Shown here: in pieces, positions 1-64,000 of the stretch | Position numbering within the stretch: the first letter of the stretch is position 1 | Layout of the letters: the number at the start of each line of letters is the position of its first letter | Assembly (NCBI GenBank): GCA_041686855.1 | Contig: JAWLDA010000006.1 | Span: forward strand, 194,034 to 258,033 | DNA: 64,000 nucleotides | Direction of reading: 5' to 3' | DNA from: Limnochordia bacterium | GTDB lineage: Bacteria; Bacillota; Limnochordia; DTU080; RSA5 | Translations under genes and position numbers: made by a program | Notes under the pieces: model-generated | Told to the model about the DNA's origin: nothing | What the model saw: only the letters and a program-made list of their open reading frames with translations | Database searches by the model: none

Positions 1-1750
1 TGAAGGTGCGAGGAGCATCCAACTTGACGGCGATCTCAGCGGTACTCGAGCGCATGTTGGTAACGTGCTTCTTTTTGCACACGTTGACATCGAGGTCTTG
101 GGGACGACTGTTGGCGCCGACGATCATGCCCTCGTAAACCGTATCGCCGGGGCCGACAAAGAGTTGGCCTCGCTCTTGAATCCCTTCGATGGCATGGGAG
201 GTTACCGTGCCGCTCTCCCACGAGACGAGGCTGCCGTTTGTCCGCCCTGGGAGGCTCCCGCGAAAGGGGCCGTACCCGTGAAATGTGTTGTAGGCGACGG
301 CGTACCCTTTTGTCTCCGTCAAGAGCTGGCTGTGAAATCCGATCAGACCGCGGGCAGGCACAACGAACTCGACCTTGACGGTCTCATCATCGATTTGGGT
401 CATGTTTGTCAGGTCGCCCTTGCGCGCGCCGACCATCTCCATTACCGTACCCAAGTGAGATCGCGGCACTTCAACGGTGAGCTCTTCTAGGGGTTCGTGC
501 GGTGGACCGCTCTCCATCTCTTTGAGGACCACTTGCGGTTGCGAGACGGCGAACTCGTACCCATCCCGACGCATTGTCTCAATGAGGATTCCCAAATGCA
601 ACTCGCCTCGGCCGGCAACATCAAAGGCGTCGGGCGAATCTGTCTCGCTGACGCGCAGCGCCACATTATTGCGCGCCTCGCGCATCAGGCGATCGCGCAG
701 ATGGCGAGAGGTTAGGTAGTCGCCCTCTTGGCCGGCAAGGGGGCTGTCGTTCACTCGAAAGATGACGGTGAGCGTCGGCTCGTCGACAGTAAGAGGTGGA
801 AGGAACCGAGGCGTCTCGGGATCGGTGACGGTATCCCCGACTCCGAGTGATTCCATACCGGTCACAGCGACGATCTCCCCGGCGTTCGCTACGTCGGCCG
901 GGACTCGTTGCAGGCGCTCGAAGGTGAACAATCCGGCGATGCTCCCGTGTTTGGACGAGTCGCCAGGCCGTCCGTAAACCACACGCTGACCGCGACTGAT
1001 CGAGCCCCGATGAATCCGTCCGATCGCAACACGCCCGACGTAGTCGTCGTGGTCGAGCATAGTTACCATGAGTTGCAACGGTTCGCTGGCGCCATCGGCC
1101 TCACCGGCCAAAGGAGGGGGAATGTGTTTCACGATTGCGTCCAAAAGTGGTAAGATGGTACCAGTTCCCATCTTAAGGTGATGAAGCGCCTGGTCGAGGT
1201 CCTCCTCGGCAACTCCGGAGCGCGCCGCTGCGTAGAGCAATGGGAAGTCTATTTGTGAATCGTCCGCTCCGAGCGAGATAAAGAGCTCGAGGATCTCGTC
1301 GACGACTTCGTATGGCCGCGCATCGCGCCGATCGATTTTGTTGACGACGACAACCGGCTTCAGCCGTTGGGACAAGGCCTTTTGCAGTACATAACGGGTT
1401 TGCGGCAGCGGCCCTTCGGCCGCGTCAACTACCAATAAACACCCGTCGACCATACTCAAAATCCTCTCAACCTCGCCGCCAAAGTCCGCGTGACCCGGTG
1501 TGTCGACCACATTGATCTTGACGGGGTGTTCCGATTGATCCTGAGTGTAGTAGATCGCTGTGTTCTTAGCGAGGATGGTGATGCCGCGTTCCCGCTCCAA
1601 GGGATTGGAGTCGAGGACACGCTCGTCCACCTGTTCGCCGGTGCGAAAGACGCCGGACTGCTTGAGCAGCGCGTCGACCAGCGTGGTCTTGCCATGATCA
1701 ACGTGGGCGATAATAGCGACATTGCGCAAAGAGAGAGGCGATTGTTTCAT
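1..1750 (-). CDS. typA: Translational GTPase TypA/BipA (3' end runs off window)
   Basis: Manual translation from ATG at 1750: [26 protein letters not shown]...[13 protein letters not shown]...[14 protein letters not shown]...NKID; at window start the same frame reads [15 protein letters not shown] (TypA C-terminal motif). Not in the ORF track because the stop is outside the window. Confidence 0.95.
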
Positions 1751-1851
1751 GAGAACGAGAGTATCAGGCCTCCCAAAGGGTGTCAAGACTAACAGTTGAG
1801 GAGGATGTTCGCTTTATCGGCGGGCATTCATGGAAAGGCGGGTTGGTAACG

Positions 1852-4536
1852 ATGAGTGACCGGAGGAAAGAGGAATTGGAGCTGGGTCCGCTCGATATCG
1901 AATTGCGAGAGTGGATCGAGTCGCTGGACTACGTGATCGAACAGGGCGACCCCGAGCGAGTCCGCACCCTGCTGCGGCGGTTGCAAGTCCGGGCGCAACA
2001 AGCCGGTGTTCGCACGTTGTCTGCGGTGACCACGCCGTACATCAACACGATTCCCGCTCACGAACAGCCGCCCTACCCAGGGAGCCGAGAGATCGAGCGG
2101 CGCATCAAGAGTATCATTCGCTGGAACGCGATGGCCATGGTCGTGCGGGCGAATCGCGATGAAGAGGGGCTTGGCGGGCACATCTCAACGTACGCTTCGG
2201 CCGCGACTCTCTTTGAAGTCGGATTCAACCATTTTTTCCGCGCCCGCTCCGACGATCAAGAGGCGGACATGGTCTACTTTCAGGGCCATGCAGCACCCGG
2301 CATCTACGCCCGCGCCTTTATCGAAGGGCGGATCGATGAGACACATATGGAGAATTTTCGTAGAGAGTTGCACCCCAAGGGCGGGCTCTCGTCGTACCCC
2401 CACCCGTGGCTGATGCCGGAGTTTTGGCAGTTCCCGACGGTTTCGATGGGTCTAGGGCCGATCATGTCGATCTATCAAGCCAAGTTTAATCGGTACTTGG
2501 AGAATCGAGGACTCAAGTCGGCGTCAGACGCGAAAGTGTGGGCGTTCTTGGGCGACGGTGAAGTCGACGAACCAGAGACGCTCGGCGCCATCTCTTTGGC
2601 TTCTCGGGAACGGCTCGACAACCTTATTTGGGTGATCAACTGTAATCTGCAACGGCTCGACGGACCGGTCCGAGGCAACCAAAAGGTGATCCAAGAGCTC
2701 GAGGCAGTCTTTCGTGGCGCCGGCTGGAATGTGATCAAGGTGATTTGGGGCAGCGACTGGGATCCCTTATTGGAGCGCGACAGCGACGGGCTTCTCGTGA
2801 AACGAATGAATGAGGTCGTGGACGGCCAGTTCCAACGGTACACTGTAGCCGAAGGTGAGTATATCCGTCAGGACTTTTTTGGCGCTGATCCCCGGCTCGA
2901 ACAACTAGTGGCACACCTTTCGGATGAACAGTTGAGTCGATTGAGCCGTGGTGGCCATGACCCCGAGAAGGTGTATGCAGCGTACAAGGCGGCGACCGAG
3001 TACACGGATGGTCCCACTGTGATATTGGCCAAGACGATCAAGGGGTACGGACTCGGAGAAGCGGGCGAAGGGAAGAACATTACACACCAGCAAAAGAAGT
3101 TGAATGATGACGAACTGCGTGCCTTCCGGTCGCGCTTTGGCATCTCGATCTCCGATGAGAAGGTGACGGAGGCCCCCTTTTACCGACCAGCTGACGAGAG
3201 CCGTGAGATGCTTTACCTGAAGGAGCGCCGCGAGGCGCTGGGCGGGTACTTGCCTGAGCGAAAGATCTTGGCGCCGCCGCTCAAGACCCCTGAGGAGTCG
3301 GTTTTCAGCGAGTTTTACGAAGGCTCGGAGCGGTCGGTCTCGACCACCATGGCCTTAGTGCGGATCATGGTGAATCTTTTAAGGGACGCCGACCTCGGTA
3401 AGTTGATCGTTCCCATCATTCCCGACGAGGCGCGCACTTTCGGGATGGAAGCGCTCTTTCGACAGTACGGCATCTACTCATCGATCGGTCAGCTCTACGA
3501 TCCCGTCGACAAGGCGACCCTTCTGCCGTACCGAGAGGCTCAAGACGGTCAGATCCTGGAGGAAGGGATCACCGAGGCAGGCGCGATGTCCTCTTTCATC
3601 GCCGCAGGGACCGCTCCGGCCAACCACGGCGTGAACACGATTCCTTTCTTCATCTACTATTCAATGTTTGGGTTTCAACGGATTGGCGATCTCATATGGG
3701 CCGCCGGTGATATGCAGGCGCGTGGCTTCATGGTCGGCGCGACTGCCGGGCGCACGACACTCTCCGGTGAGGGCCTTCAGCACCAAGACGGTAACAGCCA
3801 CTTGCTCGCAATGACGGTGCCGAACCTGATTACCTACGACCCAGCCTACGCCTATGAATTGGCAGTCATTGTGCGTGAAGGGATTCGAAGGATGTACCAA
3901 GAGCAGGAGCCGATCTATTATTACATCACGGTGGGTAATGAGCCGTACGCACAGCCGCGCATCCCTGCGGGCGATGATGTCAAGGAGAAGATCCTCAAGG
4001 GGATGTACCGGTTTAAGCGAACGGACAAACCTGATCCCAAGCGGCACGTACAGTTGTTGGGGAGCGGCGCCATCCTCAACGAGGTGGTCGAAGCGGCACG
4101 GCGCCTCGCCGACTACGGTGTGAGCGCCGATGTCTGGAGTGTCACGAGTTATAAAGAGCTATACAAGGACGGAGTCGATGCCGACCATTGGAACATGCTC
4201 CATCCAACGGCCCGCAAGCGGCGGACGCCTTATGTGACTGAGGCCCTCGGTGAGGCTCCGGGTGTGGTTGTCGCTGCGTCGGATTACGTCAAAGCTCTGG
4301 GATACTCGATCAGTCGCTGGGTACCCCAGCCCTACTTTGTGCTGGGCACCGATGGTTTCGGGCGCAGCGATTCGAGACGGCGGCTCAGAGACTTCTTTGA
4401 AGTTGACGCTCGCTACATTACAGTGGCGGCATTGTCGGCGCTCGCCCAAGAGGGAGCGATACCGGCCAAGAGTGTGAAACAGGCAATCACGGATTTTGAG
4501 ATCGACCCCGAGAAGCCAAATCCCTTCTTTGTATAG
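1852..4536 (+). CDS. aceE: Pyruvate dehydrogenase E1, homodimeric (AceE type)
   Basis: GGHISTYAS, FPTVSMGLG, GDGEVDEPE (ThDP motif), NCNLQRLDGPV, EGLQHQDG; probable start ATG 1852 within ORF 1780..4536. Confidence 0.95.
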   Translation: MSDRRKEELELGPLDIELREWIESLDYVIEQGDPERVRTLLRRLQVRAQQAGVRTLSAVTTPYINTIPAHEQPPYPGSREIERRIKSIIRWNAMAMVVRANRDEEGLGGHISTYASAATLFEVGFNHFFRARSDDQEADMVYFQGHAAPGIYARAFIEGRIDETHMENFRRELHPKGGLSSYPHPWLMPEFWQFPTVSMGLGPIMSIYQAKFNRYLENRGLKSASDAKVWAFLGDGEVDEPETLGAISLASRERLDNLIWVINCNLQRLDGPVRGNQKVIQELEAVFRGAGWNVIKVIWGSDWDPLLERDSDGLLVKRMNEVVDGQFQRYTVAEGEYIRQDFFGADPRLEQLVAHLSDEQLSRLSRGGHDPEKVYAAYKAATEYTDGPTVILAKTIKGYGLGEAGEGKNITHQQKKLNDDELRAFRSRFGISISDEKVTEAPFYRPADESREMLYLKERREALGGYLPERKILAPPLKTPEESVFSEFYEGSERSVSTTMALVRIMVNLLRDADLGKLIVPIIPDEARTFGMEALFRQYGIYSSIGQLYDPVDKATLLPYREAQDGQILEEGITEAGAMSSFIAAGTAPANHGVNTIPFFIYYSMFGFQRIGDLIWAAGDMQARGFMVGATAGRTTLSGEGLQHQDGNSHLLAMTVPNLITYDPAYAYELAVIVREGIRRMYQEQEPIYYYITVGNEPYAQPRIPAGDDVKEKILKGMYRFKRTDKPDPKRHVQLLGSGAILNEVVEAARRLADYGVSADVWSVTSYKELYKDGVDADHWNMLHPTARKRRTPYVTEALGEAPGVVVAASDYVKALGYSISRWVPQPYFVLGTDGFGRSDSRRRLRDFFEVDARYITVAALSALAQEGAIPAKSVKQAITDFEIDPEKPNPFFV

Positions 4537-4575
4537 GCGCGCCGGGGCGCTCGGATCGAGAAAGGAGCGGTCACA

Positions 4576-5964
4576 ATGTCTACGGAATTTAAACTGCCGC
4601 CCCTAGGCGATGGTGTGAGTGAAGGCGTCATAGTGAAGGTGCTGGTGAAAGAGGGGGAGACGGTTGCCGAGGATCAGTCGGTCCTTGAAATCGAGACCAA
4701 CAAAGCAGTAGCCGAGGTGCCCTCCAGTGTGAGCGGCGTCATCGAAGAGGTGCACGTTCGCGAAGGCGATGAGGTGGGGCCCGGAGCTGTTGTCTTCACT
4801 GTGAAAGCCGATGACGGAGCGGCGGCCGACGAGCCAGAAGCCTCGGGCGACGAAACAGAGGCTGCGGGCGACGTCGAAGATGCAGCGGACGAGGTCGAGA
4901 CGGCCGAAGTCAAGGTGGAGGAGACCAAAGCTGAGGCGGAGGCCACCGAACGGTCAGGAGACGGCGAAGTCCGCGAGCCGGAGAAGGCCGAAAGCGAATC
5001 CCTTCGGGCCGCGCTTACAAGAACAGATGCCCAGAGCACCGACGAAACTCGAGAATCCCGCAGCCACATCCCTGCTGCGCCGTCGACTCGGCGTTTCGCG
5101 CGAGAGATCGGCGTCGACATCGGCGCTGTGCAGGGAAGCGGTCCCGGTGGGCGCATTTCGATAGATGATGTTAAAGCGTACGCCAAATCTCTCAATTCCC
5201 GGGCACAGACAGCGCCGTCGCCTGGAACGGTGGGCGTGCCTCTGCCGGACTTTGCCCACTGGGGTGAGGTCGAACGAGTGCCTTTGCGCGGCATCCGCAA
5301 GCAGACGGCCGATCACCTGAGTACGGCGTGGACAAGTATCCCTCATGTAACGCATTTCGACAAGGCGGACGTCACCGAGCTCGAGGAGACGCGCAAGCGC
5401 TTCGGTCCACGTGTTGAGAAGGCGGGCGGCAAGCTGACCCCAACGGCGATCATTCTCAAGGTGGTCGCAGGAGCTTTGCGCCGCTTCCCTCAGTTTAATT
5501 CCAGCATTGACATACAACGTGGCGAACTGATCATGAAGAAGTACTGCCACATCGGGGTAGCGGTCGACACAGAACACGGGCTGATGGTTCCGGTCATCAG
5601 GGACGTGGACGAGAAGAGCGTGACGGAGATCTCGGTCGAACTCACCGAGGTGGCCGAGAAGACGCGCGAACGGAAGTTGACGCTTGAGGAGATGCAAGGT
5701 GGCTGTTTTACCGTCTCTAATCTCGGAGGGATCGGTGGCACCGGGTTCACGCCGATTGTGAATGCGCCGGAAGTGGCGATCTTGGGTGTAGCTCGATCCC
5801 AGACTGAGCCCGTCTTTATGGACGACGCCTTTGTACCCCGCACAGTCATGCCTTTGTCGCTCTCCTACGATCACCGAGTGATCGACGGGGCAGACGCGGC
5901 CCGCTTCCTCAGGTGGGTCGCCGAGGCGTTGGAGAATCCTTTCTTGCTTTCCCTGGAGGGCTGA
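4576..5964 (+). CDS. aceF: Dihydrolipoamide acetyltransferase E2
   Basis: One lipoyl domain (IETNKA), acidic linker, E3-binding AAPSTRRFARE...GSGPGGRI, catalytic YDHRVIDGA. Confidence 0.93.
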   Translation: MSTEFKLPPLGDGVSEGVIVKVLVKEGETVAEDQSVLEIETNKAVAEVPSSVSGVIEEVHVREGDEVGPGAVVFTVKADDGAAADEPEASGDETEAAGDVEDAADEVETAEVKVEETKAEAEATERSGDGEVREPEKAESESLRAALTRTDAQSTDETRESRSHIPAAPSTRRFAREIGVDIGAVQGSGPGGRISIDDVKAYAKSLNSRAQTAPSPGTVGVPLPDFAHWGEVERVPLRGIRKQTADHLSTAWTSIPHVTHFDKADVTELEETRKRFGPRVEKAGGKLTPTAIILKVVAGALRRFPQFNSSIDIQRGELIMKKYCHIGVAVDTEHGLMVPVIRDVDEKSVTEISVELTEVAEKTRERKLTLEEMQGGCFTVSNLGGIGGTGFTPIVNAPEVAILGVARSQTEPVFMDDAFVPRTVMPLSLSYDHRVIDGADAARFLRWVAEALENPFLLSLEG

Positions 5965-5970
5965 TAGCAC

Positions 5971-7389
5971 ATGGCACGTGAACAACGAAGTACGAGCGTA
6001 GTGGTGATCGGTGGCGGACCCGGGGGGTATGCGGCGGCGTTTGCCGCGGCGGACCTGGGCTTGGAGGTTACCTTGGTTGACGACGCTCCAAATCCGGGCG
6101 GCGTCTGTCTTTATCGCGGTTGTATCCCGTCAAAGGCCCTACTCAACGTGGCGCACGTCCTGGATCAAGCCAGGCAGGCAGCTGACTGGGGCGTAACTTT
6201 TAGCGAGCCCAAGGTGGATCTCGAACGACTGCGAACGTGGAAAGACGAGGTCGTTCGAAAGATGACGGAGGGCCTTGGCGACCTGTCCAAAAAGCGCGGT
6301 ATCACCTTTGTGCAGGGAAGAGCTACGTTCGCTGGTCCCAAGCGAGTCACCGTAAGTGCGGAGAGCGGGGACGAGCTTGAGCTTTCCTTTGAACACGCCA
6401 TCTTGGCGACCGGTTCCCAACCGGTAAGGATTCCTGCGCTCTCGATCGATTCGTCTCGCGTGATGGATTCGACCGACGCCCTCCGTCTCGAAGATATTCC
6501 CGGCTCGCTCCTGGTCGTGGGTGGAGGGTACATAGGTTTGGAGTTAGCCACCGTCTACCACGCGCTTGGAACTCAGGTGAGCGTCGTCGAGTTGACATCC
6601 GAGTTGCTACCCGGCGCTGACCGGGACTTGGTCCGTCCCCTGGCGGCCAAGGTGAAACGGGTGTTGCACGCTGTTCACCTTAAGACCCAAGTGCTTTCAC
6701 TTGAGGAGCGGGGGGAGCAGATCCTTGCCCGACTCAAGGGGGAGGATGGCGAGGAGCGGGAGGAGAGCTTCGACCGAGTCCTGGTCGCGGTGGGGCGTCG
6801 CCCAAACTCGGCTAACCTAGGTCTCGAGACGACCAAGGTCGAGGTGACGGAGCGCGGCTTTGTTCGTGTGGATTCGCAGAGGCGTACGGCGGAGCCCACC
6901 ATCTTCGCCATCGGCGATGTGGCCGGGGAGCCGATGCTGGCCCACAAGGCGTCGCACGAGGGACGTGTCGCCGCCGAGGTGATCTCCGGACGGAGGGTCG
7001 CGTTCGAGCCGCAGGCGATTCCAGCCGTTGTCTTTACCGATCCGGAAGTAGCGTGGTGCGGATTGACCGAAGCGGCTGCGAAAGAGCAAGGCCGCCAGGT
7101 GAAAGTGGTCCGCTTTCCTTGGGGAGCGTCAGGAAGGGCCGCCACCCTGGGACGTTCCGACGGTGTGACGAAGCTGATCGTCGATCCCGAGAGCGAACAG
7201 GTGCTGGGTGTGGGTATTTGCGGTCCGGGTGCAGGGGAGCTGATCGCTGAGGGTGTGTTGGCTGTCGAGATGGCCGCGCTGGCCTCAGACGTCATGTTGA
7301 GCATTCACCCTCATCCGACCCTCTCAGAGACCATCATGGAGGCAGCCGAGTCGGTATACGGTTCCAGCACGCACTTTTACCGTAAGTGA
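5971..7389 (+). CDS. lpdA: Dihydrolipoamide dehydrogenase E3
   Basis: GGGPGGY, GGVCLYRGCIPSK redox disulfide, HPHPTLSE. Confidence 0.95.
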   Translation: MAREQRSTSVVVIGGGPGGYAAAFAAADLGLEVTLVDDAPNPGGVCLYRGCIPSKALLNVAHVLDQARQAADWGVTFSEPKVDLERLRTWKDEVVRKMTEGLGDLSKKRGITFVQGRATFAGPKRVTVSAESGDELELSFEHAILATGSQPVRIPALSIDSSRVMDSTDALRLEDIPGSLLVVGGGYIGLELATVYHALGTQVSVVELTSELLPGADRDLVRPLAAKVKRVLHAVHLKTQVLSLEERGEQILARLKGEDGEEREESFDRVLVAVGRRPNSANLGLETTKVEVTERGFVRVDSQRRTAEPTIFAIGDVAGEPMLAHKASHEGRVAAEVISGRRVAFEPQAIPAVVFTDPEVAWCGLTEAAAKEQGRQVKVVRFPWGASGRAATLGRSDGVTKLIVDPESEQVLGVGICGPGAGELIAEGVLAVEMAALASDVMLSIHPHPTLSETIMEAAESVYGSSTHFYRK

Positions 7390-7503
7390 GATTGTTTGGC
7401 TCGGATTCGTTGTCAGCCGACTGCCGATAAGGCAGAAGCGAGGCATTTCTAGGCATCATGTCGAACTGGGGCGTATCCCGAGCCCATAGGAGCTGAAGCC
7501 CGA

Positions 7504-7872
7504 GTGAGCATGGATGACCAGAACCAGGTGACTGAGCAAATCGTCCTCGCCTTTATCGAGCTGATTCACGAGCGGAAGCTGGCCGGTAAGGAAGTGCTGG
7601 CGGCGACGATGGAGACGATCGCACAGTGGTTGACCGAGCGAACGGGACTGGCTGTCACGCCCCGACACATTCAAGAGATGACCAAAGCCATGCGTGAGGG
7701 TGGGTTGATCACCGTGGGTGGGGGTGGCATCGGTTACCCGAATACCTACGACACCTGCGAGCGTGAGATGGGCGAAGAGGCCTTTTGGAGTCAAGTCGAC
7801 GCATTCCTGCTGGTCTGGCAACATCCGGGGCGCAAGGCGATGCTCAAGGGTTCACAGGAAGCCTTACGGTAA
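7504..7872 (+). CDS. Hypothetical protein, possible winged-helix fold
   Basis: 122 aa ORF; helix-turn-helix-like segment followed by GLITVGGGGIGYPNTY wing-like motif; overlaps the convergent kinase stop. Confidence 0.55.
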   Translation: MSMDDQNQVTEQIVLAFIELIHERKLAGKEVLAATMETIAQWLTERTGLAVTPRHIQEMTKAMREGGLITVGGGGIGYPNTYDTCEREMGEEAFWSQVDAFLLVWQHPGRKAMLKGSQEALR

Positions 7873-9619
7873 AGCGAGCGCCGCCTTCTGCCCGATTTTC
7901 GGCTTCAACGCTGCCGTTGTGCATTTGAACCAACTCTTTCACGATCACCAGACCCAGTCCCGTTCCAACCCCGTGCTGGTAGCGGCGTGACTTGTCAACC
8001 TTATAAAATCGTTCCCAGATATAGGGGAGGTCCTCCTGCGGAATGCCCTCCCCCTCGTCTTCAATTTGGACCTGTACATAAGGCGCATTCACTCCTGAGG
8101 AGTCTGGGTGTTCGCAAGTGTTGCCAAAGACGCTGACGCGCTTTCCCTTGGGTGAGTGCCGGACCGCATTCTCCAGCAAGTTCAAAAAGATCTGCGCCAT
8201 CCAGTCACGATCGGCCTGTACCGGAGGGAGGCGATCCAATTCGACGTGAATCTGGATGTCCCGGTCTTTGCAGATCGGCTCTAGGGACTCCACCGTGTCA
8301 TCGATAATCTCGCCGAGGTCGAGTCGTTCGAGATCCATCTCGATGGCGTTCGACTCGATGCGGGAGAGATCCAAGATCGTGTTGACCAACCGGGAGAGGC
8401 GCAGGCTCTCGTCCATGATGACATGGAGGTAACGCCGGGTCTGCTCTTCGTTTACAACCATGCCTTCCAGGATGGCCTGAACGAATCCGCGAATCGACGT
8501 CAGGGGCGTGCGTAGCTCGTGCGAGACGTTGGCCAAGAAGTCTCGGCGGATCCTTTCGAGTTGGTATCGCTCGGTCACGTCATGCAGGATTGCCACGGCA
8601 CCTTGGACATCTCCGTCGTCGTCTCGCAACGGGGTGGAGTGAAGGACCAACACCTTCTCGTCGAGGCGAACCTCGGTTTGGTCGGTCAAATGTCCTGAGA
8701 GGGTCGATTCAATGTGAGGCCAAATCACTTTCAGCCGATGCTGCTCCTGGAGCGGCTCGGCGACAACATCCCCCTCAATCTTAAAGAGGTTCACCAGTGC
8801 CGGATTTACGAGGAGGACTCGACCCTCGGAGTCAACTGCAATCACTCCTTCGCTCATACTCGCCAAGATGGAACCCGTCTTCTGCTTCTCCTGCGTGAGC
8901 TCCCGAATCGTCTGACCCAAACGGTGGGCCAACTCGTTGAATGCATTGCCCAAAGCGCCAACCTCGCCTTTCTCCTGAGTGGAGACCCGGCGGTCAAAGT
9001 TGCCTTGGGCCATTTCAAGACTGGCCGAAGTCATTTGGCGAATTGGCTCGGTGATGCGGCGCGAAAGAACGTAGCTGACGCCGACGCCGGCTCCCGCCGC
9101 TAAGAGCGTCGCGACAAGGAGGAGGCGCCGCCCTCCCTCGATTGTGTCGGCCGTATCCTGGATCGGCGCGTGAAGGACGACCGCGCCGGCAATACCGTTA
9201 GGGCTACGGATAGGGACGAGAGCGGTGACAACGGCTTCCTGGACTGCTTCTTCGAAGCCACGCCGCGTGACGGAGGCCCCTTCTTCGAGGACGAGATGGA
9301 CGTCACTGGGGCTAAGCCGGAGTGCCTTCTCCCGCGAGGGGGAGAAGGTCGTCAGTGTGACGAGGCCTTCCCGATTGGCAAAGGTGATGCCCGCGTTGAG
9401 CGTCTGGGCGATCGCTTCGACTCTGGCGCGCAGCAGGACGGTTGGTGTGCCCACTTCGACCAGGCGAGCGAGACGGACGCCATTCTCCACCAGTTCGCGC
9501 TCCTTGGACTCGTAGACACTCTCTGTGTAGAGGTAAGCGAGAGCGGCCCCAGTCACCGCGATGGTCGTTAGCAGCACAACGACGTACGAGCGAAGGAGGC
9601 GGGCAAAGAGTGAATTCAC
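7844..9619 (-). CDS. Sensor histidine kinase (2 TM, HAMP, PAS, HisKA, HATPase; ResE/WalK/PhoR-like)
   Basis: ANVSHELRTPLTSIRG H-box, NLLENAVRHS N-box, DEGEGI, GTGLGL. Confidence 0.92.
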   Translation of the reverse strand: MNSLFARLLRSYVVVLLTTIAVTGAALAYLYTESVYESKERELVENGVRLARLVEVGTPTVLLRARVEAIAQTLNAGITFANREGLVTLTTFSPSREKALRLSPSDVHLVLEEGASVTRRGFEEAVQEAVVTALVPIRSPNGIAGAVVLHAPIQDTADTIEGGRRLLLVATLLAAGAGVGVSYVLSRRITEPIRQMTSASLEMAQGNFDRRVSTQEKGEVGALGNAFNELAHRLGQTIRELTQEKQKTGSILASMSEGVIAVDSEGRVLLVNPALVNLFKIEGDVVAEPLQEQHRLKVIWPHIESTLSGHLTDQTEVRLDEKVLVLHSTPLRDDDGDVQGAVAILHDVTERYQLERIRRDFLANVSHELRTPLTSIRGFVQAILEGMVVNEEQTRRYLHVIMDESLRLSRLVNTILDLSRIESNAIEMDLERLDLGEIIDDTVESLEPICKDRDIQIHVELDRLPPVQADRDWMAQIFLNLLENAVRHSPKGKRVSVFGNTCEHPDSSGVNAPYVQVQIEDEGEGIPQEDLPYIWERFYKVDKSRRYQHGVGTGLGLVIVKELVQMHNGSVEAENRAEGGARFTVRLPVNP

Positions 9620-10326
9620 AGCGGATCCTCATCCACTTGGAACTTGTACCCAACGCCCCAGACGGTGTGGATGTAGCGAACGCTGTGTCCTGGAGGCTCG
9701 ATTTTGCGCCGCAGACGTTTCACGTGGACGTCGACCGTCCGCTCATCACCGTAGTAATCGTAGCCCCACACCGATTCGAGGAGCTCCGGGCGCGTGAAAG
9801 TCCGGCCCGAGTGGGCGGCCAAGTGCCAGAGGAGGTCAAACTCCTTTGGGGTTAACGAAATCTCTTCTTTGTCCATCCGGACCACTCGACCCATGGGATC
9901 AAGCGTGAGGCCCTTAAATTGAAGGGGACGTTGATCCTCTTGACGTGTCTCATTCCCGCCGCGGCTGCGGCGCAAGACCGCCTTCACGCGTGCGACCAGC
10001 TCGCGGGGGTTAAACGGCTTGGGCACATAGTCGTCGGCACCGAGCTCCAACCCCAAGATGCGGTCGACATCGTCGCCGCGTGCGGTCAACATGATAATGG
10101 GCGTCTCACCCGCCTTACGCACGCGCCGACACACTTCCAGGCCATCGACGCCTGGAAGCATCAAGTCGAGTACGATGAGGTCGGGACTCGTCCGCTCTAA
10201 GGTGTCCAGCGCCGCTTGACCGTCATTGACACACTCGATCGCAAAGCCCTCTCGCTCAAGGTATAAACTGACCAGTTCGCAAACGTTGGAGTCGTCGTCG
10301 ACGACCAACACTCGCTGCATCTCCAC
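9616..10326 (-). CDS. OmpR-family response regulator
   Basis: VLVVDDD, LDLMLPG, MLTARG, KPF, RTVDVHVKRLRRK, TVWGVGYKF; GGAGG RBS before GTG 10326/ATG 10320. Confidence 0.93.
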   Translation of the reverse strand: MEMQRVLVVDDDSNVCELVSLYLEREGFAIECVNDGQAALDTLERTSPDLIVLDLMLPGVDGLEVCRRVRKAGETPIIMLTARGDDVDRILGLELGADDYVPKPFNPRELVARVKAVLRRSRGGNETRQEDQRPLQFKGLTLDPMGRVVRMDKEEISLTPKEFDLLWHLAAHSGRTFTRPELLESVWGYDYYGDERTVDVHVKRLRRKIEPPGHSVRYIHTVWGVGYKFQVDEDPL

Positions 10327-10375
10327 GCAGGTGATCCCTCCACCTACCATTATTGCAGAAAATCACGGCTAACGG

Positions 10376-10393
10376 TGTGACAAAACTGTGACA
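10376..10393. promoter_or_regulatory. Tandem TGTGACA direct repeat with 11-bp period, candidate OmpR-family operator
   Basis: TGTGACAAAACTGTGACA in the divergent intergenic region beside the response regulator. Confidence 0.55.
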
Positions 10394-10552
10394 CTCTTGG
10401 GCCAAACTTTCATCGTTTTGACACCCTTCAGTCACGCTGCGATCATATTTGTCCTCCATAATGAGAGCGATCCGGTGGTGATCAATTTTGGGCGATCAAC
10501 TTTTGCACCGCCGGCAACAGAGAACACCAATCAACACCAAGGAGTGAAGCGA

Positions 10553-11269
10553 ATGTTTGCACAGCGAGTAAGATCCAGCAGAGGATTCTTGACCACGACG
10601 GCATTGGTGGCGGTCTTTGCGGTGACGTTCGTCTCACCGACGTTTGCAGCCAGTCCGACAGGTGGGGAATTGCAGACGCTTTGGCAGGAGAACCGGTTGG
10701 CCCAAAAACTCGTCGACCTGAACTTAACGCCGGAGCAAGTCGAGGCGTTTAAAGTTGCTGTCCAAGATCTCCAAGCGATGAGGGAAGAGGTGCACACACA
10801 GATCGCGACGTTGCTCGCCGAACGACGAGACGCCCTACTTGAAGGCGCCGAAGAGACGTTAAGCGAGCTGGACGAAGAGCTGCGTGCGACGATTCAAGAG
10901 GCTATGACGGTTGGGACATCTGCCTTAAAGGATTTTATGGAGGGGCTCACTGAGCGTCAGGAGCAGATTGTGCACCAGCTTGTCGGACATGTAGGGGCGG
11001 TCGTGCTCCATCGCTCAGAAGGGCATGCAAGCCCGATGATGCTCCATCGCCGTGAAGGTGCGCCGCAGGATCGAAGCCGCGATGCGCGACTTGAGCGCCG
11101 CCAACACATGCCCGACCGCTGGGAGCCCCGAGAAGCGCCCCGGGTTGAACGCGAGCAGGGGCCTCGCGGCCTCGTGATGAGGCGTCATGCGAGCGGAGCC
11201 TTCCTTCACCCCGCCAACTCCCTTGATCTCGAGGTATTGTTGAGCCTGCTTGACAAAATGAGCGAGTAA
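10553..11269 (+). CDS. Secreted helical protein, Spy/CpxP-like (LTxxQ motifs)
   Basis: Signal peptide ending PTFAA; LNLTPEQ and LTERQEQ motifs; divergent from the two-component system. Confidence 0.6.
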   Translation: MFAQRVRSSRGFLTTTALVAVFAVTFVSPTFAASPTGGELQTLWQENRLAQKLVDLNLTPEQVEAFKVAVQDLQAMREEVHTQIATLLAERRDALLEGAEETLSELDEELRATIQEAMTVGTSALKDFMEGLTERQEQIVHQLVGHVGAVVLHRSEGHASPMMLHRREGAPQDRSRDARLERRQHMPDRWEPREAPRVEREQGPRGLVMRRHASGAFLHPANSLDLEVLLSLLDKMSE

Positions 11270-11343
11270 TCCCCCTCAGGTTTCACTCGCCAACTCAATC
11301 GATGCGCTGGGGCGGGCCGTGGATCTCCATTGCCCGCCCCGCG

Positions 11344-11979
11344 TTATCGGGTGGCTCTTGCCGATTCGCATGGAGAGAGCTCACTCCAGTTTGGGACGGA
11401 GCGAAATGCTGTAGCTCGATCGGGAAGGAGGATGGCCAAGATCCTCCGGGCGTCGGCGCGAAATCGGAGATGCCACAGCTGATTGCGGATGGGAGGCCGG
11501 GGCGACAACGTTCGGTAGGTGACCAGGGGCCGCCCAAAGCGGTCAAACGATGTGACGATCGACGAGTGTCCCAGCCGGCCGGTGCCTCGCCAATCGTAAT
11601 AGATGATATCCCCCAAGCGGAGCCGTTGGACCTCCTCAGGACGGCGCTTTAGATCGACGGCTTCGCCAAAGTTGATACTGAGGTAATGGAACTGGTTCTC
11701 CGGAAGGGACCACGTGCAGGACCACCAGTCGTCCTCCTGCGCATCGTAGCGATCAGGGCCGATCCGCCGGTACCACCACTCCGTGTCGTAACCAGTAGCG
11801 CGGTAGTCCATGGGCCACCCACCGGCAAACAGACATTGGGAGGTGAAGTTGGTGCAATCTCCACCGGCCCCAAAAGCATCCATATTTGCGAAGCGGGGGT
11901 TGGGCACATCCCAATACCTCCCGGCGTAATCGACCGCCGCCTGCCGATCGTAGCGAACCAGTACTCTCTCCACCCTCAT
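11344..11979 (-). CDS. Putative amidase domain protein (Amidase_6-like)
   Basis: YDRQAAVDYA...GGDCTNFTSQCLFAGG...GDIIYYD...GHSSIV. Confidence 0.8.
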   Translation of the reverse strand: MRVERVLVRYDRQAAVDYAGRYWDVPNPRFANMDAFGAGGDCTNFTSQCLFAGGWPMDYRATGYDTEWWYRRIGPDRYDAQEDDWWSCTWSLPENQFHYLSINFGEAVDLKRRPEEVQRLRLGDIIYYDWRGTGRLGHSSIVTSFDRFGRPLVTYRTLSPRPPIRNQLWHLRFRADARRILAILLPDRATAFRSVPNWSELSPCESARATR

Positions 11980-12204
11980 CTATGTGCTCCCCCCTTCGGC
12001 GCTGCGCACTGACACAAAAACACCACGTCACCGGCTAATACACTGTATGTCGGCGTCGTCATGTCGTAAGACTCTTGTGAGCACGAAAGTGGTCAGACCT
12101 CGGATTCCGCTGCGACTTGCCGATTGATCAGGGTTGCCGTGCGGAGGAAAGGTCGGAGTCGCCTCTAAACCATAGGTGAGCGATAGAAGGAGGAGGGAGA
12201 AAAC

Positions 12205-13683
12205 GTGGCGCAAGCGGTTGAGAAGCCCAACATCCTCTTTTTGTTCACCGATCAACAACGTTTGGACTCTTTAGGGTGTTACGGCAATCCAGTCGTGCAG
12301 ACGCCGAATATTGATCGGATTGCCGCCCACGGTGTTCGCTTCGATCAGGCCTACACGTGCACGGCGATTTGCACGGCGGCGCGGGCCTCGGTGGTCACTG
12401 GTGTGATGCCGCATAAACACGGATTGTTGGCCAATTTTGAGCGGAACGTCGGTTACCCCACTGAGCTGCGTGAGGGGACGCGCAGTTTTGCTCATTACCT
12501 GCGCGGCGCAGGATACCATGTCGGCACCGTCGGCAAGTGGCATGTGGGTGTCGAGCGTGGTCCGGATTGGTACGACTTTGACGGAGTGCACTACCCAGGG
12601 TGGGGCCAGCCGGTCGAGCACGAGGATTACCGCCGCTACCTCACTCAGCACGGATACCCTCCCTTTGAGGTGCGTGACGTAGTGAATGCGGCCTGCCCCA
12701 ACCCGAGCAGCACCATTCCGATTGCGGGCGTTCACGAGGCGCCGGTGGAGGCTTCGTTCCCCTACTTCCTCGCCCAGCGGTGCATCGAGCGCTTGCGGCG
12801 TTATGCCGAGGGCGCACGCGAGGGAACCCCGTTCTTTTTGGCGTGCCAGTGGTTTGGACCGCACCTACCGTACTTCCTGCCGGAACGGTATTACAACATG
12901 TACGATCCCGAACTCGTGGAGTTTCCGCCAGGTTGGGGCGAAAGTTTTAGAGGTAAGCCTAGAGTCCATAAGCACTACTCCGAGCACTGGGGCGCCGACG
13001 GCTTTAGCGCCGACAAGTGGCGCAAGCTGATCGCCGTCTACTGGGGCTTCGTCACGTTAATCGATGAGCAGGTCGGGCGCATCCTCGCTGAGCTGGAGGC
13101 TCTGGGGCTTAGCCAAAACACTGCCATCGTTTACTCGACCGATCACGGTGCGTTCGTCGGAAGTCATCGCATGCAAGACAAGGGACCGGCGATGTACGAC
13201 GACATCTACAGAATTCCCTTGGTGGCTCGTCTGCCGCAAGGCGCGCGTGCCTCTGTTGACACGCGCTTTGTATCGTTGGTCGATCTTCCGGCAACCTTCC
13301 TCGATCTCGCCGGGGTCGAGATTCCGGAGGAGTACGACGGTGTCAGCCTTGTCCCGGCACTCAAGGGAGAGGAGGTTCGACGTTGGCGTGAGCACATCAC
13401 GGCCGAGTTTCACGGCCACCACTTTCCGTATCCCCAACGAATGATTCGCACCGAGCGGCACAAACTGGTCATCAATCCCCCAGATATCAACGAGTTGTAC
13501 GACCTCTCCCAAGACCCGGGCGAGCTTGTCAACCGCATCGATGACGAGGCGTATCGTGATGTAAAGAGGGAGTTGATGGCCCGTCTTTATCAGGAACTTC
13601 GGGCCCGGGGCGATAACTTTTACCATTGGATGACAACTAAGTTTGAGATTGGCGATTCGAGCGATGATCCATTACTGCGTTAA
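12205..13683 (+). CDS. Cytoplasmic sulfatase (arylsulfatase/choline-sulfatase family)
   Basis: PNILFLFTDQQR, CTAARASVVTG signature, GKWH, STDHG, ELYDLSQDPGEL. Confidence 0.9.
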   Translation: MAQAVEKPNILFLFTDQQRLDSLGCYGNPVVQTPNIDRIAAHGVRFDQAYTCTAICTAARASVVTGVMPHKHGLLANFERNVGYPTELREGTRSFAHYLRGAGYHVGTVGKWHVGVERGPDWYDFDGVHYPGWGQPVEHEDYRRYLTQHGYPPFEVRDVVNAACPNPSSTIPIAGVHEAPVEASFPYFLAQRCIERLRRYAEGAREGTPFFLACQWFGPHLPYFLPERYYNMYDPELVEFPPGWGESFRGKPRVHKHYSEHWGADGFSADKWRKLIAVYWGFVTLIDEQVGRILAELEALGLSQNTAIVYSTDHGAFVGSHRMQDKGPAMYDDIYRIPLVARLPQGARASVDTRFVSLVDLPATFLDLAGVEIPEEYDGVSLVPALKGEEVRRWREHITAEFHGHHFPYPQRMIRTERHKLVINPPDINELYDLSQDPGELVNRIDDEAYRDVKRELMARLYQELRARGDNFYHWMTTKFEIGDSSDDPLLR

Positions 13684-13755
13684 GGGTGAACCTAAACCTA
13701 ACGTAGACGACAATCCCTACTTGTGCGCTAGGGTAGGGGAGGGGGACATCGCAAG

Positions 13756-14349
13756 GTGCGTAAGGCATGGTTATGGGTCGCATTGGGGGCAGTCGTGTTT
13801 GTCATTGCAGGGGCCGCGTTTTCGGTTGGTCGCATGGCAGCGATGCCGCAACAGTCCCCGAAAGTGGAGGTGAAGCCGCCGACCAAAGAGGAACGCGAGC
13901 TTCAGAAATTAAAGATCGCGGCATCCGAAGGGAAGCTGGTGGAGGCGACACCAACCCCACAGGGTTGGGTGGTCCGCTTTGAGCAAGAGGCCGAAGAGCT
14001 CAGTAAGAAGTCCTTGGCTGAACAGGCGCAAAAGTTCTTTAGCGACCTTGCTCGCAGCGAAGTTGAGGTTGCACGCACGTCCTTTGAAGCAAAGAGCAGT
14101 TCGCTCAAGGATGTTTGGGGCAATACGCTCAAGGACGTCCCCGTGGCTCGAGTCGAGTTAAGTCAGGAGACGTTTAAACGCATTAATTGGAAAGGCTTCT
14201 CGCCCGACAACTTCTCCCGAGTGGCGGATGAGCTGTGGGTGCACGAGATCATTGAGCGCATCGAAGAGCAGAAAAAGCAACAATCCCAGCAGCAAGGAGG
14301 TCAGGGGGGCTCACAGCAGGGCGGCGGCTCTGGGCAGGGTCAAGGGTAA
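13756..14349 (+). CDS. Hypothetical membrane-anchored protein with Gln/Gly-rich tail
   Basis: N-terminal hydrophobic helix; C-terminal QQSQQQGGQGGSQQGGGSGQGQG. Confidence 0.65.
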   Translation: MRKAWLWVALGAVVFVIAGAAFSVGRMAAMPQQSPKVEVKPPTKEERELQKLKIAASEGKLVEATPTPQGWVVRFEQEAEELSKKSLAEQAQKFFSDLARSEVEVARTSFEAKSSSLKDVWGNTLKDVPVARVELSQETFKRINWKGFSPDNFSRVADELWVHEIIERIEEQKKQQSQQQGGQGGSQQGGGSGQGQG

Positions 14350-14418
14350 TTCTGGCGAATGATTCGTCAATCGTTCGATTCTTAAAGCCCGACCCAAGAA
14401 GGCTGGTGTCTTGAAAAA

Positions 14419-15666
14419 GTGCTCGAGAATGAGAGGAATCTTTGGGACCAGGGGATCGCCAGGCGGCGTTCCGTTCCGGTTAGGGTGGGTGACGTTTGGA
14501 TCGGTGGCGATCACCCGATCGTCGTTCAATCAATGACCAACACCGACACGGCGGACGCGCAAGCAACGGCGGAGCAAGTGAAAGAGCTGGCGGACGCCGG
14601 CAGCGAGATCGTACGCGTCACCGTCAATCACGAGGAGGCGGCCGCGGCTGTTCCCGCGATGGTCGCGCAACTGCGCGACTGGGGTGTGCGCACTCCGATT
14701 GTCGGCGACTTTCACTACAATGGGCACATCCTGTTGGAACGTTTTCCCGAGTGTGCCAAGGCGTTGGACAAGTACCGCATCAACCCGGGAAACGTCGGCG
14801 CAAAAAGGCGGGACGAGAACTTTCAATCTATAGTCCAGCAGGCTATAAAATGGGAGAAGCCGGTCCGTATCGGGGTGAATTGGGGCTCCCTCGATCAACA
14901 GCTTTTGACCGAGTTGATGGATGCAAATGCGAAGCGGACCGCGCCGAAAACGGCAAAGGAAGTGACGTTGGAGGCGATGGTGCAAAGCGCGCTCCGTTCG
15001 GCCGAATTTGCTGAAGAGTGCGGCCTCCCGCACGATCGAATCGTCATTAGCGCCAAGGTCTCCGGTGTCCAAGATTTGATCGCGGTCTACCGCAACTTGG
15101 CAGCGCGATGCGATTATCCGCTCCACCTCGGGTTAACCGAGGCGGGCATGGGCGTCAAAGGGATCGTATCCAGCACGGCAGGCCTCTCTGTGCTGCTACA
15201 GGAGGGGATTGGAGATACGATACGCGTCTCGCTCACCCCGACTCCCGGCGGACCCCGCACCGAAGAGGTACACGTCGCTCAGCAAATACTGCAATCCCTC
15301 GAGATTCGCAGTTTCACACCACAGGTGACTTCGTGTCCAGGATGCGGCCGGACAACGAGTACTTTTTTTCAACAGATGGCGGAGGATATTCAACGTCACA
15401 TACAGCAGCAGATGCCGCAATGGCGTAGGGCGTATCCTGGGGTCGAGTCTCTTAAGGTTGCCGTGATGGGATGTGTCGTTAACGGCCCTGGCGAAAGCAA
15501 GCACGCGCACATCGGGATCTCCCTGCCGGGGACCTTTGAAGAGCCCAAGGCGCCGGTGTTCGTCGACGGCGAGCTGCACACGACGTTGCGCGGCGAGGGT
15601 ATTGTTGAAGAGTTTACTCGCATCCTCGATAATTATGTCGCTACTCGATTCACCCCGGTCGCCTAA
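14419..15666 (+). CDS. ispG: HMBPP synthase
   Basis: [58 protein letters not shown]. Confidence 0.95.
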
Positions 15667-15784
15667 GGGAGGTCGGAAACTCACACGCGTTCGCCCTGCT
15701 CTGCTGGGACTTCGTGCCAACCATACAATGGTATCATTCATCTCCCGAACGGTGGAACACTAAGGGTCGAAGGGAGGTGAGTTC

Positions 15785-16129
15785 ATGGCTGAAGGACAGC
15801 AGAGTAATCAGCCGCTCCTGCCCCAGGCAGGTCAGGCCCTTGATCGCTTCAAGTATGAAGTGGCTCAGGAGGTTGCCACCACCTCCAATGACCCCCAGGC
15901 CCAGTTGCTCCAGCAGTGGTACGCCGGGCAGACCGGGGGATACGGCGGTGACATCCCCTCTCGCGTTTGGGGTGCGGTTGGAGGACATATGGTTCGTCGC
16001 ATGATCGCCGCGGCCGAGCAGTCCCTCGTCGGTCAGGCAACCCAGGGTGTGCAGCAGGGATTCCGTCAGGCTATCAACACGGGGTTCCAGCAGCAGAACC
16101 AGCAGCATCTGCAACCCCGGGACGTGTAA
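15785..16129 (+). CDS. Alpha/beta-type small acid-soluble spore protein (extended)
   Basis: ALDRFKYEVAQE and GDIPSRVWGAVGGHMVRRMIAAAEQSL match the two SASP helices; GGAGG RBS. Confidence 0.85.
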   Translation: MAEGQQSNQPLLPQAGQALDRFKYEVAQEVATTSNDPQAQLLQQWYAGQTGGYGGDIPSRVWGAVGGHMVRRMIAAAEQSLVGQATQGVQQGFRQAINTGFQQQNQQHLQPRDV

Positions 16130-16144
16130 TCTAGCGATACATTC

Positions 16145-16182
16145 AAGGCGGGGGCTCCGAGTTTCGGGGGTCCCTGCCTTTG
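16145..16182 (+). terminator. Hairpin terminator after the SASP gene
   Basis: AAGGCGGGGGCTCCGA-GTT-TCGGGGGTCCCTGCCTT stem-loop. Confidence 0.65.
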
Positions 16183-16209
16183 ACCGATAAAGGTGTGTGA
16201 GCGACAATC

Positions 16210-17301
16210 GTGCGTGATGGGGCTCACTCCCATTGGTTCCCACTCGCCCCGCTCGGACTGACGGCCCGCCATATGAGCTGGGTGCTCCCTCAAACCGACC
16301 GTGCGCTTGACGGCTGGCGCACGCGTGCGCGCGCCATTCCAGATCCCACATTGAGACGACAAGCACTCTCAAGCATCGACACCAAACGCTTTCATTGCCA
16401 AGGGGGAACGGTCTTTGCTGCATGGCATCCCCAGTCCGCCGAGGCGCTCCTTCGCTTTATCGTCGCCTTCCAAACAGTGAGTGATTACCTCGACAACCTA
16501 TGTGACAGGACAGACCACTTAGACGCTTTCACATTTCGTACTCTGCACCGGTCGATGATGGACGCTGTGAGCCCGTTTACATCGGCGAGGGGAGGGTATT
16601 ACAGCCATTATCCGCACAAAGAGGATGGAGGCTACCTTGAGGCTCTCGTCGACGTGTGCCGAACCACCCTTGCTCAGTTTCCGCGATACTCGCAGTTTGA
16701 GGTGAAGGTGAAGCACCTGGTCTCCCTCTATATTGATCTCCAGGTTTATAAGCACGTGGAGTACAATGAGCGCGTGCCAAACTTGGAGGCTTGGTTCGGC
16801 AGACACCAATCAGCGACGCCCCAGTTATATTGGTGGGAGTTTGCGGCAGCCGCCGGATCGACGTTGGGTATCTTTGCCCTTGTGACTGAAGGGGCTCGTC
16901 ACGAGCCGGTTGAGGCGCTCGAAAGCCTCTTTGGCGCCTACTTCCCCTGGATTGCGGCGCTCCACATCCTCCTCGATTACCTGATCGATCAGGAGGAAGA
17001 TCGACGCGAGCGGGACCTGAACTTTGTCAGCTTCTACACGTCGCGCCAAGAGGCACGGGAGCGCTTGGTGTGGATTCTCGAAGAAGCTGTGCGCAGCGCT
17101 CGCGGTTTGGCGGCGGCTCCTTTTCACCTCTGCGTGATCGAAGGACTCTTGGGCCTCTACCTGACGGATCCAAAGGTGGTTACTGACGGTCACGAAGATG
17201 TGGCTGACGCGCTGATTAGCCGGGCCGGTTGGCGGGCACGGCTGGTCAGGTCAGCTTGTCGGGTTTGGCGGTGCACGCGCAGTTTGAAAGCGGCAGATTA
17301 A
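16210..17301 (+). CDS. ytpB: Tetraprenyl-beta-curcumene synthase family protein (YtpB/DUF2600)
   Basis: KRFHCQGG, FIVAFQTVSDYLDNLCD, WWEFAAAAGSTLGIFAL, LHILLDYLIDQEED. Confidence 0.85.
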   Translation: MRDGAHSHWFPLAPLGLTARHMSWVLPQTDRALDGWRTRARAIPDPTLRRQALSSIDTKRFHCQGGTVFAAWHPQSAEALLRFIVAFQTVSDYLDNLCDRTDHLDAFTFRTLHRSMMDAVSPFTSARGGYYSHYPHKEDGGYLEALVDVCRTTLAQFPRYSQFEVKVKHLVSLYIDLQVYKHVEYNERVPNLEAWFGRHQSATPQLYWWEFAAAAGSTLGIFALVTEGARHEPVEALESLFGAYFPWIAALHILLDYLIDQEEDRRERDLNFVSFYTSRQEARERLVWILEEAVRSARGLAAAPFHLCVIEGLLGLYLTDPKVVTDGHEDVADALISRAGWRARLVRSACRVWRCTRSLKAAD

Positions 17302-17768
17302 AGCGAGGGAATGACGTCGTAACCCAGAGCGCGAAGCATGCGGGTCCACCTTGGGCGTCGCTCGGCTTTGAGGAGCTCTTCTTGATCCTCAAAGTAGCGG
17401 TGAATCGCCTCCATTTGATCGGGAAGCAACTCGCTGTAGAAGAAGCGCAGGGGTGTCGGCGTAATGAGGCGTCCGTCGACGGTAAACTGGTAGGCTCCCA
17501 CAGGCGCATTGCCGACACGTGATTGCTGCGCAAGGAGCATCTCCCAAAAGACCGGGACTTCGTGCATGTTGTCGAGCACGCCTTCTTCAAGCACAAAGTC
17601 GAGCGTTCCCGGGTCACCCTTCTCATCGTATCCGACCACGAAGGACTCGTAGCGAATCACCCGATCGACTTGATCGAGGTAGACCCAGACGAAGACATCG
17701 TCGGCGTAGGATATGACGTTTTTAACCTTTTCTCCAAACGGTCGGCCGTTTTGGTTCAATCCCGTCAC
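17298..17768 (-). CDS. Hypothetical protein
   Basis: 156 aa ORF with GGGAG RBS and protein-like composition; no motif recognised. Confidence 0.6.
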   Translation of the reverse strand: MTGLNQNGRPFGEKVKNVISYADDVFVWVYLDQVDRVIRYESFVVGYDEKGDPGTLDFVLEEGVLDNMHEVPVFWEMLLAQQSRVGNAPVGAYQFTVDGRLITPTPLRFFYSELLPDQMEAIHRYFEDQEELLKAERRPRWTRMLRALGYDVIPSL

Positions 17769-17950
17769 AACTCCCCGAAGACTTTCTCGTTGGTAGATCG
17801 CTACGCCATTGGTCTACCCCGGCACCCTTTATGCTATGTACAACGGCCCCCAACGGATGTCCTTCTGCGAGGTTGACGCGTTACATGTTGCCGCTCGACC
17901 AAGGGTATCTTAGGAGCGAAAAGAGATTACGGACGAGAGGATGGAGGCTT

Positions 17951-18154
17951 GTGTCGCAGATTACTGAGAAGGAGCTTGCACTCCTTGAAGAGCTCATGCG
18001 GTACGAGGAAGCACTCTACGAGAAGTTTCATCACTTCGCCGAGTGCGCGTCTGAAGAGGCCACCCGCAAGTTGTGCCTTCAATTGGGCGACCGCAGTCGC
18101 GAGCACTACGCTGCGTTGGCCGCAACACTATCGAGCAGCGGCCCGGTCCATTAA
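17951..18154 (+). CDS. Small spore coat protein (CotF/ferritin-like helix)
   Basis: GGAGG RBS, GTG start; ITEKELALLEELMRYEEALYEKFHHFAEC...H. Confidence 0.65.
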   Translation: MSQITEKELALLEELMRYEEALYEKFHHFAECASEEATRKLCLQLGDRSREHYAALAATLSSSGPVH

Positions 18155-18188
18155 GCCCAATACACTCTTTCCAGAGAGGATGTTCGCG

Positions 18189-18497
18189 GTGAAGATGAAG
18201 GATTCCTCGATTCTTACTGACGCCTTGGGATCGTTGAAGCACGCAGCCTCGTGTTACCAAATGGGCGTTTTGGAATCAGACAGTGATAACGTGCGTGAGG
18301 CGCTTCAAGGGATCATGGTTGACCGGTGCGACCAACAGCGAGCCGTCTTTAACCTGATGCATCAAATGGGAATGTACAAGACAGCGCCGGCGCAGTCGGG
18401 CGATGTCGAGCGACTTATTCAGAGTGTGCAGCAGAGCAAAGCTGAGATGGACGCGAAGCATTCCCACGCGGAGCCCGTCTCTCCACACGAGGGCTAA
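18189..18497 (+). CDS. Spore coat protein (Coat F domain-like)
   Basis: MKDSSILTDALGSLKHAASCY...ESDSDNVREAL...FNLMHQMGMY pattern; start estimated. Confidence 0.65.
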   Translation: MKMKDSSILTDALGSLKHAASCYQMGVLESDSDNVREALQGIMVDRCDQQRAVFNLMHQMGMYKTAPAQSGDVERLIQSVQQSKAEMDAKHSHAEPVSPHEG

Positions 18498-18599
18498 GGG
18501 GATATCGCAGATTGGAGGAGTCCTTCAACCTATTGTGGAAGGGAAGCTTCACTCATGAAAGACTTCCACTTACTTCCATGATGAGGGAGGAGCCCTCTA

Positions 18600-19973
18600 A
18601 TGCGGAACATTGATTGGAACCAACTGGCATCCGAAAACGTGCAGGAGTACGAAGAATGGTTGCGGGAGTTCTGTCGAATTCCGGGCGTTAGCGCTACTGG
18701 CCAAGGCGTGGACGCGTCGGTGGAGTTTCTGACGTCGCGCTTTAAGAGCCTCGGCGCCGACGTAGAGATCTTACGGCTCGACGTCGCTAATCCGGCCATT
18801 TTGGTCACCTTTGCAGCATCGAGGGAGGAGGGCGGCAATCACACCCTCCTCTTTTATGACCATTACGACGTCCAGCCGCCGGAGCCACTGTCCGAGTGGC
18901 AGAGCGATCCATTTGAACCTAGCGTTAGAGAGGGTCGGATGTACGCGCGAGGTGTGAGCGATAACAAGGGGGACCTGATCTCCCGCATGGCCGCGGTGCA
19001 TTTGGTCCAGCAGGCCGGCGGCCTCCCATGCACGGTGAAGTTTTTCCTCGAAGGCGAAGAGGAGATCGGCAGTCCGAACCTCTCGCGCTTCGTTGACGCT
19101 TACGCACCGAAGCTACAGGCCGACGCCTGTATTTGGGAGAGCGGTTCCCGCGATCCTAACGAGCGACTCCACCTCTTCTTGGGCCTTAAGGGGATTGCGT
19201 ACGTTGAGCTTTCCGCCCGGGTGGCTGACGTTGATCTGCACTCCAGCTACGGCGCGATCGTAGACGCTGCTTCCAACCGCCTGGCTCGAGCGGTTGCCTC
19301 GCTCCGCGATGAGCAGGGCAAGGTGCTTATCCCCGGGTTTTACGATCAGGTGATCCCACCGAGCGCCGAAGTGCGCCGAGCGGTACAAGCGATTCCGTTT
19401 GAGAGCGCCAAGTACCGACAGACCTTCGGTGTCAGCCGGTTTGTACGGGGAAAAGAGGGTGCCGGAGCGCTGGCGGCCCTCCTACTCGAACCGTCGTGCA
19501 CGGTATGTGGTTTTGAGGCGGGGTATACGGGCGAAGGGGCCAAGACCGTGTTGCCCAAAGAGGCTCGAGCCAAAGTGGACTTCCGACTCGTACCCAACCA
19601 ATCGCCGGAGCGTGTAGTCGAGAGACTTCGCCATCACTTGGAGATGGAGGGGTACGGTGACGTGCAGGTTCGCCTGTTGGCCGGAGAGGAGCCCCATCGG
19701 ACGAGGCTCGACGATCCCTTCGTACAGCGCGTCTCCCAAGTCGCACACGATTTGACCGGTCGGGAAATCTGCCTGTACCCGACGCATTACGGTTCGGGTC
19801 CGATGCATCCGATCGCCGATCGATTGGGTGTCCCCATTGTAAGCCTAGGCGTCAGTTACTGGGACTCCAAGGCGCATGCGCCCAACGAGAATATCCGCTT
19901 AAGTGATTTTAAGGAGACGGTCGCGTTGATGGCCGGTCTCATCGCGTCATTTGCGGACAGCTCCGGAGAGTAA
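18600..19973 (+). CDS. M20/M25/M40 family metallo-hydrolase (dipeptidase/deacetylase)
   Basis: YDHYDVQP, ARGVSDNKG, EGEEEIGS, DLHSS, HAPNENI. Confidence 0.9.
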   Translation: MRNIDWNQLASENVQEYEEWLREFCRIPGVSATGQGVDASVEFLTSRFKSLGADVEILRLDVANPAILVTFAASREEGGNHTLLFYDHYDVQPPEPLSEWQSDPFEPSVREGRMYARGVSDNKGDLISRMAAVHLVQQAGGLPCTVKFFLEGEEEIGSPNLSRFVDAYAPKLQADACIWESGSRDPNERLHLFLGLKGIAYVELSARVADVDLHSSYGAIVDAASNRLARAVASLRDEQGKVLIPGFYDQVIPPSAEVRRAVQAIPFESAKYRQTFGVSRFVRGKEGAGALAALLLEPSCTVCGFEAGYTGEGAKTVLPKEARAKVDFRLVPNQSPERVVERLRHHLEMEGYGDVQVRLLAGEEPHRTRLDDPFVQRVSQVAHDLTGREICLYPTHYGSGPMHPIADRLGVPIVSLGVSYWDSKAHAPNENIRLSDFKETVALMAGLIASFADSSGE

Positions 19974-20768
19974 CGGGGCTTGTTCAGCCGGGGGAAGAGG
20001 GGGCTCCTCTTCCCCGATCAGCTCCACCGTTTCAACCCCTTTGACTCGCATCGCCACTTGAGTCACCCGCTTCTCCGCTTCCCTAGAAGGAAACTCCCCG
20101 ATCAAGACGGCGCACTTGGAGCGACTGTCGAAACGGACTTTGTTGACCTGCCAGCGCACAGCTGTCTCGTCCTGAGCGAACGCCTCTTTCAAGTCAAACT
20201 CGACGACGGCCTTCTCCTTCTCCCTCGGCGACAGAAAGAATGTCAAGAGTGCGTCGTGGATAGACTCCCAGATCACGATCGCTATCAAGCTCCCAATCGA
20301 CATCATGAGGTAACTAAGGGACGTCGGCATCGATGCAAAGCTCTGGTTGAAGGTAAGTGTAAGCACCGCCGTTACGGCGACCCCGACCGGTACGTGCCAG
20401 CCGGCGCGCAACTGTGCAATGGGTCCGACTTGAATCACCAGAAAGCGACCCTTTCGAATTGACCATCTTCGGATGAGCGCCAAGGCTGCGCCCGCAACCA
20501 AGACGAATGCCGTGACCAACTCACCGTAGACAAACAGCTCGAAGGGTGGGGGTGGACCGGCGTCGAGGGTACGGTTGCCGATCCAGCGAAGCCCGAAGGC
20601 GAAGAGTGCGTTAATTGCGTACCAGTAGTACTTGCCATACGTGAAAAGCAAGGCTGCAATGGCTCCGGAGAGCGCCGCCCGGTATGAGGGCATGTACCCT
20701 AAGCCGAGTTCACGCAGGCGAACGAGTCGACCTGACCGGGCAAGAGACTCGATGGCGGACTCCAGCAT
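19947..20768 (-). CDS. Membrane protein with C-terminal BON-like domain
   Basis: Several hydrophobic segments; C-terminal LIGEFPSREAEKRVTQVAMRVKGVETVE resembles BON. Confidence 0.6.
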   Translation of the reverse strand: MLESAIESLARSGRLVRLRELGLGYMPSYRAALSGAIAALLFTYGKYYWYAINALFAFGLRWIGNRTLDAGPPPPFELFVYGELVTAFVLVAGAALALIRRWSIRKGRFLVIQVGPIAQLRAGWHVPVGVAVTAVLTLTFNQSFASMPTSLSYLMMSIGSLIAIVIWESIHDALLTFFLSPREKEKAVVEFDLKEAFAQDETAVRWQVNKVRFDSRSKCAVLIGEFPSREAEKRVTQVAMRVKGVETVELIGEEEPPLPPAEQAPLLSGAVRK

Positions 20769-20861
20769 GAAGCATACCTCCTACACGCTTCTTTCTGATA
20801 TGTGATTCAAATCGCTGCGCCTGCGTTCCTGCGCCGCAACTCACTTTTTGCGTGGTAGGCG

Positions 20862-21146
20862 TCACTCAGCCGGTTCGTTATCCCCATTCTTTGCGTCGGC
20901 CTCGCCGTCGGTCTCGTCCTCCGTCTCGTCCTCTTCGGGTTCAAAAAGGGCCAACGGATCGCCGTCTAAGACGATCACTACTTGGTAACCTTTCCGTTTG
21001 GCGCGGTTAAAGAGAGTGGCGACCGTGCCGGCGGAGATCTTAAGGCGCTTGGCAATCGTCGAGTTGCCGTATCCGGATTCCCGCAATACGACGACTTGGC
21101 GCTCGCGAAACGAGAGCCGTTCCGCACCGCGAATTTCGATTTGCAC
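20862..21146 (-). CDS. Small sigma-70 region 4/LuxR-like HTH protein with acidic tail
   Basis: GGAGG RBS, GTG 21146; LSFRERQVVVLRESGYGNSTIAKRLKISAGTVATLFNRAK; C-terminal EEDETEDETDGEAD. Confidence 0.8.
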   Translation of the reverse strand: MQIEIRGAERLSFRERQVVVLRESGYGNSTIAKRLKISAGTVATLFNRAKRKGYQVVIVLDGDPLALFEPEEDETEDETDGEADAKNGDNEPAE

Positions 21147-21171
21147 GTACGCACCCCTCCGGCCGGACTGG

Positions 21172-21203
21172 TTATCCACAATGTGTGGACAAAATGTGGA
21201 CAA
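21172..21203. promoter_or_regulatory. Cluster of three DnaA-box-like 9-mers
   Basis: TTATCCACA (21172-21180, perfect) and TGTGGACAA twice (21184-21192, 21195-21203; reverse complement TTGTCCACA). Confidence 0.65.
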
Positions 21204-21379
21204 ACCATATACAAATCAAGTACATAATTGAGCCTCAAGTAGATTCCTCAACGACCGGCGTGATCCTGCTCGCGAATTGGTGACGTTTTGCAAGTGGGAG
21301 GTCCACAAAGCGAGTACAAAGTATGTATACGGGCAACGAGACGGGCGTATGGGCGCTCGTCGGAAGGAAGTGAATTGGA

Positions 21380-22663
21380 GTGGAAGCGTTAAACGGGCGG
21401 CGCGTCTTACTGGGAGTGACCGGGGGCATTTCGGCTTACAAGGCGATCGAAGCGCTGCGACTCTTAACAAAGGCGGGGGCGTTTGTCGATGTAGTGATGA
21501 CACCGAGCGCTACCCAATTTGTAACACCCGCGACGTTTCGCGGTCTCTCGGGACGTCCTGTGATCGTCGATCTGCACCAACCACCGGCAGAGCTCTCCGG
21601 CGACCGCCGCACGATGCCTCACTTGGATATCGCCGAGGGCGCCGAGATCGCGCTCATCGTCCCGGCGACGGCGAACACCCTGGCGAAAATGGCATGGGGC
21701 TTTGCAGACAATGCACTCACGACGACACTCCTGTCAGTCCGGGCCCCGGTGATCGTTGCTCCGGCCATGGATACGGACATGTGGTTGCATCCTGCGACAC
21801 AAGAGAATGTGGAGAGGTTGCGACGCCGCGGCGTCGTCTTTGTGGGTCCCGAAGAAGGCGCGCTCGCTCGCCTAAACGTGGGAGCGGGCCGTTTGGCGGC
21901 GCCTGAGGCGGTGGTGCAGCGTGCGGCGGAGATCCTTTCAGAGGCCGTGTCGATTCCCGACGACGCAGGCCAGGACGCGGTGCCTGAAGTTCCAGGGCTC
22001 CAGGGTCGGCGACTCTTGGTAACCGCCGGCGGAACCCGAGAACCCCTTGACCCCGTCCGCTACCTTGGGAACCGCTCCTCCGGAAAAATGGGGTATGCGA
22101 TCGCCGCCCGTGCTTTGGCCCGCGGGGCGAAGGTGACCCTCGTGACCGCACCGAGTGCCCTGACTCCACCCGTTGGGTGCGACGTGGTACGGATCGAGAC
22201 GGCCCTCGAGATGAAAGCGGCCGTTGAGGAACGTCTTGAATCGAGTGAGGTGGTGGTGATGGCCGCGGCCGTGGCTGACTTTCGTCCCGAAGTACAGGCG
22301 GAGCAGAAAGTGAAGAAGGGCGCTCGTGAGAGCTGGGAGGTACGACTTGTGCGCAACCCGGACATCGCAGCAACTGTAGGAGCGGGCAAGCGCCCCGATC
22401 AACTCCTCGTCGCATTCGCCGCCGAGACAGAGAACTTACTGGCCAACGCTGTCAAGAAACTCGAATCGAAGAACGCGGATATCATCGTCGCCAACGATGT
22501 GAGTGAAGAGGGTTCCGGGTTTGAGGTGGACACCAATGCGGTCACCTTCTTACATAAGGGAGGAAGGCAGGAGCGCTTTCCGCAGTTGCCCAAGGAGCGT
22601 GTGGCTGATTTGTTGTTGGACAGAATCGCAAATACGCTTATTTCACGCTCGCGTGCGCAATGA
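21380..22663 (+). CDS. coaBC: Bifunctional phosphopantothenoylcysteine decarboxylase/synthetase
   Basis: GVTGGISAYKA, PATANTLAK, APAMDTDM, TAGGTREPLDPVRYLGNRSSGKMG, FAAET. Confidence 0.95.
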   Translation: MEALNGRRVLLGVTGGISAYKAIEALRLLTKAGAFVDVVMTPSATQFVTPATFRGLSGRPVIVDLHQPPAELSGDRRTMPHLDIAEGAEIALIVPATANTLAKMAWGFADNALTTTLLSVRAPVIVAPAMDTDMWLHPATQENVERLRRRGVVFVGPEEGALARLNVGAGRLAAPEAVVQRAAEILSEAVSIPDDAGQDAVPEVPGLQGRRLLVTAGGTREPLDPVRYLGNRSSGKMGYAIAARALARGAKVTLVTAPSALTPPVGCDVVRIETALEMKAAVEERLESSEVVVMAAAVADFRPEVQAEQKVKKGARESWEVRLVRNPDIAATVGAGKRPDQLLVAFAAETENLLANAVKKLESKNADIIVANDVSEEGSGFEVDTNAVTFLHKGGRQERFPQLPKERVADLLLDRIANTLISRSRAQ

Positions 22664-22829
22664 CGTAACGCCCTTGGGGCATTCTACACCGAAGGTACCG
22701 CCACCGGTCTTGGGTGGGCCGCGCTTACAAGGGAAATCAGCGCTATTGGCCGAACGTCGGCCCGAGTCGCGTTCCGCGACGCGACAATGTCGTACTCAAC
22801 AGCAAACTTAAGGAGGAGAACGCGACAAG

Positions 22830-24134
22830 ATGGTCTCTCCTGTCACGCAAACTTACGAAGCCCTTGGCCAGGAAGTCGTTTCGACGACCCTTCCCAATGG
22901 GCTCAAAGTGGTCCTTTTGCGCAAGCCGGGATATCAACGCAAGTACCTCACTTTCTCGACGCATTATGGCGGTATGGACTCCGTCTTTATTCGACCGGGG
23001 GAGTCCCAGCCTACACACGTCCCCGACGGCATCGCTCACTTCTTGGAGCATAAGCTCTTTGAGGAGCCTGACGGAACGAACGTGCTCGACAAGTACTCGC
23101 GAATGGGAGCGAGTCCCAACGCCTATACAGGGCAGAACTACACGGTTTATTTGTGTTCACTTGTCGAGCAGTTTGATGAAGGTTTCGATCTCCTTTTGGA
23201 CTACGTGCAAAATCCGCATTTCACGGATGAAAACGTCCATAAAGAGCAGGGGATCATCGAACAGGAGATTCAGATGGGCCTCGACTCTCCGATTCGCATG
23301 GTTTACTACAATCTCATCGATTCGTTGTACCAAGTGCATCCGGCTCGCATTCGCGTCATCGGTTCCGTTGAGTCGATTCATCAGATCACTAAGGAGCTGC
23401 TCTATGCCTGTCACGACACCTTCTATCACCCGAGCAACATGGTGGTAGCCGTCGCCGGCGACGTTGACTTTGACGACGTCCTTCGCCTGACGGCTCGTGA
23501 CATGGAGGCCCGGAATTACCAACCCCGAGGATCGATTGAGCGGGTGATTCCTGAAGAGCCCTTGGAGGTGCGCCAAGCGGAGGTGCGCCACAAGATGCAG
23601 GTCTCCCGGCCCAACGTCCTGATGGGTTTCAAGGGACGGTTAATGGCCGACGGTGGGGACCAACGGGAGTACCATCGCCGGCTCATCGGCGCGGAGTTGG
23701 CGCTCGACGCAGTTTTGGGACGCTCAACGGACGAGTATTGGAACCTGTACGAGCGGAGCGTCATTGCCAGTCGGTACGGGTACAGCCTGACGACGTACCC
23801 CGGCGTCTCGCATTTCTACGTCGGCTGTGAGACGGAAGAGCCGGAGGCGTTTCGTGACCGCATCACCGACGCGTTGGTCAAGGCGCGCGATCGCGGCATC
23901 GACGCCGAGCGCTTCGAAGAGGCGCGCAAACGGGCGATCGGCGACGTGCTGAGCGCGATGGACGACTTGCAACTGCTGGTACACCTGTATGTGACGCACC
24001 ACTTCGACGGTCTCGATCTCTTCGAACGCCGGGAACTGCTCAACGAAGTGAGTCTCGACGAGGCGCAGAGATTTTTAGGAGAGTTCGTTCAGGAGAATCG
24101 GCGGGCGTACTCAGTCATTGAACCTCTGTCGTAG
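22830..24134 (+). CDS. M16 family peptidase, active subunit (YmfH-like)
   Basis: GIAHFLEHKLFE HxxEH motif, NAYT, KEQGIIEQEI. Confidence 0.88.
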   Translation: MVSPVTQTYEALGQEVVSTTLPNGLKVVLLRKPGYQRKYLTFSTHYGGMDSVFIRPGESQPTHVPDGIAHFLEHKLFEEPDGTNVLDKYSRMGASPNAYTGQNYTVYLCSLVEQFDEGFDLLLDYVQNPHFTDENVHKEQGIIEQEIQMGLDSPIRMVYYNLIDSLYQVHPARIRVIGSVESIHQITKELLYACHDTFYHPSNMVVAVAGDVDFDDVLRLTARDMEARNYQPRGSIERVIPEEPLEVRQAEVRHKMQVSRPNVLMGFKGRLMADGGDQREYHRRLIGAELALDAVLGRSTDEYWNLYERSVIASRYGYSLTTYPGVSHFYVGCETEEPEAFRDRITDALVKARDRGIDAERFEEARKRAIGDVLSAMDDLQLLVHLYVTHHFDGLDLFERRELLNEVSLDEAQRFLGEFVQENRRAYSVIEPLS

Positions 24135-24199
24135 CGGTAGTCGAAAGGTCGCAAGTGGCCCGTTGAAGCGCAGCAACATTTCGGAGGAGTGATGCAGGA

Positions 24200-25498
24200 G
24201 TGGCGACCAGTCCGGTGGAGACAAGTGTATTTCAAGAGTTTCCCCTGGCGACAGGGATGCGATTGATGGTGGCGCCGACCCAAAAGTTTAAACGGACCCG
24301 CGTGATGGTGATTCTCCACGACCAACTCGACGCCGAGCGAGCCTCAAAGGGGGCTCTCCTGCCGTTTATTCAAAAGCGCGGCACGGAGCGTTATCCGTCG
24401 GGAATGGATCTGGAGAGAGCGGCCGGAGCGTTGTACGACGCAGACCTTTCAGGTGGAGTGTATAAGGTTGGTGACCGCCAGCTCATCACGTACTCCCTCG
24501 ACATGGTGAATGATCAGTACGTGGACGGCGAACTCTTTGGGTCGGGCCTCGACTTATTGGCGGAGATGCTATATCGACCAGTTACGGAAGGCGACGGACT
24601 CAAGGAGGAGTACGTAGAGCAGGAGAAACGTTTTCAGATCGGTCGGCTGAGGGCCTTAGTGAACAACAAGATTGCTCTGGCAAGGCATCGTTGCCTCGAG
24701 GAGATGTACCAAGGCCAGCCGTTTGCTCAGCACGAGCTCGGCTCAGAAGAGGGGATCATGGCGGCCGACGCCCGCTCGTTACTTGATCATCACCGACTCA
24801 TTCTCAATACGCGCCCCATGGACGTATATATCGTAGGGGACGTCGATCCGGAGCGTGCCTATGAAGAGGTGCGCAAGCGGTTCGTCGGCGACAGAGGAGC
24901 GCTTTCGACGGTTGAAACGACGCGCGTTAACAAAGGTGTGGGTGAGCCTCGAGAGGTCGTTCAAGAGGAGCGGATGAACCAAGGATGGCTAGTCCTGGGG
25001 CTCAAGACGGATATCCCCCGCAAAGACCCAGATCGTTACGGCATGATGTTCCTCAACGGAGTCCTTGGCGGTTTTGTGCACTCGAAACTATTTGCCAACG
25101 TGCGCGAGAAGGCGAGCCTCGCGTACACGGCTTCCTCATCGTACGACGCAAACAAGGGACTCTTGATGGCAATAGCGGGGATCGATGTAAACAAGTACGA
25201 CCAGGCCCTCGAGATTATGCGCAAACAGATCGACGACACCGTGGCGGGGGACTTCTCCGATGAAGTGTTGGAGGCGACTCGACGCGGGTTACGCTCCCAA
25301 TACCGAATGCGCTTGGACACCGCCGATGGCCGCATTCTCTTTCACGCCGGCGGTACAGCCGAAGGAGCGCCGGAGTCGATCGAAGAGGCGACCGCTGCGA
25401 TTGAGCGAATCGGGCGTGAGGATATCGTGCGCGTCGGCGAGCGGCTCCGTCTGGACATGGTCTTTTTTCTTAAAGGGAGCGGGATGAGTAGCGAGTGA
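24200..25498 (+). CDS. M16 family peptidase, inactive subunit (YmfF-like)
   Basis: KFKRT, HSKLFANVREKASLAY; no HxxEH. Confidence 0.85.
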   Translation: MATSPVETSVFQEFPLATGMRLMVAPTQKFKRTRVMVILHDQLDAERASKGALLPFIQKRGTERYPSGMDLERAAGALYDADLSGGVYKVGDRQLITYSLDMVNDQYVDGELFGSGLDLLAEMLYRPVTEGDGLKEEYVEQEKRFQIGRLRALVNNKIALARHRCLEEMYQGQPFAQHELGSEEGIMAADARSLLDHHRLILNTRPMDVYIVGDVDPERAYEEVRKRFVGDRGALSTVETTRVNKGVGEPREVVQEERMNQGWLVLGLKTDIPRKDPDRYGMMFLNGVLGGFVHSKLFANVREKASLAYTASSSYDANKGLLMAIAGIDVNKYDQALEIMRKQIDDTVAGDFSDEVLEATRRGLRSQYRMRLDTADGRILFHAGGTAEGAPESIEEATAAIERIGREDIVRVGERLRLDMVFFLKGSGMSSE

Positions 25499-26334
25499 TC
25501 GAACTTCATTGTCATACAACGGCTTCGGACGGCACCTTCACTCCGCAGGAGCTCGTCGCCCACGCCGTAGAACTGGGCATGACGCATCTGGCGATCACCG
25601 ATCACGATTCGGTCGCAGGAGTGATCGCTGCGCAGCCCCTATGCAGGGCTGCATCGATTCGTCTCATCCCGGCCATCGAGCTCAGCACTCGATATCAGGA
25701 GCAACCCGTCGATGTGTTGGGGTATGGAATCGATCCGGACTCTAAGGCGTTACGCTCGACGCTCCAGCGAACGGTGACGGCTCGCAATGAACGGATGCCG
25801 CGCATGGTCGAGCGTTTGCGCGCCGCCGGCGTGGCGATCGAGTTAGAGGATGTGCTACGCCAGGCGCCGGGCGGTGTGGTAGGCAGGCCCCACGTCGCCC
25901 ACGCATTGGTTGAGAAGGGCATTGTCGCCGACGTCCAGGAGGCATTCACGAAGTACCTCGCTCGCGGCAAAGCGGGGTACGTCCCTAAGGAGGTCCTCTC
26001 CCCCGAGGAGGCCGTAGGTGTGATTCAATCGGCCGGAGGAATCGCTGTCTTGGCGCACCCCTGCTACCTCAAGTTGGCGACCGAAGAGTTTGGCCATTTT
26101 CTCGACCGACTGATAGCCGCTGGTTTGACGGGCCTAGAAGTGTATTACAGTCAGCATACCTCCGCCGACGTCGATCGGTTCTCGCAATGGGCGCGCCAAC
26201 GGAGCCTGGTGTCGACCGGAGGTAGTGACTTTCACGGGACCAATAAGCCCCACATCAAGCTCGGGCTGGGTCCGGAGGGGGAACCTTTGTCGGATCGCTT
26301 GGCAGAGGAACTCTTGGACGCGATTGGTCAATAA
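25495..26334 (+). CDS. PHP domain phosphoesterase
   Basis: LHCHTTASDG, AITDHD, LAHP, TGGSDFHG. Confidence 0.9.
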   Translation: MIELHCHTTASDGTFTPQELVAHAVELGMTHLAITDHDSVAGVIAAQPLCRAASIRLIPAIELSTRYQEQPVDVLGYGIDPDSKALRSTLQRTVTARNERMPRMVERLRAAGVAIELEDVLRQAPGGVVGRPHVAHALVEKGIVADVQEAFTKYLARGKAGYVPKEVLSPEEAVGVIQSAGGIAVLAHPCYLKLATEEFGHFLDRLIAAGLTGLEVYYSQHTSADVDRFSQWARQRSLVSTGGSDFHGTNKPHIKLGLGPEGEPLSDRLAEELLDAIGQ

Positions 26335-26337
26335 GAA

Positions 26338-26363
26338 AGGGGCGGTTCGTTAGAACCGCCCCT
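26338..26363. terminator. Hairpin between convergent PHP and ferredoxin genes
   Basis: AGGGGCGGTTC-GTTA-GAACCGCCCCT perfect stem; T-rich tail on the minus strand. Confidence 0.7.
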
Positions 26364-26398
26364 GAGCTTGTCCATAGGACCCGCTACTTGTTATACGC

Positions 26399-26656
26399 CT
26401 ACTTGTAATGGTCTGCGTTCTTTTGAATGTACGACTGCCACTTCTCGGGAACTTCGTCCTCGGGGAAGATGGCCTCGACGGGGCACTCCGGCTCACAGGC
26501 GCCGCAGTCGATGCACTCGTCCGGATCGATATAAAGCTGGTCAATCTCCTCGTATCCATCCTCATCCGTCATGGGATGGATGCACTCAACCGGACATACC
26601 TCGACGCACGACGCGTCTTTGGTGCCGATACACGGCTCGGTAATTACAAACGCCAC
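26399..26656 (-). CDS. Dicluster (7Fe-type) ferredoxin
   Basis: CIGTKDASCVEVCPVECI and CIDCGACEPECP; GGAGG RBS before GTG 26656. Confidence 0.9.
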   Translation of the reverse strand: MAFVITEPCIGTKDASCVEVCPVECIHPMTDEDGYEEIDQLYIDPDECIDCGACEPECPVEAIFPEDEVPEKWQSYIQKNADHYK

Positions 26657-26899
26657 GTTGATCCCTCCGCTCTTGTACGACACTTCGCATGCTGGTTGTA
26701 CACCTATAATTTGGCACGGTGTTTTCCGTGACCATTTTATCAGATGACGTGCAGCCCACCAACCCCTTTCCTGGATAATTTTCGTGTTGGTTGGCCGTAG
26801 CTATTTTTTTCGGCAACCCTTCGGAGCATACTACTTGCGTGGCACGAATTGCCCCCTGCATCTGCTAAGAGAGTGAAGGTTGCGAAGGAGGAGATCCGT

Positions 26900-27043
26900 A
26901 TGGGACCTGAAGAGAACGATCGGGATTCATCGGCAACGCGCTCGGAAGTCGGCACGTCCGCGATCAAATGGAGCGCCATCGTCATCATTGTCGGGGCGGT
27001 TCTTTACTTCCTCGCACAATACGTCATGCCGCTCTTTCGATAG
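26900..27043 (+). CDS. Small single-TM protein (47 aa)
   Basis: AAGGAGG RBS, ATG 26900; WSAIVIIVGAVLYFLAQYVMPLF; downstream hairpin CTCCCTGT-TTG-ACAGGGAG. Confidence 0.6.
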   Translation: MGPEENDRDSSATRSEVGTSAIKWSAIVIIVGAVLYFLAQYVMPLFR

Positions 27044-27146
27044 TTTAGCTCGTCTCTTTTAGCCCGCGCCCGCCGGTCCTCCCTGTTTGACAGGGAGTTT
27101 GTGCCATCGTGCCGAAGAGACCTGGTGAAAGCGTCTATAAGGTGAG

Positions 27147-27917
27147 GTGAGCGCCGTGAGTGAGGCGCATCGAACACTCGAAGGTTGGTATGCCCTGCAC
27201 GACGTGCGAAGCATTGACTGGAGGGCTTGGAAAGCGTTCGCTCCCAAGGAGCAAGAGGAGGCTGTAGCTGAAGCCGAGGCTTTCTTTCGGCGCGCGGCTT
27301 CGGTCGACGACGCGCCCGAAGGGAGTTCGGGCGTGTACGCGCTCCTCGGTCACAAAGGGGATCTGATGATCCTGCACCTGCGGCCAAAGATGGACGATTT
27401 GCTCCGCTTGGAGGTCGAGTTTGCGCAAACTGCACTGGCCCAAGTGACGAAACGGACGTACTCTTACGTCTCTGTGACTGAGCTGGGTCAGTATACGTCG
27501 GAGGAAGAGAAAGCGCGGACGCCCCAGGAGGAGGCGTTTATCGCACGCCGCCTTAAACCTGTTATTCCAGATATGCCGTACGTCTCGTTTTACCCTATGA
27601 GCAAAAAAAGGGATGGCGACGACAACTGGTACTCGCTTCCAATGGAAGAGCGGCGCACGCTCATGTACGCGCACGGCGCGATCGGGCGCGCGTACCGCGG
27701 TGAAGTACAGCAAATGATCACAGGTTCCATGGGGTATGACGATTGGGAGTGGGGCGTCACACTTTACGCCGTCGATGCCCTGCCTATCAAAAAAATTGTT
27801 CAGGAGATGCGGTTTGACGAAGCGAGCGCGCGCTACGGCCTCTTTGGGTCATTTTACTTTGGTCTTCGCATCGAGCCCGAGACTCTCTCGGATATGATGG
27901 CCGGTCGCCTTCGGTAG
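27147..27917 (+). CDS. hemQ: Coproheme decarboxylase (HemQ/ChdC)
   Basis: TLEGWYALHD, FYPMSKKR...NWY, HGAIGRAY, DDWEWGVTL, EMRFDEASARY. Confidence 0.9.
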   Translation: MSAVSEAHRTLEGWYALHDVRSIDWRAWKAFAPKEQEEAVAEAEAFFRRAASVDDAPEGSSGVYALLGHKGDLMILHLRPKMDDLLRLEVEFAQTALAQVTKRTYSYVSVTELGQYTSEEEKARTPQEEAFIARRLKPVIPDMPYVSFYPMSKKRDGDDNWYSLPMEERRTLMYAHGAIGRAYRGEVQQMITGSMGYDDWEWGVTLYAVDALPIKKIVQEMRFDEASARYGLFGSFYFGLRIEPETLSDMMAGRLR

Positions 27918-27965
27918 GGAGGCACGGTTGTTTGACACCTCAGACAACTGTCCAAGGAAGGGGTA

Positions 27966-30710
27966 TTGATGGTGCAAACACACGGAGTGTTATTTCCACC
28001 ACCGATTCCACAGGGCCCTCCGCTCAACGGTCCGGTTCTCCTCAGGGATGGCCGTCCGGCCTATCTCAGGGAGGCTGGACCCGACGATATCCAGGAGTTG
28101 ACTGAGCTTGTCCGGCGAACGTCGGGCCACTCATTGTACTATCGGTTCTTTGGGGGAGTGGCGCGCACGCAGGAGATCGCCGAACGGTTGTTGGCGCCGC
28201 CGTCACCGCCCGACACGCCACCTGGGCTTGCCCTCGTTGTCACGGTGGGAGATGGAGAACGCTTTGAAATCGTCGGGGTGGGCAGCTACCTGCCACGCTC
28301 CGCTCGAGAGGCGGAAGTTGCCTTCTTGGTCCAGGATGACCATCACGGAAAGGGAATCGGCACCCTTCTACTCGAGCGATTGTCCTTAGCCGCAGAAGCA
28401 GAAGGCTTTGAACGCCTCATTGCCCACGTGCTGCCGGAGAACGAAAAAATGGTACGGGTCTTCTCCGACAGCGGCTACGAAGTGGTGCGTCAACTCGACG
28501 AAGGCGAACTCCTCATCTCGCTCGATATCGAGCATACGGCTCGGAGTGTGGAACTCTTCGAAGAGAGGGATCGCACTGCGACTGTCGCTTCCCTCCAATC
28601 CTTTTTTCGTCCGCGTTCGGTGGCTGTGGTAGGAGCCTCCCGCGACCCGAGTAGTATCGGGCATCGAGTCCTCAAAAACCTGATTGCCGCCGGGTTTAAC
28701 GGACCTGTTTACCCAGTGAATCCCCGAGCCGATGTAGTCGCCTCGATTCCGGCGTACGCGTCGGTCGTCGACATTCCGCGCCCTGTCGATCTGGCGATTA
28801 TTGCGGTCCCGCAACCGGCAGTCCTCTCAGTGGTGGAGGAGTGCGCCCAAAAAGGTGTGCGCGGCCTCGTGGTTTTGACGGCCGGTTTTGCGGAGACGGG
28901 CGAGGAAGGGCGCGCGCTGCAGCAGGAGCTCTTGCGACGGGTGCGGGGCCACGGAATGCGCATGGTAGGACCCAACTGCCTCGGACTTTTGAATCTCTCC
29001 TCCGACGTTCGGCTCAACGCGACCTTCTCTCCTACAGCTCCGCCGCCGGGACGGGTTGCGATGTCATCACAGAGTGGCGCTCTAGGCATCGCCATCATGG
29101 AGTACGCCAGGGAGTTGGGTCTTGGGCTCTCGTCCTTTGTGAGTGTCGGCAACAAGGCTGACGTCTCCGGTAACGATCTCCTACAATACTGGGAAGAGGA
29201 TCCAGAGACGAATCTGATCCTGCTGTACCTTGAGTCCTTTGGTAATCCCCGGCGCTTTGCACGTCTCGCGCGTCGCATCTCGCACCAGAAACCCATTTTG
29301 GCGGTGAAGAGCGGGCGCACTTCGGCCGGTCGCAAGGCGGCAGGCTCGCATACGGCCGCCCTCGCAGCGAGTGATGTCGGCGTCGAAGCCCTGTTCCGAC
29401 AGGCGGGGGTGATCCGGGTGGACACGCTCGAGGAGATGTTTGATGTGGCATCACTCCTCGCGCACCAGCCCATTCCGCAAGGCAGCCGGGTAGCCATTTT
29501 GACGAACGCCGGCGGGCCCGGAATCATGTGTGCGGATACGTGCGAGGCGGAAGGCCTGCAGCTGCCGGAGCTGACCGAAGCGACGCGTGAAGCTCTTCAA
29601 GCGTTTTTGCCGTCGGCGGCGAGTGTAACCAACCCTGTCGACATGGTCGCCTCGGCCACGGCGGACGATTACCGCCGATCGATCACCTTGCTCCTGGATG
29701 ACGAGAACGTAGACGCGGTCATCGTCATCTTTATCCCGACCGGGAGCGTAGACATCGACGCGGTCGCGCAAAGCATTCGCCGGGGCCGTTCGGAGGCTCA
29801 GACAGGTCGCCAAAAGCCACTCCTCGCATCGTTTATGGGCGCGCGCGGGATGTTGACGTCACTCGCCGATCAGCACGAAGGGGTTCCGTCGTATCGCTTT
29901 CCGGAGTCTGCGGCTCGGGCGCTGGCCAAAGCTGCGGCCCACGGCGCGTGGCGGCTCCGTCCCCGAGGGGTGATTCCCGCATTGGACGGGATCGACGTTC
30001 AGCGGGTTAAAGCGGTGTGTGAAAGGGCACACCGGCGCGGCAATGAGAGCTGGCTCCTTCCTGACGAGGTCGACGAGGTCCTACGTGCCGTAGGGATTCC
30101 TGTTGCCGAAACCGTGTTTTGCAGAAACGTCGATGAGGCGGTGGCAGCCGCAGATCGCCTCGGATATCCGGTGGTCGTCAAACTCGCTTCGGCCACGTTG
30201 GTACACAAGACTGAGTGGGATGGTGTCCGTCTCAACATCGACTCACCGCAAGCCGTCGTGGAGGCCTACTCCGGGATCCGCGAACGTCTGCGTCAAGCGG
30301 GCAGAGAAGACGAGATGGCTGGAGTGAGCATCCAGCCGATGGTAAAGGGAGGCACGGAGGTGATGATTGGGGTGACTGAGGATCCCAGCTTTGGCCCTCT
30401 CATCGCCTTCGGACTCGGCGGAGTCACGGTTGAGTTGCTGGGCGACGTCGTCTTCCGCATCACCCCGCTAACCGACCAGGACGCCGCCGAAATGGTCCGT
30501 GGCATTCGCGGTGCGCGCCTACTCGAGGGGTACCGTGGCGCTCCGCCGTCTGACTTGGAGAGCTTAGAGGATATGTTGCTGCGCCTTTCACAGCTCGTCG
30601 AGGAAGTTCCCCTGGTTGCGGATATTGAGTTCAATCCGGTTCGCGTCTTCTCCGAGGGCCAGGGCGCGCTCGTTCTCGACGCCCGCATACTCGTCCGCCA
30701 CGATGGATAG
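27966..30710 (+). CDS. Pat-type protein lysine acetyltransferase (N-terminal GNAT + CoA-binding + ATP-grasp)
   Basis: GKGIGTLLL GNAT motif, PRSVAVVGAS, GPNCLG, SVGNKAD, SHTAALA, HKTEWDGV. Confidence 0.88.
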   Translation: MMVQTHGVLFPPPIPQGPPLNGPVLLRDGRPAYLREAGPDDIQELTELVRRTSGHSLYYRFFGGVARTQEIAERLLAPPSPPDTPPGLALVVTVGDGERFEIVGVGSYLPRSAREAEVAFLVQDDHHGKGIGTLLLERLSLAAEAEGFERLIAHVLPENEKMVRVFSDSGYEVVRQLDEGELLISLDIEHTARSVELFEERDRTATVASLQSFFRPRSVAVVGASRDPSSIGHRVLKNLIAAGFNGPVYPVNPRADVVASIPAYASVVDIPRPVDLAIIAVPQPAVLSVVEECAQKGVRGLVVLTAGFAETGEEGRALQQELLRRVRGHGMRMVGPNCLGLLNLSSDVRLNATFSPTAPPPGRVAMSSQSGALGIAIMEYARELGLGLSSFVSVGNKADVSGNDLLQYWEEDPETNLILLYLESFGNPRRFARLARRISHQKPILAVKSGRTSAGRKAAGSHTAALAASDVGVEALFRQAGVIRVDTLEEMFDVASLLAHQPIPQGSRVAILTNAGGPGIMCADTCEAEGLQLPELTEATREALQAFLPSAASVTNPVDMVASATADDYRRSITLLLDDENVDAVIVIFIPTGSVDIDAVAQSIRRGRSEAQTGRQKPLLASFMGARGMLTSLADQHEGVPSYRFPESAARALAKAAAHGAWRLRPRGVIPALDGIDVQRVKAVCERAHRRGNESWLLPDEVDEVLRAVGIPVAETVFCRNVDEAVAAADRLGYPVVVKLASATLVHKTEWDGVRLNIDSPQAVVEAYSGIRERLRQAGREDEMAGVSIQPMVKGGTEVMIGVTEDPSFGPLIAFGLGGVTVELLGDVVFRITPLTDQDAAEMVRGIRGARLLEGYRGAPPSDLESLEDMLLRLSQLVEEVPLVADIEFNPVRVFSEGQGALVLDARILVRHDG

Positions 30711-30717
30711 GACGAGC

Positions 30718-31779
30718 TCAAAGGCGGGCGATAATGGCGTCGGCCACCTCCTGAGTCGTGGCCTTGCCGCCTAGATCGGGAGTGAGGGCTTTCCCTTCGT
30801 CCAGCACCTCTTCGATAACCCTCATCAATGTGGCGGCGGCGTCTTGATGACCCAAGTGTTCCAGCATCATGGCGCCGCTCCAAATCTGCCCGATGGGGTT
30901 GGCGATGCCCTGCCCTGCGATGTCCGGCGCGGAGCCGTGAACGGGCTCGAACATCGAAGGATAGCGCCTCTCGGGGTTGAGGTTTGCCGACGGGGCGATC
31001 CCGATGCTTCCCGCAATGGCCGCCCCTAAGTCCGTAAGAATGTCTCCAAAGAGGTTTGAGGCCACGACGACGTCAAAACGTTCAGGTTTGAGGACGAACA
31101 TAGCAGCGAGCGCATCGATGTGGATCAGTTCGTGCTGAATGCCAGAGTGCTCGCCTGCGATCTCGTTAAAGACATCGTCCCAAAACGGCATGGTGTAGTT
31201 GATGCCATTTGATTTGGTCGCGCCGCAGACTCGAGTGCGACCCTCGCGCTCGGCGAGCGCAAACGCGTATCGAATCACCCGCTCGGTTCCGTGGCGTGTA
31301 AAGAGAGTGTTTTGGACAACCACTTCGTGTTCAGTGTTCTGGTGTAGGCGGCCACCCATGTTGGAGTACTCACCTTCGGTATTCTCACGTACCACGAGCA
31401 TGTCGATGTCGGCCGGCTCCTTGCCCGCCAGAGGAGGGGCGATGCCCGGCAAGAGCTTGACAGGCCGCAGGTTGATGTACTGTTGAAAGGTGCGGCGGAT
31501 GGGCAACAACAGACCCCAAAGGGAGACGTGATCGGGGACTCCGGGGTATCCGACGGCGCCAAGAAAGATCCCTTCGAAATCGGCGAGGGTTGTGAGAAAA
31601 TCATCGGGTGCCATTCTCCCGTGTTCAAGGTAGTAGGCGCAGCTCCACGGGAAGGATTGGTACTCCAAGCTCCAACCTCCGTCCGCGCGGCTGAGCGCGT
31701 CGAGGACGCGCGTAGCCTGAGAGACGACCTCTTGGCCAATGCCATCCCCAGGTATGAGGGCAATGCGGTGAGTATCCAT
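30718..31779 (-). CDS. Tartrate dehydrogenase/decarboxylase family
   Basis: IPGDGIG, VPDHVSLWGLLLPIRR, RENTEGEYS, NLFGDILTD, FEPVHGSAPDIAG. Confidence 0.88.
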   Translation of the reverse strand: MDTHRIALIPGDGIGQEVVSQATRVLDALSRADGGWSLEYQSFPWSCAYYLEHGRMAPDDFLTTLADFEGIFLGAVGYPGVPDHVSLWGLLLPIRRTFQQYINLRPVKLLPGIAPPLAGKEPADIDMLVVRENTEGEYSNMGGRLHQNTEHEVVVQNTLFTRHGTERVIRYAFALAEREGRTRVCGATKSNGINYTMPFWDDVFNEIAGEHSGIQHELIHIDALAAMFVLKPERFDVVVASNLFGDILTDLGAAIAGSIGIAPSANLNPERRYPSMFEPVHGSAPDIAGQGIANPIGQIWSGAMMLEHLGHQDAAATLMRVIEEVLDEGKALTPDLGGKATTQEVADAIIARL

Positions 31780-31841
31780 GTAAGTGCCTCCTTTATCCGA
31801 GTCGCATTCTCGCCGTCCACCCGGCAGCCCTGCCATCTGTT

Positions 31842-32558
31842 GTGCACAATATCGTTTTGGGGGAGAGTGTGTTGAGTAGACTGGGAGTCATCTTTGACCT
31901 CGATAACACGTTAGTGCAGTCCAAAATCGACTTTCGCGGCATGGCACAGGCACTCGAAGATCGGTTGCGGGAACGCCTCGGGCCTGCCGTGGTGCCGGAG
32001 GGTCTTGCGCAGAATCCAATCTCACAAATCATTGAATCGGCTAAAAGCCTCTCCACGGACAAAGCGCTCATCGACGAACTGTGGCAGATTGTCTCCCTCC
32101 ACGAAGCAATGGGAATGGAGGGCCTCGAGCTAGAACCGGGGGCGCTGAGCGTCGTGGAGACGTTGACACGTACCGGCCACACCCTCGCGATCTGCACCAA
32201 CAATGCTCGCCCGGCGACGTTAAAGGCGATTCTCCCGTTTGGGGATCCGCCACCTTTTACGCCGGTTGTGACTCGAGACGAAGTCCATGCTCTGAAACCC
32301 TCTCCGGAAGGGGTCCAGATGATTCTCAAAGCGTGGCAAGGAATGGACGTCCACGAGGTTATTATGGTGGGGGATTCATGGCTCGACGGAAAGGCGGCAG
32401 CAGATGCGGGCGTGCCCTTTGTCGAGTACCAAGGTCGGCCATCCCGCTTCCGTAGGGAGCCCGTTCCCGTTTGGCATCGAATCGAACGTCTAAGTGATCT
32501 CCTTGCCATCATCGACCAACGGGAATTGGGAGCGTGGACACCGAAAGAGTCCTTCTAG
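31842..32558 (+). CDS. HAD-family hydrolase
   Basis: FDLDNTL, CTNN, KPSPEG, VGDSWLD. Confidence 0.85.
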   Translation: MHNIVLGESVLSRLGVIFDLDNTLVQSKIDFRGMAQALEDRLRERLGPAVVPEGLAQNPISQIIESAKSLSTDKALIDELWQIVSLHEAMGMEGLELEPGALSVVETLTRTGHTLAICTNNARPATLKAILPFGDPPPFTPVVTRDEVHALKPSPEGVQMILKAWQGMDVHEVIMVGDSWLDGKAAADAGVPFVEYQGRPSRFRREPVPVWHRIERLSDLLAIIDQRELGAWTPKESF

Positions 32559-32603
32559 CCTCACCTGCGCTGTGGGGCTGAGGTTGGGCAATTTATTGGA
32601 GGT

Positions 32604-33335
32604 GTGAGCATGTCTAGACGGCAGCCAAAGTTTCAACGGTACGTTGCTCTGGTGGCGCTGGCCGTGTTTGCGTTGGTCGCGCTGGGAGTCTCTGAAAGGC
32701 CAGTGGTTCAGGCGAGGAACGACGAGGATGGAGGCTTGCTCGTACAGGTTGTAGGCGTCGGCTCGGTGACGAGCGACCCCGACTTTGCGACCGTCGGCTC
32801 GGCCATCGAAGGGGTGGGCGAGACACCTCAAGAGGCCCGGGATGCCGGTGATCGACTCTTTGAAAGTGTGAACGCCGCCATGGGAGAGCTTGGTGTGAAG
32901 CTGATACCAGGCGGTTATAGCGTACACCCTCGTTACGAGTACTCCGAGGTACGACGTGCATCGGAGATTGTGGGTTATTCGGCCTCCCGATCCCTCGAGG
33001 TGCGAGTTGATGATCTTACACGTGTCGGCGATGTGTTGGCAGCACTGCTGGAAGCTGGTGTCGGCTCCATCCATGGCGTGACTTTTGATACGACCGAGGC
33101 CGAAGAGCTGCGACGCCAGGCGATAAAGGAAGCGATCGCCGACGCTGCTCATCAAGCAGACGCGGTGGCGGAGGCCATGGGCGCCCGCGTGATTCGTGTC
33201 GAGGAGATCACAGTGGACGGGGCGAATCATGGTCCCATTTTGTATGCGTCTCGCGAGGGCGGCTCGAACGCGTTCGAACCCTCGCCGGTCGAAGTGAACT
33301 CACGCGTCACGGTGCGGTACCTCCTGAATTACTAA
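32604..33335 (+). CDS. SIMPL/DUF541 family exported protein
   Basis: Signal peptide; VVGVGSV...PD, LRRQAIKEAIADA. Confidence 0.8.
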   Translation: MSMSRRQPKFQRYVALVALAVFALVALGVSERPVVQARNDEDGGLLVQVVGVGSVTSDPDFATVGSAIEGVGETPQEARDAGDRLFESVNAAMGELGVKLIPGGYSVHPRYEYSEVRRASEIVGYSASRSLEVRVDDLTRVGDVLAALLEAGVGSIHGVTFDTTEAEELRRQAIKEAIADAAHQADAVAEAMGARVIRVEEITVDGANHGPILYASREGGSNAFEPSPVEVNSRVTVRYLLNY

Positions 33336-33388
33336 GCGAAACCAACGTCACTTGGATCAGTATAACTAGGGCAACGAGAGCATACGCA

Positions 33389-33420
33389 GGCGTCCAGGGA
33401 TTAGCCCCTGGACGCTTTTT
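33389..33420 (+). terminator. Rho-independent terminator
   Basis: GCGTCCAGGG-ATTAGC-CCCTGGACGC-TTTTT. Confidence 0.75.
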
Positions 33421-33604
33421 GCGTTGAGCGCGGCAGCGCCGCAAAGGAGTAGGGACCATTCTCCTGTAGGACTGGGCCCTTTGGGTAAAGCGCGTGAGGA
33501 ATGTCACATAAGTTGCGGAGTGCCAGCGCGGGATTGTTCTACCATGATGGGGAATCACGACCATTCCCCTATGGAAATTGGGGAAATAGGAGGCGAACCG
33601 ATTC

Positions 33605-35002
33605 ATGGTGTTTCACTTTCGTAATATCAGCGCGAGCGTCATAGTGTTGCTCGCCGCTCTCATTGTCGTTGCGGGAATTGCCCTGGCTGCGCCGGAGCCG
33701 CCCGTCATCACGCATGCCGGGGACGTTCAAGCGGAGATCCCTTTGGCTGTGCCGTTCGATCCCGTGGCGCCGCCCCGACCGCCACAGGGCGAGATTGTAC
33801 ACTTCACGTTGGAGGCGAAGCTCGCTCGTTTGGAAGTAGCTCCTGGCGAGTTTAAGGAAGTTTGGACGTTCAATGAATCAGTTCCTGGACCGACCCTCAG
33901 AGTGAATCAGGGGGACACGGTCCGCTTCACCCTCATCAACAAAGATCCCAACATGGAGCATGGACTTGACTTTCACGCAGGGCAGATGGATCCGGGCACG
34001 TATCACCGATCCATCCAGCCGGGTGAGAGCATCACCTTCGACTTTGTCGCTAGATATCCCGGGGTCTTCTTTTATCACTGTAGCGCCGATCCGGTGATCA
34101 TGCACATCGCCAACGGCATGTTCGGTGCAGTGATCGTCGATCCACCGGGATACGTGCCGACCGGCAAAGAGTATGTACTCGTCCAACACGAGTGGTACGA
34201 GGATCCGACCGATCTCGACCAACTTCTAAACGCTAACCCGGTCAGTTTGGCGTTCAACGGGGTCCCCTTCCAATACATGGACGCACCCTTGACTGCCGAG
34301 CCCGGTGAGCAGATTCGATTCTACGTGGTGAATGCCGGTCCCAATCGATTCTCTGCGTTCCATGTGATTGGCGGCATCTTTGACAAGGTACTGTTTGACG
34401 GGAATCCCGCAAACGCTCATTACGGTTCCCAAACGGTGACGGTACCGCCGGGGGGAGCGCTGGTTGCAGACCTCGTGGCCGACACTGGGACCTATCCTGT
34501 GTTGACTCACGCAATGAACGACGCCAACAAGGGTGCTCTGGGTCTGCTCCGAGTGGGAGAACCCGAGGTGTCGCATGGGGAGTCGACCGCTTCAAGCTCC
34601 CGACACGAGACGGCCACTCCCTCTACCGATGTGAGTGCCGCCCTTGACCCGTCCGCTGCAGGGACCCCGCCGTCGCCAAGCGATTCGGTTGCAACTGCGA
34701 CAGGCTCCGCGGGTGAGCAGGTGCTCATCTCGGGATACGCGTTTAAGCCCAAGCGGCTGACGATCAAAGTCGGCACGACGGTAACCTGGCTCAACCAGGA
34801 TCGAACGGGCCACGCAGTGGTTCACAAAATGTCTCATCCGTCGGAGCGTCTCTTTGACTCGACGGGTGAGAGAGACGGTGGCGAGAAGCGACTCTTTAAC
34901 CGAGGAGAAAGTTACAGTTTCACCTTTACCGAACCGGGCATTTACGAGTACACGTGTTCCCCGCACCCCTATATGAGCGGAACCATCATTGTGGAGGAGT
35001 GA
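33605..35002 (+). CDS. nirK: Copper-containing nitrite reductase with C-terminal cupredoxin domain
   Basis: Signal peptide; HGLDFHA (T1 His, catalytic Asp, T2 His), YHCSADPVIMHIANGM, SAFHVIGG (catalytic His), YPVLTH; Ser/Thr/Pro linker; cupredoxin GHAVVH...YTCSPHPYM. Confidence 0.85.
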   Translation: MVFHFRNISASVIVLLAALIVVAGIALAAPEPPVITHAGDVQAEIPLAVPFDPVAPPRPPQGEIVHFTLEAKLARLEVAPGEFKEVWTFNESVPGPTLRVNQGDTVRFTLINKDPNMEHGLDFHAGQMDPGTYHRSIQPGESITFDFVARYPGVFFYHCSADPVIMHIANGMFGAVIVDPPGYVPTGKEYVLVQHEWYEDPTDLDQLLNANPVSLAFNGVPFQYMDAPLTAEPGEQIRFYVVNAGPNRFSAFHVIGGIFDKVLFDGNPANAHYGSQTVTVPPGGALVADLVADTGTYPVLTHAMNDANKGALGLLRVGEPEVSHGESTASSSRHETATPSTDVSAALDPSAAGTPPSPSDSVATATGSAGEQVLISGYAFKPKRLTIKVGTTVTWLNQDRTGHAVVHKMSHPSERLFDSTGERDGGEKRLFNRGESYSFTFTEPGIYEYTCSPHPYMSGTIIVEE

Positions 35003-35008
35003 CCGCCC

Positions 35009-37141
35009 GTGTTGCGCATGCATCGTATGACAAGATTGGTCGTCGTGACGCTAGCGTGTATCGGACTCCTTATCACCCCGGTGTCGGCACATAAACTGCT
35101 CGAACCCGATTGGAGTATGGACGAACTGGTTCAAGAGGTACACGAAACCTTCCTTGGGGGAACAGTTCCCGCTGAGAAGATGACGGGGAACGTGCGTGAG
35201 TTTCACATGTACATCGCAGAGATCGAGCACGAAATCACCGAGGGCGTGACGGTGACAGCTTGGGCCTACGGCTTGGAAGGGGAAGAGGCGACTGTTCCAG
35301 GACCCACGCTTAGGGTTAAAAAAGGCGATCTCGTTCGTATTTACCTATCCAACCGGCACGACCAACCGCACTCCTTGCATCCCCATGGGATTACGACTGT
35401 GGATGTCCTCAACGACGGAGTGCCGCACACCTCGGGTGCCTACATCATGCCTGGTGAGACGCTCATGTACGAGTTTGTAGCTCAGGAGTCAGGCACGCAC
35501 GCCTATCACTGCCACGTGCAAACCTCAGTGCACCAGGATATGGGCATGTACGGCGGCCTCATCGTCGAAGAGGATGAGCCGGTCGTATGGGATCGGGAGT
35601 ATGTCGCTATCATCGATGAATGGGATACCCGGCGGGACCCTACCAACGCAGCCGAGATTCCAGAGTACAACTACTACGTCGTGAACGGCAAATCCGGCAC
35701 CTCGGTGCCCGACTTCCTCATCTTGGACGGTGAGGTGGGCCGAATTCGGCTGATCAACATGGGATTTCAGTCGCACGCCCTTCACTTGCACGGCACGGCG
35801 TTTGTCGTGACGCACAAAGACGGGTATCAACTGCCGGCGCCTTACCGAGGTGACACCATTAATATCGCCCCGGGGGAGACGTACGACGTCCTCGTTCAGG
35901 GAAGGGATGGAGTCTTCCCCTGGCATGACCACAACTCGCTGGCAGCGACAGACGACGGCGTCTACCCCGGTGGCATGCTGATGCATACCGTCGGATCCCC
36001 TGAAGTGCGCTTTAACCCGGCCTACGATCCACCTCGCTACGCCATTGAAGGTCACGTACACGACGGAGATGCAACACGCGCGCAATATGGCATCGTGGAT
36101 CTTGACGAGGAGGGGGCGTCAGACCACGAGCATGAGATGGAGGATCGTGGAACGACTCCACAACCGATCGAGGCGAGCAGCTCTGATGGGGAGACGGCCC
36201 TTATTTCGGAGACGTCGGGGCGCACAGCCCCGGCGGTTGCGAGGGTTCCTATGGCACCGATGGAGCCTCCGGAGATCGTAAAAGGCGCTGCGGATGTCAA
36301 GTCAGGTATCGGTCCGGCTCAACCCTTTGATCCAGTGGCACCATCGCCTACCATTCAAGGTGAAGTGGTCGAATTCACGCTGGAAGCCACACGGGCCACC
36401 CTTGAAGTGGCCCCTGGAGATGTCCGGGAGGTATGGACCTTTAACGGGTCGGTTCCAGGGCCGACGTTGCGCGTAAATCAAGGGGATACTGTTCGTTTCA
36501 CGCTCATCAATAAGGATCCCGAAATGGCGCACGGGCTCGACTTTCATGCTGGACAGATGGATCCTGGTATCTATCATCAAGCAATCGAGCCCGGCGAGAG
36601 CATCACGTTTGATTGGGTTGCCCGATATCCCGGGGTCTTCTATTACCATTGCAGTGCCGATCCAGTGATCATTCACATTGCTAATGGGATGTTCGGCACC
36701 GTGATCGTCGACCCGCCGGGGTATCAACCGGCCGACAAAGAGTACGTCCTCGTGCAGAATGAGTGGTATCGGTCAAACAACGATCTCGATGTGTTACTGG
36801 AGGAGAAACCTGTTGCTGCAGCGTTCAACGGAGTACCGGCGCAATACGTCGACAATCCACTGACGGCCGTTGCCGGTGAAAGCCTGCGCTTTTACGTCGT
36901 CAACGCAGGCCCGAGCGATTTCGCTGCCTTTCACGTCATTGGCGGGATCTTTGACAGAGTACTCTTTGATGGGAATCCGCGGAATCCACAGTTTGGCGTG
37001 CAAACCGTGACGGTACCCCCCGGTGGCGCCGTCGTAGCGGATATGATCGTGCCAGATCCGGGCGATTATCCGGTGTTGAGTCATCTGATGAGCTCAGCGA
37101 CGAAGGGGGCGCTGGGGATCCTACACGTCACCGGCGACTAG
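35009..37141 (+). CDS. Fusion of two-domain multicopper oxidase (type C) and copper nitrite reductase
   Basis: N-half HSLHPHG, YHCHVQTSVHQDMGM, HALHLHG, WHDH; His/acidic linker; C-half HGLDFHA, YHCSADPVIIHIANGM, AAFHVIGG, YPVLSH. Confidence 0.85.
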   Translation: MLRMHRMTRLVVVTLACIGLLITPVSAHKLLEPDWSMDELVQEVHETFLGGTVPAEKMTGNVREFHMYIAEIEHEITEGVTVTAWAYGLEGEEATVPGPTLRVKKGDLVRIYLSNRHDQPHSLHPHGITTVDVLNDGVPHTSGAYIMPGETLMYEFVAQESGTHAYHCHVQTSVHQDMGMYGGLIVEEDEPVVWDREYVAIIDEWDTRRDPTNAAEIPEYNYYVVNGKSGTSVPDFLILDGEVGRIRLINMGFQSHALHLHGTAFVVTHKDGYQLPAPYRGDTINIAPGETYDVLVQGRDGVFPWHDHNSLAATDDGVYPGGMLMHTVGSPEVRFNPAYDPPRYAIEGHVHDGDATRAQYGIVDLDEEGASDHEHEMEDRGTTPQPIEASSSDGETALISETSGRTAPAVARVPMAPMEPPEIVKGAADVKSGIGPAQPFDPVAPSPTIQGEVVEFTLEATRATLEVAPGDVREVWTFNGSVPGPTLRVNQGDTVRFTLINKDPEMAHGLDFHAGQMDPGIYHQAIEPGESITFDWVARYPGVFYYHCSADPVIIHIANGMFGTVIVDPPGYQPADKEYVLVQNEWYRSNNDLDVLLEEKPVAAAFNGVPAQYVDNPLTAVAGESLRFYVVNAGPSDFAAFHVIGGIFDRVLFDGNPRNPQFGVQTVTVPPGGAVVADMIVPDPGDYPVLSHLMSSATKGALGILHVTGD

Positions 37142-37926
37142 GGAAGCGTCGACGATACAATAGGGTAGGAGGCGGGGGTAATCCAGTCATCCAGCCTTCT
37201 GCCCGATCCAATTTCAATAGGTTGCTTCTTATCTTCGGCAACGCCCGGCTTTTGGAGTGCAACATAGAGATGGCCCTCGCTATCTAGCTCCGCGTAGAAT
37301 ACGTCTTTCACGGAAGAGATCCCAAGCCGTTGGAGCTCCTCCTCCAGCCACGCACCATTGAGGTCGAGCCGCTCCAGCATTTCGAAATCCGCCTTGCCGT
37401 CATAGATGACCGTCGTGGCTAATCCTCGATAGGGTGTGCTAATACCCAAGTCACGTGCCCGTACCGGTTCTTCTTGTGACTTGCGCAGGATCGAAATCTC
37501 TCCGTTCGCTTCGACGAGAGCGAATTCCACCTCAGCTAGGTTAAAGACACCGTTAAGGCGAAGCAACTCGAGTACTTGATCGAGAGAGTAACGGATTTTA
37601 CGAAGATTATGTTTGAGGAGCTTGCCGTTTTGCACGATGATGGTGGGTTCAAATCTCATGATGTGGCGAAACCGTCGGCTCTTGAGGATCCCATAGGAAC
37701 TCCCGATTTGTAGGAGGACCAGCAGCACGATGGCCAAGACGGTGGGGCCATGCTCAATACTGGGATCTGCGATATCGGCTCCAACTACGGCTCCCAAGAC
37801 GATGGCGATGACGAAATCAAAGACAGGTAACTCTCCAACTTGCCGCTTCCCCATGAGTAAGGTCATGCAAAAGACCAAAGGAATGATCGTAACGATTCGA
37901 CCGGCAGTGATCAGGTACGCCTCCAC
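37138..37926 (-). CDS. DUF421/YetF family membrane protein
   Basis: LMGKRQVGELPVFDFV, PTIIVQNGK, ALVEANGEISI. Confidence 0.85.
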   Translation of the reverse strand: MEAYLITAGRIVTIIPLVFCMTLLMGKRQVGELPVFDFVIAIVLGAVVGADIADPSIEHGPTVLAIVLLVLLQIGSSYGILKSRRFRHIMRFEPTIIVQNGKLLKHNLRKIRYSLDQVLELLRLNGVFNLAEVEFALVEANGEISILRKSQEEPVRARDLGISTPYRGLATTVIYDGKADFEMLERLDLNGAWLEEELQRLGISSVKDVFYAELDSEGHLYVALQKPGVAEDKKQPIEIGSGRRLDDWITPASYPIVSSTLP

Positions 37927-38040
37927 CTACGTCGCTCCTTGAGTGAGCTGGATCCGGTTTCAAAATTGAACGTTTCTGGGGGGATGGGTGTACCATAGTC
38001 TTGGCACTACATCAAAGGGGTATGCGCCGTTGGATATACA

Positions 38041-38077
38041 GAAATAGAACCGGGGGAGTGTGCCGCGGTTCTATTTC
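38041..38077 (-). terminator. Hairpin downstream of the displaced tRNA-Ser 3' end (probable original tRNA terminator)
   Basis: GAAATAGAACCG...CGGTTCTATTTC 12-bp inverted repeat. Confidence 0.65.
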
Positions 38078-38107
38078 GTAGGGGAAAGCTGCATTCGAGA
38101 ATGAAGT

Positions 38108-38164
38108 TGGCGGAGGAGGAGGGATTCGAACCCTCGTCACCCGTTAGGGTGGCACGATTTCCAG
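38108..38164 (-). repeat. att site: 57-bp duplicate of the tRNA-Ser(GGA) 3' end
   Basis: TGGCGGAGGAGGAGGGATTCGAACCCTCGTCACCCGTTAGGGTGGCACGATTTCCAG is identical to 52210-52266. Confidence 0.95.
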
Positions 38165-38255
38165 GCACATGGAACGGGAACACAGTCCAAACAATCCACT
38201 ATATATAGGCTTTTGGCAGAATGTGTCTCTCCCGTTTAGTACGATTTTGGATTGG

Positions 38256-38280
38256 CATTGTAGTCAGGATTGTAGTCATT
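38256..38280. repeat. Candidate integrase arm-type sites (left)
   Basis: CATTGTAGTCA-GG-ATTGTAGTCATT; the same tandem occurs at 52151-52176. Confidence 0.7.
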
Positions 38281-38288
38281 TCCGAGCC

Positions 38289-39197
38289 CTATCTATTACC
38301 TCTCGAATTCTTTTGCCGACATGCGGGGCTGCATGTCCGCCTGTTTGGCCTTGAGTATCCCTGTCCCACTGGAAACCAGACATCGCACCCTTCTGTTTCG
38401 CAGATACGCCACTCAACCCCTCCTGTAACCACTTGCGCAAACTGTAGCCATATAGCACCTTTAAGGGACTTGACAAAGACTTTCATATGGAGGCTTGGCC
38501 CTCTCGTCGTTGCTCGCCCTCTTGGTGCGTATTCCGGGGAGTAATAGGTCTCGTTGAATAGCTCAGTGGATATCCTGTTTTCGAGTAGTGCAAGCGCTGC
38601 GCCGTAATAGTTCCCTTCACCGATGGCATTAAAGAGCCATGGCTGCGAGGGCTTTTGTATGGTTGAAAGGATTTCCACGGCAGTATACTGCTCCCCTGGT
38701 ACGTACACGATGCGGTCTCGAAGAGAAGGTATATCCATCGGTGGCTCCTCAGCAAACCGTTGTGCTTCATTGATCGCTTCCCAAATTCTCCAAGCGCCCC
38801 GCAAAAAATCGATCTGCGTCGCAAATTCATCAGCCCAGAACCCTTTACGACCCGTCCTTAGAGGATGATCAACGGATTCGAAAGTCCCGTATTGTGAGGC
38901 AAAATCGTACGCAGCGTCAATTGTTGGATTCAACTTTCGAAGACGGTGGAATAGATCAGGTGTTTCACTCAGTGGTTGATAAGTTCGGTCGATTATTTGT
39001 TCACAATGAATGAATATGCCGCTCTTCTCCGAGCGTGTGTCATTGTTAATATTCTCTGCTACGAAGCCTCCTTTAGGAATGAACCACTCAAAGGCAAAGC
39101 CTCCCTCAGTGGGTTGGATCGGCCTCATACCGTTGTCACTCCCTGCCGTCACAGAATTGATACGCAAAAAGTGTGGTTGGTCACATAAACATTGCAC
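38289..39197 (-). CDS. Hypothetical protein with C-terminal CGNR-like zinc finger
   Basis: RICETEGCDVWF...RPNRRTCSPACRQK; start uncertain. Confidence 0.7.
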   Translation of the reverse strand: MQCLCDQPHFLRINSVTAGSDNGMRPIQPTEGGFAFEWFIPKGGFVAENINNDTRSEKSGIFIHCEQIIDRTYQPLSETPDLFHRLRKLNPTIDAAYDFASQYGTFESVDHPLRTGRKGFWADEFATQIDFLRGAWRIWEAINEAQRFAEEPPMDIPSLRDRIVYVPGEQYTAVEILSTIQKPSQPWLFNAIGEGNYYGAALALLENRISTELFNETYYSPEYAPRGRATTRGPSLHMKVFVKSLKGAIWLQFAQVVTGGVEWRICETEGCDVWFPVGQGYSRPNRRTCSPACRQKNSRGNR

Positions 39198-39254
39198 TTA
39201 AAGTGTTCCATTCCTGGCGTGAGTGAACCAAAATAGGAGAAAACGTGATAGGGG

Positions 39255-39491
39255 GTGCCAACCGAGGTGAATACAGCGATAGACAGTCGGGTGGCGCAAA
39301 GTGCTGGGAGACGGTTGTTTACCGTATCGGAGGCCGCCAAGTACGGTGGATGGAGCACGAGCTTCGTTTACAAGGCTGTTGCGAGAGGAATCTTCCCTTC
39401 CGTTCGTATTGAAGGGACTCGGAGCGTGAGAATTGACCGGCAGGACCTCGACGCCCTTATCGAGCGCAATAAGGTCGGTAGCTTAGGGTAA
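39255..39491 (+). CDS. Excisionase-family HTH protein
   Basis: LFTVSEAAKYGGWSTSFVYKAVARGIFPSVRIEG...VRIDRQDLDALIE. Confidence 0.85.
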   Translation: MPTEVNTAIDSRVAQSAGRRLFTVSEAAKYGGWSTSFVYKAVARGIFPSVRIEGTRSVRIDRQDLDALIERNKVGSLG

Positions 39492-39540
39492 CGTCGCTAC
39501 AACACCCGATAGCAGGTCGGCATTCGGGAGGTGGTCGGAC

Positions 39541-39720
39541 TTGCAGTCATTGGACGGGAATGGCATGGCGAATGGATTCAGGACGAGTCCGAGAGTGACA
39601 TGGGAGGACCGCACAGCCTTCCCATTATCTGTGGATGCTGACTGGCTAGCGCCTCGCCTGTCGAAAGGTAAGGCGAAAGTGCGCCTCCGGCGTCATTGGA
39701 TATGGGGGCGGTTCGGGTGA
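39541..39720 (+). CDS. Small hypothetical protein (59 aa), coupled to the DUF3987 gene
   Basis: GGGAGGTG RBS before TTG 39541; its TGA overlaps GTG 39717 (GTGA). Confidence 0.45.
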   Translation: MQSLDGNGMANGFRTSPRVTWEDRTAFPLSVDADWLAPRLSKGKAKVRLRRHWIWGRFG

Positions 39721-41324
39721 GCAGTTTGCCCAAAGTTGACCTTCGTAAGTACAAGGCGTTAAGGGAAAATGGTGTACCCGATGACGAGGCCGAGCGCATT
39801 GTTATGGATGGAATCTGGCCGCCTCCCGTACCGTTTTATCAGGCCGAATTGCCATCCTTCCCTACACAAACTCTCCCCAAGTGGCAGCGAGACTTTGTAG
39901 AAGCGGAGGCGGAGGCGACGCAGACTCCGCCGGACCTCGCAGCCATGCAGACCCTGTGCGTCGTTGCCGCGGCTATTCAGCGAAAGGTGGTCGTACGCGT
40001 TCGGGAGGGGTGGACTGAGCCTGTCAACCTTTTTACCGTGGTTGTACAGGAGTCCGGTACACGAAAGAGCCGGGTTACCAAGGATACAACGGCTCCGGTG
40101 GAAGATTGGGAAGAACGAGAAGGAAGCTACATTGAGCCTGCAATCCACGAGGCGTCCAATGCTTATCGAATCAAGGAAACGCGGTTGCAACGGCTACAAC
40201 GCCAAGCTGCACAGGCCGATGAGGTCAGGGATCAACGGCGACTTGCTGACGAGGCATTGGACTTGGCTTGGGAACTTGCCGAGTTGGAGATTCCTGTTCC
40301 CCCTCGAATAATAGCCGACGATACGACGCCTGAAAAGCTGCAAACGCTAATTCGAGACCACGAAGGCCGGATGGCTGTAGTGTCGCCTGAGGGTGATGTC
40401 TTCGACATAATGTCGGGACGGTATTCCACCACTGGTGAGTCCAATTTCGGGGTTTATCTCAAAGGGCATGCGGGTGATACCTTGCGAGTGGATCGAGTGG
40501 GTCGCCCGCCCGAGTATGTCCGCAATCCCGCGTTGACGGTGTCCTTGGCAATCCAGCCGGAAGTGCTACGGGGACTGCATAGTAAGTCCGGTTTTCGCGG
40601 GAGGGGATTGTTGGCACGGTTTCTCTATTCCCTGCCACCCAGTTTGGTGGGAAAGCGGAAGATTGATGCCCCGCCGGTACCTCGAACGATACGCACCACG
40701 TACGAGACGTACGTTGATGAACTCCTATCACTTCCATGGACGACCGGTAGTGAGGGAGAGAAGATTGCCCACGAACTCCATTTTTCTGACGGGGCTCGGG
40801 TACGTTTTTTGGAGTTCATGAAACGACTAGAGCCGGCACTTGCTCGCACCGGTGAACTTGGCACCATTGCTGACTGGGGCGGGAAATTAGCCGGTACGGT
40901 GGCTCGAATCGCCGGATTGTTGCACGTGGGCAATCAGGTTATGGCATCCATGCGGTGGGAAGCACCCATTGGCCAGGAGGTCGTGGAACGTGCCATCATC
41001 ATCGGTGAAAAGTATCTTATTCCACATGCTAAGGCCGCTTTCGGGGAGATGGGTGCGGACCCTTCGGTCGATGACGCCCGCTACATCCTTGAGATTATCT
41101 CCGAAAAGATCTTGGAGGGATTTAAGAAGCAAGATATGTGGCAACTAACCAAAGGGCGATTCAAAAAGGTTGAGGGTCTTAATGAGGGACTAAGGCTATT
41201 AGTCGAGCATGGATACCTACGGGAGAACGTCCCAGAAACGGAGCCCGGTAGACGTGGACGAAAACCTGCACCGACTTACGACGTGAATCCGTTGCTGTGG
41301 TCCTACAATTCCTACGATTCCTAA
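39717..41324 (+). CDS. DUF3987/YfjI family protein (putative element replication protein)
   Basis: EPVNLFTVVVQESGTRKS P-loop-like motif, DDTTPEKL, SPEGD, VDRVGR, IQP, GRGLLARFL, C-terminal wHTH-like region; ORF track start is 39696. Confidence 0.8.
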   Translation: MSSLPKVDLRKYKALRENGVPDDEAERIVMDGIWPPPVPFYQAELPSFPTQTLPKWQRDFVEAEAEATQTPPDLAAMQTLCVVAAAIQRKVVVRVREGWTEPVNLFTVVVQESGTRKSRVTKDTTAPVEDWEEREGSYIEPAIHEASNAYRIKETRLQRLQRQAAQADEVRDQRRLADEALDLAWELAELEIPVPPRIIADDTTPEKLQTLIRDHEGRMAVVSPEGDVFDIMSGRYSTTGESNFGVYLKGHAGDTLRVDRVGRPPEYVRNPALTVSLAIQPEVLRGLHSKSGFRGRGLLARFLYSLPPSLVGKRKIDAPPVPRTIRTTYETYVDELLSLPWTTGSEGEKIAHELHFSDGARVRFLEFMKRLEPALARTGELGTIADWGGKLAGTVARIAGLLHVGNQVMASMRWEAPIGQEVVERAIIIGEKYLIPHAKAAFGEMGADPSVDDARYILEIISEKILEGFKKQDMWQLTKGRFKKVEGLNEGLRLLVEHGYLRENVPETEPGRRGRKPAPTYDVNPLLWSYNSYDS

Positions 41325-41387
41325 GGTCGAATGAGGTCGGACGGCGCGTCGGTATTCGCTAATATAGGGAAATTAGGAATTGCAGGA
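41301..41387. repeat. Iteron-like inverted repeat (candidate replication origin)
   Basis: TCCTACAATTCCTACGATTCCTA (41301-41323) inverted against TAGGGAAATTAGGAATTGCAGGA (41365-41387); 18/23 match with 9-nt periodic CCTA units. Confidence 0.6.
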
Positions 41388-41739
41388 TGAAGCAGGTTTT
41401 TGTAGTTTCGACACGGAGCGTGAGGTGGTTTCAGTGGCATACAGCAAGAAGGCGAGAATGGTTCGACAATGCATGGGGCGACGGGCCGATGGGCGACGAT
41501 GCCGAGCCTGGGCGGTCTGGGACGACTCAAAACAACTCTGTGTGGCCCATCTGGGCCGACACCACCGTGGTCCAATGCCTCCGCGGTGGGCAAGCCGTCC
41601 GAGGCGACGGCGGGCAAAGGCTGTGCCTTGCACGTGTCGGGCGTACGCTTGGCCGCATCGTCCCGGAGGTGGACTGTGCAAGTGGCCGGATCCGCCCCAT
41701 TACCGTTGTACAACCCCGGCTGGAACGAGGCGAGAGTGA
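41380..41739 (+). CDS. Small basic Cys/His-rich protein (HGGxSTG-like zinc-binding)
   Basis: CMGRRADGRRCRAWAVWDDSKQLCVAH and CTCRAYAWPHRPGGGLC; true start probably downstream of 41380. Confidence 0.55.
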   Translation: MQDEAGFCSFDTEREVVSVAYSKKARMVRQCMGRRADGRRCRAWAVWDDSKQLCVAHLGRHHRGPMPPRWASRPRRRRAKAVPCTCRAYAWPHRPGGGLCKWPDPPHYRCTTPAGTRRE

Positions 41740-41874
41740 CTGTTGTGACTTGTGTGAGAAGGAAAGCAACAGCTTGTTCTTGCCGGACACCGTCAGGGAG
41801 AGATCGAGATCAGTGGTAAATCGGTCCAATCCTAGAACGCCCAAACGTTTCTCACCTGTCAATAGCTATCAGGT

Positions 41875-42480
41875 GTGAGTTATGCGACAAAGCGATTGAT
41901 CGGGAGACACGAGTTTCGTGAGGTAGCATCTCTCTCAAGGGGCATGAACGAAATGGAGGACTGCATTTTGATGAAAACGGAGAGGGCAGACGTTGAAGAA
42001 AATCAGACCTTGATTGAGCAGGCGCAGGCGGCGTACCGCAAGGCAGCAGAGCAAGAGCGGGAGATAAAGGGGCGGTTGTGCGAGACGTTCGCTGAGCTGG
42101 ACGCTAAAGCCTCGAAGATTAAGGCCGTACAGAGAGAGATCCTCACGAGTGACTTCGATAAAGCGGTCGTATCCCAAGCGGATGTTGAATGGCTTGAGCG
42201 CGAGCACAAGGTTTTGACTCAGCACCGTATTGCACGAGAAAAGGAACTGAAAGAGGCCGAAGCCAAGACACGGGCGGCAAAGGCTGAGATTGAACGGCTG
42301 CGCCATCGGGCGTACAATCTGCGGACAATTATTATTCCGAAGCAGAGTGGCGTCGTGGAGGCGAAGGAACGGGACGTATGTGAGGCTGAGAGGGCGCTCT
42401 CGAATTTTCGGATGGCGCTTGCCGAGTCTCGTCGTGTGACCGAGGATCTGGAGGGCGAACTACGTATGATTGGTGATTAA
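41875..42480 (+). CDS. Coiled-coil hypothetical protein
   Basis: E/K/R/A-rich heptad-like composition throughout. Confidence 0.65.
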   Translation: MSYATKRLIGRHEFREVASLSRGMNEMEDCILMKTERADVEENQTLIEQAQAAYRKAAEQEREIKGRLCETFAELDAKASKIKAVQREILTSDFDKAVVSQADVEWLEREHKVLTQHRIAREKELKEAEAKTRAAKAEIERLRHRAYNLRTIIIPKQSGVVEAKERDVCEAERALSNFRMALAESRRVTEDLEGELRMIGD

Positions 42481-42715
42481 CTTGGTGGGACGGCGCTTGG
42501 GATCGTGGAAAGGGATCGCGTTATGCACCTTAATCCGCCCTTCGCAGGGTCGGTCCATTTGATTCCGTACTCCCCTATCGAAGTGCCTGCTAAAGATGGT
42601 GATTATGACAATATAGTTCCGTTTTCGTGTTAAGGGGAAGGGGATCGCTACGGTCGGGCAGAAATCCGCAAATAGAGTTCCGAGAATATGCAGAAGCGGA
42701 ACAATAGCATTTGGA

Positions 42716-43315
42716 GTGATATTGATGGCTAAGACCCGACGAAAGAAACTGCCGAAGACCTTAACCACTGAAGAGCGCCTTGCGTTGCTGGCCGCACCGA
42801 ACGCGAAGTGCCCAACCGGCCTTCGAAATCTCTGCATGTTGCACCTCATGGCAAACTGCGGTTTGAGAGTCGCCGAGGTGATTGGATTAAAGGTGCACCA
42901 AATCGACTGGCAGAGTGGCAGGATTATGGTGCACGGCAAAGGGGCAAAGGACCGGGTCGTCTGGATGAACGAGGGGACATTGGAGTTGATTCGCTCTTGG
43001 CGTGAAAAGCGTCCGCATCCATCTGGCGAGCTATTTACGACCATGAAGGGTGACCCGGTGAGCGATCGCTACGTGCGTTACATGGTCAAGCGGATGGGGA
43101 CGCGGGCTGGGATCGAGAAGGGTGACGACGGCGTACACCCGCATATGCTGCGCCATACGGCCGCGACAGACCTATACAGGGAGACAAAAAACATCCGGTT
43201 GGTCCAAAAATTCCTCGGCCACGCCGACCTTTCGACCACAATGGTTTACACCGAAATCGTCGACGACGAGTTGGAAGATGCGTTGCGGAATTTCAGACGG
43301 AATGAGGCGGTTTAA
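42716..43315 (+). CDS. Small tyrosine recombinase (catalytic domain only, ~200 aa)
   Basis: GLRVAE, KGAKDR, HPHMLRH, LGHADLSTTMVY. Confidence 0.9.
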   Translation: MILMAKTRRKKLPKTLTTEERLALLAAPNAKCPTGLRNLCMLHLMANCGLRVAEVIGLKVHQIDWQSGRIMVHGKGAKDRVVWMNEGTLELIRSWREKRPHPSGELFTTMKGDPVSDRYVRYMVKRMGTRAGIEKGDDGVHPHMLRHTAATDLYRETKNIRLVQKFLGHADLSTTMVYTEIVDDELEDALRNFRRNEAV

Positions 43316-43581
43316 ACTCTGGTGACCGAGCGCCGTCTGACGGGACATTGATTTGAAGACTGACAGCGTCATTTTATCATTGAATTCCTCTGGCTGTGGT
43401 GACCTTGGGGTTTATCGCCTTTACGTTTTCGGCGGCTCCTCTACCTATCGGTCAAAGACGGGTTTCGTTAAACACGTACCAAGCGGGTGCCCCTTCCGTG
43501 AATGGTGCAAAGGAGGCTGGTATTCCCCCGGGGAAAGACGTAAAATCATCGGTGCCCGTTACGATATGGAGGGCCGGACGT

Positions 43582-43917
43582 TTGAAAGCGAAGTTGTTAT
43601 GGGTTCTCATTGCAATCGTGTTGGGCATTACCGGGTTATCTGTCGTAGATGATCCGGTGTTGCTCGATCTCCCTGAGCGGATATTGCCCCTTGATAGCCT
43701 GGATCAGATTGACGAAATACGGGCGAGGGTAGATAGCAGCAGCTATGAATCCGCCCATCAGGCCAGGATGATTGCTTCTTTTTTCTACGGGCCTGAGATT
43801 CCCCTTACGGAGTGGGTTCTGCGAACCGATCGAGTACCTTCGAACACCGGCTGGCGAATGACCTTCCTCATCAGCCGTTACAATAGCAAGTACAAAGACC
43901 TGGGCGCGATCCTCTAA
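43582..43917 (+). CDS. Hypothetical exported/membrane-anchored protein
   Basis: GGAGG RBS before TTG 43582; N-terminal KLLWVLIAIVLGITGLSVV. Confidence 0.5.
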   Translation: MKAKLLWVLIAIVLGITGLSVVDDPVLLDLPERILPLDSLDQIDEIRARVDSSSYESAHQARMIASFFYGPEIPLTEWVLRTDRVPSNTGWRMTFLISRYNSKYKDLGAIL

Positions 43918-43980
43918 TTCATCGAGCCAGTGGGGGTACCTCTTGTTCCCCCACCGATGTCGTCAAAGGAGGCGCCATAG

Positions 43981-44139
43981 GTGCTGGAAAATATTACTGT
44001 GGGCGCAATGTTTGTCGGATTTTTGATATTTGCGGTCTGGGCCTTGCGGGTTGGAGAAAAGCAAGCGCAAAAAGATGCCGAAGAAGCCAGAACACAGCGT
44101 GAGGCCAGACAGGACTCTAAAGGCAACAAAAAGAATTAG
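43981..44139 (+). CDS. Small single-TM protein (52 aa) with charged tail
   Basis: AAGGAGG RBS, GTG start; MLENITVGAMFVGFLIFAVWALRVGEKQAQKDAEEARTQREARQDSKGNKKN (below the ORF track cutoff). Confidence 0.55.
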   Translation: MLENITVGAMFVGFLIFAVWALRVGEKQAQKDAEEARTQREARQDSKGNKKN

Positions 44140-44371
44140 GCCGATGGACACCGCCTGGAGACTCGTTCTCGTGGCGGTTTTCCTTTTCAGGTAAACGGGG
44201 TATGCTCCGTCGGGGTGGCGCGATGAATGTCCCCATACCCCTTCCTCCATAGAAATAGATGGCACTTCAGGTCTACGTGATTTGGCGGCGAATATATGTT
44301 AGGATGGGCGCACAAGAAGGCGTTTCGACTCGGCAGTGCCATGGACGTCTCTTCGAACAGGGGGAAAGGCG

Positions 44372-44584
44372 ATGCCAAGGGTTTTGCTTGGATGGGGAAT
44401 AGGTATAGCGGTCGCCCGTATCCTGGTCATCTACCATTACTATGTGACAGGAATTAAGCTCATTCCTGAGGCCCTCCTCGTCTTCGGGTTTATCGTGCAG
44501 ACGATTCTTATTGCAATAGGCGGAGGACTCATTGGCGCGCAACGCATGAAGCGAAAGCAGAAGGTCAACCTTAGTAGGATTTGA
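44372..44584 (+). CDS. Small two-TM membrane protein
   Basis: Two hydrophobic segments and a basic C-terminus. Confidence 0.45.
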   Translation: MPRVLLGWGIGIAVARILVIYHYYVTGIKLIPEALLVFGFIVQTILIAIGGGLIGAQRMKRKQKVNLSRI

Positions 44585-44593
44585 TGGGGCAAA

Positions 44594-44878
44594 ATGAGCG
44601 GACATCAACCTAAAGATATTCGTGTCGCATACTTGGTTTTACTTTTTCTGGGGTTGGTAGGCGGACACCACTTTTACCTCGGGAATCTGGTCCGTGGTGT
44701 CTTACACCTCCTAATTGGCATGACTGGCCTCGTCCTATTTGTGTACGGATTTGTTCCCGCGACGGGTGGTGGTGAACTGAAGCCATACGTGGCGATTTTC
44801 GGGTTCATCACTTTGTGTGCGTCCGGGGGACTAATGGTCTGGGATGCCATCATGCTTTCCAGCAGAATACCGCGGTAA
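44594..44878 (+). CDS. TM2/NINE domain membrane protein
   Basis: KDIRVAYLVLLFLGLVGGHHFYLG signature. Confidence 0.75.
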   Translation: MSGHQPKDIRVAYLVLLFLGLVGGHHFYLGNLVRGVLHLLIGMTGLVLFVYGFVPATGGGELKPYVAIFGFITLCASGGLMVWDAIMLSSRIPR

Positions 44879-44990
44879 CAACGTGCGTGGGTGAACCGTA
44901 GATGGCCGAGGCCATGCGGCGTAAAGCCATCGAGGCACTGACCTCGGAGAATTGCTTCAAGAAATGTGATGGTCTAAGGATCCACTGCTT

Positions 44991-45335
44991 TTACTGCTGG
45001 AGAAGGTGCGCGATACCGACGACCTTTTTAAGTTCGACCACAAAGCCGATACCGTGCCCCGGCCTATCGAGGCCAACCTTCTGACGGATAGCCTCGAGGA
45101 CCTCGTCTGTCTTCTCCTGGGGCGTGATGGTCAGCACAATATCTTTGGCCGGTTCGACGGGTATCCCCAAGATCTTGGCCTTCTCGTGGATTCCGATGCC
45201 TCTTCCCAACACGCAGGTTCCACCCTCAGCTCCAGCTTCGCGTGACGCGGAAATAACGTCTTCTGCGCCACCGCGATTCACGATAGTCACGATCAAATCA
45301 AACTCCTGGCTCTGTGGATTCTTGGGATTCTCCAC
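44991..45335 (-). CDS. PII-like signal transduction protein
   Basis: AGAEGGTCVLGRGIG, VEPAKDIVL, PGHGIGFV; GGGAGG RBS before GTG 45335. Confidence 0.85.
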   Translation of the reverse strand: MENPKNPQSQEFDLIVTIVNRGGAEDVISASREAGAEGGTCVLGRGIGIHEKAKILGIPVEPAKDIVLTITPQEKTDEVLEAIRQKVGLDRPGHGIGFVVELKKVVGIAHLLQQ

Positions 45336-46065
45336 TTGAGGCCCTCCCTTTGCGAGCGTAAAACACGCCGACTGCCAGCACACATAGTATTGGCGCTAAC
45401 GCAACCAATGAAACGAGACCAAAACCGTGGAGTAGTGGATCGCGGCCTGGGAACGCCGAAGCCGCCCCCAGACCAAGTGCCACGATGAAGGTGACGGTCA
45501 TTGGCCCTGTTGCAGCGCCGCCTGCATCGAACGCGATGGCGACGAAATCAGCGCGGGCGTAGCGTATTGTCAACAGAGCAATTGTATACCCCGGCACCAG
45601 AATGGTCCACAACGGTATCCCGACAATCGTTCGCACAATCGCCAGAGCCACCGAAAGTCCGACACCAAAGGCCAAGGTCCACAAGAGTAGGCTTGTGGGT
45701 ATCGCGCCTGCTGATGTTTCGTACACTTCGTCGTTCAAAAGACGAACCGCTGGTTCCGCGACGGTTGCCATAAAACCGAGCACAAACCCTATAGGGACCA
45801 ACCACCACGGCGATGAGCTCGTGGTCAACGTACGGCCCAGCTCCTCGCCGACGGGGAGGAACGCGACGTGGACACCCTGCAAGAATAGGAGGAGTCCTAC
45901 CGCGCCCAGTCCAAAGCCTGTGAGAAGGCGGCTAAACTCCCGCGCGCTCATGCGCAGAAAAAGCAGTTGGCAGATCACAAGAATCGCCACGAGCGGCCCG
46001 ATCGCAGCGGCCACTTCGAAAAGCACATCGTCCATCCCATGAAAGAGTCCATGTATGATCTCCAT
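45298..46065 (-). CDS. DUF1538 family membrane protein
   Basis: TVAEPAV, IAFDAGGAATGPMTVTFI, GFGLVSL. Confidence 0.85.
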   Translation of the reverse strand: MEIIHGLFHGMDDVLFEVAAAIGPLVAILVICQLLFLRMSAREFSRLLTGFGLGAVGLLLFLQGVHVAFLPVGEELGRTLTTSSSPWWLVPIGFVLGFMATVAEPAVRLLNDEVYETSAGAIPTSLLLWTLAFGVGLSVALAIVRTIVGIPLWTILVPGYTIALLTIRYARADFVAIAFDAGGAATGPMTVTFIVALGLGAASAFPGRDPLLHGFGLVSLVALAPILCVLAVGVFYARKGRASSGESQESTEPGV

Positions 46066-46066
46066 A

Positions 46067-46768
46067 TTATCCGCCGCTCCCTAGCAAAAGCCCAAGCAGC
46101 AATACGGCAGCCACAGGTCCAATCGAAGCGAGAGCCACGATGCCAAAAGAGTCGCTGACACCGTCCCGCTTTCCCAGAACGGATGCCACACCGACATTAA
46201 AGGCCAGAATGAAAGGGACAGTAAGTGGGCCGGTCGTCACACCACCCGAGTCAAACGCGACAGCCAAGTATTCGGGCCGTGCAAGAAAGGCGAGGAGAAA
46301 CAAGAGGAGGTAGCTGGGAACGAGGAACGTCACGAGGCGTGCCTGTAAGGCGGTCCTGAGGAGGCTTAAGCCGACAAAGAGAGCCACCCCTATCGCGATC
46401 GCGAGGATGAGTGAACCCGGAGGGAAAAACCCTGGTGATACCAGGTCCACCTGCCGCGCCATCACTCTCACGTCAGGCTCTGCTATCGTGATGGCAAAGC
46501 CGAGAATGACACCGAACCCAAGGAGTAGGGCAACCGACCCGAATTGTGGCATTTTACCTCCGAGTCGTTCACCGAATGGCAAAATCCCCAGGCGGGCACC
46601 AACCAAGAACAAGACCAGACCAATGATGGCCATTATACTGCCAAGCAACACGAGAGCGATGCTCGTTGCATCGGAATCGAGCAGAGTAAGTTTCAGCACC
46701 ACGATCATACCCACAATGGGTGCCGTAGATTTAACGACCTCGAAAAACGACTCGCGCCAGTGTCCCAT
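46067..46768 (-). CDS. DUF1538 family membrane protein
   Basis: TIAEPDV, VAFDSGGVTTGPLTVPFI, SFGIVALASIGP. Confidence 0.85.
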   Translation of the reverse strand: MGHWRESFFEVVKSTAPIVGMIVVLKLTLLDSDATSIALVLLGSIMAIIGLVLFLVGARLGILPFGERLGGKMPQFGSVALLLGFGVILGFAITIAEPDVRVMARQVDLVSPGFFPPGSLILAIAIGVALFVGLSLLRTALQARLVTFLVPSYLLLFLLAFLARPEYLAVAFDSGGVTTGPLTVPFILAFNVGVASVLGKRDGVSDSFGIVALASIGPVAAVLLLGLLLGSGG

Positions 46769-47023
46769 GGTTCAAATATATTCTTCAGGGCGTGTTTGAT
46801 CCCTTGAGGCCAGTTGGGTATCGAGAAAATGTCTAGAACTGCTCGACTTGTTGGAAAGTGAGCCGGATTCTTACCCCGGTGAAATATGGTGGGAGCACTC
46901 GGGTACTCGCGGCTGTATTGATGTGTTATAATGCGGTGGTTCGTTCTTTAACGTGGCCGAATCATGCCTTGTTTTCATTAAATGGTAAACACTTATTCGA
47001 AAAAGACAGGAGGTGAGGTGTAT

Positions 47024-48211
47024 ATGGATTCGATTACGTCAGTGCTTGATTTCTTTGCACACCTGGGATTTGATCTCCGCCAAGGACTTTCGGCACAGTG
47101 GTTGGGCATCACGTTGTGGCAATACCTGTTAGCCTTCATCTTGATCATACTCGCCCTTTTCGCCCGTCGGATGGCGACTCTCTTCTTAAACCGCTTCGTG
47201 CTGCCGTGGACCAGTCGATTAGGGGGTATCTATACAGGCCGGATCATCAGCGCCTTGGTGCAGCCCCTCTCCGCACTCTTAGGGTTGTTTGGCATTTTCT
47301 TGGCGATTAAAGTGCTGACGTTCCCCCTGGACGGTGCCCCGGAGGCGGTGGTTTCGCCAGAGCTGGTGAATCAAAGCTTTCAAGTCGCGATTGCGGGTAT
47401 CGTGGTCTGGGCGCTTACCCGCCTTATCGACGTACTAGGACTGTTTTTGCGTGAACGTGCGGAGGAAAACGACCTTCCGGTAGATGTTCCCGTCATCCCC
47501 TTACTCCAAAAGTCGCTTAAGATTTTCGTGGCCGTCGTCGGCGGGCTCCTCGTCATTCAACACATGGGGTATCCCATTGCAAGCCTCCTAGGAGGTCTGG
47601 GTATCGGTGGGTTGGCCGTCGCTTTAGCGGCGCAGGACACCTTGGCCAACGTTTTTGGTTCCATTATTGTATTTACGGACAAGCCCTTTAAGGTTGGCGA
47701 TTGGGTGGAGATCGGCGATGTCGAAGGGTTTGTGGAATCGATTGGTTTCCGTTCAACCCGAATCCGTACCTGGGCGAAGTCGTTGGTCACACTTCCAAAT
47801 AAGACGATCGCCAATAGCCGAATAGAAAATTGGTCAGCAATGCCATTGAGGCGGGTGAGCTATACCCTGTGCGTCGCCTATGAGGCCTCTTCAGAGCAGG
47901 TGAAACAACTTGTAGATAAGATTGAACAGGCCGTGACCCACCACCCTGGAGTCGATCAGACGTTCCATTTGGTAAGCTTTAAAGGCTTTGGGGAAAGTGG
48001 ACTTGAGATCATGCTCTATTACTTTACGCGTTCCACGGCGTGGACGGAGCACATGCGAGTACGTCAAGAAGTGAACCTTGAGATCATGCAGTTGTTAGAC
48101 GAACTCGGTCTATCCGTGGCGGTGCCGAGTCGAAGGATTTATTTTTCTCCTTCCGGCAACGAACTGAGAATGGCCAACGTCGAGTTCAATCAGGGACGCA
48201 AAGACGCGTAA
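47024..48211 (+). CDS. MscS-family mechanosensitive channel
   Basis: SLLGGLGIGGLAVALAAQDTLAN, DKPFKVGDWV, IGFRSTRIRT, IENWS. Confidence 0.9.
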   Translation: MDSITSVLDFFAHLGFDLRQGLSAQWLGITLWQYLLAFILIILALFARRMATLFLNRFVLPWTSRLGGIYTGRIISALVQPLSALLGLFGIFLAIKVLTFPLDGAPEAVVSPELVNQSFQVAIAGIVVWALTRLIDVLGLFLRERAEENDLPVDVPVIPLLQKSLKIFVAVVGGLLVIQHMGYPIASLLGGLGIGGLAVALAAQDTLANVFGSIIVFTDKPFKVGDWVEIGDVEGFVESIGFRSTRIRTWAKSLVTLPNKTIANSRIENWSAMPLRRVSYTLCVAYEASSEQVKQLVDKIEQAVTHHPGVDQTFHLVSFKGFGESGLEIMLYYFTRSTAWTEHMRVRQEVNLEIMQLLDELGLSVAVPSRRIYFSPSGNELRMANVEFNQGRKDA

Positions 48212-48360
48212 AGGGGGTGGTGTCCGGTGAGCGTGTAGAGAAGGTGGTACTAGGTCTTTGAACTACGGAGACGTGCTGTAACGTTGTGTCGGGAGAATTC
48301 GGAATTCGGCGTGCAAATTCTAGCAGTATGGGAAGTTTATAACAAAAGGAGAGTGTGTCC

Positions 48361-49899
48361 ATGGAAACATACGTCGATGTCGCCCAATCGCTTTGGAACA
48401 CCGTCGTAACGCAGCTGCCATCCATTCTGTTGGCCGTCCTTGTCCTCTTCGTCGGGTGGGTGATCGCCCGCTACTTTTCCCGAGTCATTGGCCGGTTGGT
48501 CTTCAAACTTACTCATAACCCTCAGGTCCAAGAACTTGTCGAGGATCAGGGCCGTTATCGGGTCGACCAAGTTGCCGCGCGGGTTGCGTATTATGTGCTG
48601 ATGGTCTTCGTCCTGGTGCAGTTCTTCGACATCCTCGGGGTAACCGCCGTAACAGGGCCTTTCCTTTCGGTGGCCAACGAATTCGCCCTGGCAGTTCCCA
48701 ACTTGGTCAAGACGGTGCTTATTCTCCTTTCCGCGTGGGTATTGGCGACGCTGCTGCGCGGGATTGCTGTTCGGGCACTGGCATCTCAACCGGTGGGCCG
48801 GATTTTGGAACGGTTAGACGTCGTCGAAGGCGAGTCGGGGCGCGCTGCACTGATTAAAACGGCCGGGAACGTCGTCTATTATCTCGTGCTTGTCATGTTC
48901 CTGCCTGCCGTCTTTGGCGCTTTACAACTGGAAGGACTACAGGGTCCGTTTGAACAGGTGGTCGCGCAAGGTCTTGGATTTCTACCGAGGCTGGTCGCCG
49001 CCTCCATCACGGTGCTTGTCGGGTACATTGCCGCCAGGATCGTGAAGGGCATTGTAACCCAGCTCTTCGCCAATGTGGGCGTGGATCAACTTCCAGGTAA
49101 GGTCGGCATGGGACAGGTCTTTCAGTCCGTTCCGCTTTCCCGCTCGCTCGGAACGATCGCTTTTGTACTGGTCTTTCTACCGATCGTGATTTCCGGTTTG
49201 GAGTCCCTGGGGGTTGAAGCGATCTCAGGACCGGCCATCAGCATGCTCACCGTGGTATTGAACATGGTGCCCAATGTGGCCGTGGCGGTATTGCTTTTCG
49301 CAGCAGGCGTGGCCCTGGCCCGTTGGGTCGGCCAATTCACGGCCTCACTCTTGGAAAACGTCAACTTGGTCGGGTTCCTCGCCAAATGGGGCCTGCTTCG
49401 AAATGAGAAAACCGAACCGACCGTATACTCGGTGGTGGGCAAAGCGGTCACCGGGATCATTGTGCTGTTGGTCCTGGTTGAGGTCTTCGAAGTGTTGCGC
49501 CTGGTGGAACTGAGCAACATCCTGGGGAGCATCCTCGCGTACTTGCCTCATGTGGTTATGGCCGTCGCTATTCTCGCGGTGGGTTATGCCGTGAGCCAGT
49601 TCACCAATCGCAGCCTACGTTCGGTGTTGGAGCAGACTCCGTACCCCGATTGGTTGAGCGGTGTCGCCCGGTACGCTGTACTGGTTCTGGCGACTATGAT
49701 GGCCTTAGAACAACTCGGTGTGGCTAGGTCGATTGTGGTGAATGCCTTTACCATTCTGCTAGGATCGTTGGGGCTGGCAGCTGCCATTGCCATTGGGCTG
49801 GGCGGTAAAGATGCGGTCCAAAGGTGGCTAGATGAAAATACATCCGCTAAGACGCAGGGCGAGCCTGGGGATGCAGAAGATGGTGACATGACGGCGTAG
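48361..49899 (+). CDS. Conserved TM-helix repeat membrane protein (CmpX-like)
   Basis: Repeated units (LPSILLAVLVL, VPNLV, LPRLVAA, VPNVAVA, LPHVVMA); C-terminal AAAIAIGLGGKD. Confidence 0.75.
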   Translation: METYVDVAQSLWNTVVTQLPSILLAVLVLFVGWVIARYFSRVIGRLVFKLTHNPQVQELVEDQGRYRVDQVAARVAYYVLMVFVLVQFFDILGVTAVTGPFLSVANEFALAVPNLVKTVLILLSAWVLATLLRGIAVRALASQPVGRILERLDVVEGESGRAALIKTAGNVVYYLVLVMFLPAVFGALQLEGLQGPFEQVVAQGLGFLPRLVAASITVLVGYIAARIVKGIVTQLFANVGVDQLPGKVGMGQVFQSVPLSRSLGTIAFVLVFLPIVISGLESLGVEAISGPAISMLTVVLNMVPNVAVAVLLFAAGVALARWVGQFTASLLENVNLVGFLAKWGLLRNEKTEPTVYSVVGKAVTGIIVLLVLVEVFEVLRLVELSNILGSILAYLPHVVMAVAILAVGYAVSQFTNRSLRSVLEQTPYPDWLSGVARYAVLVLATMMALEQLGVARSIVVNAFTILLGSLGLAAAIAIGLGGKDAVQRWLDENTSAKTQGEPGDAEDGDMTA

Positions 49900-50052
49900 A
49901 TTGAAGCCGAGATCTTGCCGAAGTCCTGCCGGTGAATGGGTTGAAAAGGTATGTGAAACGACGCGAAACCATAGTTCTCCAGTCCTTTGAAACGTGTACT
50001 GTATGGGGCTTTCCGTGAATCGGTGTGTCTAGCTGCGAAAGCTACGTCGCAA

Positions 50053-50097
50053 CTACGGATCAGAAAGCCAGGAGTTCGAATCTTCGCGCGCGCACCA
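50053..50097 (+). pseudogene. Remnant 3' half of tRNA-Arg(ACG)
   Basis: CTACGGATCAGAAAGCCAGGAGTTCGAATCTTCGCGCGCGCACCA: anticodon loop CTACGGA, T-loop GTTCGAAT, CCA end; no D-arm or 5' half; hairpin ACCCGCA...TGCGGGT follows. Confidence 0.7.
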
Positions 50098-50640
50098 CTC
50101 AAGACCCGCATTGCCATTGGCTTTGCGGGTTTTGGGTTTGTATGGACTTTGCATCGTGAGGTGCCACTCCAAACAGCAAAGCAGAGAAAAGCACGTCCCG
50201 ACCGGACGCCAGTGGCATCGAGGCTTTACGTGCTCGGGTTCAAGATCTTACGGACCAAAACGCCAGGGTTTTCGGTGCGAGTGGCATAATTGAAACCTGC
50301 TTCAGAAGATGGGGGCGAAATGACTGTCGCCCGTGGCGCAACGTCCAACAGGGCATTTAACGGAAACGAAGCGGATAGTTGCGAAGGCCCACGGAGTCTT
50401 AAAGATGATGCCCCCCCGACAACCAGTGCCTCAAATGGTTCGAGCCACGGCTGATGCCCCCTTGCACCGAGAATGACGGTTTTAGGATCTCCCGTTCTTT
50501 TGAACCGAAGCTCCTGTGGAAACGCCTAAACTAAATGAAGTGAGGCAGATAACCGCCTCCCTCTCAGCATCGCTCGCGCTTGGGCCAAATATCCCTCAAT
50601 AGGTAAAGGCTGATGGTAATTGTGGGTTTGATGGGCCAGG

Positions 50641-50662
50641 GCATACATGTTAACATGTATGC
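50641..50662. promoter_or_regulatory. Perfect 22-bp palindrome, candidate operator of the RHH-integrase operon
   Basis: GCATACATGTTAACATGTATGC abutting the AAAGGAGG RBS. Confidence 0.7.
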
Positions 50663-50678
50663 AAAGGAGGAAGGCGAG

Positions 50679-50840
50679 GTGAAGAAAGAAGTGATGCTCG
50701 CCGTGCGGGTTCCGGAGGATATGCGACGGGCCATCAAGGCCATGGCCGCACAGGAGGGTACAACAGTACAGATTCTGGTCCGTGAGGCAATATCAGATCT
50801 GCTTAAACATCACAAGAGTGGAGGGAACAACGGTGGCTAA
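50679..50840 (+). CDS. Ribbon-helix-helix (CopG/Arc-like) regulator
   Basis: VMLAVRVPEDMRRAIKAMAAQEGTTVQILVREAISDLL; stop overlaps the integrase start. Confidence 0.75.
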   Translation: MKKEVMLAVRVPEDMRRAIKAMAAQEGTTVQILVREAISDLLKHHKSGGNNGG

Positions 50841-52053
50841 GAAACCTAAGCGAGGGGCCGGTGACGGCAGTATCTATCAACGCAAAGACGGTCGTTGGAT
50901 GGGCTCAATCATGTTGGGATACAAACCAGATGGCAAACCAAACCGGCGCGTTGTCTACGGAAAGACCCGTCGGGAAGTTGTGGACAAGCTAGACGCCCTG
51001 AAGTCGGACTATAAGAGGGGCACCCTAACGGCACCGACGAAACGGACAGTTGGAGAATACTTGGTTGGTGACGTGAAGGCCTTCGTGACCGGCGAGGCTG
51101 TAGGCGGCTGGCTGGAGACTCACAAGCGATTCGGCGGGAAGAAGGGCAAGGGACTGCGTCCGAACACCTACCGGGGCTATGCGAGCATTCTAAAGAACCA
51201 TGTGCTCCCCGAAATTGGCCGGGTGCAACTCCAGAAACTGACGCCGGACCATCTGGAGAGACTTTACAAGGCCATCCTCAACAAGAAACGCCGGGACGGA
51301 AAGAACCTATCGATGCGCCAAGCGCACCTTGCCCACCAGGTCTTGAGGATCGCGCTGCAAGCGGCTGTGGAGAAGGACATCGTTAAGCGCAATCCTTGTG
51401 ACCGGGTACCAGAGAAGCCGCGTACGAGCTATAGGGCGGAGGATAGGCCCAGGCTCGACCGGGCCGACGTTTCGCGGGTGCTTGAGGAGGTAAGAGGGAG
51501 CAGGTATTACATTCCCTTTCTCCTTGCCATGTCGGCGGGCCTGCGCCGTGGTGAGATCATCGGTCTTCGTTGGCCTAATGTAGATCTTGATGAAGGCATT
51601 ATCTACGTGCGAGAGCAGCTTCAACTCGACGAGGACAACAAGCCCGCTCTGGAAGACGTGAAGACTCCGGCTGCAATACGAGACATCCCCATTCCGGCCG
51701 ATGTGGTGCAGGTCCTAAAGAAGCACCGGGCTTCACAAAAAGTGGTAGACCTGGATGGGTTCGTTGTTACTAATAGCCGTGGAGGTCACCTGCGACTGTG
51801 GGATCTTGACCACAAGTGGGGAGAGATTCGCGAAAAGCTGGGTCTACCAAAGAAAATGGTACTCCATGATTTGCGAGGCTCATGGGCGACTTGGATGGCT
51901 GCGGCAAAGGTTGACGTGAAGGCAACGAGTCAACTTCTCGGACATTCCGACGAGCGGGTAACGCTCCGCATCTATCAGACGGTAACCAAGGAGATGAAAA
52001 GAGAGGCCGCCCGAGCGATGGAAGGCATCACACGGGCGGCATCCGACGAGTAG
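50833..52053 (+). CDS. Tyrosine integrase
   Basis: Arm-binding N-terminus GDGSIYQRKDGRW, GLRRGE, VKTP, LHDLRGS, LGHSD, LRIY. Confidence 0.93.
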   Translation: MAKKPKRGAGDGSIYQRKDGRWMGSIMLGYKPDGKPNRRVVYGKTRREVVDKLDALKSDYKRGTLTAPTKRTVGEYLVGDVKAFVTGEAVGGWLETHKRFGGKKGKGLRPNTYRGYASILKNHVLPEIGRVQLQKLTPDHLERLYKAILNKKRRDGKNLSMRQAHLAHQVLRIALQAAVEKDIVKRNPCDRVPEKPRTSYRAEDRPRLDRADVSRVLEEVRGSRYYIPFLLAMSAGLRRGEIIGLRWPNVDLDEGIIYVREQLQLDEDNKPALEDVKTPAAIRDIPIPADVVQVLKKHRASQKVVDLDGFVVTNSRGGHLRLWDLDHKWGEIREKLGLPKKMVLHDLRGSWATWMAAAKVDVKATSQLLGHSDERVTLRIYQTVTKEMKREAARAMEGITRAASDE

Positions 52054-52085
52054 GCAACGTCTTCACAACTAAGAGCGTCACCCTC

Positions 52086-52116
52086 GCGCCGGAGCTGCAA
52101 CTCCGGCGCTTTCTTT
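52086..52116 (+). terminator. Terminator after the integrase
   Basis: GCGCCGGAG-CTGCAA-CTCCGGCGC-TTTCTTT. Confidence 0.7.
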
Positions 52117-52150
52117 GTCGCTCGCACCTGTTGCGAGAGACTCGTGAGCG

Positions 52151-52176
52151 CATTGTAGTCAACTATTGTAGTCATT
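52151..52176. repeat. Candidate integrase arm-type sites (right)
   Basis: CATTGTAGTCA-ACT-ATTGTAGTCATT, matching 38256-38280. Confidence 0.7.
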
Positions 52177-52209
52177 CGACTTGTCGTTGCGCTACAAAAC
52201 GCTTGAAAC

Positions 52210-52299
52210 TGGCGGAGGAGGAGGGATTCGAACCCTCGTCACCCGTTAGGGTGGCACGATTTCCAGTCGTGTGCGCTAGGCCAACTACGCGACTCCTCC
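52210..52299 (-). tRNA. tRNA-Ser(GGA)
   Basis: GGAGGAGTCGCGTAGTTGGCCTAGCGCACACGACTGGAAATCGTG...GTTCGAATCCCTCCTCCTCCGCCA; long variable arm. Confidence 0.95.
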
Positions 52300-52311
52300 A
52301 AAAGAAAAAAG

Positions 52312-52403
52312 TGGCGGAAGGGGAGGGATTTGAACCCTCGAGGCGCCTTGCGACGCCTAACGGTTTTCGAGACCGCCTCTTTCGGCCGCTCAGACACCCT
52401 TCC
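52312..52403 (-). tRNA. tRNA-Ser(CGA)
   Basis: GGAAGGGTGTCTGAGCGGCCGAAAGAGGCGGTCTCGAAAACCG...GTTCAAATCCCTCCCCTTCCGCCA; long variable arm. Confidence 0.93.
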
Positions 52404-52429
52404 GCGCAAAAATCTGCTCTCTTGCGAAA

Positions 52430-52903
52430 CTACCTTTTGGGCTTGCTTCGCAGTCGACGAAAAAAAGCCTGCATCAGCGCCGCGCATTCACTTTGCAGCA
52501 CTCCTGCAGTCACGTCGATCCGATGGTTGAGCCGAGGATCCCGCACGAGATCAAAAAGCGTGTCGATGGCACCCGCCTTGGGGTCCGTAGCACCGTAAAC
52601 GAGACGATCCACACGCGCCATCACTAGTGCGCCAGCACACATCGGACAGGGCTCAATTGTAGCATAGAGCGTGCACTCTGTCAAACGCCACGATCCGATC
52701 TGAGCTGCCGCTTCACGAATCGCAACCACCTCGGCGTGCGCAGTCGGATCATTATCCCGCTCCCGCAAGTTGTGGCCTCGCCCAATGACGCCATCGTTGC
52801 AAACGACGACAGCGCCAATCGGGACTTCCCCGATGGCGCCGGCGCGCTCCGCCTCCATGATGGCTTCCTTCATAAACAACGCGTCGCGTTCTGCCTCGGA
52901 CAT
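52430..52903 (-). CDS. tadA: tRNA adenosine(34) deaminase
   Basis: [29 protein letters not shown]. Confidence 0.93.
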
Positions 52904-52985
52904 AGCGTCCTCAGCATACTCCGGCCTCCCGAACGTGTCAAGGTGATCGCCGAAAAGGCCGCAGAGGTGGGCGCGGGCACCCCAT

Positions 52986-53162
52986 TCATTTTTCGCGTTC
53001 CTTCGCGGTGCCCTGGCGTTGGCGCTGCTTAGAGGAGTCGGACTTTCCGGCGAAATCAGCGGCGTCTCCAGTTTCGAAGCGCTCCGCGTCGTCCGGGCTG
53101 TCCGTGACCACTAGCGTCAGAGAGTCCTTGCGCTTTGGGATACCTTTCTCTTTTGAAGGCAT
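52986..53162 (-). CDS. Small hydrophilic hypothetical protein (58 aa)
   Basis: GGAGG RBS, ATG 53162; [58 protein letters not shown]. Confidence 0.5.
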
Positions 53163-53201
53163 ATCCTCGTCCTCCAGTGTGATGGTATACGAAATTGTGT
53201 G

Positions 53202-53684
53202 CTAATCTCGTTCAGGAGCCGTTTCGAGCCGGCCTTCCGTTTGATCGTCATAGTTCTCGATGGTCTCGAGCATACTATCGATCTTTTGATGTGCGGTCTC
53301 AGTGTCACGCCGGTCGACGGCTACGATCAGACCGTCCATTGCGGCTTGAAAGTCCCTCATGACATCCGTTGTCCACATACGTCGACCTGCGCTGGCTTGC
53401 ATCGGGGTGCGATAGGAGAGCCACTTCTCTTTCGCATTCATTGCCCTCTCTTTAGCCTCTGTCCATGCTCCAGCGCTTACGGCTTGCTCCGTTTTCTCAA
53501 TCGCTGAACGAAGCTCGCCGAGTGTCGCTGGTTGGGGTGTCGCGCTCTCGCTGTCCCTCGCCCGATGGGGTGTGGGCCCAGGAGCGTCTTGATTGGCCAA
53601 CGTGCCTGTAACGAGGAGGAACAGCACGAGTAGCACGCCGTAGATCGTCCAATATGCGTATTTGCGTCCTTGATTGCGACCCAA
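53202..53684 (-). CDS. Membrane-anchored helical hypothetical protein
   Basis: AGAGGTG RBS before TTG 53684; TM IYGVLLVLFLLVTGTLA, then a helical bundle. The upstream part of ORF 53202..54446 is antisense to SRP RNA and is not included. Confidence 0.6.
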   Translation of the reverse strand: MGRNQGRKYAYWTIYGVLLVLFLLVTGTLANQDAPGPTPHRARDSESATPQPATLGELRSAIEKTEQAVSAGAWTEAKERAMNAKEKWLSYRTPMQASAGRRMWTTDVMRDFQAAMDGLIVAVDRRDTETAHQKIDSMLETIENYDDQTEGRLETAPERD

Positions 53685-53768
53685 TGGCAAACACCTCTGG
53701 GAGTAGCGTCTGCACGGGACGCACCGCGTACGCATCCTTTTTGTGTCACGATAGGGAGCGTGCCTTTC

Positions 53769-53798
53769 TTGACACCTTAGTGACGCCCCCGATATAAT
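53769..53798 (+). promoter_or_regulatory. Sigma-A promoter of SRP RNA
   Basis: TTGACA-N18-TATAAT. Confidence 0.75.
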
Positions 53799-53844
53799 TG
53801 GACGTGCACTTCGCATTTGCGTTTCATTCTTACTCGTGTTTCGC

Positions 53845-54117
53845 TTTGCCGTGCTAGGCGGGGAGGTAGCGGTGCCCTGCACCCGCAATCCGCTATAGCG
53901 GGGCCGAATTCCCACTCGAGGTCGTTTTCGTCTAAAGGTCAAGGGGCTTGCAAGCGGTGTTGAGGATCGGGTCTCGTGCAATGGGACCTTGTGAACCCCG
54001 TCAGGTCCGGAAGGAAGCAGCGGTAAGCAGGTGCTCCCATGTGCCGCGAGCTCGCCTGGTCTGAGCCGCATGCAGGCAATCCGCTTTGGACGGACGATCG
54101 ACAGCGGGTGCACGGCA
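53845..54117 (+). ncRNA. ffs: Signal recognition particle RNA, large (Alu-containing) type
   Basis: 5' TTTGCCGTGCTAGGCGGGGAGGTAGCGGTGCCCTG, helix 8 GTCAGGTCCGGAAGGAAGCAGC, 3' GCACGGCA complementary to the 5' end; upstream of dnaX. Confidence 0.93.
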
Positions 54118-54144
54118 TTTTTTAGATAGGGCCAGTGTACCAAA

Positions 54145-54185
54145 GAGAGTCGCACTCGGGATCTCATCGGGTGCGACTCTTCTGT
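54145..54185 (+). terminator. Hairpin after SRP RNA
   Basis: AGAGTCGCACTCG...CGGGTGCGACTCT stem. Confidence 0.6.
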
Positions 54186-54280
54186 TACCTCAGGTTCACC
54201 GTATCGTTCGGTTGTGCGTGCCGGTATGGACGACAGGGAATGACCCGCAGCTTGCCGAAAGCTCGGAGAGGGTGATCCGA

Positions 54281-56332
54281 TTGGCTTACCTTTCACTTTA
54301 CCGCAAATGGCGTCCTCAAGCATTTTCGCATGTGGTTGGACAAGAGCACGTTGTGCGTACGCTGCGAAACGCTCTGGATATGGGACGCTGCGCGCACGCC
54401 TATATCTTTGCCGGACCGCGTGGGACCGGCAAGACCACATTGGCACGCCTTCTTGCCAAAGGGCTCAACTGCGTCAACGGTCCCACCGGATCTTGGTGTA
54501 ATGAGTGCGACAACTGCCGGCGCATCTCCAAGGGTCAGTCAGTCGACGTGATCGAGATTGACGGCGCATCCAACCGCGGCATTGATGAGATTCGCGACGT
54601 TCGTGAGAAGGTGAAGTTCGCCCCCGCACAGGGACGGTACAAGGTTTACATCATCGACGAAGTGCATATGCTTACGCCGGAGGCATTTAATGCCTTGTTA
54701 AAAGTATTGGAGGAGCCTCCGGAGCACGTCGTCTTTGTCTTTGCAACCACCGAAGCGTACCGGATTCCGGCGACGATTCTCTCCCGATGTCAAAAGTTTG
54801 ATTTTCGGGCCTTCACACCAGCCCAAATTGCCGAACAAGTTCGGCATGTAGCCATGCAAGAAGGCGTGGACGTTGAGGAGGGGGCGTTGCGCCTTATTGC
54901 GCGACATTCGGCCGGTGGCATGCGAGATGCGCTGGGCTTCCTCGACCAGTGTATTGCGTTTACCGATGAGGGTATCACGGAGACGCTGGTCGCCCAAGTG
55001 CTCGGCGTGGTGGAACGGGAGAGCCTCGAGGCGCTGGCAAAAGCGGTTGCGACCAAAAATCTTGGCGACGCGCTGACGCTCGTGAAGAGTGTGGTCGATT
55101 CGGGGCGTGATCTGCGCCAGTTTGCACGTGATGCGGTGCAGTTTTTCAGGGATCTCATGTTGCTCAAGGCTGCGCCGAGCCCAAAGGGGCTCGTCGTCTT
55201 GTGGGGGGAAGATCTCGAGCGGGCGCAACAGATCGCTGAACCTTTCGACGTACCGCGTCTGCTGCGTCTTGTCGAGCGCTTAGGGCGAAGCGAAGCGGAC
55301 ATGCGCTGGGCACAAACGGCACAGTTCCCCCTCGAGATGGCAATAATCGAACTTTTGCGCGAAGAGGAGGAGCCGGTCGGGCAACTCTCTGATCTGCTTC
55401 GACGGGTGGAAGCGCTTGAAGCCAAGCTGGCCTCACACCCGACGCAGCCCGCGCCCACGACAACGCCGCACGTGAGCCGTCCCGAGGTAGAGCGTAGATC
55501 TAGCGAATCGCCCGCGGCTCGTGGGCCGGTAAGCTCTCGCAGTCCCGACGACCAACAGAAGGCCTCGGCGCCCGGTGTCTCATCACGGGAAAGGACACCC
55601 TTACCGCAGGGAGAGGAGACCGCAAAATCCGCTGCGAGCAGAGGTTCGGCCGCCGCCGAGGGCGCCGCTGCCGGCACGAGCCCAACTCCGAGTCCCGAGG
55701 CTACTGGCACCTCCGCCGCCGCAGGTCCAGATGGGTCGTTGCTGGCACGCATTCGGGAGGAGTGGCCTCGATTGCTGGAGTCGCTGCGGACTTCAAAGAA
55801 CGTGCAACAAGAGGCGTTCTTGCGGGAAGGCTCACCCGGATCAATCCATGACGGTGTCCTGACTGTGTACTTTTCGCCCAATCACCGATTCCACCAGGCA
55901 AACATTGCCCAGGAGAAGAACACGAGTATTGTCGAAAAGGCGATTGCAAAGCTCTTAGGTGAAGAGATCAAGCTCGAAGCAGTCGTCGGCGAGCCTCCAC
56001 CCGTGCCAACTCCTGCTCCTACGCCTGATGTTAACCCTGAGTCTGATCGTAGGTCTGGCCATGTGTCGGACTCGGTCCAGGAACCTCCTGAGCCGCCCCG
56101 TAGCACGTCTCCCGAGGGCGGCGGGACCGCGGCGCCGGTATCGACCAAGCAAGAGAGCTCAGTAGAGGGAGACGAGCGGCCACAAGCTACCCAGGGGCAA
56201 CACTCGCCTGCGGCGCCTGTGGGTGGTGCGACGGAGCCAATCGATCCCGAGGAGATCGACGAACCAATACTCAAAGAGGCGCTCAAACTTTTCGGAGGCA
56301 CCATCACGCGCTTAGAGCGCGAAGGAGGGTAA
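54281..56332 (+). CDS. dnaX: DNA polymerase III subunit gamma/tau
   Basis: LYRKWRPQ, GPRGTGKT, zinc motif, EIDGASNRG, DEVHML, TILSRCQ; TTG start after GGAGAGG. Confidence 0.95.
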   Translation: MAYLSLYRKWRPQAFSHVVGQEHVVRTLRNALDMGRCAHAYIFAGPRGTGKTTLARLLAKGLNCVNGPTGSWCNECDNCRRISKGQSVDVIEIDGASNRGIDEIRDVREKVKFAPAQGRYKVYIIDEVHMLTPEAFNALLKVLEEPPEHVVFVFATTEAYRIPATILSRCQKFDFRAFTPAQIAEQVRHVAMQEGVDVEEGALRLIARHSAGGMRDALGFLDQCIAFTDEGITETLVAQVLGVVERESLEALAKAVATKNLGDALTLVKSVVDSGRDLRQFARDAVQFFRDLMLLKAAPSPKGLVVLWGEDLERAQQIAEPFDVPRLLRLVERLGRSEADMRWAQTAQFPLEMAIIELLREEEEPVGQLSDLLRRVEALEAKLASHPTQPAPTTTPHVSRPEVERRSSESPAARGPVSSRSPDDQQKASAPGVSSRERTPLPQGEETAKSAASRGSAAAEGAAAGTSPTPSPEATGTSAAAGPDGSLLARIREEWPRLLESLRTSKNVQQEAFLREGSPGSIHDGVLTVYFSPNHRFHQANIAQEKNTSIVEKAIAKLLGEEIKLEAVVGEPPPVPTPAPTPDVNPESDRRSGHVSDSVQEPPEPPRSTSPEGGGTAAPVSTKQESSVEGDERPQATQGQHSPAAPVGGATEPIDPEEIDEPILKEALKLFGGTITRLEREGG

Positions 56333-56337
56333 CCCCT

Positions 56338-56655
56338 ATGAAAAACATGCAGAAGATGATGAAGCAGGTGCAAAAGATGCAGGCCGAGATGGCCAAGACG
56401 CAAGAAGCGCTGGCGGACCAGGTCGTCGAAGCGTCCTCTGGTGGCGGTGTGGTGACCGTGAGCGTAAACGGACACCAAGAAGTGAAGAGTATCAAGATCG
56501 ACCCGGCCGCGATCGACCCTGAAGATGCCGAGATGCTTGAGGACCTGGTGCTCGCCGCCGTCAACGAGGGGCTGCGCAAGTCACAGGAGATGGCCCAAGA
56601 AGAGATGGCCAAGGTGACGGGCGGTCTCAACATACCCGGCCTTCCGGGCTTCTAA
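56338..56655 (+). CDS. ybaB: YbaB/EbfC nucleoid-associated protein
   Basis: MQKMMKQVQKMQ, SGGGVV, EMLEDLVLAAVNE. Confidence 0.93.
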   Translation: MKNMQKMMKQVQKMQAEMAKTQEALADQVVEASSGGGVVTVSVNGHQEVKSIKIDPAAIDPEDAEMLEDLVLAAVNEGLRKSQEMAQEEMAKVTGGLNIPGLPGF

Positions 56656-56667
56656 GCGAGCGCACCT

Positions 56668-57267
56668 ATGGCCACATTTGCTCGCCCCATTGCTCGTCTG
56701 GTTGAGGAGCTCACAAAACTGCCTGGCATCGGTCCAAAGACCGCCCAGCGTCTGGCTCTTCACATTGTGGGAACCTCCCTTGAGGATGTCCGGTCCTTGG
56801 CCGACGCCGTCGTCCAAGCTAAGGAGAAGACGCGCTACTGCTCCGTTTGCTGTAATTTGACCGACGTGGACCCCTGCCGGATTTGCTCGCACCAAGGACG
56901 GGACCGATCGCTCCTGTGCGTCGTCGAGGATCCCAAAGACGTCATTGCTATGGAGCGCACTCGGGAGTTTAAGGGGCTCTACCACGTGTTGCAGGGTGCC
57001 ATTTCTCCGATGGATGGCATCGGCCCCGGCGATCTCACGATGGAGGAGCTCTTACATCGTCTCCGCGGCGACGATGTGAAGGAGATCATCCTCGCGACGG
57101 ATCCCAATCCAGAGGGTGAAGCGACGGCGATGTATCTGGCGCGCCTGCTCAAACCGCTGGGCTTGCGCGTCACCCGGATGGCCCACGGCATGCCCGTCGG
57201 TGGAGACCTTGAGTACATCGATGAAGTCACCCTCACCAAAGCACTGGAAGGGCGACGGGAAATTTAA
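56668..57267 (+). CDS. recR: Recombination mediator RecR
   Basis: [14 protein letters not shown]4 zinc finger, [16 protein letters not shown]. Confidence 0.96.
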
Positions 57268-57288
57268 GAACTATTTCCTGGTATACCG

Positions 57289-57318
57289 GCATAAACCCCT
57301 AGGTTCGAGCCTATACTT
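57289..57318 (+). promoter_or_regulatory. Possible sporulation-sigma promoter for yaaL-bofA
   Basis: GCATA-N18-TATACTT resembles sigma-E/sigma-G type elements. Confidence 0.35.
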
Positions 57319-57350
57319 TAACGGCGAAAGACCTGGAAGGGGGAGGCGGT

Positions 57351-57671
57351 GTGCCGGTGAATCGGTGGTTTTCCGGTATCTTTGAGAGAGTGTGGGACTA
57401 CCTCGCTCCTGATGAGACCGTAAAGGTTACAGAAGATCGGAGCGAGGCGAAGCCCGAAGTGATTCGAGCGGTCGATGCGGCGCGCCTTGAGTGGGAACGA
57501 GCCCGGGCCTACTTTGATAATGTTACCGATCCTGATCTGGTCGATCACGCGACGTACGAGATTAAGGCTGCCGAGCGAAAGTACGTGTACTTATTACGTC
57601 GGGCGCAAGAACTCGGTTACCGCATCGAGGATGCGACGGGACTAAGCGAACCGGTGGAAGTTGAGGCGTGA
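57351..57671 (+). CDS. yaaL: YaaL/DUF2508 family protein
   Basis: ARLEWERARAYFDNVTDPDLVDHATYEIKAAERKYVYLL; position between recR and bofA. Confidence 0.85.
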   Translation: MPVNRWFSGIFERVWDYLAPDETVKVTEDRSEAKPEVIRAVDAARLEWERARAYFDNVTDPDLVDHATYEIKAAERKYVYLLRRAQELGYRIEDATGLSEPVEVEA

Positions 57672-57976
57672 GTTGGCCGAGTCGATTCCCAACTGTCGAC
57701 TTCACACTCGACTGGCAGACGCTTGTCGCCTACGGCTTCGGTCTCGTCTTGCTCTACCTCCTTGCCAGACTCCTCTTTGTGCCGATGAAATGGGCGCTCC
57801 CTATCATCGTCAACAGTTTTGTCGGCATCGCTTTCATTCTCATCTTTAATCTCGTAGGCGGCCTCTTTGACCTGAGGCTCGCGTTAAATCCAATCACCGT
57901 GTTGATTGCCGGATTCCTCGGTCTCCCCGGTGTGGGGTTGTTGCTGGCCCTGGAGTACGTCGTACAGTCGACCTAA
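57668..57976 (+). CDS. bofA: Pro-sigmaK processing inhibitor BofA
   Basis: NSFVG...FN...LNPITVLIAGFLGLPGV; synteny. Confidence 0.85.
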   Translation: MSWPSRFPTVDFTLDWQTLVAYGFGLVLLYLLARLLFVPMKWALPIIVNSFVGIAFILIFNLVGGLFDLRLALNPITVLIAGFLGLPGVGLLLALEYVVQST

Positions 57977-57984
57977 CATTCAGT

Positions 57985-58800
57985 CTAACGCATGCCCAGC
58001 CGTTCTAGGGCTGCGTTCACCATCGTCGTGTGTTGGTCCACTCGGACGTGGAGCGGTTGTTTCCTAGAGGTCTCAAGGATCATCGCCTTGGTTTGAGTGA
58101 ACATGCCACTCGCCCGTGCCAGACTCCCTTTCACAGGATACTTTATGAGGGAGAATTCGTGCGACGATCGAGAGATGTCGGCATTGACCCGCGCTTGCAT
58201 GGCCCGTGCCATACTCACGGTATCGCCTTTAGGGTAGTAGATGATGCTTTGGCCGACCGACTCCGAGTTAATCTTATGAAAGTCATACCCTTCGTGTAGA
58301 TCAAACAGATAATCCGGCCGACTACCCGTGACGAGCGACCAGACGCTTTGGGCCAAGGTGGTATCCGCTTTCTCGGAGCGCTTCCGTGGGAAATCACGAT
58401 TGAGATCGCCGGGATGTCCCCCGATGCGGGCGTCGGCTTGGACCCCGAGGCGATTAGCTTCGGGGATCACAATGATCGTTCCCCGTTTAGGTCGGAACGT
58501 AACGAACTGGCGTGCCGCCATATACCCGGCAGGTTCATCCCCGTGCATACCGCCGACAATCATAACGGTAGGCCCACGCACGCCGCTTTCGTTCACGTAG
58601 TACGGAGTCGCAAAGCGCGTCCTCGCCGCGAGCTGGTTGGCTCCCGATTCGCCAGTCACGTGTTCCGTCCGGGATGCCCCGGGGTTAATGGTGGTGAAGG
58701 AGCCGTTTGTCGCCGACAGGGTTTGCGCATGGCCCAAACTGGCGAAGATAAGGACGAGCGAGGCGAGGATGAGTGCGAGATGAATTTGCCGCATTTGCAT
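57985..58800 (-). CDS. Secreted M14/succinylglutamate desuccinylase-aspartoacylase family hydrolase
   Basis: Signal peptide from ATG 58800; GGMHGDE, DLNRDFP, DLHE, LET. Confidence 0.8.
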   Translation of the reverse strand: MQMRQIHLALILASLVLIFASLGHAQTLSATNGSFTTINPGASRTEHVTGESGANQLAARTRFATPYYVNESGVRGPTVMIVGGMHGDEPAGYMAARQFVTFRPKRGTIIVIPEANRLGVQADARIGGHPGDLNRDFPRKRSEKADTTLAQSVWSLVTGSRPDYLFDLHEGYDFHKINSESVGQSIIYYPKGDTVSMARAMQARVNADISRSSHEFSLIKYPVKGSLARASGMFTQTKAMILETSRKQPLHVRVDQHTTMVNAALERLGMR

Positions 58801-58924
58801 GGAAGAGCTCCCTTCTCCTTTTTGGACCGTATTGGGGTGGTGTTGGAGTTCCCTCCACTCTGTGGGAATCCTACAAGGAATCAGTCCCTGTACTGGCAGC
58901 ATCCGCCACACTGGAGAACGGTAG

Positions 58925-59836
58925 GTGAGTCGCATGGCCACGATTGACCTCATTGGGGTGCCGATGGATCTGGGAGCCGGACGCCGAGGTGTGGATATGG
59001 GACCAAGTGCTCTCCGGTACTCGGGGTTACAGGCTGCATTAGAGCAGTTGGGCCACGTGGTGAACGACACGGGCGACCTACCCGTGGCCGGGCCTGAGCA
59101 ACAGCCTGTCCGGGACGACCGTGCCAAGTATCTCGAGGAGATCGCGCAGACGTGCAGGCGTTTGGCTGATCGTGTCGCCGCAAGCAAAAGCGCGTCGCGC
59201 ACGCCTCTGGTAATAGGCGGTGACCATTCGATCGCTATGGGAACCGGTCTGGGTATGGCAATGGCCAAACCTGGTTTTGGCGTTCTGTGGATTGATACTC
59301 ACTCCGACATCAACACGCCAGATACTTCCCCCAGTGGAAACGTCCATGGCATGCCCATCGCCGCCCTCTTAGGCTTGGAGCCGGCGGGGAGGATGACGCG
59401 GGCGATGGGATGGGAGCAGCCCCTGCTCACCCCTGAGCGCTTGGTTATGCTGGGCGTACGAGACGTCGATCAGGGTGAAAGGCGCCTACTAAAGCAGTGT
59501 GGCATCAAACTCTTTACCATGTCCGACGTCGATCGAATGGGAGTGGCGGCCGTAATTGACACCGCCCTCGAGTATTTGAGCGATCAGTGCGACGGTCTTT
59601 ATGTGAGCTTTGACATGGATGTCCTCGATCCAAATGTGGCGCCGGGCGTCGGGACCCCCAAGGAGGGCGGGCTCACCTACCGGGAAGGCCATCTCATTAT
59701 GGAGACGATTGCCGAGAGCGGCCGATTGTGGGCCCTTGAGGTCGTGGAGATCAATCCCATCCTTGACGTTGGGAATAAAACGGCGAGGGTTGCCCGGGAC
59801 CTGATTGCGTCGGCCTTTGGCGCGAGTGTGGTTTAA
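58925..59836 (+). CDS. rocF: Arginase
   Basis: GAGRRGVDMGP, GGDHS, DTHSDIN, SGNVHGM, SFDMDVLDP, APGVGTP, VEINP. Confidence 0.92.
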   Translation: MSRMATIDLIGVPMDLGAGRRGVDMGPSALRYSGLQAALEQLGHVVNDTGDLPVAGPEQQPVRDDRAKYLEEIAQTCRRLADRVAASKSASRTPLVIGGDHSIAMGTGLGMAMAKPGFGVLWIDTHSDINTPDTSPSGNVHGMPIAALLGLEPAGRMTRAMGWEQPLLTPERLVMLGVRDVDQGERRLLKQCGIKLFTMSDVDRMGVAAVIDTALEYLSDQCDGLYVSFDMDVLDPNVAPGVGTPKEGGLTYREGHLIMETIAESGRLWALEVVEINPILDVGNKTARVARDLIASAFGASVV

Positions 59837-59876
59837 GGTTTGTCGCATGTGTGGTTTGGGGACAAAATGATACGGG

Positions 59877-61226
59877 GTGGTCACGATGGGATCGATCGTG
59901 CGGAAGACTAAACTGCCGGGTCCAAACTCAAAGGCCGGGCTTGAACGACTTCGGCGCGCCGTGCCGCGGTCACTATGGCCGACGCTCCCGATCCTCACGG
60001 CGCGAGCAAACGGCGCGGTCCTAGAGGATGTTGACGGCAACTGTTTTCTCGACTTCGCCGGTGGGTTGGGAGCCTTAAACACGGGCCACTCCCATCCGAC
60101 TGTGGTAACGAGTCTTAAAGAGCAAGCGAGCGCGTTCTTGCACACGGACTTTAGCCTCGTTCCCTACGCATCGTACGTCGAGTTGGCGGACGGTTTGGCG
60201 GCTCGTACGCCGGTTCGCGGTGAGCGACGCGTGGCTTTCTTTAACTCGGGGGCAGAGGCTGTCGAGAACGCCGTCAAAATTGCACGCAAAGCGACAGGTC
60301 GTCCCGGCATCGTCTGCTTTGAAGGAGCGTTTCACGGACGGACTTTAATGGCACTCTCGCTCACCAGCCGGGTGGATCCCTACAAATGCGGATTTGGCCC
60401 GTTCGCCCCGGAAGTGTATCGTGTCCCGTACGCCAATCCGTACCGGCACAGCGGTCCACTCGATGCCGCACAATGGGCGTTGCAGCAGTTGGAGCGCGCA
60501 TTCTCAACACGGGTCTGCGCGGATGATGTGGCGGCAATCATCGTCGAACCGATTCAAGGTGAGGGGGGGTTCGTAGTCCCTCCAACGGCCTTCTTGAAAG
60601 GTTTGCGTGACATTGCGGACCGTCACGGAATCGTGCTGATCGTAGACGAGATTCAAACGGGGTATGGGCGAACCGGTCGCTTCTTCGCACTCGAACACTT
60701 TGGCATCGAGGCTGACTTAATGACGGTGGGTAAATCGCTGGCATCAGGATTGCCGTTGAGCGCCGTCGTCGGCACGCAAGCGCTCATGGATGCGGTGGGC
60801 CCGGGTGGCCTGGGCGGTACCACCATTGGCAACCCTCTCGCCTGTCAAGCGGGACTTGCCGTCTTGCACGTGATGGATAACGAGGGGTTAGTCGCTCGGG
60901 CGAACGTGATCGGCGAGGCGCTGCGCTCATGCCTTACGGATTTAGGGGCTGAGTATCCACAAATTGGGGACGTGCGCGGGCTAGGTGCAATGATCGGGGC
61001 AGAGTTTGTAGAGAGTTCGGAGACAGGGGCTCCGGCCGGGTCGTTGGCCAAGCAAACTCTCGGGGAGATCTTTGAGCGGGGGCTCATCGCTGCCGTCGCC
61101 GGTATTCACGGTCACGTGCTGCGGTTTTTGCCCCCTCTCGTCACGACGGACGACCAATTAGGGGAGGCGGGGGAAGTACTACGCCAAGGAGTCGCAGCGG
61201 CCCTTCGTCCCCAGCCTCAACCTTAA
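59877..61226 (+). CDS. gabT: 4-aminobutyrate aminotransferase (class III)
   Basis: NSGAEAVENA, FHGRT, EPIQGEGG, DEIQTGYGRTG, GKSLASGLPL. Confidence 0.82.
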   Translation: MVTMGSIVRKTKLPGPNSKAGLERLRRAVPRSLWPTLPILTARANGAVLEDVDGNCFLDFAGGLGALNTGHSHPTVVTSLKEQASAFLHTDFSLVPYASYVELADGLAARTPVRGERRVAFFNSGAEAVENAVKIARKATGRPGIVCFEGAFHGRTLMALSLTSRVDPYKCGFGPFAPEVYRVPYANPYRHSGPLDAAQWALQQLERAFSTRVCADDVAAIIVEPIQGEGGFVVPPTAFLKGLRDIADRHGIVLIVDEIQTGYGRTGRFFALEHFGIEADLMTVGKSLASGLPLSAVVGTQALMDAVGPGGLGGTTIGNPLACQAGLAVLHVMDNEGLVARANVIGEALRSCLTDLGAEYPQIGDVRGLGAMIGAEFVESSETGAPAGSLAKQTLGEIFERGLIAAVAGIHGHVLRFLPPLVTTDDQLGEAGEVLRQGVAAALRPQPQP

Positions 61227-61239
61227 TCGGTGTGATGCG

Positions 61240-62127
61240 TCAATTGAGCGTCGTCCACCCTTTGACGATCTCCTTCCAAGTCAAGGCGACGGAGGGGTGC
61301 TCCTTTTTGGGTGCAGCCGACGTAGCTCGTATCAGCATGGGAACCCGCAGAAGTTCGCCGGGTCCAAGTTTATCGCTTTCTGAGAGGCGGTTGGCACGTA
61401 AGACTGAGGTGAGGTCGACCGTCATGTCGCGGGCGATGTTGCCGGGCGTGTCGCCCTTTTCGACCCTCACCCCCATCACAGGGGCCTGCGCGTAAGAGAC
61501 ATCCTCCCAGACGATCCTCCATCCAGGCATTCCAAGATCTTCAGCTGCCATGAGCGGTCTATTAACCGGCTGGGCGTTACTGTCAATCCGTCGATGGCCG
61601 AGGTCGAGCGTTAGAACAGGGGGGAGTAATTCGGAGTCGCCGTTGCTCCTCTCTTCCAGGAGAGAGATCACTCCGAGAACGTCTGAATCCGTCAGCGCGT
61701 CGTTCACCCGGATCTGGCAGCGCGCCCACACTGCGAGAGGCTGGTGCACCCAGTCAGCCCCCGCGTCGTTGGCTCCGTCTGGCTGTTGATAGAGGTTGAC
61801 GGCCACCCCTCCAAAATGTTGCTCCTCGGGCGTCCCCGGCACCACCTCGTCGGCACGTATCTCGACACGTCGGCCGAGCGTATCAAAGAACGAGGCGCGC
61901 AACCACACGGAGTCCTGGGTCGGGCGTTGCCAATCAAGCGGTGTGTTATCGAGGGCAAGCACGTCGAGTTCCGTCTCGACCTCATCCTCTAGTGTGTACT
62001 GGTGGGATGTGCCTGCGTCGGCCCTTAGATCGTAAGGTGCAAGTAAGGCGCTTCCGGTCTGAGTCACTTTGACCGCGAGCGGTACTCCTTGGTTGGGCAG
62101 GAAGGCGAGTCGATGGGCCAATTGCAT
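61240..62127 (-). CDS. Protein with C-terminal LysM domain
   Basis: VRVEKGDTPGNIARDMTVDLTSVLRANRLSESDKLGPGELLRVP. Confidence 0.75.
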   Translation of the reverse strand: MQLAHRLAFLPNQGVPLAVKVTQTGSALLAPYDLRADAGTSHQYTLEDEVETELDVLALDNTPLDWQRPTQDSVWLRASFFDTLGRRVEIRADEVVPGTPEEQHFGGVAVNLYQQPDGANDAGADWVHQPLAVWARCQIRVNDALTDSDVLGVISLLEERSNGDSELLPPVLTLDLGHRRIDSNAQPVNRPLMAAEDLGMPGWRIVWEDVSYAQAPVMGVRVEKGDTPGNIARDMTVDLTSVLRANRLSESDKLGPGELLRVPMLIRATSAAPKKEHPSVALTWKEIVKGWTTLN

Positions 62128-62296
62128 TCCCTCCTCGTGCTTAGTGTTTCATTAGCACAGTATGAGGTAGCCCACCCATCGTGCGCTAGTGCGGTTCTCC
62201 TGTTTGCTCCACCCGTTCAATCTTTCCTGGTATGTGATGGCCCAAATCCGCCCCATCATAAGAGAGGAATTCTGCTGGGAGAGGTGAGGGTGAAAC

Positions 62297-62485
62297 GTGG
62301 TCGTAGACGTGGAGGCCGTGCGCAGCGAGTACAATCGAATTGAAGACCGCCTCTATCGCCTCCGATGCAACTTTGGGTACTCATCGGTGCGCAACAACGC
62401 CTTTAAGCGGCTGGAACAGAGGGCCCAGAAGCTCAACCGCTTGATGCGTCAAATGGAGTCGACATGGGGAACACGACGTTCTTAA
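62297..62485 (+). CDS. Small hypothetical protein upstream of splB
   Basis: GAGGTGAGG RBS; 62 aa basic helical peptide. Confidence 0.5.
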   Translation: MVVDVEAVRSEYNRIEDRLYRLRCNFGYSSVRNNAFKRLEQRAQKLNRLMRQMESTWGTRRS

Positions 62486-62665
62486 AGGACGCTCGACCTA
62501 TGGTAGTATCAGCAAGGGTGAATACTTTGGAGAACTTCGGGATATTCTACTCTTGCGCGGAGTGACCTGTCACTCCGCTTAAAGGGCAGCTCCATGGTGA
62601 TGTGCGCTCAAGACAAGCGCCGTTGCCGGAGCTGCTTTTCTTATATAACGTTCGGGGGTTAGGGG

Positions 62666-63682
62666 ATGCGCTACTTTCGGCCGGCGCGCGTGTACGTGAA
62701 GGAAGAGGCACTCAAATACGAGCTGACGGACGAGATGGTGGCACGCTTTAACGAATCCGGTATACCGGTTGAGATGGTTAAGCGGGTTCGCTCTACATTT
62801 GACGGGACGCCGCGGGAGCAGTTCTTTGAAGCTAAGCGGACGCTGGTTCTTGGGGTGCGCAAGAAGACCCCGCTCCAAGGGTGTCGTCCCTCTGCAAATT
62901 GGCAGTTGCCGTTTGTGAGTGGTTGTCCTGGCCATTGCCATTACTGTTACCTCAACACCTCCTTTGGACCTCGCCCATACGTTCGAGTCTATGTAAACGT
63001 CGACGAGATACTTGCTCACGCGGAAGAGTACATCGAGGTCCGCCGCCCCATGGTCACTATCTTTGAAGGCTCGTCGACGTCGGACCCCGTTCCTCTGGAG
63101 CATTGGACTGGATCACTTTCACGCGCTATTGAGCACTTCGCTAAGCATCCCTACGGACGGTTCCGAATCGCAACCAAATACGACAACGTCGAACCGTTTT
63201 TAGGTCTGGACCACCGCGGTCACACTCGGATTCGGTTTACGGTAAACAGCAAACGTGTGGTCGGAAGCTGGGACAAAGCGACAGCGAGTCTATCTCGACG
63301 CCTAGCTGCCGCAAAGAAAATCGCGCAAGCCGGTTATCCGTTTGGGTTTCTTCTCGGGCCAATCGTAATGTATGAGGGTTGGGAGAACGAATACGTTGAC
63401 TTGGTTACGTCGATCGCCGATACCTTTACGAGCGAGGAGCGCTCGAGAATGAGCCTGGAACTGATCACCCATCGATTCACGCCTAAGGCAAAGAGCATCA
63501 TTGAAAGTGTCTACTCCGACACGGACCTGCCGATGGACGAGGGTGAGCGCGTGTGGCGGTATGGACAATTCGGCTACGGAAAGTGGATGTACCCGCGGGA
63601 TGCTTACGACGCGGTGAAACAAGTCGTGCAAGGGGCCATAGGGCGTATGCTGCCGCAAGCGAAGGTGATGTACCTTGTCTAA
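62666..63682 (+). CDS. splB: Spore photoproduct lyase (radical SAM)
   Basis: AKRTLVLGV, PSANWQLP, GCPGHCHYCYL, RVYVN, TSDP, ELITHRFT, GQFGYGK. Confidence 0.92.
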   Translation: MRYFRPARVYVKEEALKYELTDEMVARFNESGIPVEMVKRVRSTFDGTPREQFFEAKRTLVLGVRKKTPLQGCRPSANWQLPFVSGCPGHCHYCYLNTSFGPRPYVRVYVNVDEILAHAEEYIEVRRPMVTIFEGSSTSDPVPLEHWTGSLSRAIEHFAKHPYGRFRIATKYDNVEPFLGLDHRGHTRIRFTVNSKRVVGSWDKATASLSRRLAAAKKIAQAGYPFGFLLGPIVMYEGWENEYVDLVTSIADTFTSEERSRMSLELITHRFTPKAKSIIESVYSDTDLPMDEGERVWRYGQFGYGKWMYPRDAYDAVKQVVQGAIGRMLPQAKVMYLV

Positions 63683-64000
63683 AAGGGCTGCTGTCGATGA
63701 GAAGGAGTTGGGCGAGCGCAAGCCCCCTGTTGAGCAAGGAGTCGCCCGGGTCGAGGCTCGCGTCCGGGACAAGGAGTACGCGTTTGATGTTCCGCTTGGA
63801 GGCAACTTGCTTAGCGCCGCCCTGAGAAACAAGGTGCCCGTGGACCACCTTTGTAGGGTGGGCTTGTGTGGCATCTGCCAAGTTCGAGTGGCTTGGGGTG
63901 ACGACTCCTTAAGTGAGCCTAGTGACGCTGAGACGCTGCTCTTGGACGAGATGCCGCTCTCCGAAGGGGTCCGGCTGGCTTGCCAGGCCAAAGTCCTCGA
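63675..64000 (+). CDS. [2Fe-2S] ferredoxin (stop outside window)
   Basis: TTG overlapping the splB end; HLCRVGLCGICQVRV...RLACQAKV. Confidence 0.85.
   Translation, partial: MSKRAAVDEKELGERKPPVEQGVARVEARVRDKEYAFDVPLGGNLLSAALRNKVPVDHLCRVGLCGICQVRVAWGDDSLSEPSDAETLLLDEMPLSEGVRLACQAKVL

What the first reader, a model, noticed from the sequence alone, without database searches (positions are those of the whole stretch)
33605..37141. Two-gene operon of duplicated NirK cores with different fused partners, possibly a hetero-oligomeric copper enzyme system
Seen: the genes are 6 bp apart. Their NirK cores (about 33752-34560 and 36323-37138) share long identical runs such as SVPGPTLRVNQGDTVRFTLINKDP, HGLDFHAGQMDPG and YHCSADPVI. 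Gene 1 appends a cupredoxin with intact H-C-H-M ligands; gene 2 prepends a laccase. Both have Sec-type signal peptides without a twin-Arg motif. No NO reductase or cytochrome gene is adjacent. Established: CuNiR active sites lie at subunit interfaces of a trimer. Inference: the similar cores could co-assemble into mixed trimers, with the tethered cupredoxin serving both NiR and oxidase centres.
Basis: partly seen in the sequence, partly recalled or inferred. Interest (0 to 1): 0.75.

Follow-up and report, generated by a model that had tools for sequence, protein, structure and literature searches.

The report
Paired copper nitrite reductases, one oxidase-fused
Two adjacent genes encode copper nitrite reductases, one carrying its own small electron-carrier domain and the other fused to a complete oxygen-reducing copper oxidase; this rare fused pair travels between bacteria as a unit and may show how such oxidases and nitrite reductases work together.

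Summary
Gene 1 (33605-35002, 465 aa) is a copper nitrite reductase (NirK) core with a C-terminal cupredoxin. Gene 2 (35009-37141, 710 aa) is a two-domain multicopper oxidase (2dMCO), a disordered linker and a second NirK core. The cores are 71% identical and every copper ligand is intact.

Gene 1 belongs to a known class, the Thermus scotoductus cupredoxin-tethered enzyme (PDB 6HBE). I found no paper describing gene 2's oxidase-NirK fusion. It forms one narrow family of 27 clusters.

The pair is conserved in that order in 6 of 6 loci where upstream DNA exists, always with a Crp/Fnr-type box upstream. It was not found in 40 relatives or in 400 genomes sampled from the same phylum. It lies beside an integrase element, so it was probably acquired as a unit.

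The duplication is old: the cores share 66% DNA identity and show no recent gene conversion.

The cupredoxin-to-oxidase junction recurs elsewhere: as unfused neighbours in Paenibacillus, and as oxidase-cupredoxin fusions in Deinococcus and in a paralog in this genome.

Mixed trimers remain untested. The genome also has two canonical NirK genes, a quinol-dependent NO reductase (qNOR) and a NosZ.

The parts
33388..33417 (+). Terminator-like hairpin ending the upstream SIMPL/DUF541 gene. It marks the 5' boundary of the unit.
   Evidence: 12-pair stem with 8 G-C pairs, followed by a T run; 10-nt perfect inverted repeat.
33493..33508 (+). Crp/Fnr-type palindrome CGTGA-N6-TCACA, ending 97 bp upstream of the gene 1 start. 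It is the probable operator of an O2- or NO-responsive regulator.
   Evidence: One box with at most 1 mismatch occurs upstream of gene 1 in 5 of 5 loci (own, L009, L010, L011, L041). The shuffle mean is 0.04 boxes in total, and 0 of 2000 shuffles reach 5. The consensus itself is recalled, not taken from a tool.
33605..33688 (+). Gene 1 signal peptide (residues 1-28; cleavage after ALA is inferred).
   Evidence: Read by eye from the translation. No RR motif. No predictor was run.
33689..34564 (+). Gene 1 NirK module (residues 29-320). T1Cu ligands H119, C159, H167, M172. T2Cu ligands H124, H158, H302. Catalytic Asp122 and His253.
   Evidence: Best solved relative is Geobacillus NirK 3wkq, E 9.7e-68.
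34565..34711 (+). Gene 1 disordered Ser/Thr/Pro/Ala-rich linker (residues 321-369).
   Evidence: pLDDT below 50 for residues 322-368.
34712..35002 (+). Gene 1 C-terminal cupredoxin (residues 370-465; ligands H403, C451, H454, M457) and the stop codon.
   Evidence: PF00127, E 1.8e-21..
35003..35008 (+). 6-bp intergenic spacer. The ribosome-binding site of gene 2 overlaps the end of gene 1.
35009..35089 (+). Gene 2 signal peptide (residues 1-27; cleavage after VSA is inferred).
   Evidence: Read by eye. No RR motif.
35090..36022 (+). Gene 2 two-domain multicopper oxidase module (residues 28-338). T1Cu in domain 1: H121, C168, H175, M180. Eight trinuclear-cluster His: H124, H126, H167, H169, H259, H261, H306, H308.
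   Evidence: 3g5w, E 2.5e-41; 3g5w TM 0.72.
36023..36250 (+). Gene 2 acidic, disordered linker (residues 339-414).
   Evidence: pLDDT below 50 for residues 339-414.
36251..37141 (+). Gene 2 NirK module (residues 415-710) and the stop codon. T1Cu ligands H508, C548, H556, M561. T2Cu ligands H513, H547, H692. Catalytic Asp511 and His642.
   Evidence: 3wia, E 1.1e-63; 3wia TM 0.89.

Best explanation
This is a self-contained, horizontally mobile two-gene copper module exported by the Sec pathway. It was probably acquired by a Limnochordia-like Bacillota genome that already has a nitrite-to-N2 set of enzymes.

**Gene 1** is a three-domain copper nitrite reductase of the Thermus scotoductus type. 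A cupredoxin tethered by a roughly 47-residue flexible linker feeds electrons to the core type-1 copper and on to the interfacial type-2 copper, where nitrite is reduced to NO.

**Gene 2** joins two modules that each need to trimerise, because their catalytic copper sites lie between subunits:
- a type-C two-domain multicopper oxidase, with type-1 copper in domain 1 and a trinuclear O2-reducing cluster;
- a second nitrite reductase core, connected by a roughly 75-residue disordered linker.

That gives six copper ions per chain.

**Most likely working.** Both proteins form their own trimers. The gene 1 cupredoxin is the common electron-entry point: in cis for its own core, and in trans for the oxidase ring of gene 2 and possibly its reductase ring. 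The module then passes electrons to nitrite or to O2 and keeps NO in check. It would be a fused counterpart of the ncgA(BC)-nirK cluster of nitrifiers. Expression is probably set by a Crp/Fnr-family regulator acting on a box that travels with the module.

**Shown:** the architecture, the intact ligands, conservation of the pair and of the box, the age of the duplication, and the recurrent cupredoxin-oxidase association.

**Inferred:** trimer states, electron routes, substrates and regulation.
For: **Architecture and ligands**
- Domains are given. All copper ligands and catalytic residues are present in the window's own translations.
- They are invariant in 27 of 27 fusion proteins (A1) and 19 of 19 gene 1-type proteins (A2).
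- The cores have the NirK pattern (H-x-x-D-x-H, H-C-S) and not the trinuclear pattern (H-x-x-H-x-H, H-C-H) that the N-terminal half of gene 2 has.

**Solved relatives**
- Gene 1 aligns over all three domains with 6hbe (E 1.1e-62, residues 65-463). 6hbe is also the Foldseek top hit (E 3.8e-36 over 450 columns).
- For gene 2, the NirK half matches Geobacillus and N. europaea NirK (E 1e-63 and 1e-58; TM 0.89 and 0.84). The oxidase half matches the N. europaea blue copper oxidase 3g5w (E 2.5e-41; TM 0.72).

**Pair conservation**
- A gene 1-type ORF lies 3-15 bp upstream of the fusion in the window, L009, L010, L011 and L041. Its cupredoxin tail is visible in L040. That is 6 of 6 loci.
- Flanking genes differ between loci.

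**Cupredoxin-oxidase link**
- In 3 Paenibacillus loci an SLH-cupredoxin gene ends 12 bp before an unfused oxidase that is 70% identical to gene 2's oxidase half.
- These unfused oxidases nest inside the fusion clade (99% support). The sister groups have a C-terminal tail of 90-200 residues. That tail matched the gene 1 cupredoxin in the 3 Deinococcaceae loci and in this genome's paralog, and Pfam finds a cupredoxin in the paralog. For the rest I judged the tail by length and by the Pfam lists.

**Regulation**
- One TGTGA-N6-TCACA box (at most 1 mismatch) lies upstream of gene 1 in 5 of 5 loci; 0 of 2000 shuffles reach that count.

**Precedent for oxidase plus NirK cooperation**
- In N. europaea, nirK and ncgABC confer nitrite tolerance, and nirK lowers fitness in ncgABC mutants (passage of PMC5080386; also PMC6967387).
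Against: - No expression or protein data exist for this locus.
- AlphaFold2 gives no confident relative placement of the modules (gene 2 pTM 0.51, linker pLDDT about 30; gene 1 pTM 0.64). A fixed intramolecular electron path is therefore not supported.
- Both cores score below NCBIfam's curated NirK cut-off: 176 and 235 bits against 296.3.
- The Paenibacillus genomes with the unfused cupredoxin-oxidase pair have no NirK-core match above 31% identity. The oxidase-cupredoxin unit can therefore work without nitrite reductase, and coupling to nitrogen-oxide chemistry is not obligatory.
- The Crp/Fnr-type box is not enriched genome-wide (102 found, 82 expected). It is absent from the loci of the canonical nirK, qNOR and nos genes. 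Its weight rests only on cross-locus conservation.
- The NcgB/NcgC-type cytochromes of the nitrifier cluster have no counterpart beside this pair.
Confidence: 0.55

Rival explanations
1. The two similar NirK cores co-assemble into mixed trimers (for example 2:1 or 1:2), so that one particle carries tethered cupredoxins, oxidase modules and shared interfacial type-2 copper sites.
For: - The genes are 6 bp apart with an overlapping ribosome-binding site, which favours co-translational assembly. The order is conserved in 6 of 6 loci.
- No position distinguishes gene 1-type from gene 2-type cores at an 85%/10% threshold. Only 6 weak ones appear at 70%/25%. The interfaces have therefore not diverged into two fixed types.
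- Within-pair core identity exceeds the median cross-genome gene 1/gene 2 identity in 12 of 13 pairs. Five of those pairs were seen on DNA; eight were inferred from equal contig lengths.
- In the window's own pair the excess is about 10 points.
Against: - Nothing here tests assembly.
- The excess identity is small in most pairs (0.4-3 points). It could come from shared composition or lineage effects.
- One pair goes the other way (63.8 against 65.1).
- The oxidase half must itself trimerise to build its trinuclear clusters. That requires three gene 2 chains per particle and argues for gene 2 homotrimers.
- Every solved NirK that matched here is filed as a single protein.
Confidence: 0.15
2. 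Gene 2 is an oxidase for NO or hydroxylamine. Its NirK ring runs in reverse (NO to nitrite, or NH2OH oxidation). Electrons pass from its type-1 copper to the oxidase type-1 copper and the trinuclear cluster, and then to O2. Gene 1 makes or balances NO.
For: - The fusion puts an O2-reducing high-potential sink on the same chain as a NirK core.
- NirK is reported to work reversibly, though with poor kinetics (passage of PMC6478695). A fused oxidase would pull the reaction.
- A related 2dMCO with a tethered cupredoxin (Nmar_1354, 9CCK) oxidises hydroxylamine with O2 (passages of PMC11761707).
- The N. europaea genetics suggest that NcgABC remove a toxic product of NirK (passage of PMC5080386).
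- The genome already has two canonical NirK genes that pass the curated cut-off, so extra reductase capacity seems unnecessary.
Against: - No docking of the two modules is predicted (pTM 0.51). The 75-residue disordered linker gives no fixed copper-to-copper distance.
- A Crp/Fnr-type box would more often mean induction at low O2, where an O2-dependent detoxifier is least useful. NO-sensing members of that regulator family would fit, however.
- The cores carry no type-specific substitutions that would signal a changed reaction.
Confidence: 0.15
3. There is no functional coupling. Two redundant nitrite reductase paralogs stay adjacent by descent. The oxidase half acts independently, for example as a cuprous or phenol oxidase in copper homeostasis that protects or metallates a copper-rich envelope.
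For: - In L011 the pair is followed by CopC and DUF1775 (YcnI-like) copper-handling genes.
- The unfused oxidase-cupredoxin pair exists in Paenibacillus genomes with no close NirK.
- The modules are joined by long disordered linkers.
Against: - Both the fusion and the gene order are kept across lineages whose proteins are 53-67% identical and whose flanks are unrelated.
- All 21 ligand and catalytic residues of gene 2, in both halves, are invariant in 27 of 27 proteins.
- Copper-handling neighbours occur in 1 of 6 loci only.
Confidence: 0.12

Closest known systems
TsNiR, the C-terminal cupredoxin-tethered three-domain copper nitrite reductase of Thermus scotoductus SA-01 (PDB 6HBE)
   Same: Gene 1 has the same order of parts: NirK core, linker, C-terminal cupredoxin with His-Cys-His-Met. 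It aligns with 6hbe over residues 65-463 (E 1.1e-62), and 6hbe is its Foldseek top hit. The class is described in passages of PMC7201279.
   Different: Identity to 6hbe is only 31% over the Foldseek alignment. The core is closer to Geobacillus NirK. Here the gene is always followed by an oxidase-NirK fusion. The PMC7201279 passages I read do not mention such a neighbour for TsNiR, and I could not examine that genome.
Geobacillus thermodenitrificans/kaustophilus NirK (PDB 3WKQ, 3WI9, 3WIA) and Nitrosomonas europaea NirK (PDB 4KNS)
   Same: These are the best solved relatives of both cores. E-values are 1e-67 to 1e-58 and identity is about 40%. TM-scores are 0.84-0.89 for the gene 2 model and 0.83-0.87 for gene 1. 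The N-terminal arm and the ligand set are the same.
   Different: Those are plain two-domain enzymes with no tethered partner.
Type-C two-domain multicopper oxidase: N. europaea blue copper oxidase (PDB 3G5W) and metagenomic mgLAC (PDB 2ZWN)
   Same: The N-terminal half of gene 2 matches them (E 2.5e-41 and 3.7e-39; TM 0.72). It has type-1 copper in domain 1 and four H-x-H pairs for the trinuclear cluster.
   Different: Those are free-standing proteins of about 320 residues. Here the module is fused to a NirK core. The 'type C' label and the identity of 3G5W with the ncgA product are recalled, not taken from a call; the paper (PMC2665071) is not held.
ncgABC-nirK gene cluster of Nitrosomonas europaea and Nitrobacter winogradskyi
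   Same: A multicopper oxidase gene and nirK act together in nitrite tolerance and NOx handling (passages of PMC5080386 and PMC6967387). The closest solved relatives of both halves of gene 2 include the N. europaea proteins.
   Different: In the nitrifiers these are separate genes with two cytochrome c genes between them. Here the oxidase and NirK are one polypeptide, no cytochrome gene is adjacent, and a second NirK with a cupredoxin precedes it.
MCO4 / Nmar_1354 of Nitrosopumilus maritimus (PDB 9CCK): a 2dMCO with a dangling C-terminal cupredoxin
   Same: It pairs a 2dMCO ring with a tethered cupredoxin, with the two type-1 coppers 13.5 A apart (passages of PMC11761707). That is the partnership inferred here between the gene 1 cupredoxin and gene 2's oxidase. 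This genome's own paralog and the Deinococcus relatives have that fused form.
   Different: In the window the cupredoxin sits on the neighbouring protein, and both proteins carry NirK cores. Nmar_1354 has no NirK core.

Membership tests
Copper-containing nitrite reductase (NirK/CuNiR) | Type-1 copper ligands His, Cys, His, Met in domain 1 | tested here: met
   Gene 1: H119, C159, H167, M172. Gene 2: H508, C548, H556, M561. Invariant in A2 (19/19) and A1 (27/27). Assigning residues to ligand roles follows recalled numbering of classical NirK.
Copper-containing nitrite reductase (NirK/CuNiR) | Type-2 copper bound by three His (two in domain 1, one in domain 2 of the neighbouring subunit), plus catalytic Asp and His | tested here: met
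   Gene 1: H124, H158, H302, D122, H253. Gene 2: H513, H547, H692, D511, H642. All are invariant. The extra His of a trinuclear cluster are absent (H-x-x-D-x-H and H-C-S).
Copper-containing nitrite reductase (NirK/CuNiR) | Score at or above the curated cut-off of NCBIfam TIGR02376 (296.3 bits) | tested here: not met
   176.2 bits for gene 1 and 234.7 bits for gene 2. Two other genes of the genome pass, at 342.5 and 352.9 bits. The nearest solved proteins are nevertheless characterised NirKs.
Copper-containing nitrite reductase (NirK/CuNiR) | Homotrimer with interfacial active sites, and nitrite-to-NO activity | not testable with these tools
   Needs purified protein. The complex prediction could not be run because the queue was full at every attempt.
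[quoted passage not shown] | NirK core followed by a linker and a C-terminal cupredoxin with His-Cys-His-Met | tested here: met
   PF00127 at residues 378-464. Ligands H403, C451, H454, M457. Full-length match to 6hbe.
[quoted passage not shown] | Tethered type-1 copper within electron-transfer distance (about 14 A) of the core type-1 copper of the same subunit | not testable with these tools
   The model has pTM 0.64 and a disordered linker. No coordinates are returned. The rmsd to 6hbe is 15.8 A over 450 columns, so domain placement differs or is arbitrary.
Two-domain multicopper oxidase, type C | Two cupredoxin domains, type-1 copper in domain 1, and eight His in four H-x-H pairs for an interfacial trinuclear cluster | tested here: met
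   H121, C168, H175, M180. H124/H126, H167/H169, H259/H261, H306/H308. Invariant in 27/27. Matches 3g5w at E 2.5e-41 and TM 0.72.
Two-domain multicopper oxidase, type C | Homotrimer and O2 reduction to water | not testable with these tools
   Needs protein work.
ncgABC-nirK type cluster | Multicopper oxidase gene, two cytochrome c genes and nirK in one cluster | tested here: not met
   The oxidase and NirK are present but fused. No cytochrome c domain appears in any ORF scanned around the pair or in the scanned neighbours of L009, L010, L011 and L041.

The most novel reading that the evidence does not exclude
The oxidase-NirK fusion is a self-contained NO (or hydroxylamine):O2 oxidoreductase. 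The NirK ring oxidises NO to nitrite, and the fused trinuclear-cluster oxidase takes the electrons to O2. The neighbouring NirK-cupredoxin supplies or buffers NO and electrons.

If so, it would be the first enzyme of this kind. It would also give a biochemical reading of the unexplained NcgA-NirK partnership, and of the missing 'NO oxidoreductase', in nitrifiers.
Probability: 0.15. Interest if true: 0.85.

Novelty: new variant of a known kind. Interest (0 to 1): 0.62.

Why it matters
**New partner for a tethered nitrite reductase.** The passages of PMC7201279 that I read describe tethered copper nitrite reductases with a cupredoxin or a cytochrome c as partner. Here the partner is a complete O2-reducing multicopper oxidase: six copper ions per chain and, if trimeric, eighteen per particle. 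I found no description of such a fusion in my literature searches.

**A natural gene-fusion argument.** Because the fusion joins homologues of the two N. europaea proteins (the blue copper oxidase and NirK), it indicates that these enzymes act together. That partnership has genetic support but, per PMC6967387, no fully worked-out role.

**A tractable system.** Together with the neighbouring cupredoxin-tethered reductase, it offers two soluble proteins with no haem or membrane parts. That makes it practical for studying:
- how electrons are divided between nitrite and O2;
- whether NirK can be driven in reverse;
- whether paralogous NirK cores mix.

**Ecological note.** A mobile module that adds two more NirK cores to a genome already holding two is unusual. 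The abstract of PMC7775769 says only 5% of CuNiR denitrifiers have two or more copies. It may also affect NO and N2O release.

Tried and rejected
- **Recent duplication or gene conversion as the source of the identical runs: rejected.** DNA identity between the cores is 66%, only 40% of identical residues share a codon, and the longest exact run is 18 nt.
- **The cores as disguised two-domain oxidases like Nmar_1354 (which matches gene 1 at E 6.5e-44): rejected.** The trinuclear-cluster His are replaced.
- **A clean two-clade tree of gene 1-type and gene 2-type cores: not obtained.** The best tree needs 3 changes of type. Holding the gene 1 type together is not rejected (p-AU 0.19). The history stays unresolved beyond 'old'.
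- **Type-specific residues between the cores:** none at strict thresholds.
- **Expression:** no RNA holder was listed for the stretch. Four DNA runs hold only 5-7% of its words.
- **Complex prediction:** I first asked for gene 2's oxidase half against its NirK half, then for the oxidase half against the gene 1 cupredoxin.
- **AlphaFold2 monomers:** no confident inter-module placement.
- **Earlier findings of the scan:** nothing on this genome's nitrogen genes or on this sequence.
- **P0132 (836 aa; oxidase, cupredoxin and NirK in one chain):** it is a singleton on a 3.5-kb contig whose parts resemble Nitrososphaera proteins. It may be a read-through of two genes, so I do not use it as evidence.
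- **Regulon of the Crp/Fnr-type box in this genome:** not informative. There are 102 boxes against 82 expected, and none near the other denitrification loci.
- **PMC2665071 (structure paper for 3G5W):** not held.
- **PMC9038741:** read in passages. It does not bear on the fusion.

Full report
**What is there**

The window holds two co-oriented ORFs: 33605-35002 (465 aa) and 35009-37141 (710 aa). They are separated by 6 bp, and a GGAGG that overlaps the end of the first gene serves the second. A terminator-like hairpin (33388-33417) closes the upstream SIMPL/DUF541 gene. The downstream YetF-like gene is convergent and overlaps the stop of gene 2. The two genes therefore form a unit of their own.

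Pfam and NCBIfam see two parts in gene 1: a nitrite-reductase-like two-domain core and a C-terminal plastocyanin-type cupredoxin. In gene 2 they see a multicopper oxidase set at the N-terminus and a second nitrite-reductase-like core at the C-terminus. The two cores align over 298 residues at 71% identity.

**Are the parts intact, and what are they?**

On the window's own translations every expected ligand is present.
- Both cores carry the type-1 set (His, Cys, His, Met), the three type-2 His, and the catalytic Asp and His.
- Their motifs are H-x-x-D-x-H and H-C-S. They are nitrite reductase cores, not trinuclear-cluster oxidases.
- That distinction matters because the archaeal oxidase Nmar_1354 (9CCK) also matches gene 1 at E 6.5e-44 (passages of PMC11761707).
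- The N-terminal half of gene 2 has a type-1 site in its first domain and four H-x-H pairs. That is the make-up of a type-C two-domain multicopper oxidase (the label is recalled).
- The gene 1 cupredoxin has H403, C451, H454 and M457.
- All these residues are invariant in 27 of 27 fusion proteins and in 19 of 19 gene 1-type proteins.

The best solved relatives of the cores are the Geobacillus and Nitrosomonas europaea NirKs. The best for the oxidase half is the N. europaea blue copper oxidase 3G5W.

Gene 1 as a whole aligns with the Thermus scotoductus enzyme 6HBE and has it as its top structural match. Passages of PMC7201279 describe 6HBE as the C-terminal cupredoxin-tethered class of copper nitrite reductase. 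I had first recalled that enzyme as cytochrome-tethered; the paper corrected me.

Both cores fall below NCBIfam's curated NirK cut-off. Two other genes in this genome pass it.

AlphaFold2 models give confident modules, disordered linkers (gene 1 residues 322-368, gene 2 residues 339-414), and no confident placement of modules relative to each other.

**How common, and is the pair conserved?**

- Among the 120 best of 2236 matches to gene 2, 27 clusters (671-793 aa) have the full fusion. The named ones come from Symbiobacteriaceae and Paenibacillaceae genomes, including Ferviditalea candida.
- At 50% clustering a single representative carries both halves.
- Among species-representative genomes, three held the fusion. 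Metagenome contigs gave two more loci.
- In every locus where DNA 5' of the fusion can be read, a NirK-cupredoxin gene lies 3-15 bp upstream, or its cupredoxin tail is visible at the contig edge. These are the window, L009, L010, L011, L041 and L040, so 6 of 6.
- Nine further pairs are suggested by equal contig lengths. That evidence is circumstantial.
- The flanks are unrelated between loci.

In the window's own lineage the pair was not found:
- 0 of 40 genomes of the same family, order or class have the fusion. Their best matches are single halves at 50% identity or less.
- 0 of 400 other genomes sampled from the phylum reach a fusion-level score.

Named relatives of a ribosomal protein of this genome are Limnochordia genomes. 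Directly downstream lies a low-GC stretch with a DUF3987 protein and an integrase. Acquisition of the module from another Bacillota lineage is the simplest reading. This is an inference.

**Age and history of the duplication**

- The cores share 66% DNA identity. Synonymous sites are largely diverged and no exact run exceeds 18 nt. The identical peptide runs therefore reflect selection on the copper sites.
- Gene 1's core is as close to other genomes' gene 1 cores (up to 76%) as to its own partner (75%). In most genomes the partner is clearly not the closest relative.
- The maximum-likelihood tree does not separate the two types cleanly. Holding the gene 1 type together is not rejected (p-AU 0.19).
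- Within-pair identity is slightly above the cross-genome median in 12 of 13 pairs.
- No residue distinguishes the two types at strict thresholds.
- This is compatible with occasional homogenisation, shared constraints or co-assembly. It does not discriminate among them.

**The most informative comparison: the cupredoxin-oxidase junction**

I searched the three modules separately against all fetched loci.
- The oxidase half's closest unfused relatives (70% identity) are in Paenibacillus. There an SLH-cupredoxin gene ends 12 bp before the oxidase gene.
- These unfused oxidases nest inside the fusion clade (99% support). The neighbouring clades carry a C-terminal tail of 90-200 residues. That tail matched the gene 1 cupredoxin in the 3 Deinococcaceae loci and in this genome's paralog. 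For the remaining rows I judged it by tail length and by the Pfam lists. My automatic label in that script misnamed the four Paenibacillus rows; Pfam shows no cupredoxin in them.
- This genome's own paralog on another contig has the fused form too.
- The solved Nmar_1354 shows what such a tether does. It places a cupredoxin copper 13.5 A from the oxidase type-1 copper (passages of PMC11761707).

In the window the cupredoxin sits at the very end of gene 1 and the oxidase at the very start of gene 2. The old cupredoxin-oxidase junction is thus preserved across the gene boundary, with a NirK core added at each outer end.

A caution applies. The Paenibacillus genomes with the unfused pair have no NirK-core match above 31% identity. 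The oxidase-cupredoxin unit therefore does not need a nitrite reductase.

**Regulation**

One TGTGA-N6-TCACA box (at most one mismatch) lies upstream of gene 1 in 5 of 5 loci. In the window it is at 33493-33508. Shuffled upstream regions give 0.04 boxes in total, and 0 of 2000 shuffles reach five.

The motif is the Crp/Fnr-family consensus as I recall it. It suggests control by O2 or NO.

Within this genome the box is not enriched. It is absent near the other denitrification genes. The argument therefore rests only on conservation across loci.

**Genomic setting**

The genome also encodes:
- two canonical NirKs, one beside a Crp/Fnr-family regulator and a DUF2249 protein;
- a quinol-type NO reductase (best match 3AYF, E 2.5e-139);
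- a Sec-type NosZ with nosD/F/Y-like genes (NosD plus ABC-transporter components by Pfam) and a small cupredoxin;
- no NarG.

The pair thus adds two more NirK cores to an organism that can already take nitrite to N2. The abstract of PMC7775769, seen in the search listing, says that only 5% of CuNiR denitrifiers have two or more nirK copies.

**How it most likely works**

I commit to the following, at about 0.55.
- Both proteins are exported and form their own trimers. The oxidase half can only build its trinuclear clusters between three gene 2 chains.
- Gene 1 reduces nitrite with electrons relayed by its tethered cupredoxin.
- The same cupredoxin, on its long flexible tether, also reduces the oxidase ring of gene 2 and perhaps its reductase ring.
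- Gene 2 disposes of electrons on O2 or nitrite and limits NO build-up.
- This parallels the nitrifier ncgABC-nirK cluster, where nirK is harmful without the ncg genes (passages of PMC5080386 and PMC6967387). That NcgA is the multicopper oxidase is recalled.

The rivals are:
- mixed trimers, 0.15;
- an NO or hydroxylamine oxidase driven by the fused oxidase, 0.15; reversibility of NirK is noted in PMC6478695;
- no coupling at all, 0.12.

**Novelty**

Gene 1 is a new member of a known class. The oxidase-NirK fusion, and the conserved pairing with a cupredoxin-tethered NirK, were not found in five full-text searches:
- NirK, multicopper oxidase, fusion, cupredoxin;
- two-domain multicopper oxidase, nitrite reductase, fused;
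- NirK, domain architecture, multicopper oxidase;
- copper nitrite reductase, laccase, tethered, trinuclear;
- four-domain, copper nitrite reductase, cupredoxin.

Subscription journals and supplements are not covered by those searches. Public databases name these proteins only generically. I rate the finding a new variant of a known kind.

**Limits**

There are no expression data. The complex prediction could not be run. Signal peptides were judged by eye.

Noticed in passing
window 38200-43350: A low-GC stretch (about 0.50 against 0.57-0.61) holds a DUF3987 protein (39696-41324), several ORFs with no family and a tyrosine integrase (42716-43315). It looks like a small integrated element directly downstream of the pair. 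No tRNA gene lies in 30000-45000.
   Followed up: partly
window 50782-52053: A second phage-integrase-family gene with an N-terminal SAM-like domain.
   Followed up: no
G000:C3:214200-215618 (locus L003 / L042:5192-6688, minus strand): [quoted passage not shown] It lies next to a TonB-dependent receptor and a TonB-like gene. That suggests an outer membrane in this spore-former-like genome; a GerAC gene is present elsewhere.
   Followed up: partly
proteins P0155, P0191, P0248 and about 25 other representatives of 830-970 aa: A separate, larger set of proteins ends in a NirK core. In the three I scanned, that core is preceded by a cupredoxin and roughly 480-520 N-terminal residues with no Pfam family. 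This looks like another undescribed N-terminal extension of tethered nitrite reductases.
   Followed up: partly
protein P0132 (836 aa, singleton, 3.5-kb contig): One chain contains a two-domain oxidase, a cupredoxin and a NirK core, with parts about 55% identical to Nitrososphaera oxidase-cupredoxin proteins. It is either a rare archaeal triple fusion or a read-through of adjacent genes.
   Followed up: partly
alignment A1 columns about 400-455; L013:7001-8320: Most fusion proteins carry a conserved insert of about 55 residues after the oxidase half (GDPxF...NSxxW...LHxxN...GxW). The unfused Paenibacillus oxidases have the same segment as their C-terminal tail. The window's protein and the Symbiobacteriaceae forms lack it. 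Some Symbiobacteriaceae forms add a C-terminal copper-amine-oxidase N-terminal-like domain, PF07833.
   Followed up: no
G000:C6:91881-92411 (locus L029): A molybdopterin-oxidoreductase-like frame of 661 aa has one in-frame TGA. It may be a selenocysteine enzyme such as a formate dehydrogenase. It is not NarG: 49 bits against a cut-off of 1084.
   Followed up: no
window 33548-33568: A perfect palindrome GGGGAAT-N7-ATTCCCC lies 36-56 bp upstream of the gene 1 start. It was not seen in the other loci, and its meaning is unknown.
   Followed up: no
L011:9303-12201: In the Paenibacillaceae locus the pair is followed by CopC, a DUF1775 (YcnI-like) protein and an IS1595-family transposase. This links the module to copper handling and to mobility in that genome only.
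   Followed up: no

Follow-up and report, generated by a model that had tools for sequence, protein, structure and literature searches.

Can a multicopper oxidase and a copper nitrite reductase be built as one polypeptide, and if so, what would such an enzyme do? The question is raised by a gene in a 64,000-nucleotide stretch of DNA from a Limnochordia bacterium (the window), in which a frame at 35009..37141 of the forward strand, the strand of every feature below, starts with GTG, ends with the stop codon at 37139-37141, and encodes 710 amino acids with no internal stops. An earlier note had read this gene as a single chain joining a two-domain multicopper oxidase (2dMCO) to a nitrite reductase of the NirK type, and the uninterrupted frame agrees with that; all of the motifs named there were located at checked coordinates in the translation. 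We are highly confident of the anatomy, in which four cupredoxin domains, making up a type-C 2dMCO and then a complete NirK, would be exported as one protein; the Pfam, TIGR02376, and PDB matches bear out the four-domain chain at the level of sequence. As judged from the translation, the first 27 residues (35009..35089), ending in VSA, appear to form a Sec-type signal peptide, in which neither a twin-arginine motif nor a lipobox was found.

The oxidase module carries its copper sites in an asymmetric pattern. Pfam and alignment to 3g5w (which we take to be the multicopper oxidase encoded by ncgA) place domain 1 at about residues 55-195 (35171..35593) and domain 2 at about residues 196-345 (35594..36043). 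Domain 1 contains HSLHPH (35369-35386) and HCHVQTSVHQDMGM (35507-35548), which align to PHTIHWHG and YHCHV of 3g5w, and domain 2 contains HALHLH (35774-35791) and HDH (35924-35932), the latter without a Cys. These four HxH-type motifs, spread over two cupredoxin domains, hold the eight His of a trinuclear cluster (H124, H126, H167, and H169 from domain 1; H259, H261, H306, and H308 from domain 2). The type-1 (T1) copper ligands H121, C168, H175, and M180 are all in domain 1; in the family alignment, these four and the eight cluster His are each present in 27/27 members. Since D307 occupies the position of the T1 Cys, domain 2 is without a T1 site. This arrangement, T1 in domain 1 only, is the one reportedly named type C by Nakamura and Go in 2005, and the type-C anatomy proposed earlier is therefore upheld. 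Pfam assigns Cu-oxidase_3 (3.2e-42), Cu-oxidase_2 (1.8e-31), and Cu-oxidase (1.7e-16), and residues 94-335 have 3g5w as their best solved match (1e-41), followed by 2zwn (9e-40), with every copper motif aligned. Chance could not account for profile and structure matches of this strength, here or in the NirK module.

The NirK module, residues 441-710 (36329..37138) as delimited by TIGR02376, PDB matches, and the family alignment, is equally complete. Its motifs are HGLDFH (36530-36547), HCSADPVIIHIANGM (36647-36691), FHVIG (36929-36943), and the third type-2 (T2) His, H692 (37082-37084), which, going by solved relatives, the adjacent subunit would contribute from its second domain. The T1 ligands H508, C548, H556, and M561, the T2 ligands H513, H547, and H692, and the catalytic residues D511, H642, and I644 are each found in 27/27 members; we take D511 and H642 to be catalytic and I644 to shape the substrate pocket, the roles assigned in the NirK literature. 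TIGR02376 matches residues 451-710 at 1.6e-69, with a score of 234.7 bits that falls below the curated cut-off of 296.3, a point we count against the explanation preferred below. Despite that score, the nearest relatives of residues 456-708 in the PDB are solved nitrite reductases, the best being the Gram-positive-type NirKs 3wia, 3wkq, and 3x1e (1e-63; presumably from Geobacillus), with which all ligands and catalytic residues align. These solved NirKs have two domains and no oxidase fused to them.

In the two families, neighboring subunits together form these sites, the trinuclear cluster in one and the T2 site in the other, and thus the fusion should be a homotrimer, with two three-fold rings and, as the sites present predict, about 6 Cu in each chain (18 in the trimer). 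Between the modules lies a variable linker (residues 346-440, 36044..36328), whose His/acidic stretch, IEGHVHDGD...DHEHEMED, runs from 36044. It begins with an invariant E347-G348-x-x-H351, continues through a low-complexity middle rich in acidic residues, His, Pro, and Ser, and closes with the N-terminal arm of the NirK module, which is conserved. Among the 27 full-length fusions, linker length ranges from 40 to 134 aa, with a mean pairwise identity of 33.6%; a linker this long and this poorly conserved makes it less likely that the two rings share a fixed interface. The EGx[IVL]H motif at its start is present in 27/27 fusions and also in 4/4 stand-alone relatives.

How widespread is this design? 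The homologue search suggested in the earlier note yielded 28 clusters at 90% identity that cross the fusion junction, the window's own included (27 full-length, one truncated); the 27 others (26 full-length, one truncated) come from separate assemblies. Carriers include metagenome-assembled genomes (MAGs) of Symbiobacteriaceae and Paenibacillaceae and the cultured Ferviditalea candida (orthologue WP_371756131.1). Across the 27 full-length fusions, no substitution occurs at any of the 22 ligand or catalytic positions, and the two modules are equally conserved, with mean pairwise identities of 72.7% and 70.0%, so that neither half is decaying. The 2dMCO-NirK design is rare and conserved. A search of 40 related genomes did not turn it up, and its role is therefore not readable from phylogenetic co-occurrence. 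None of 582 matching plasmid records covers at least 80% of the fusion protein, and the ESM Atlas has no large cluster at the fusion length and no model. A literature search, whose scope stopped short of the supplementary tables of a NirK phylogeny (PMC10999283), gave no description of the architecture and no characterized enzyme that has it, in keeping with the earlier note.

Relatives outside the fusion show which parts can vary. In a sister oxidase clade (39 proteins and a paralogue in the window genome), the C-terminal place that NirK takes in the fusion is occupied by a cupredoxin, and a distant metagenome protein joins a 2dMCO, a cupredoxin, and a NirK-like module on one chain. Four stand-alone oxidases are nested within the fusion clade, suggesting that the fused NirK is dispensable for the oxidase.

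The fusion appears to come second in a conserved operon of two genes, a context that, like the wider family and the anammox fusion described below, the earlier note did not mention. Gene 1 (33605..35002, 465 aa) was identified by Pfam and TIGR02376 as a NirK with a C-terminal cupredoxin, the latter at about 34712-34999 (Copper-bind, residues 378-464, 1.8e-21). It scores 176.2 bits against TIGR02376, under the cut-off, and its product is 72% identical to fusion residues 409-707; its ligand positions are conserved in 26/26 members, with the exception of the cupredoxin Met (25/26). The fusion is translationally coupled to gene 1: the gene 1 stop codon is at 35000-35002, and a Shine-Dalgarno sequence, GGAGGAG (34993..34999), lies in the 3′ end of gene 1, 9 nt upstream of the fusion GTG. 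The order nirK-cupredoxin and then fusion recurs in 3/3 other full-length loci examined. Upstream, a terminator-like hairpin (33388..33417; a consensus match only, with a 12-pair stem, 8 G-C pairs, and a T-run) is located 3′ of a SIMPL gene, implying a separate promoter for the cassette in 33420-33600.

Two ideas about the surroundings did not hold up. A palindrome in the promoter region, GGGGAAT-N7-ATTCCCC, was considered as a regulon signal; the exact copy occurs only at the cassette, none of the genome's 11 one-mismatch sites lies beside the other N-oxide genes, and the palindrome is absent from the other cassette loci. Nor is the cassette part of the neighboring mobile island, the left repeat of which, at 38102, is outside it; the nearest genomes, at most 41% identical in the flanking YetF gene, are too distant to reveal an insertion. 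In the genes beside the cassette we found no cytochrome c domain or other donor gene, which we again count against the preferred explanation.

The window genome encodes two stand-alone NirKs above the curated TIGR02376 cut-off (353 and 343 bits), as well as a clade II NosZ and a candidate qNOR, and each of the three other cassette genomes has an additional NirK-type gene. These further NirKs make the cassette accessory. A search for NosZ in the three other genomes gave no match, in a setting where the control also matched nowhere.

Several known systems resemble the fusion in part. NirKs tethered to a partner also combine a NirK core and an extra redox module in one chain, with an N-terminal cupredoxin in 2dv6, a C-terminal cytochrome c in 3ziy and 2zoo, and a C-terminal cupredoxin in 6hbe (Thermus scotoductus); these chains match the NirK module of the fusion at 1e-45 to 1e-50 in the PDB search. 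The tethers named in the review consulted are cupredoxins or cytochromes c only, and by the types given there the first cassette gene belongs to the C-terminal-cupredoxin type. The tether of gene 1 is a single-centre electron carrier; that of the fusion, in contrast, is a complete two-domain oxidase with a predicted four copper ions, placed N-terminal to NirK.

In the ncgABC-nirK cluster of the nitrifiers Nitrosomonas europaea and Nitrobacter winogradskyi, a T1-in-domain-1 oxidase is genetically linked to nirK. The earlier note had described such an oxidase as a separate gene, and published accounts of this cluster agree. There, two cytochrome c genes accompany the separate genes, whereas in the window the oxidase is fused, no cytochrome gene is adjacent, and, unlike in the nitrifiers, a nirK-cupredoxin paralogue precedes the fusion. 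The cassette is therefore not a member of this group, in which an oxidase and two cytochrome c genes are co-transcribed with nirK. Published work implicates the ncg genes in nitrite and NO tolerance and states that the role of the oxidase in the ncgA-nirK operon "has not been fully elucidated."

Closer in layout is BpMHAO (kuste2479) of anammox bacteria, which is described as having a signal peptide, an N-terminal 2dMCO, and a C-terminal trimeric N-oxide enzyme and is modeled as a trimer. Its oxidase has T1 in the C-terminal domain, which makes it type B, and its partner is octahaem HAO-like, whereas the partner in the fusion is a copper NirK. The archaeal MCO4 Nmar_1354 (9cck), as published, is a trimeric 2dMCO with a tethered C-terminal cupredoxin whose T1 lies 13.5 Å from that of the oxidase, and it acts on an N-oxide intermediate, converting NH2OH to HNO with O2. 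This is the architecture of the sister clade, the window genome's paralogue included; at the C-terminal position, the fusion has a whole NirK where Nmar_1354 has a cupredoxin, and 9cck matches the N-terminal module at 4e-26 only.

What might the two rings do together? The explanation that we tentatively prefer, while giving it somewhat less than an even chance, is a dual-acceptor trimer, passing electrons to nitrite or to O2. We imagine that electrons would enter at the T1 centres, possibly via the cupredoxin of the partner NirK-cupredoxin protein. One route would lead to the T2 site of NirK, reducing nitrite to NO, and the other to the trinuclear cluster of the oxidase, reducing O2 to water. 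With O2 present, the oxidase ring would act as a downhill electron sink; in air, this would halt NO production and avert side reactions of O2 at the T2 site of NirK. The fusion might then serve a facultative aerobe, equipped with ordinary NirKs as well, as an accessory nitrite/NO module that sits at the cell surface and tolerates O2. Given that multicopper oxidases are usually substrate oxidases rather than respiratory O2 sinks, the rival readings gain ground on a dual-acceptor sink. We count in favor of the dual-acceptor trimer the C-terminal cupredoxin of the sister clade and the distant 2dMCO-cupredoxin-NirK-like chain, and a report that NirK can reduce O2 to H2O2 (PMC5755574).

Alternatively, the NirK ring might run oxidatively, making the fusion an NO:O2 (or NH2OH:O2) oxidoreductase in need of no external redox partner, a reading that we regard as unlikely. 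NO would be oxidized to nitrite (or NH2OH oxidized) at the T2 site, with electrons passing through the NirK T1 and the oxidase T1 to reduce O2 to water at the trinuclear cluster. Published work reports that NirK can oxidize NO to nitrite, proposes reversed NirK as a candidate NO oxidoreductase of nitrifiers, describes conversion of NH2OH to NO by an archaeal NirK, and links NH2OH oxidation with O2 reduction in the archaeal 2dMCO-cupredoxin. According to this literature, the nitrifier ncg genes are thought to scavenge NirK-made NO, and nirK is harmful in ncgABC mutants. Oxidative operation would also account for the tethering of a whole O2-reducing catalytic module rather than a mere carrier domain, for the lack of a nearby donor gene, and for the separate NirKs of carrier genomes. 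Weighing on the other side, gene 1 looks like a standard NirK of the reductive kind to which a donor domain is tethered, the linker is variable, and the electron transfer between T1 centres is one that we infer. The reverse reaction of NirK is, in addition, slow.

A second possibility, also rather improbable in our estimation, is that the chain holds two independent enzymes, fused for equal amounts, co-export, and co-localization, with no electrons passing between modules. The length range and low identity of the linker would fit this, as would the stand-alone oxidases within the fusion clade and the separate gene products described for nitrifiers. Yet the fusion has been retained in the same module order over 28 clusters, the sister clade has an electron-carrier domain at the same position, and the shortest linkers (40-47 aa from H351 to the NirK arm) would keep the rings close.

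One can also envision the oxidase as the point of electron entry, although we think this very unlikely. An external substrate, such as a metal ion, a phenolic compound, or NH2OH, would be oxidized at the oxidase T1, and the electrons would go to nitrite via the NirK ring when O2 is scarce. Substrate oxidation is the usual activity of multicopper oxidases, and the protein is predicted to be exported. Some relatives bear cell-wall-type domains, namely PF07833 (4/27) and, in Paenibacillus, an SLH domain carried by the partner cupredoxin protein; in one locus, the cassette is followed by CopC and YcnI-like copper genes. Against this, at typical potentials electrons would usually have to move uphill from an oxidase T1 to reach a NirK T1, and the "manganese oxidase" label on related proteins is an automatic annotation.

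Finally, the suggestion that two adjacent genes were wrongly joined, or that a pseudogene is decaying, can be dismissed as extremely improbable: although public reads (four metagenome runs containing 5-8% of the sampled fusion-stretch words) gave only ten placed pieces of 51-202 nt, none bridging 36091-36314 in the linker, nine of the ten have 0-1 differences (one short partial match has 5) and none has an indel, the ligands are all invariant, and the same uninterrupted fusion occurs in 27 further clusters from other assemblies, one of them a cultured isolate. Among the listed public runs containing fusion-stretch words there was no RNA run, and expression data were likewise not found.

The tethered NirKs named in the review carry only an electron-carrier domain; the tether here is predicted to be a second catalytic, O2-reducing centre, and nitrite, NO, and O2 chemistry would thus be combined in one polypeptide. 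By the Rosetta-stone argument, the fusion points to the two-domain oxidase and NirK as functional partners, a partnership suspected earlier for the nitrifier ncgA-nirK operon. It provides a direct test of O2-driven, oxidative NirK, which bears on the NO oxidoreductase that is still being sought in ammonia oxidizers. Because Ferviditalea candida is a cultured isolate, the enzyme can be studied without a metagenome. If the oxidative reading is true, this would be the first enzyme shown to catalyze a partner-free NO:O2 (or NH2OH:O2) reaction and, since a similar oxidase gene adjoins nirK in nitrifiers, a working model for their missing NO-oxidizing step.

The fusion is encoded by a single uninterrupted frame (35009-37141, + strand) that starts with GTG and specifies 710 aa. 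The earlier note had read it as a two-domain multicopper oxidase (2dMCO) and a copper nitrite reductase (NirK) in one chain, and every motif that it listed is present in the translation at the coordinates checked. In the translation, a 27-residue signal peptide ending in VSA is followed by the oxidase motifs HSLHPH, HCHVQTSVHQDMGM, HALHLH and HDH, in that order, by a linker with IEGHVHDGD at its start and DHEHEMED further on, and by the NirK motifs HGLDFH, HCSADPVIIHIANGM, FHVIG and a late His. Pfam places multicopper-oxidase domains over residues 81-297 (3.2e-42, 1.8e-31, and 1.7e-16) and a cupredoxin signal over residues 486-567. Residues 451-710 match the NCBIfam NirK model at 1.6e-69, with a score of 234.7 bits, below the curated cut-off of 296.3. 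Comparison with solved structures pairs residues 94-335 with the two-domain oxidases 3g5w (1e-41) and 2zwn (9e-40), and residues 456-708 with the nitrite reductases 3wia, 3wkq, and 3x1e at 1e-63; the four copper motifs line up residue by residue. The predicted two-module chain is thus borne out by frame, motifs, and profile and structure-database matches.

Other proteins of this order, for which the earlier note had called for a search, do exist. From 5.8 billion protein clusters, 7999 candidates were scored and the best 120 used; among those 120, at least 26 other full-length clusters (P0002-P0027; 671-793 aa) have the same architecture. All except P0012 are 53-66% identical to the fusion over 95-100% of the query; the best local alignment of P0012 covers 46% of the query, and both motif sets are present. 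A second search, with the junction alone (residues 300-520), returned the same fused clusters and none new, with 100% junction coverage in 27 (the window's own protein, 25 other full-length ones, and the N-terminally truncated P0028) and 50% in P0012. Two Symbiobacteriaceae MAGs, one Paenibacillaceae MAG, and the cultured, validly named isolate Ferviditalea candida are the carriers known by name. Clustering at 50% identity leaves a single representative of the family among 1.84 billion; the ESM Atlas held no large cluster of the fusion's length, none of 582 matching plasmid records covered 80% of the protein, and the fusion was found in none of the 40 related genomes searched. The design is rare yet recurrent. 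When the 27 full-length members are aligned, none of the 22 ligand or catalytic positions varies, so that at the sequence level the metal sites are complete and invariant in both modules. Conservation is equal in the oxidase and NirK modules (mean pairwise identity, 72.7% and 70.0%) and is lacking in the linker (33.6%).

Overlooked in the earlier note was the gene directly upstream, which encodes a NirK with a C-terminal cupredoxin (465 aa; 33605-35002, + strand) and forms a cassette with the fusion gene. This partner and the NirK module of the fusion share 72% identity. The partner's stop codon is 6 nt ahead of the fusion's GTG, a Shine-Dalgarno sequence, GGAGGAG, lies 9 nt upstream of that GTG, and a terminator-like hairpin precedes the gene pair. 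Order and strand, partner then fusion, are kept in all three full-length loci that were compared from species genomes (L001-L003). For 12 fusion clusters, the longest contigs are equal in size to those of a NirK-cupredoxin cluster, which we take to mean that both presumably lie on the same contig. Within the partner family, the 13 ligand positions are kept in 26/26 members, except for the cupredoxin Met (25/26). In the NirK-module tree, the modules of fusions and partners fall into a single clade (100/100) that excludes other NirKs. The two from the window pair with each other, and with their counterparts in the closest relative (support, 91/92), instead of sorting by gene type, a grouping that suggests local re-duplication or gene conversion between the tandem paralogues; the DNA of these two modules is 71% identical over 300 nt (33785-34084 versus 36356-36655).

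A quick tree of the oxidase modules splits into two clades with SH-aLRT support of 100. The first contains the 27 fusions and, nested among them, four oxidases that stand alone (Paenibacillus spp. and Deinococcus yavapaiensis); the second contains 39 oxidases with a C-terminal cupredoxin and a paralogue of the same build from the window's own genome (498 aa; contig C3, L017 664-2160, - strand), which is 56% identical to fusion residues 50-346. The gene preceding a Paenibacillus stand-alone oxidase encodes an SLH-domain protein with a terminal cupredoxin. Thus, in every arrangement seen, the oxidase is accompanied by a type-1 copper (T1) cupredoxin or a NirK. A C-terminal oxidase tail starting EGx[IVL]H is found in 27/27 fusions, 4/4 stand-alone relatives, and 2/39 members of the sister clade. 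It is followed, in 14 of the 27 fusions and in all four stand-alone relatives, by a conserved insert of ~60 residues (GDPxF...NSxxW...; family alignment A1, columns about 400-500) with no Pfam match; the window's fusion is without it and has instead an acidic/His-rich low-complexity stretch (36044-36328).

One distant metagenome protein, P0141 (836 aa), joins in a single chain a 2dMCO (HxxHxH, HCH), a cupredoxin, and a NirK-like module in which every ligand motif is present; at 28-37% identity to the fusion, it seems to have arisen by a separate joining of these three parts. Other long NirK architectures occur among the distant matches (P0164, P0200, P0125, P0188, P0214, and P0168), including chains of ~690-940 aa in which a C-terminal NirK is preceded by a cupredoxin and by an unannotated extension at the N terminus, one with a CtaA/COX15 domain ahead of cupredoxin-NirK, and one with a C-terminal cytochrome c.

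The window's genome (4.27 Mb, 29 contigs, 98.95% complete) also holds, on contigs C2, C9, and C5, two stand-alone NirKs above the curated cut-off (353 and 343 bits), a Sec-type clade II NosZ (895 bits), and five genes for haem-copper oxidases, among them a 798-aa frame that is a candidate qNOR. No NarG above cut-off was found in it, and from its gene content the organism looks like a partial denitrifier starting from nitrite. A further NirK-type gene is present in each of the three other cassette genomes.

The cassette's neighbours are ordinary (CoaBC, peptidases, a HemQ-like protein, a dehydrogenase, SIMPL, and YetF), and a domain search of neighbouring genes found no cytochrome c gene adjoining it. 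The presumed promoter region holds a perfect palindrome, GGGGAAT-N7-ATTCCCC (33549-33569), whose exact core is unique in the genome; none of its 11 one-mismatch sites (control, 4) lies beside the genome's other N-oxide genes, and it is absent from the homologous cassette loci. In the Paenibacillaceae MAG, copper genes (CopC-domain and DUF1775, YcnI-like) follow the cassette (L003 10132-11981 and flanks), which is flanked by a phage-type integrase and an IS1595 transposase. Just downstream of the window's cassette is a 14.1-kb integrated island (38102-52266) with a DUF3987 protein (39696-41324) and a phage-type integrase (50782-52053). Its borders are a 63-nt direct repeat, 97% identical (38102-38164 and 52204-52266), that copies the end of tRNA-Ser(gga) (tRNA at 52210-52299); between 37.5 and 39.5 kb, GC drops to about 0.50. 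Ending just short of the left repeat (38102), the cassette is ruled out as part of the island.

In nitrifiers, ncgA presumably encodes a 3g5w-type oxidase. The ncgABC-nirK cluster has two cytochrome genes, both missing at the cassette. Published accounts link nirK there to the neighbouring ncg genes and implicate these in nitrite and NO tolerance, their exact role not being settled in that literature. The relevant part of one review names only cupredoxin or cytochrome c as NirK tethers; the partner is of the cupredoxin-tether kind, whereas the fusion has neither tether and would work in a related way. The nearest architectural analogue is anammox BpMHAO, described as a type-B 2dMCO fused to an HAO-like trimer. 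Our literature search found no description of a 2dMCO-NirK fusion, nor does one appear in the portions consulted of two surveys, of NirK or Bacillota denitrification, whose supplements may list domain features.

Because in both enzyme families neighbouring subunits of a trimer build these sites, the trinuclear cluster and the type-2 copper (T2) site, between them, we expect the fusion, by analogy, to be a two-ringed homotrimer that holds about 18 Cu. The T1 centres would be its wiring. In the archaeal 2dMCO-cupredoxin Nmar_1354 (9cck), according to the published description of the structure, the cupredoxin T1 is 13.5 Å from the oxidase T1. Sister-clade oxidases have their cupredoxin at the C-terminal position where the fusion has NirK, and by position the NirK T1 domain may take the cupredoxin's part. 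We tentatively favour a dual-acceptor enzyme: electrons delivered to the T1 sites would reduce nitrite at T2 or, with O2 present, would run downhill to the oxidase cluster. In air, this O2 route would halt the making of NO, and it would avoid the NirK side reaction of O2 to H2O2, known from the abstract of PMC5755574.

Several features count against a tightly coupled machine: a linker that varies, a NirK score under the cut-off, oxidases that stand alone within the fusion clade, and the lack of a donor gene beside the cassette. It seems unlikely that the fusion is an NO or NH2OH oxidase, with NirK working in reverse, and no more probable that its modules are independent and co-localised only. 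That the oxidase is a substrate-oxidising point of electron entry is more doubtful again. An artefact is scarcely credible. Ten short pieces of public reads map to the fusion stretch, with 36091-36314 spanned by none. As an enzyme architecture, 2dMCO-NirK is real, conserved, and uncharacterised.

The fusion is new within both tethered copper nitrite reductases and two-domain oxidases. It is of interest because, with its function inferred from sequence, a single chain would both reduce O2 and turn over nitrite/NO, and because a cultured organism carries a member of the family, in which that function can be tested.
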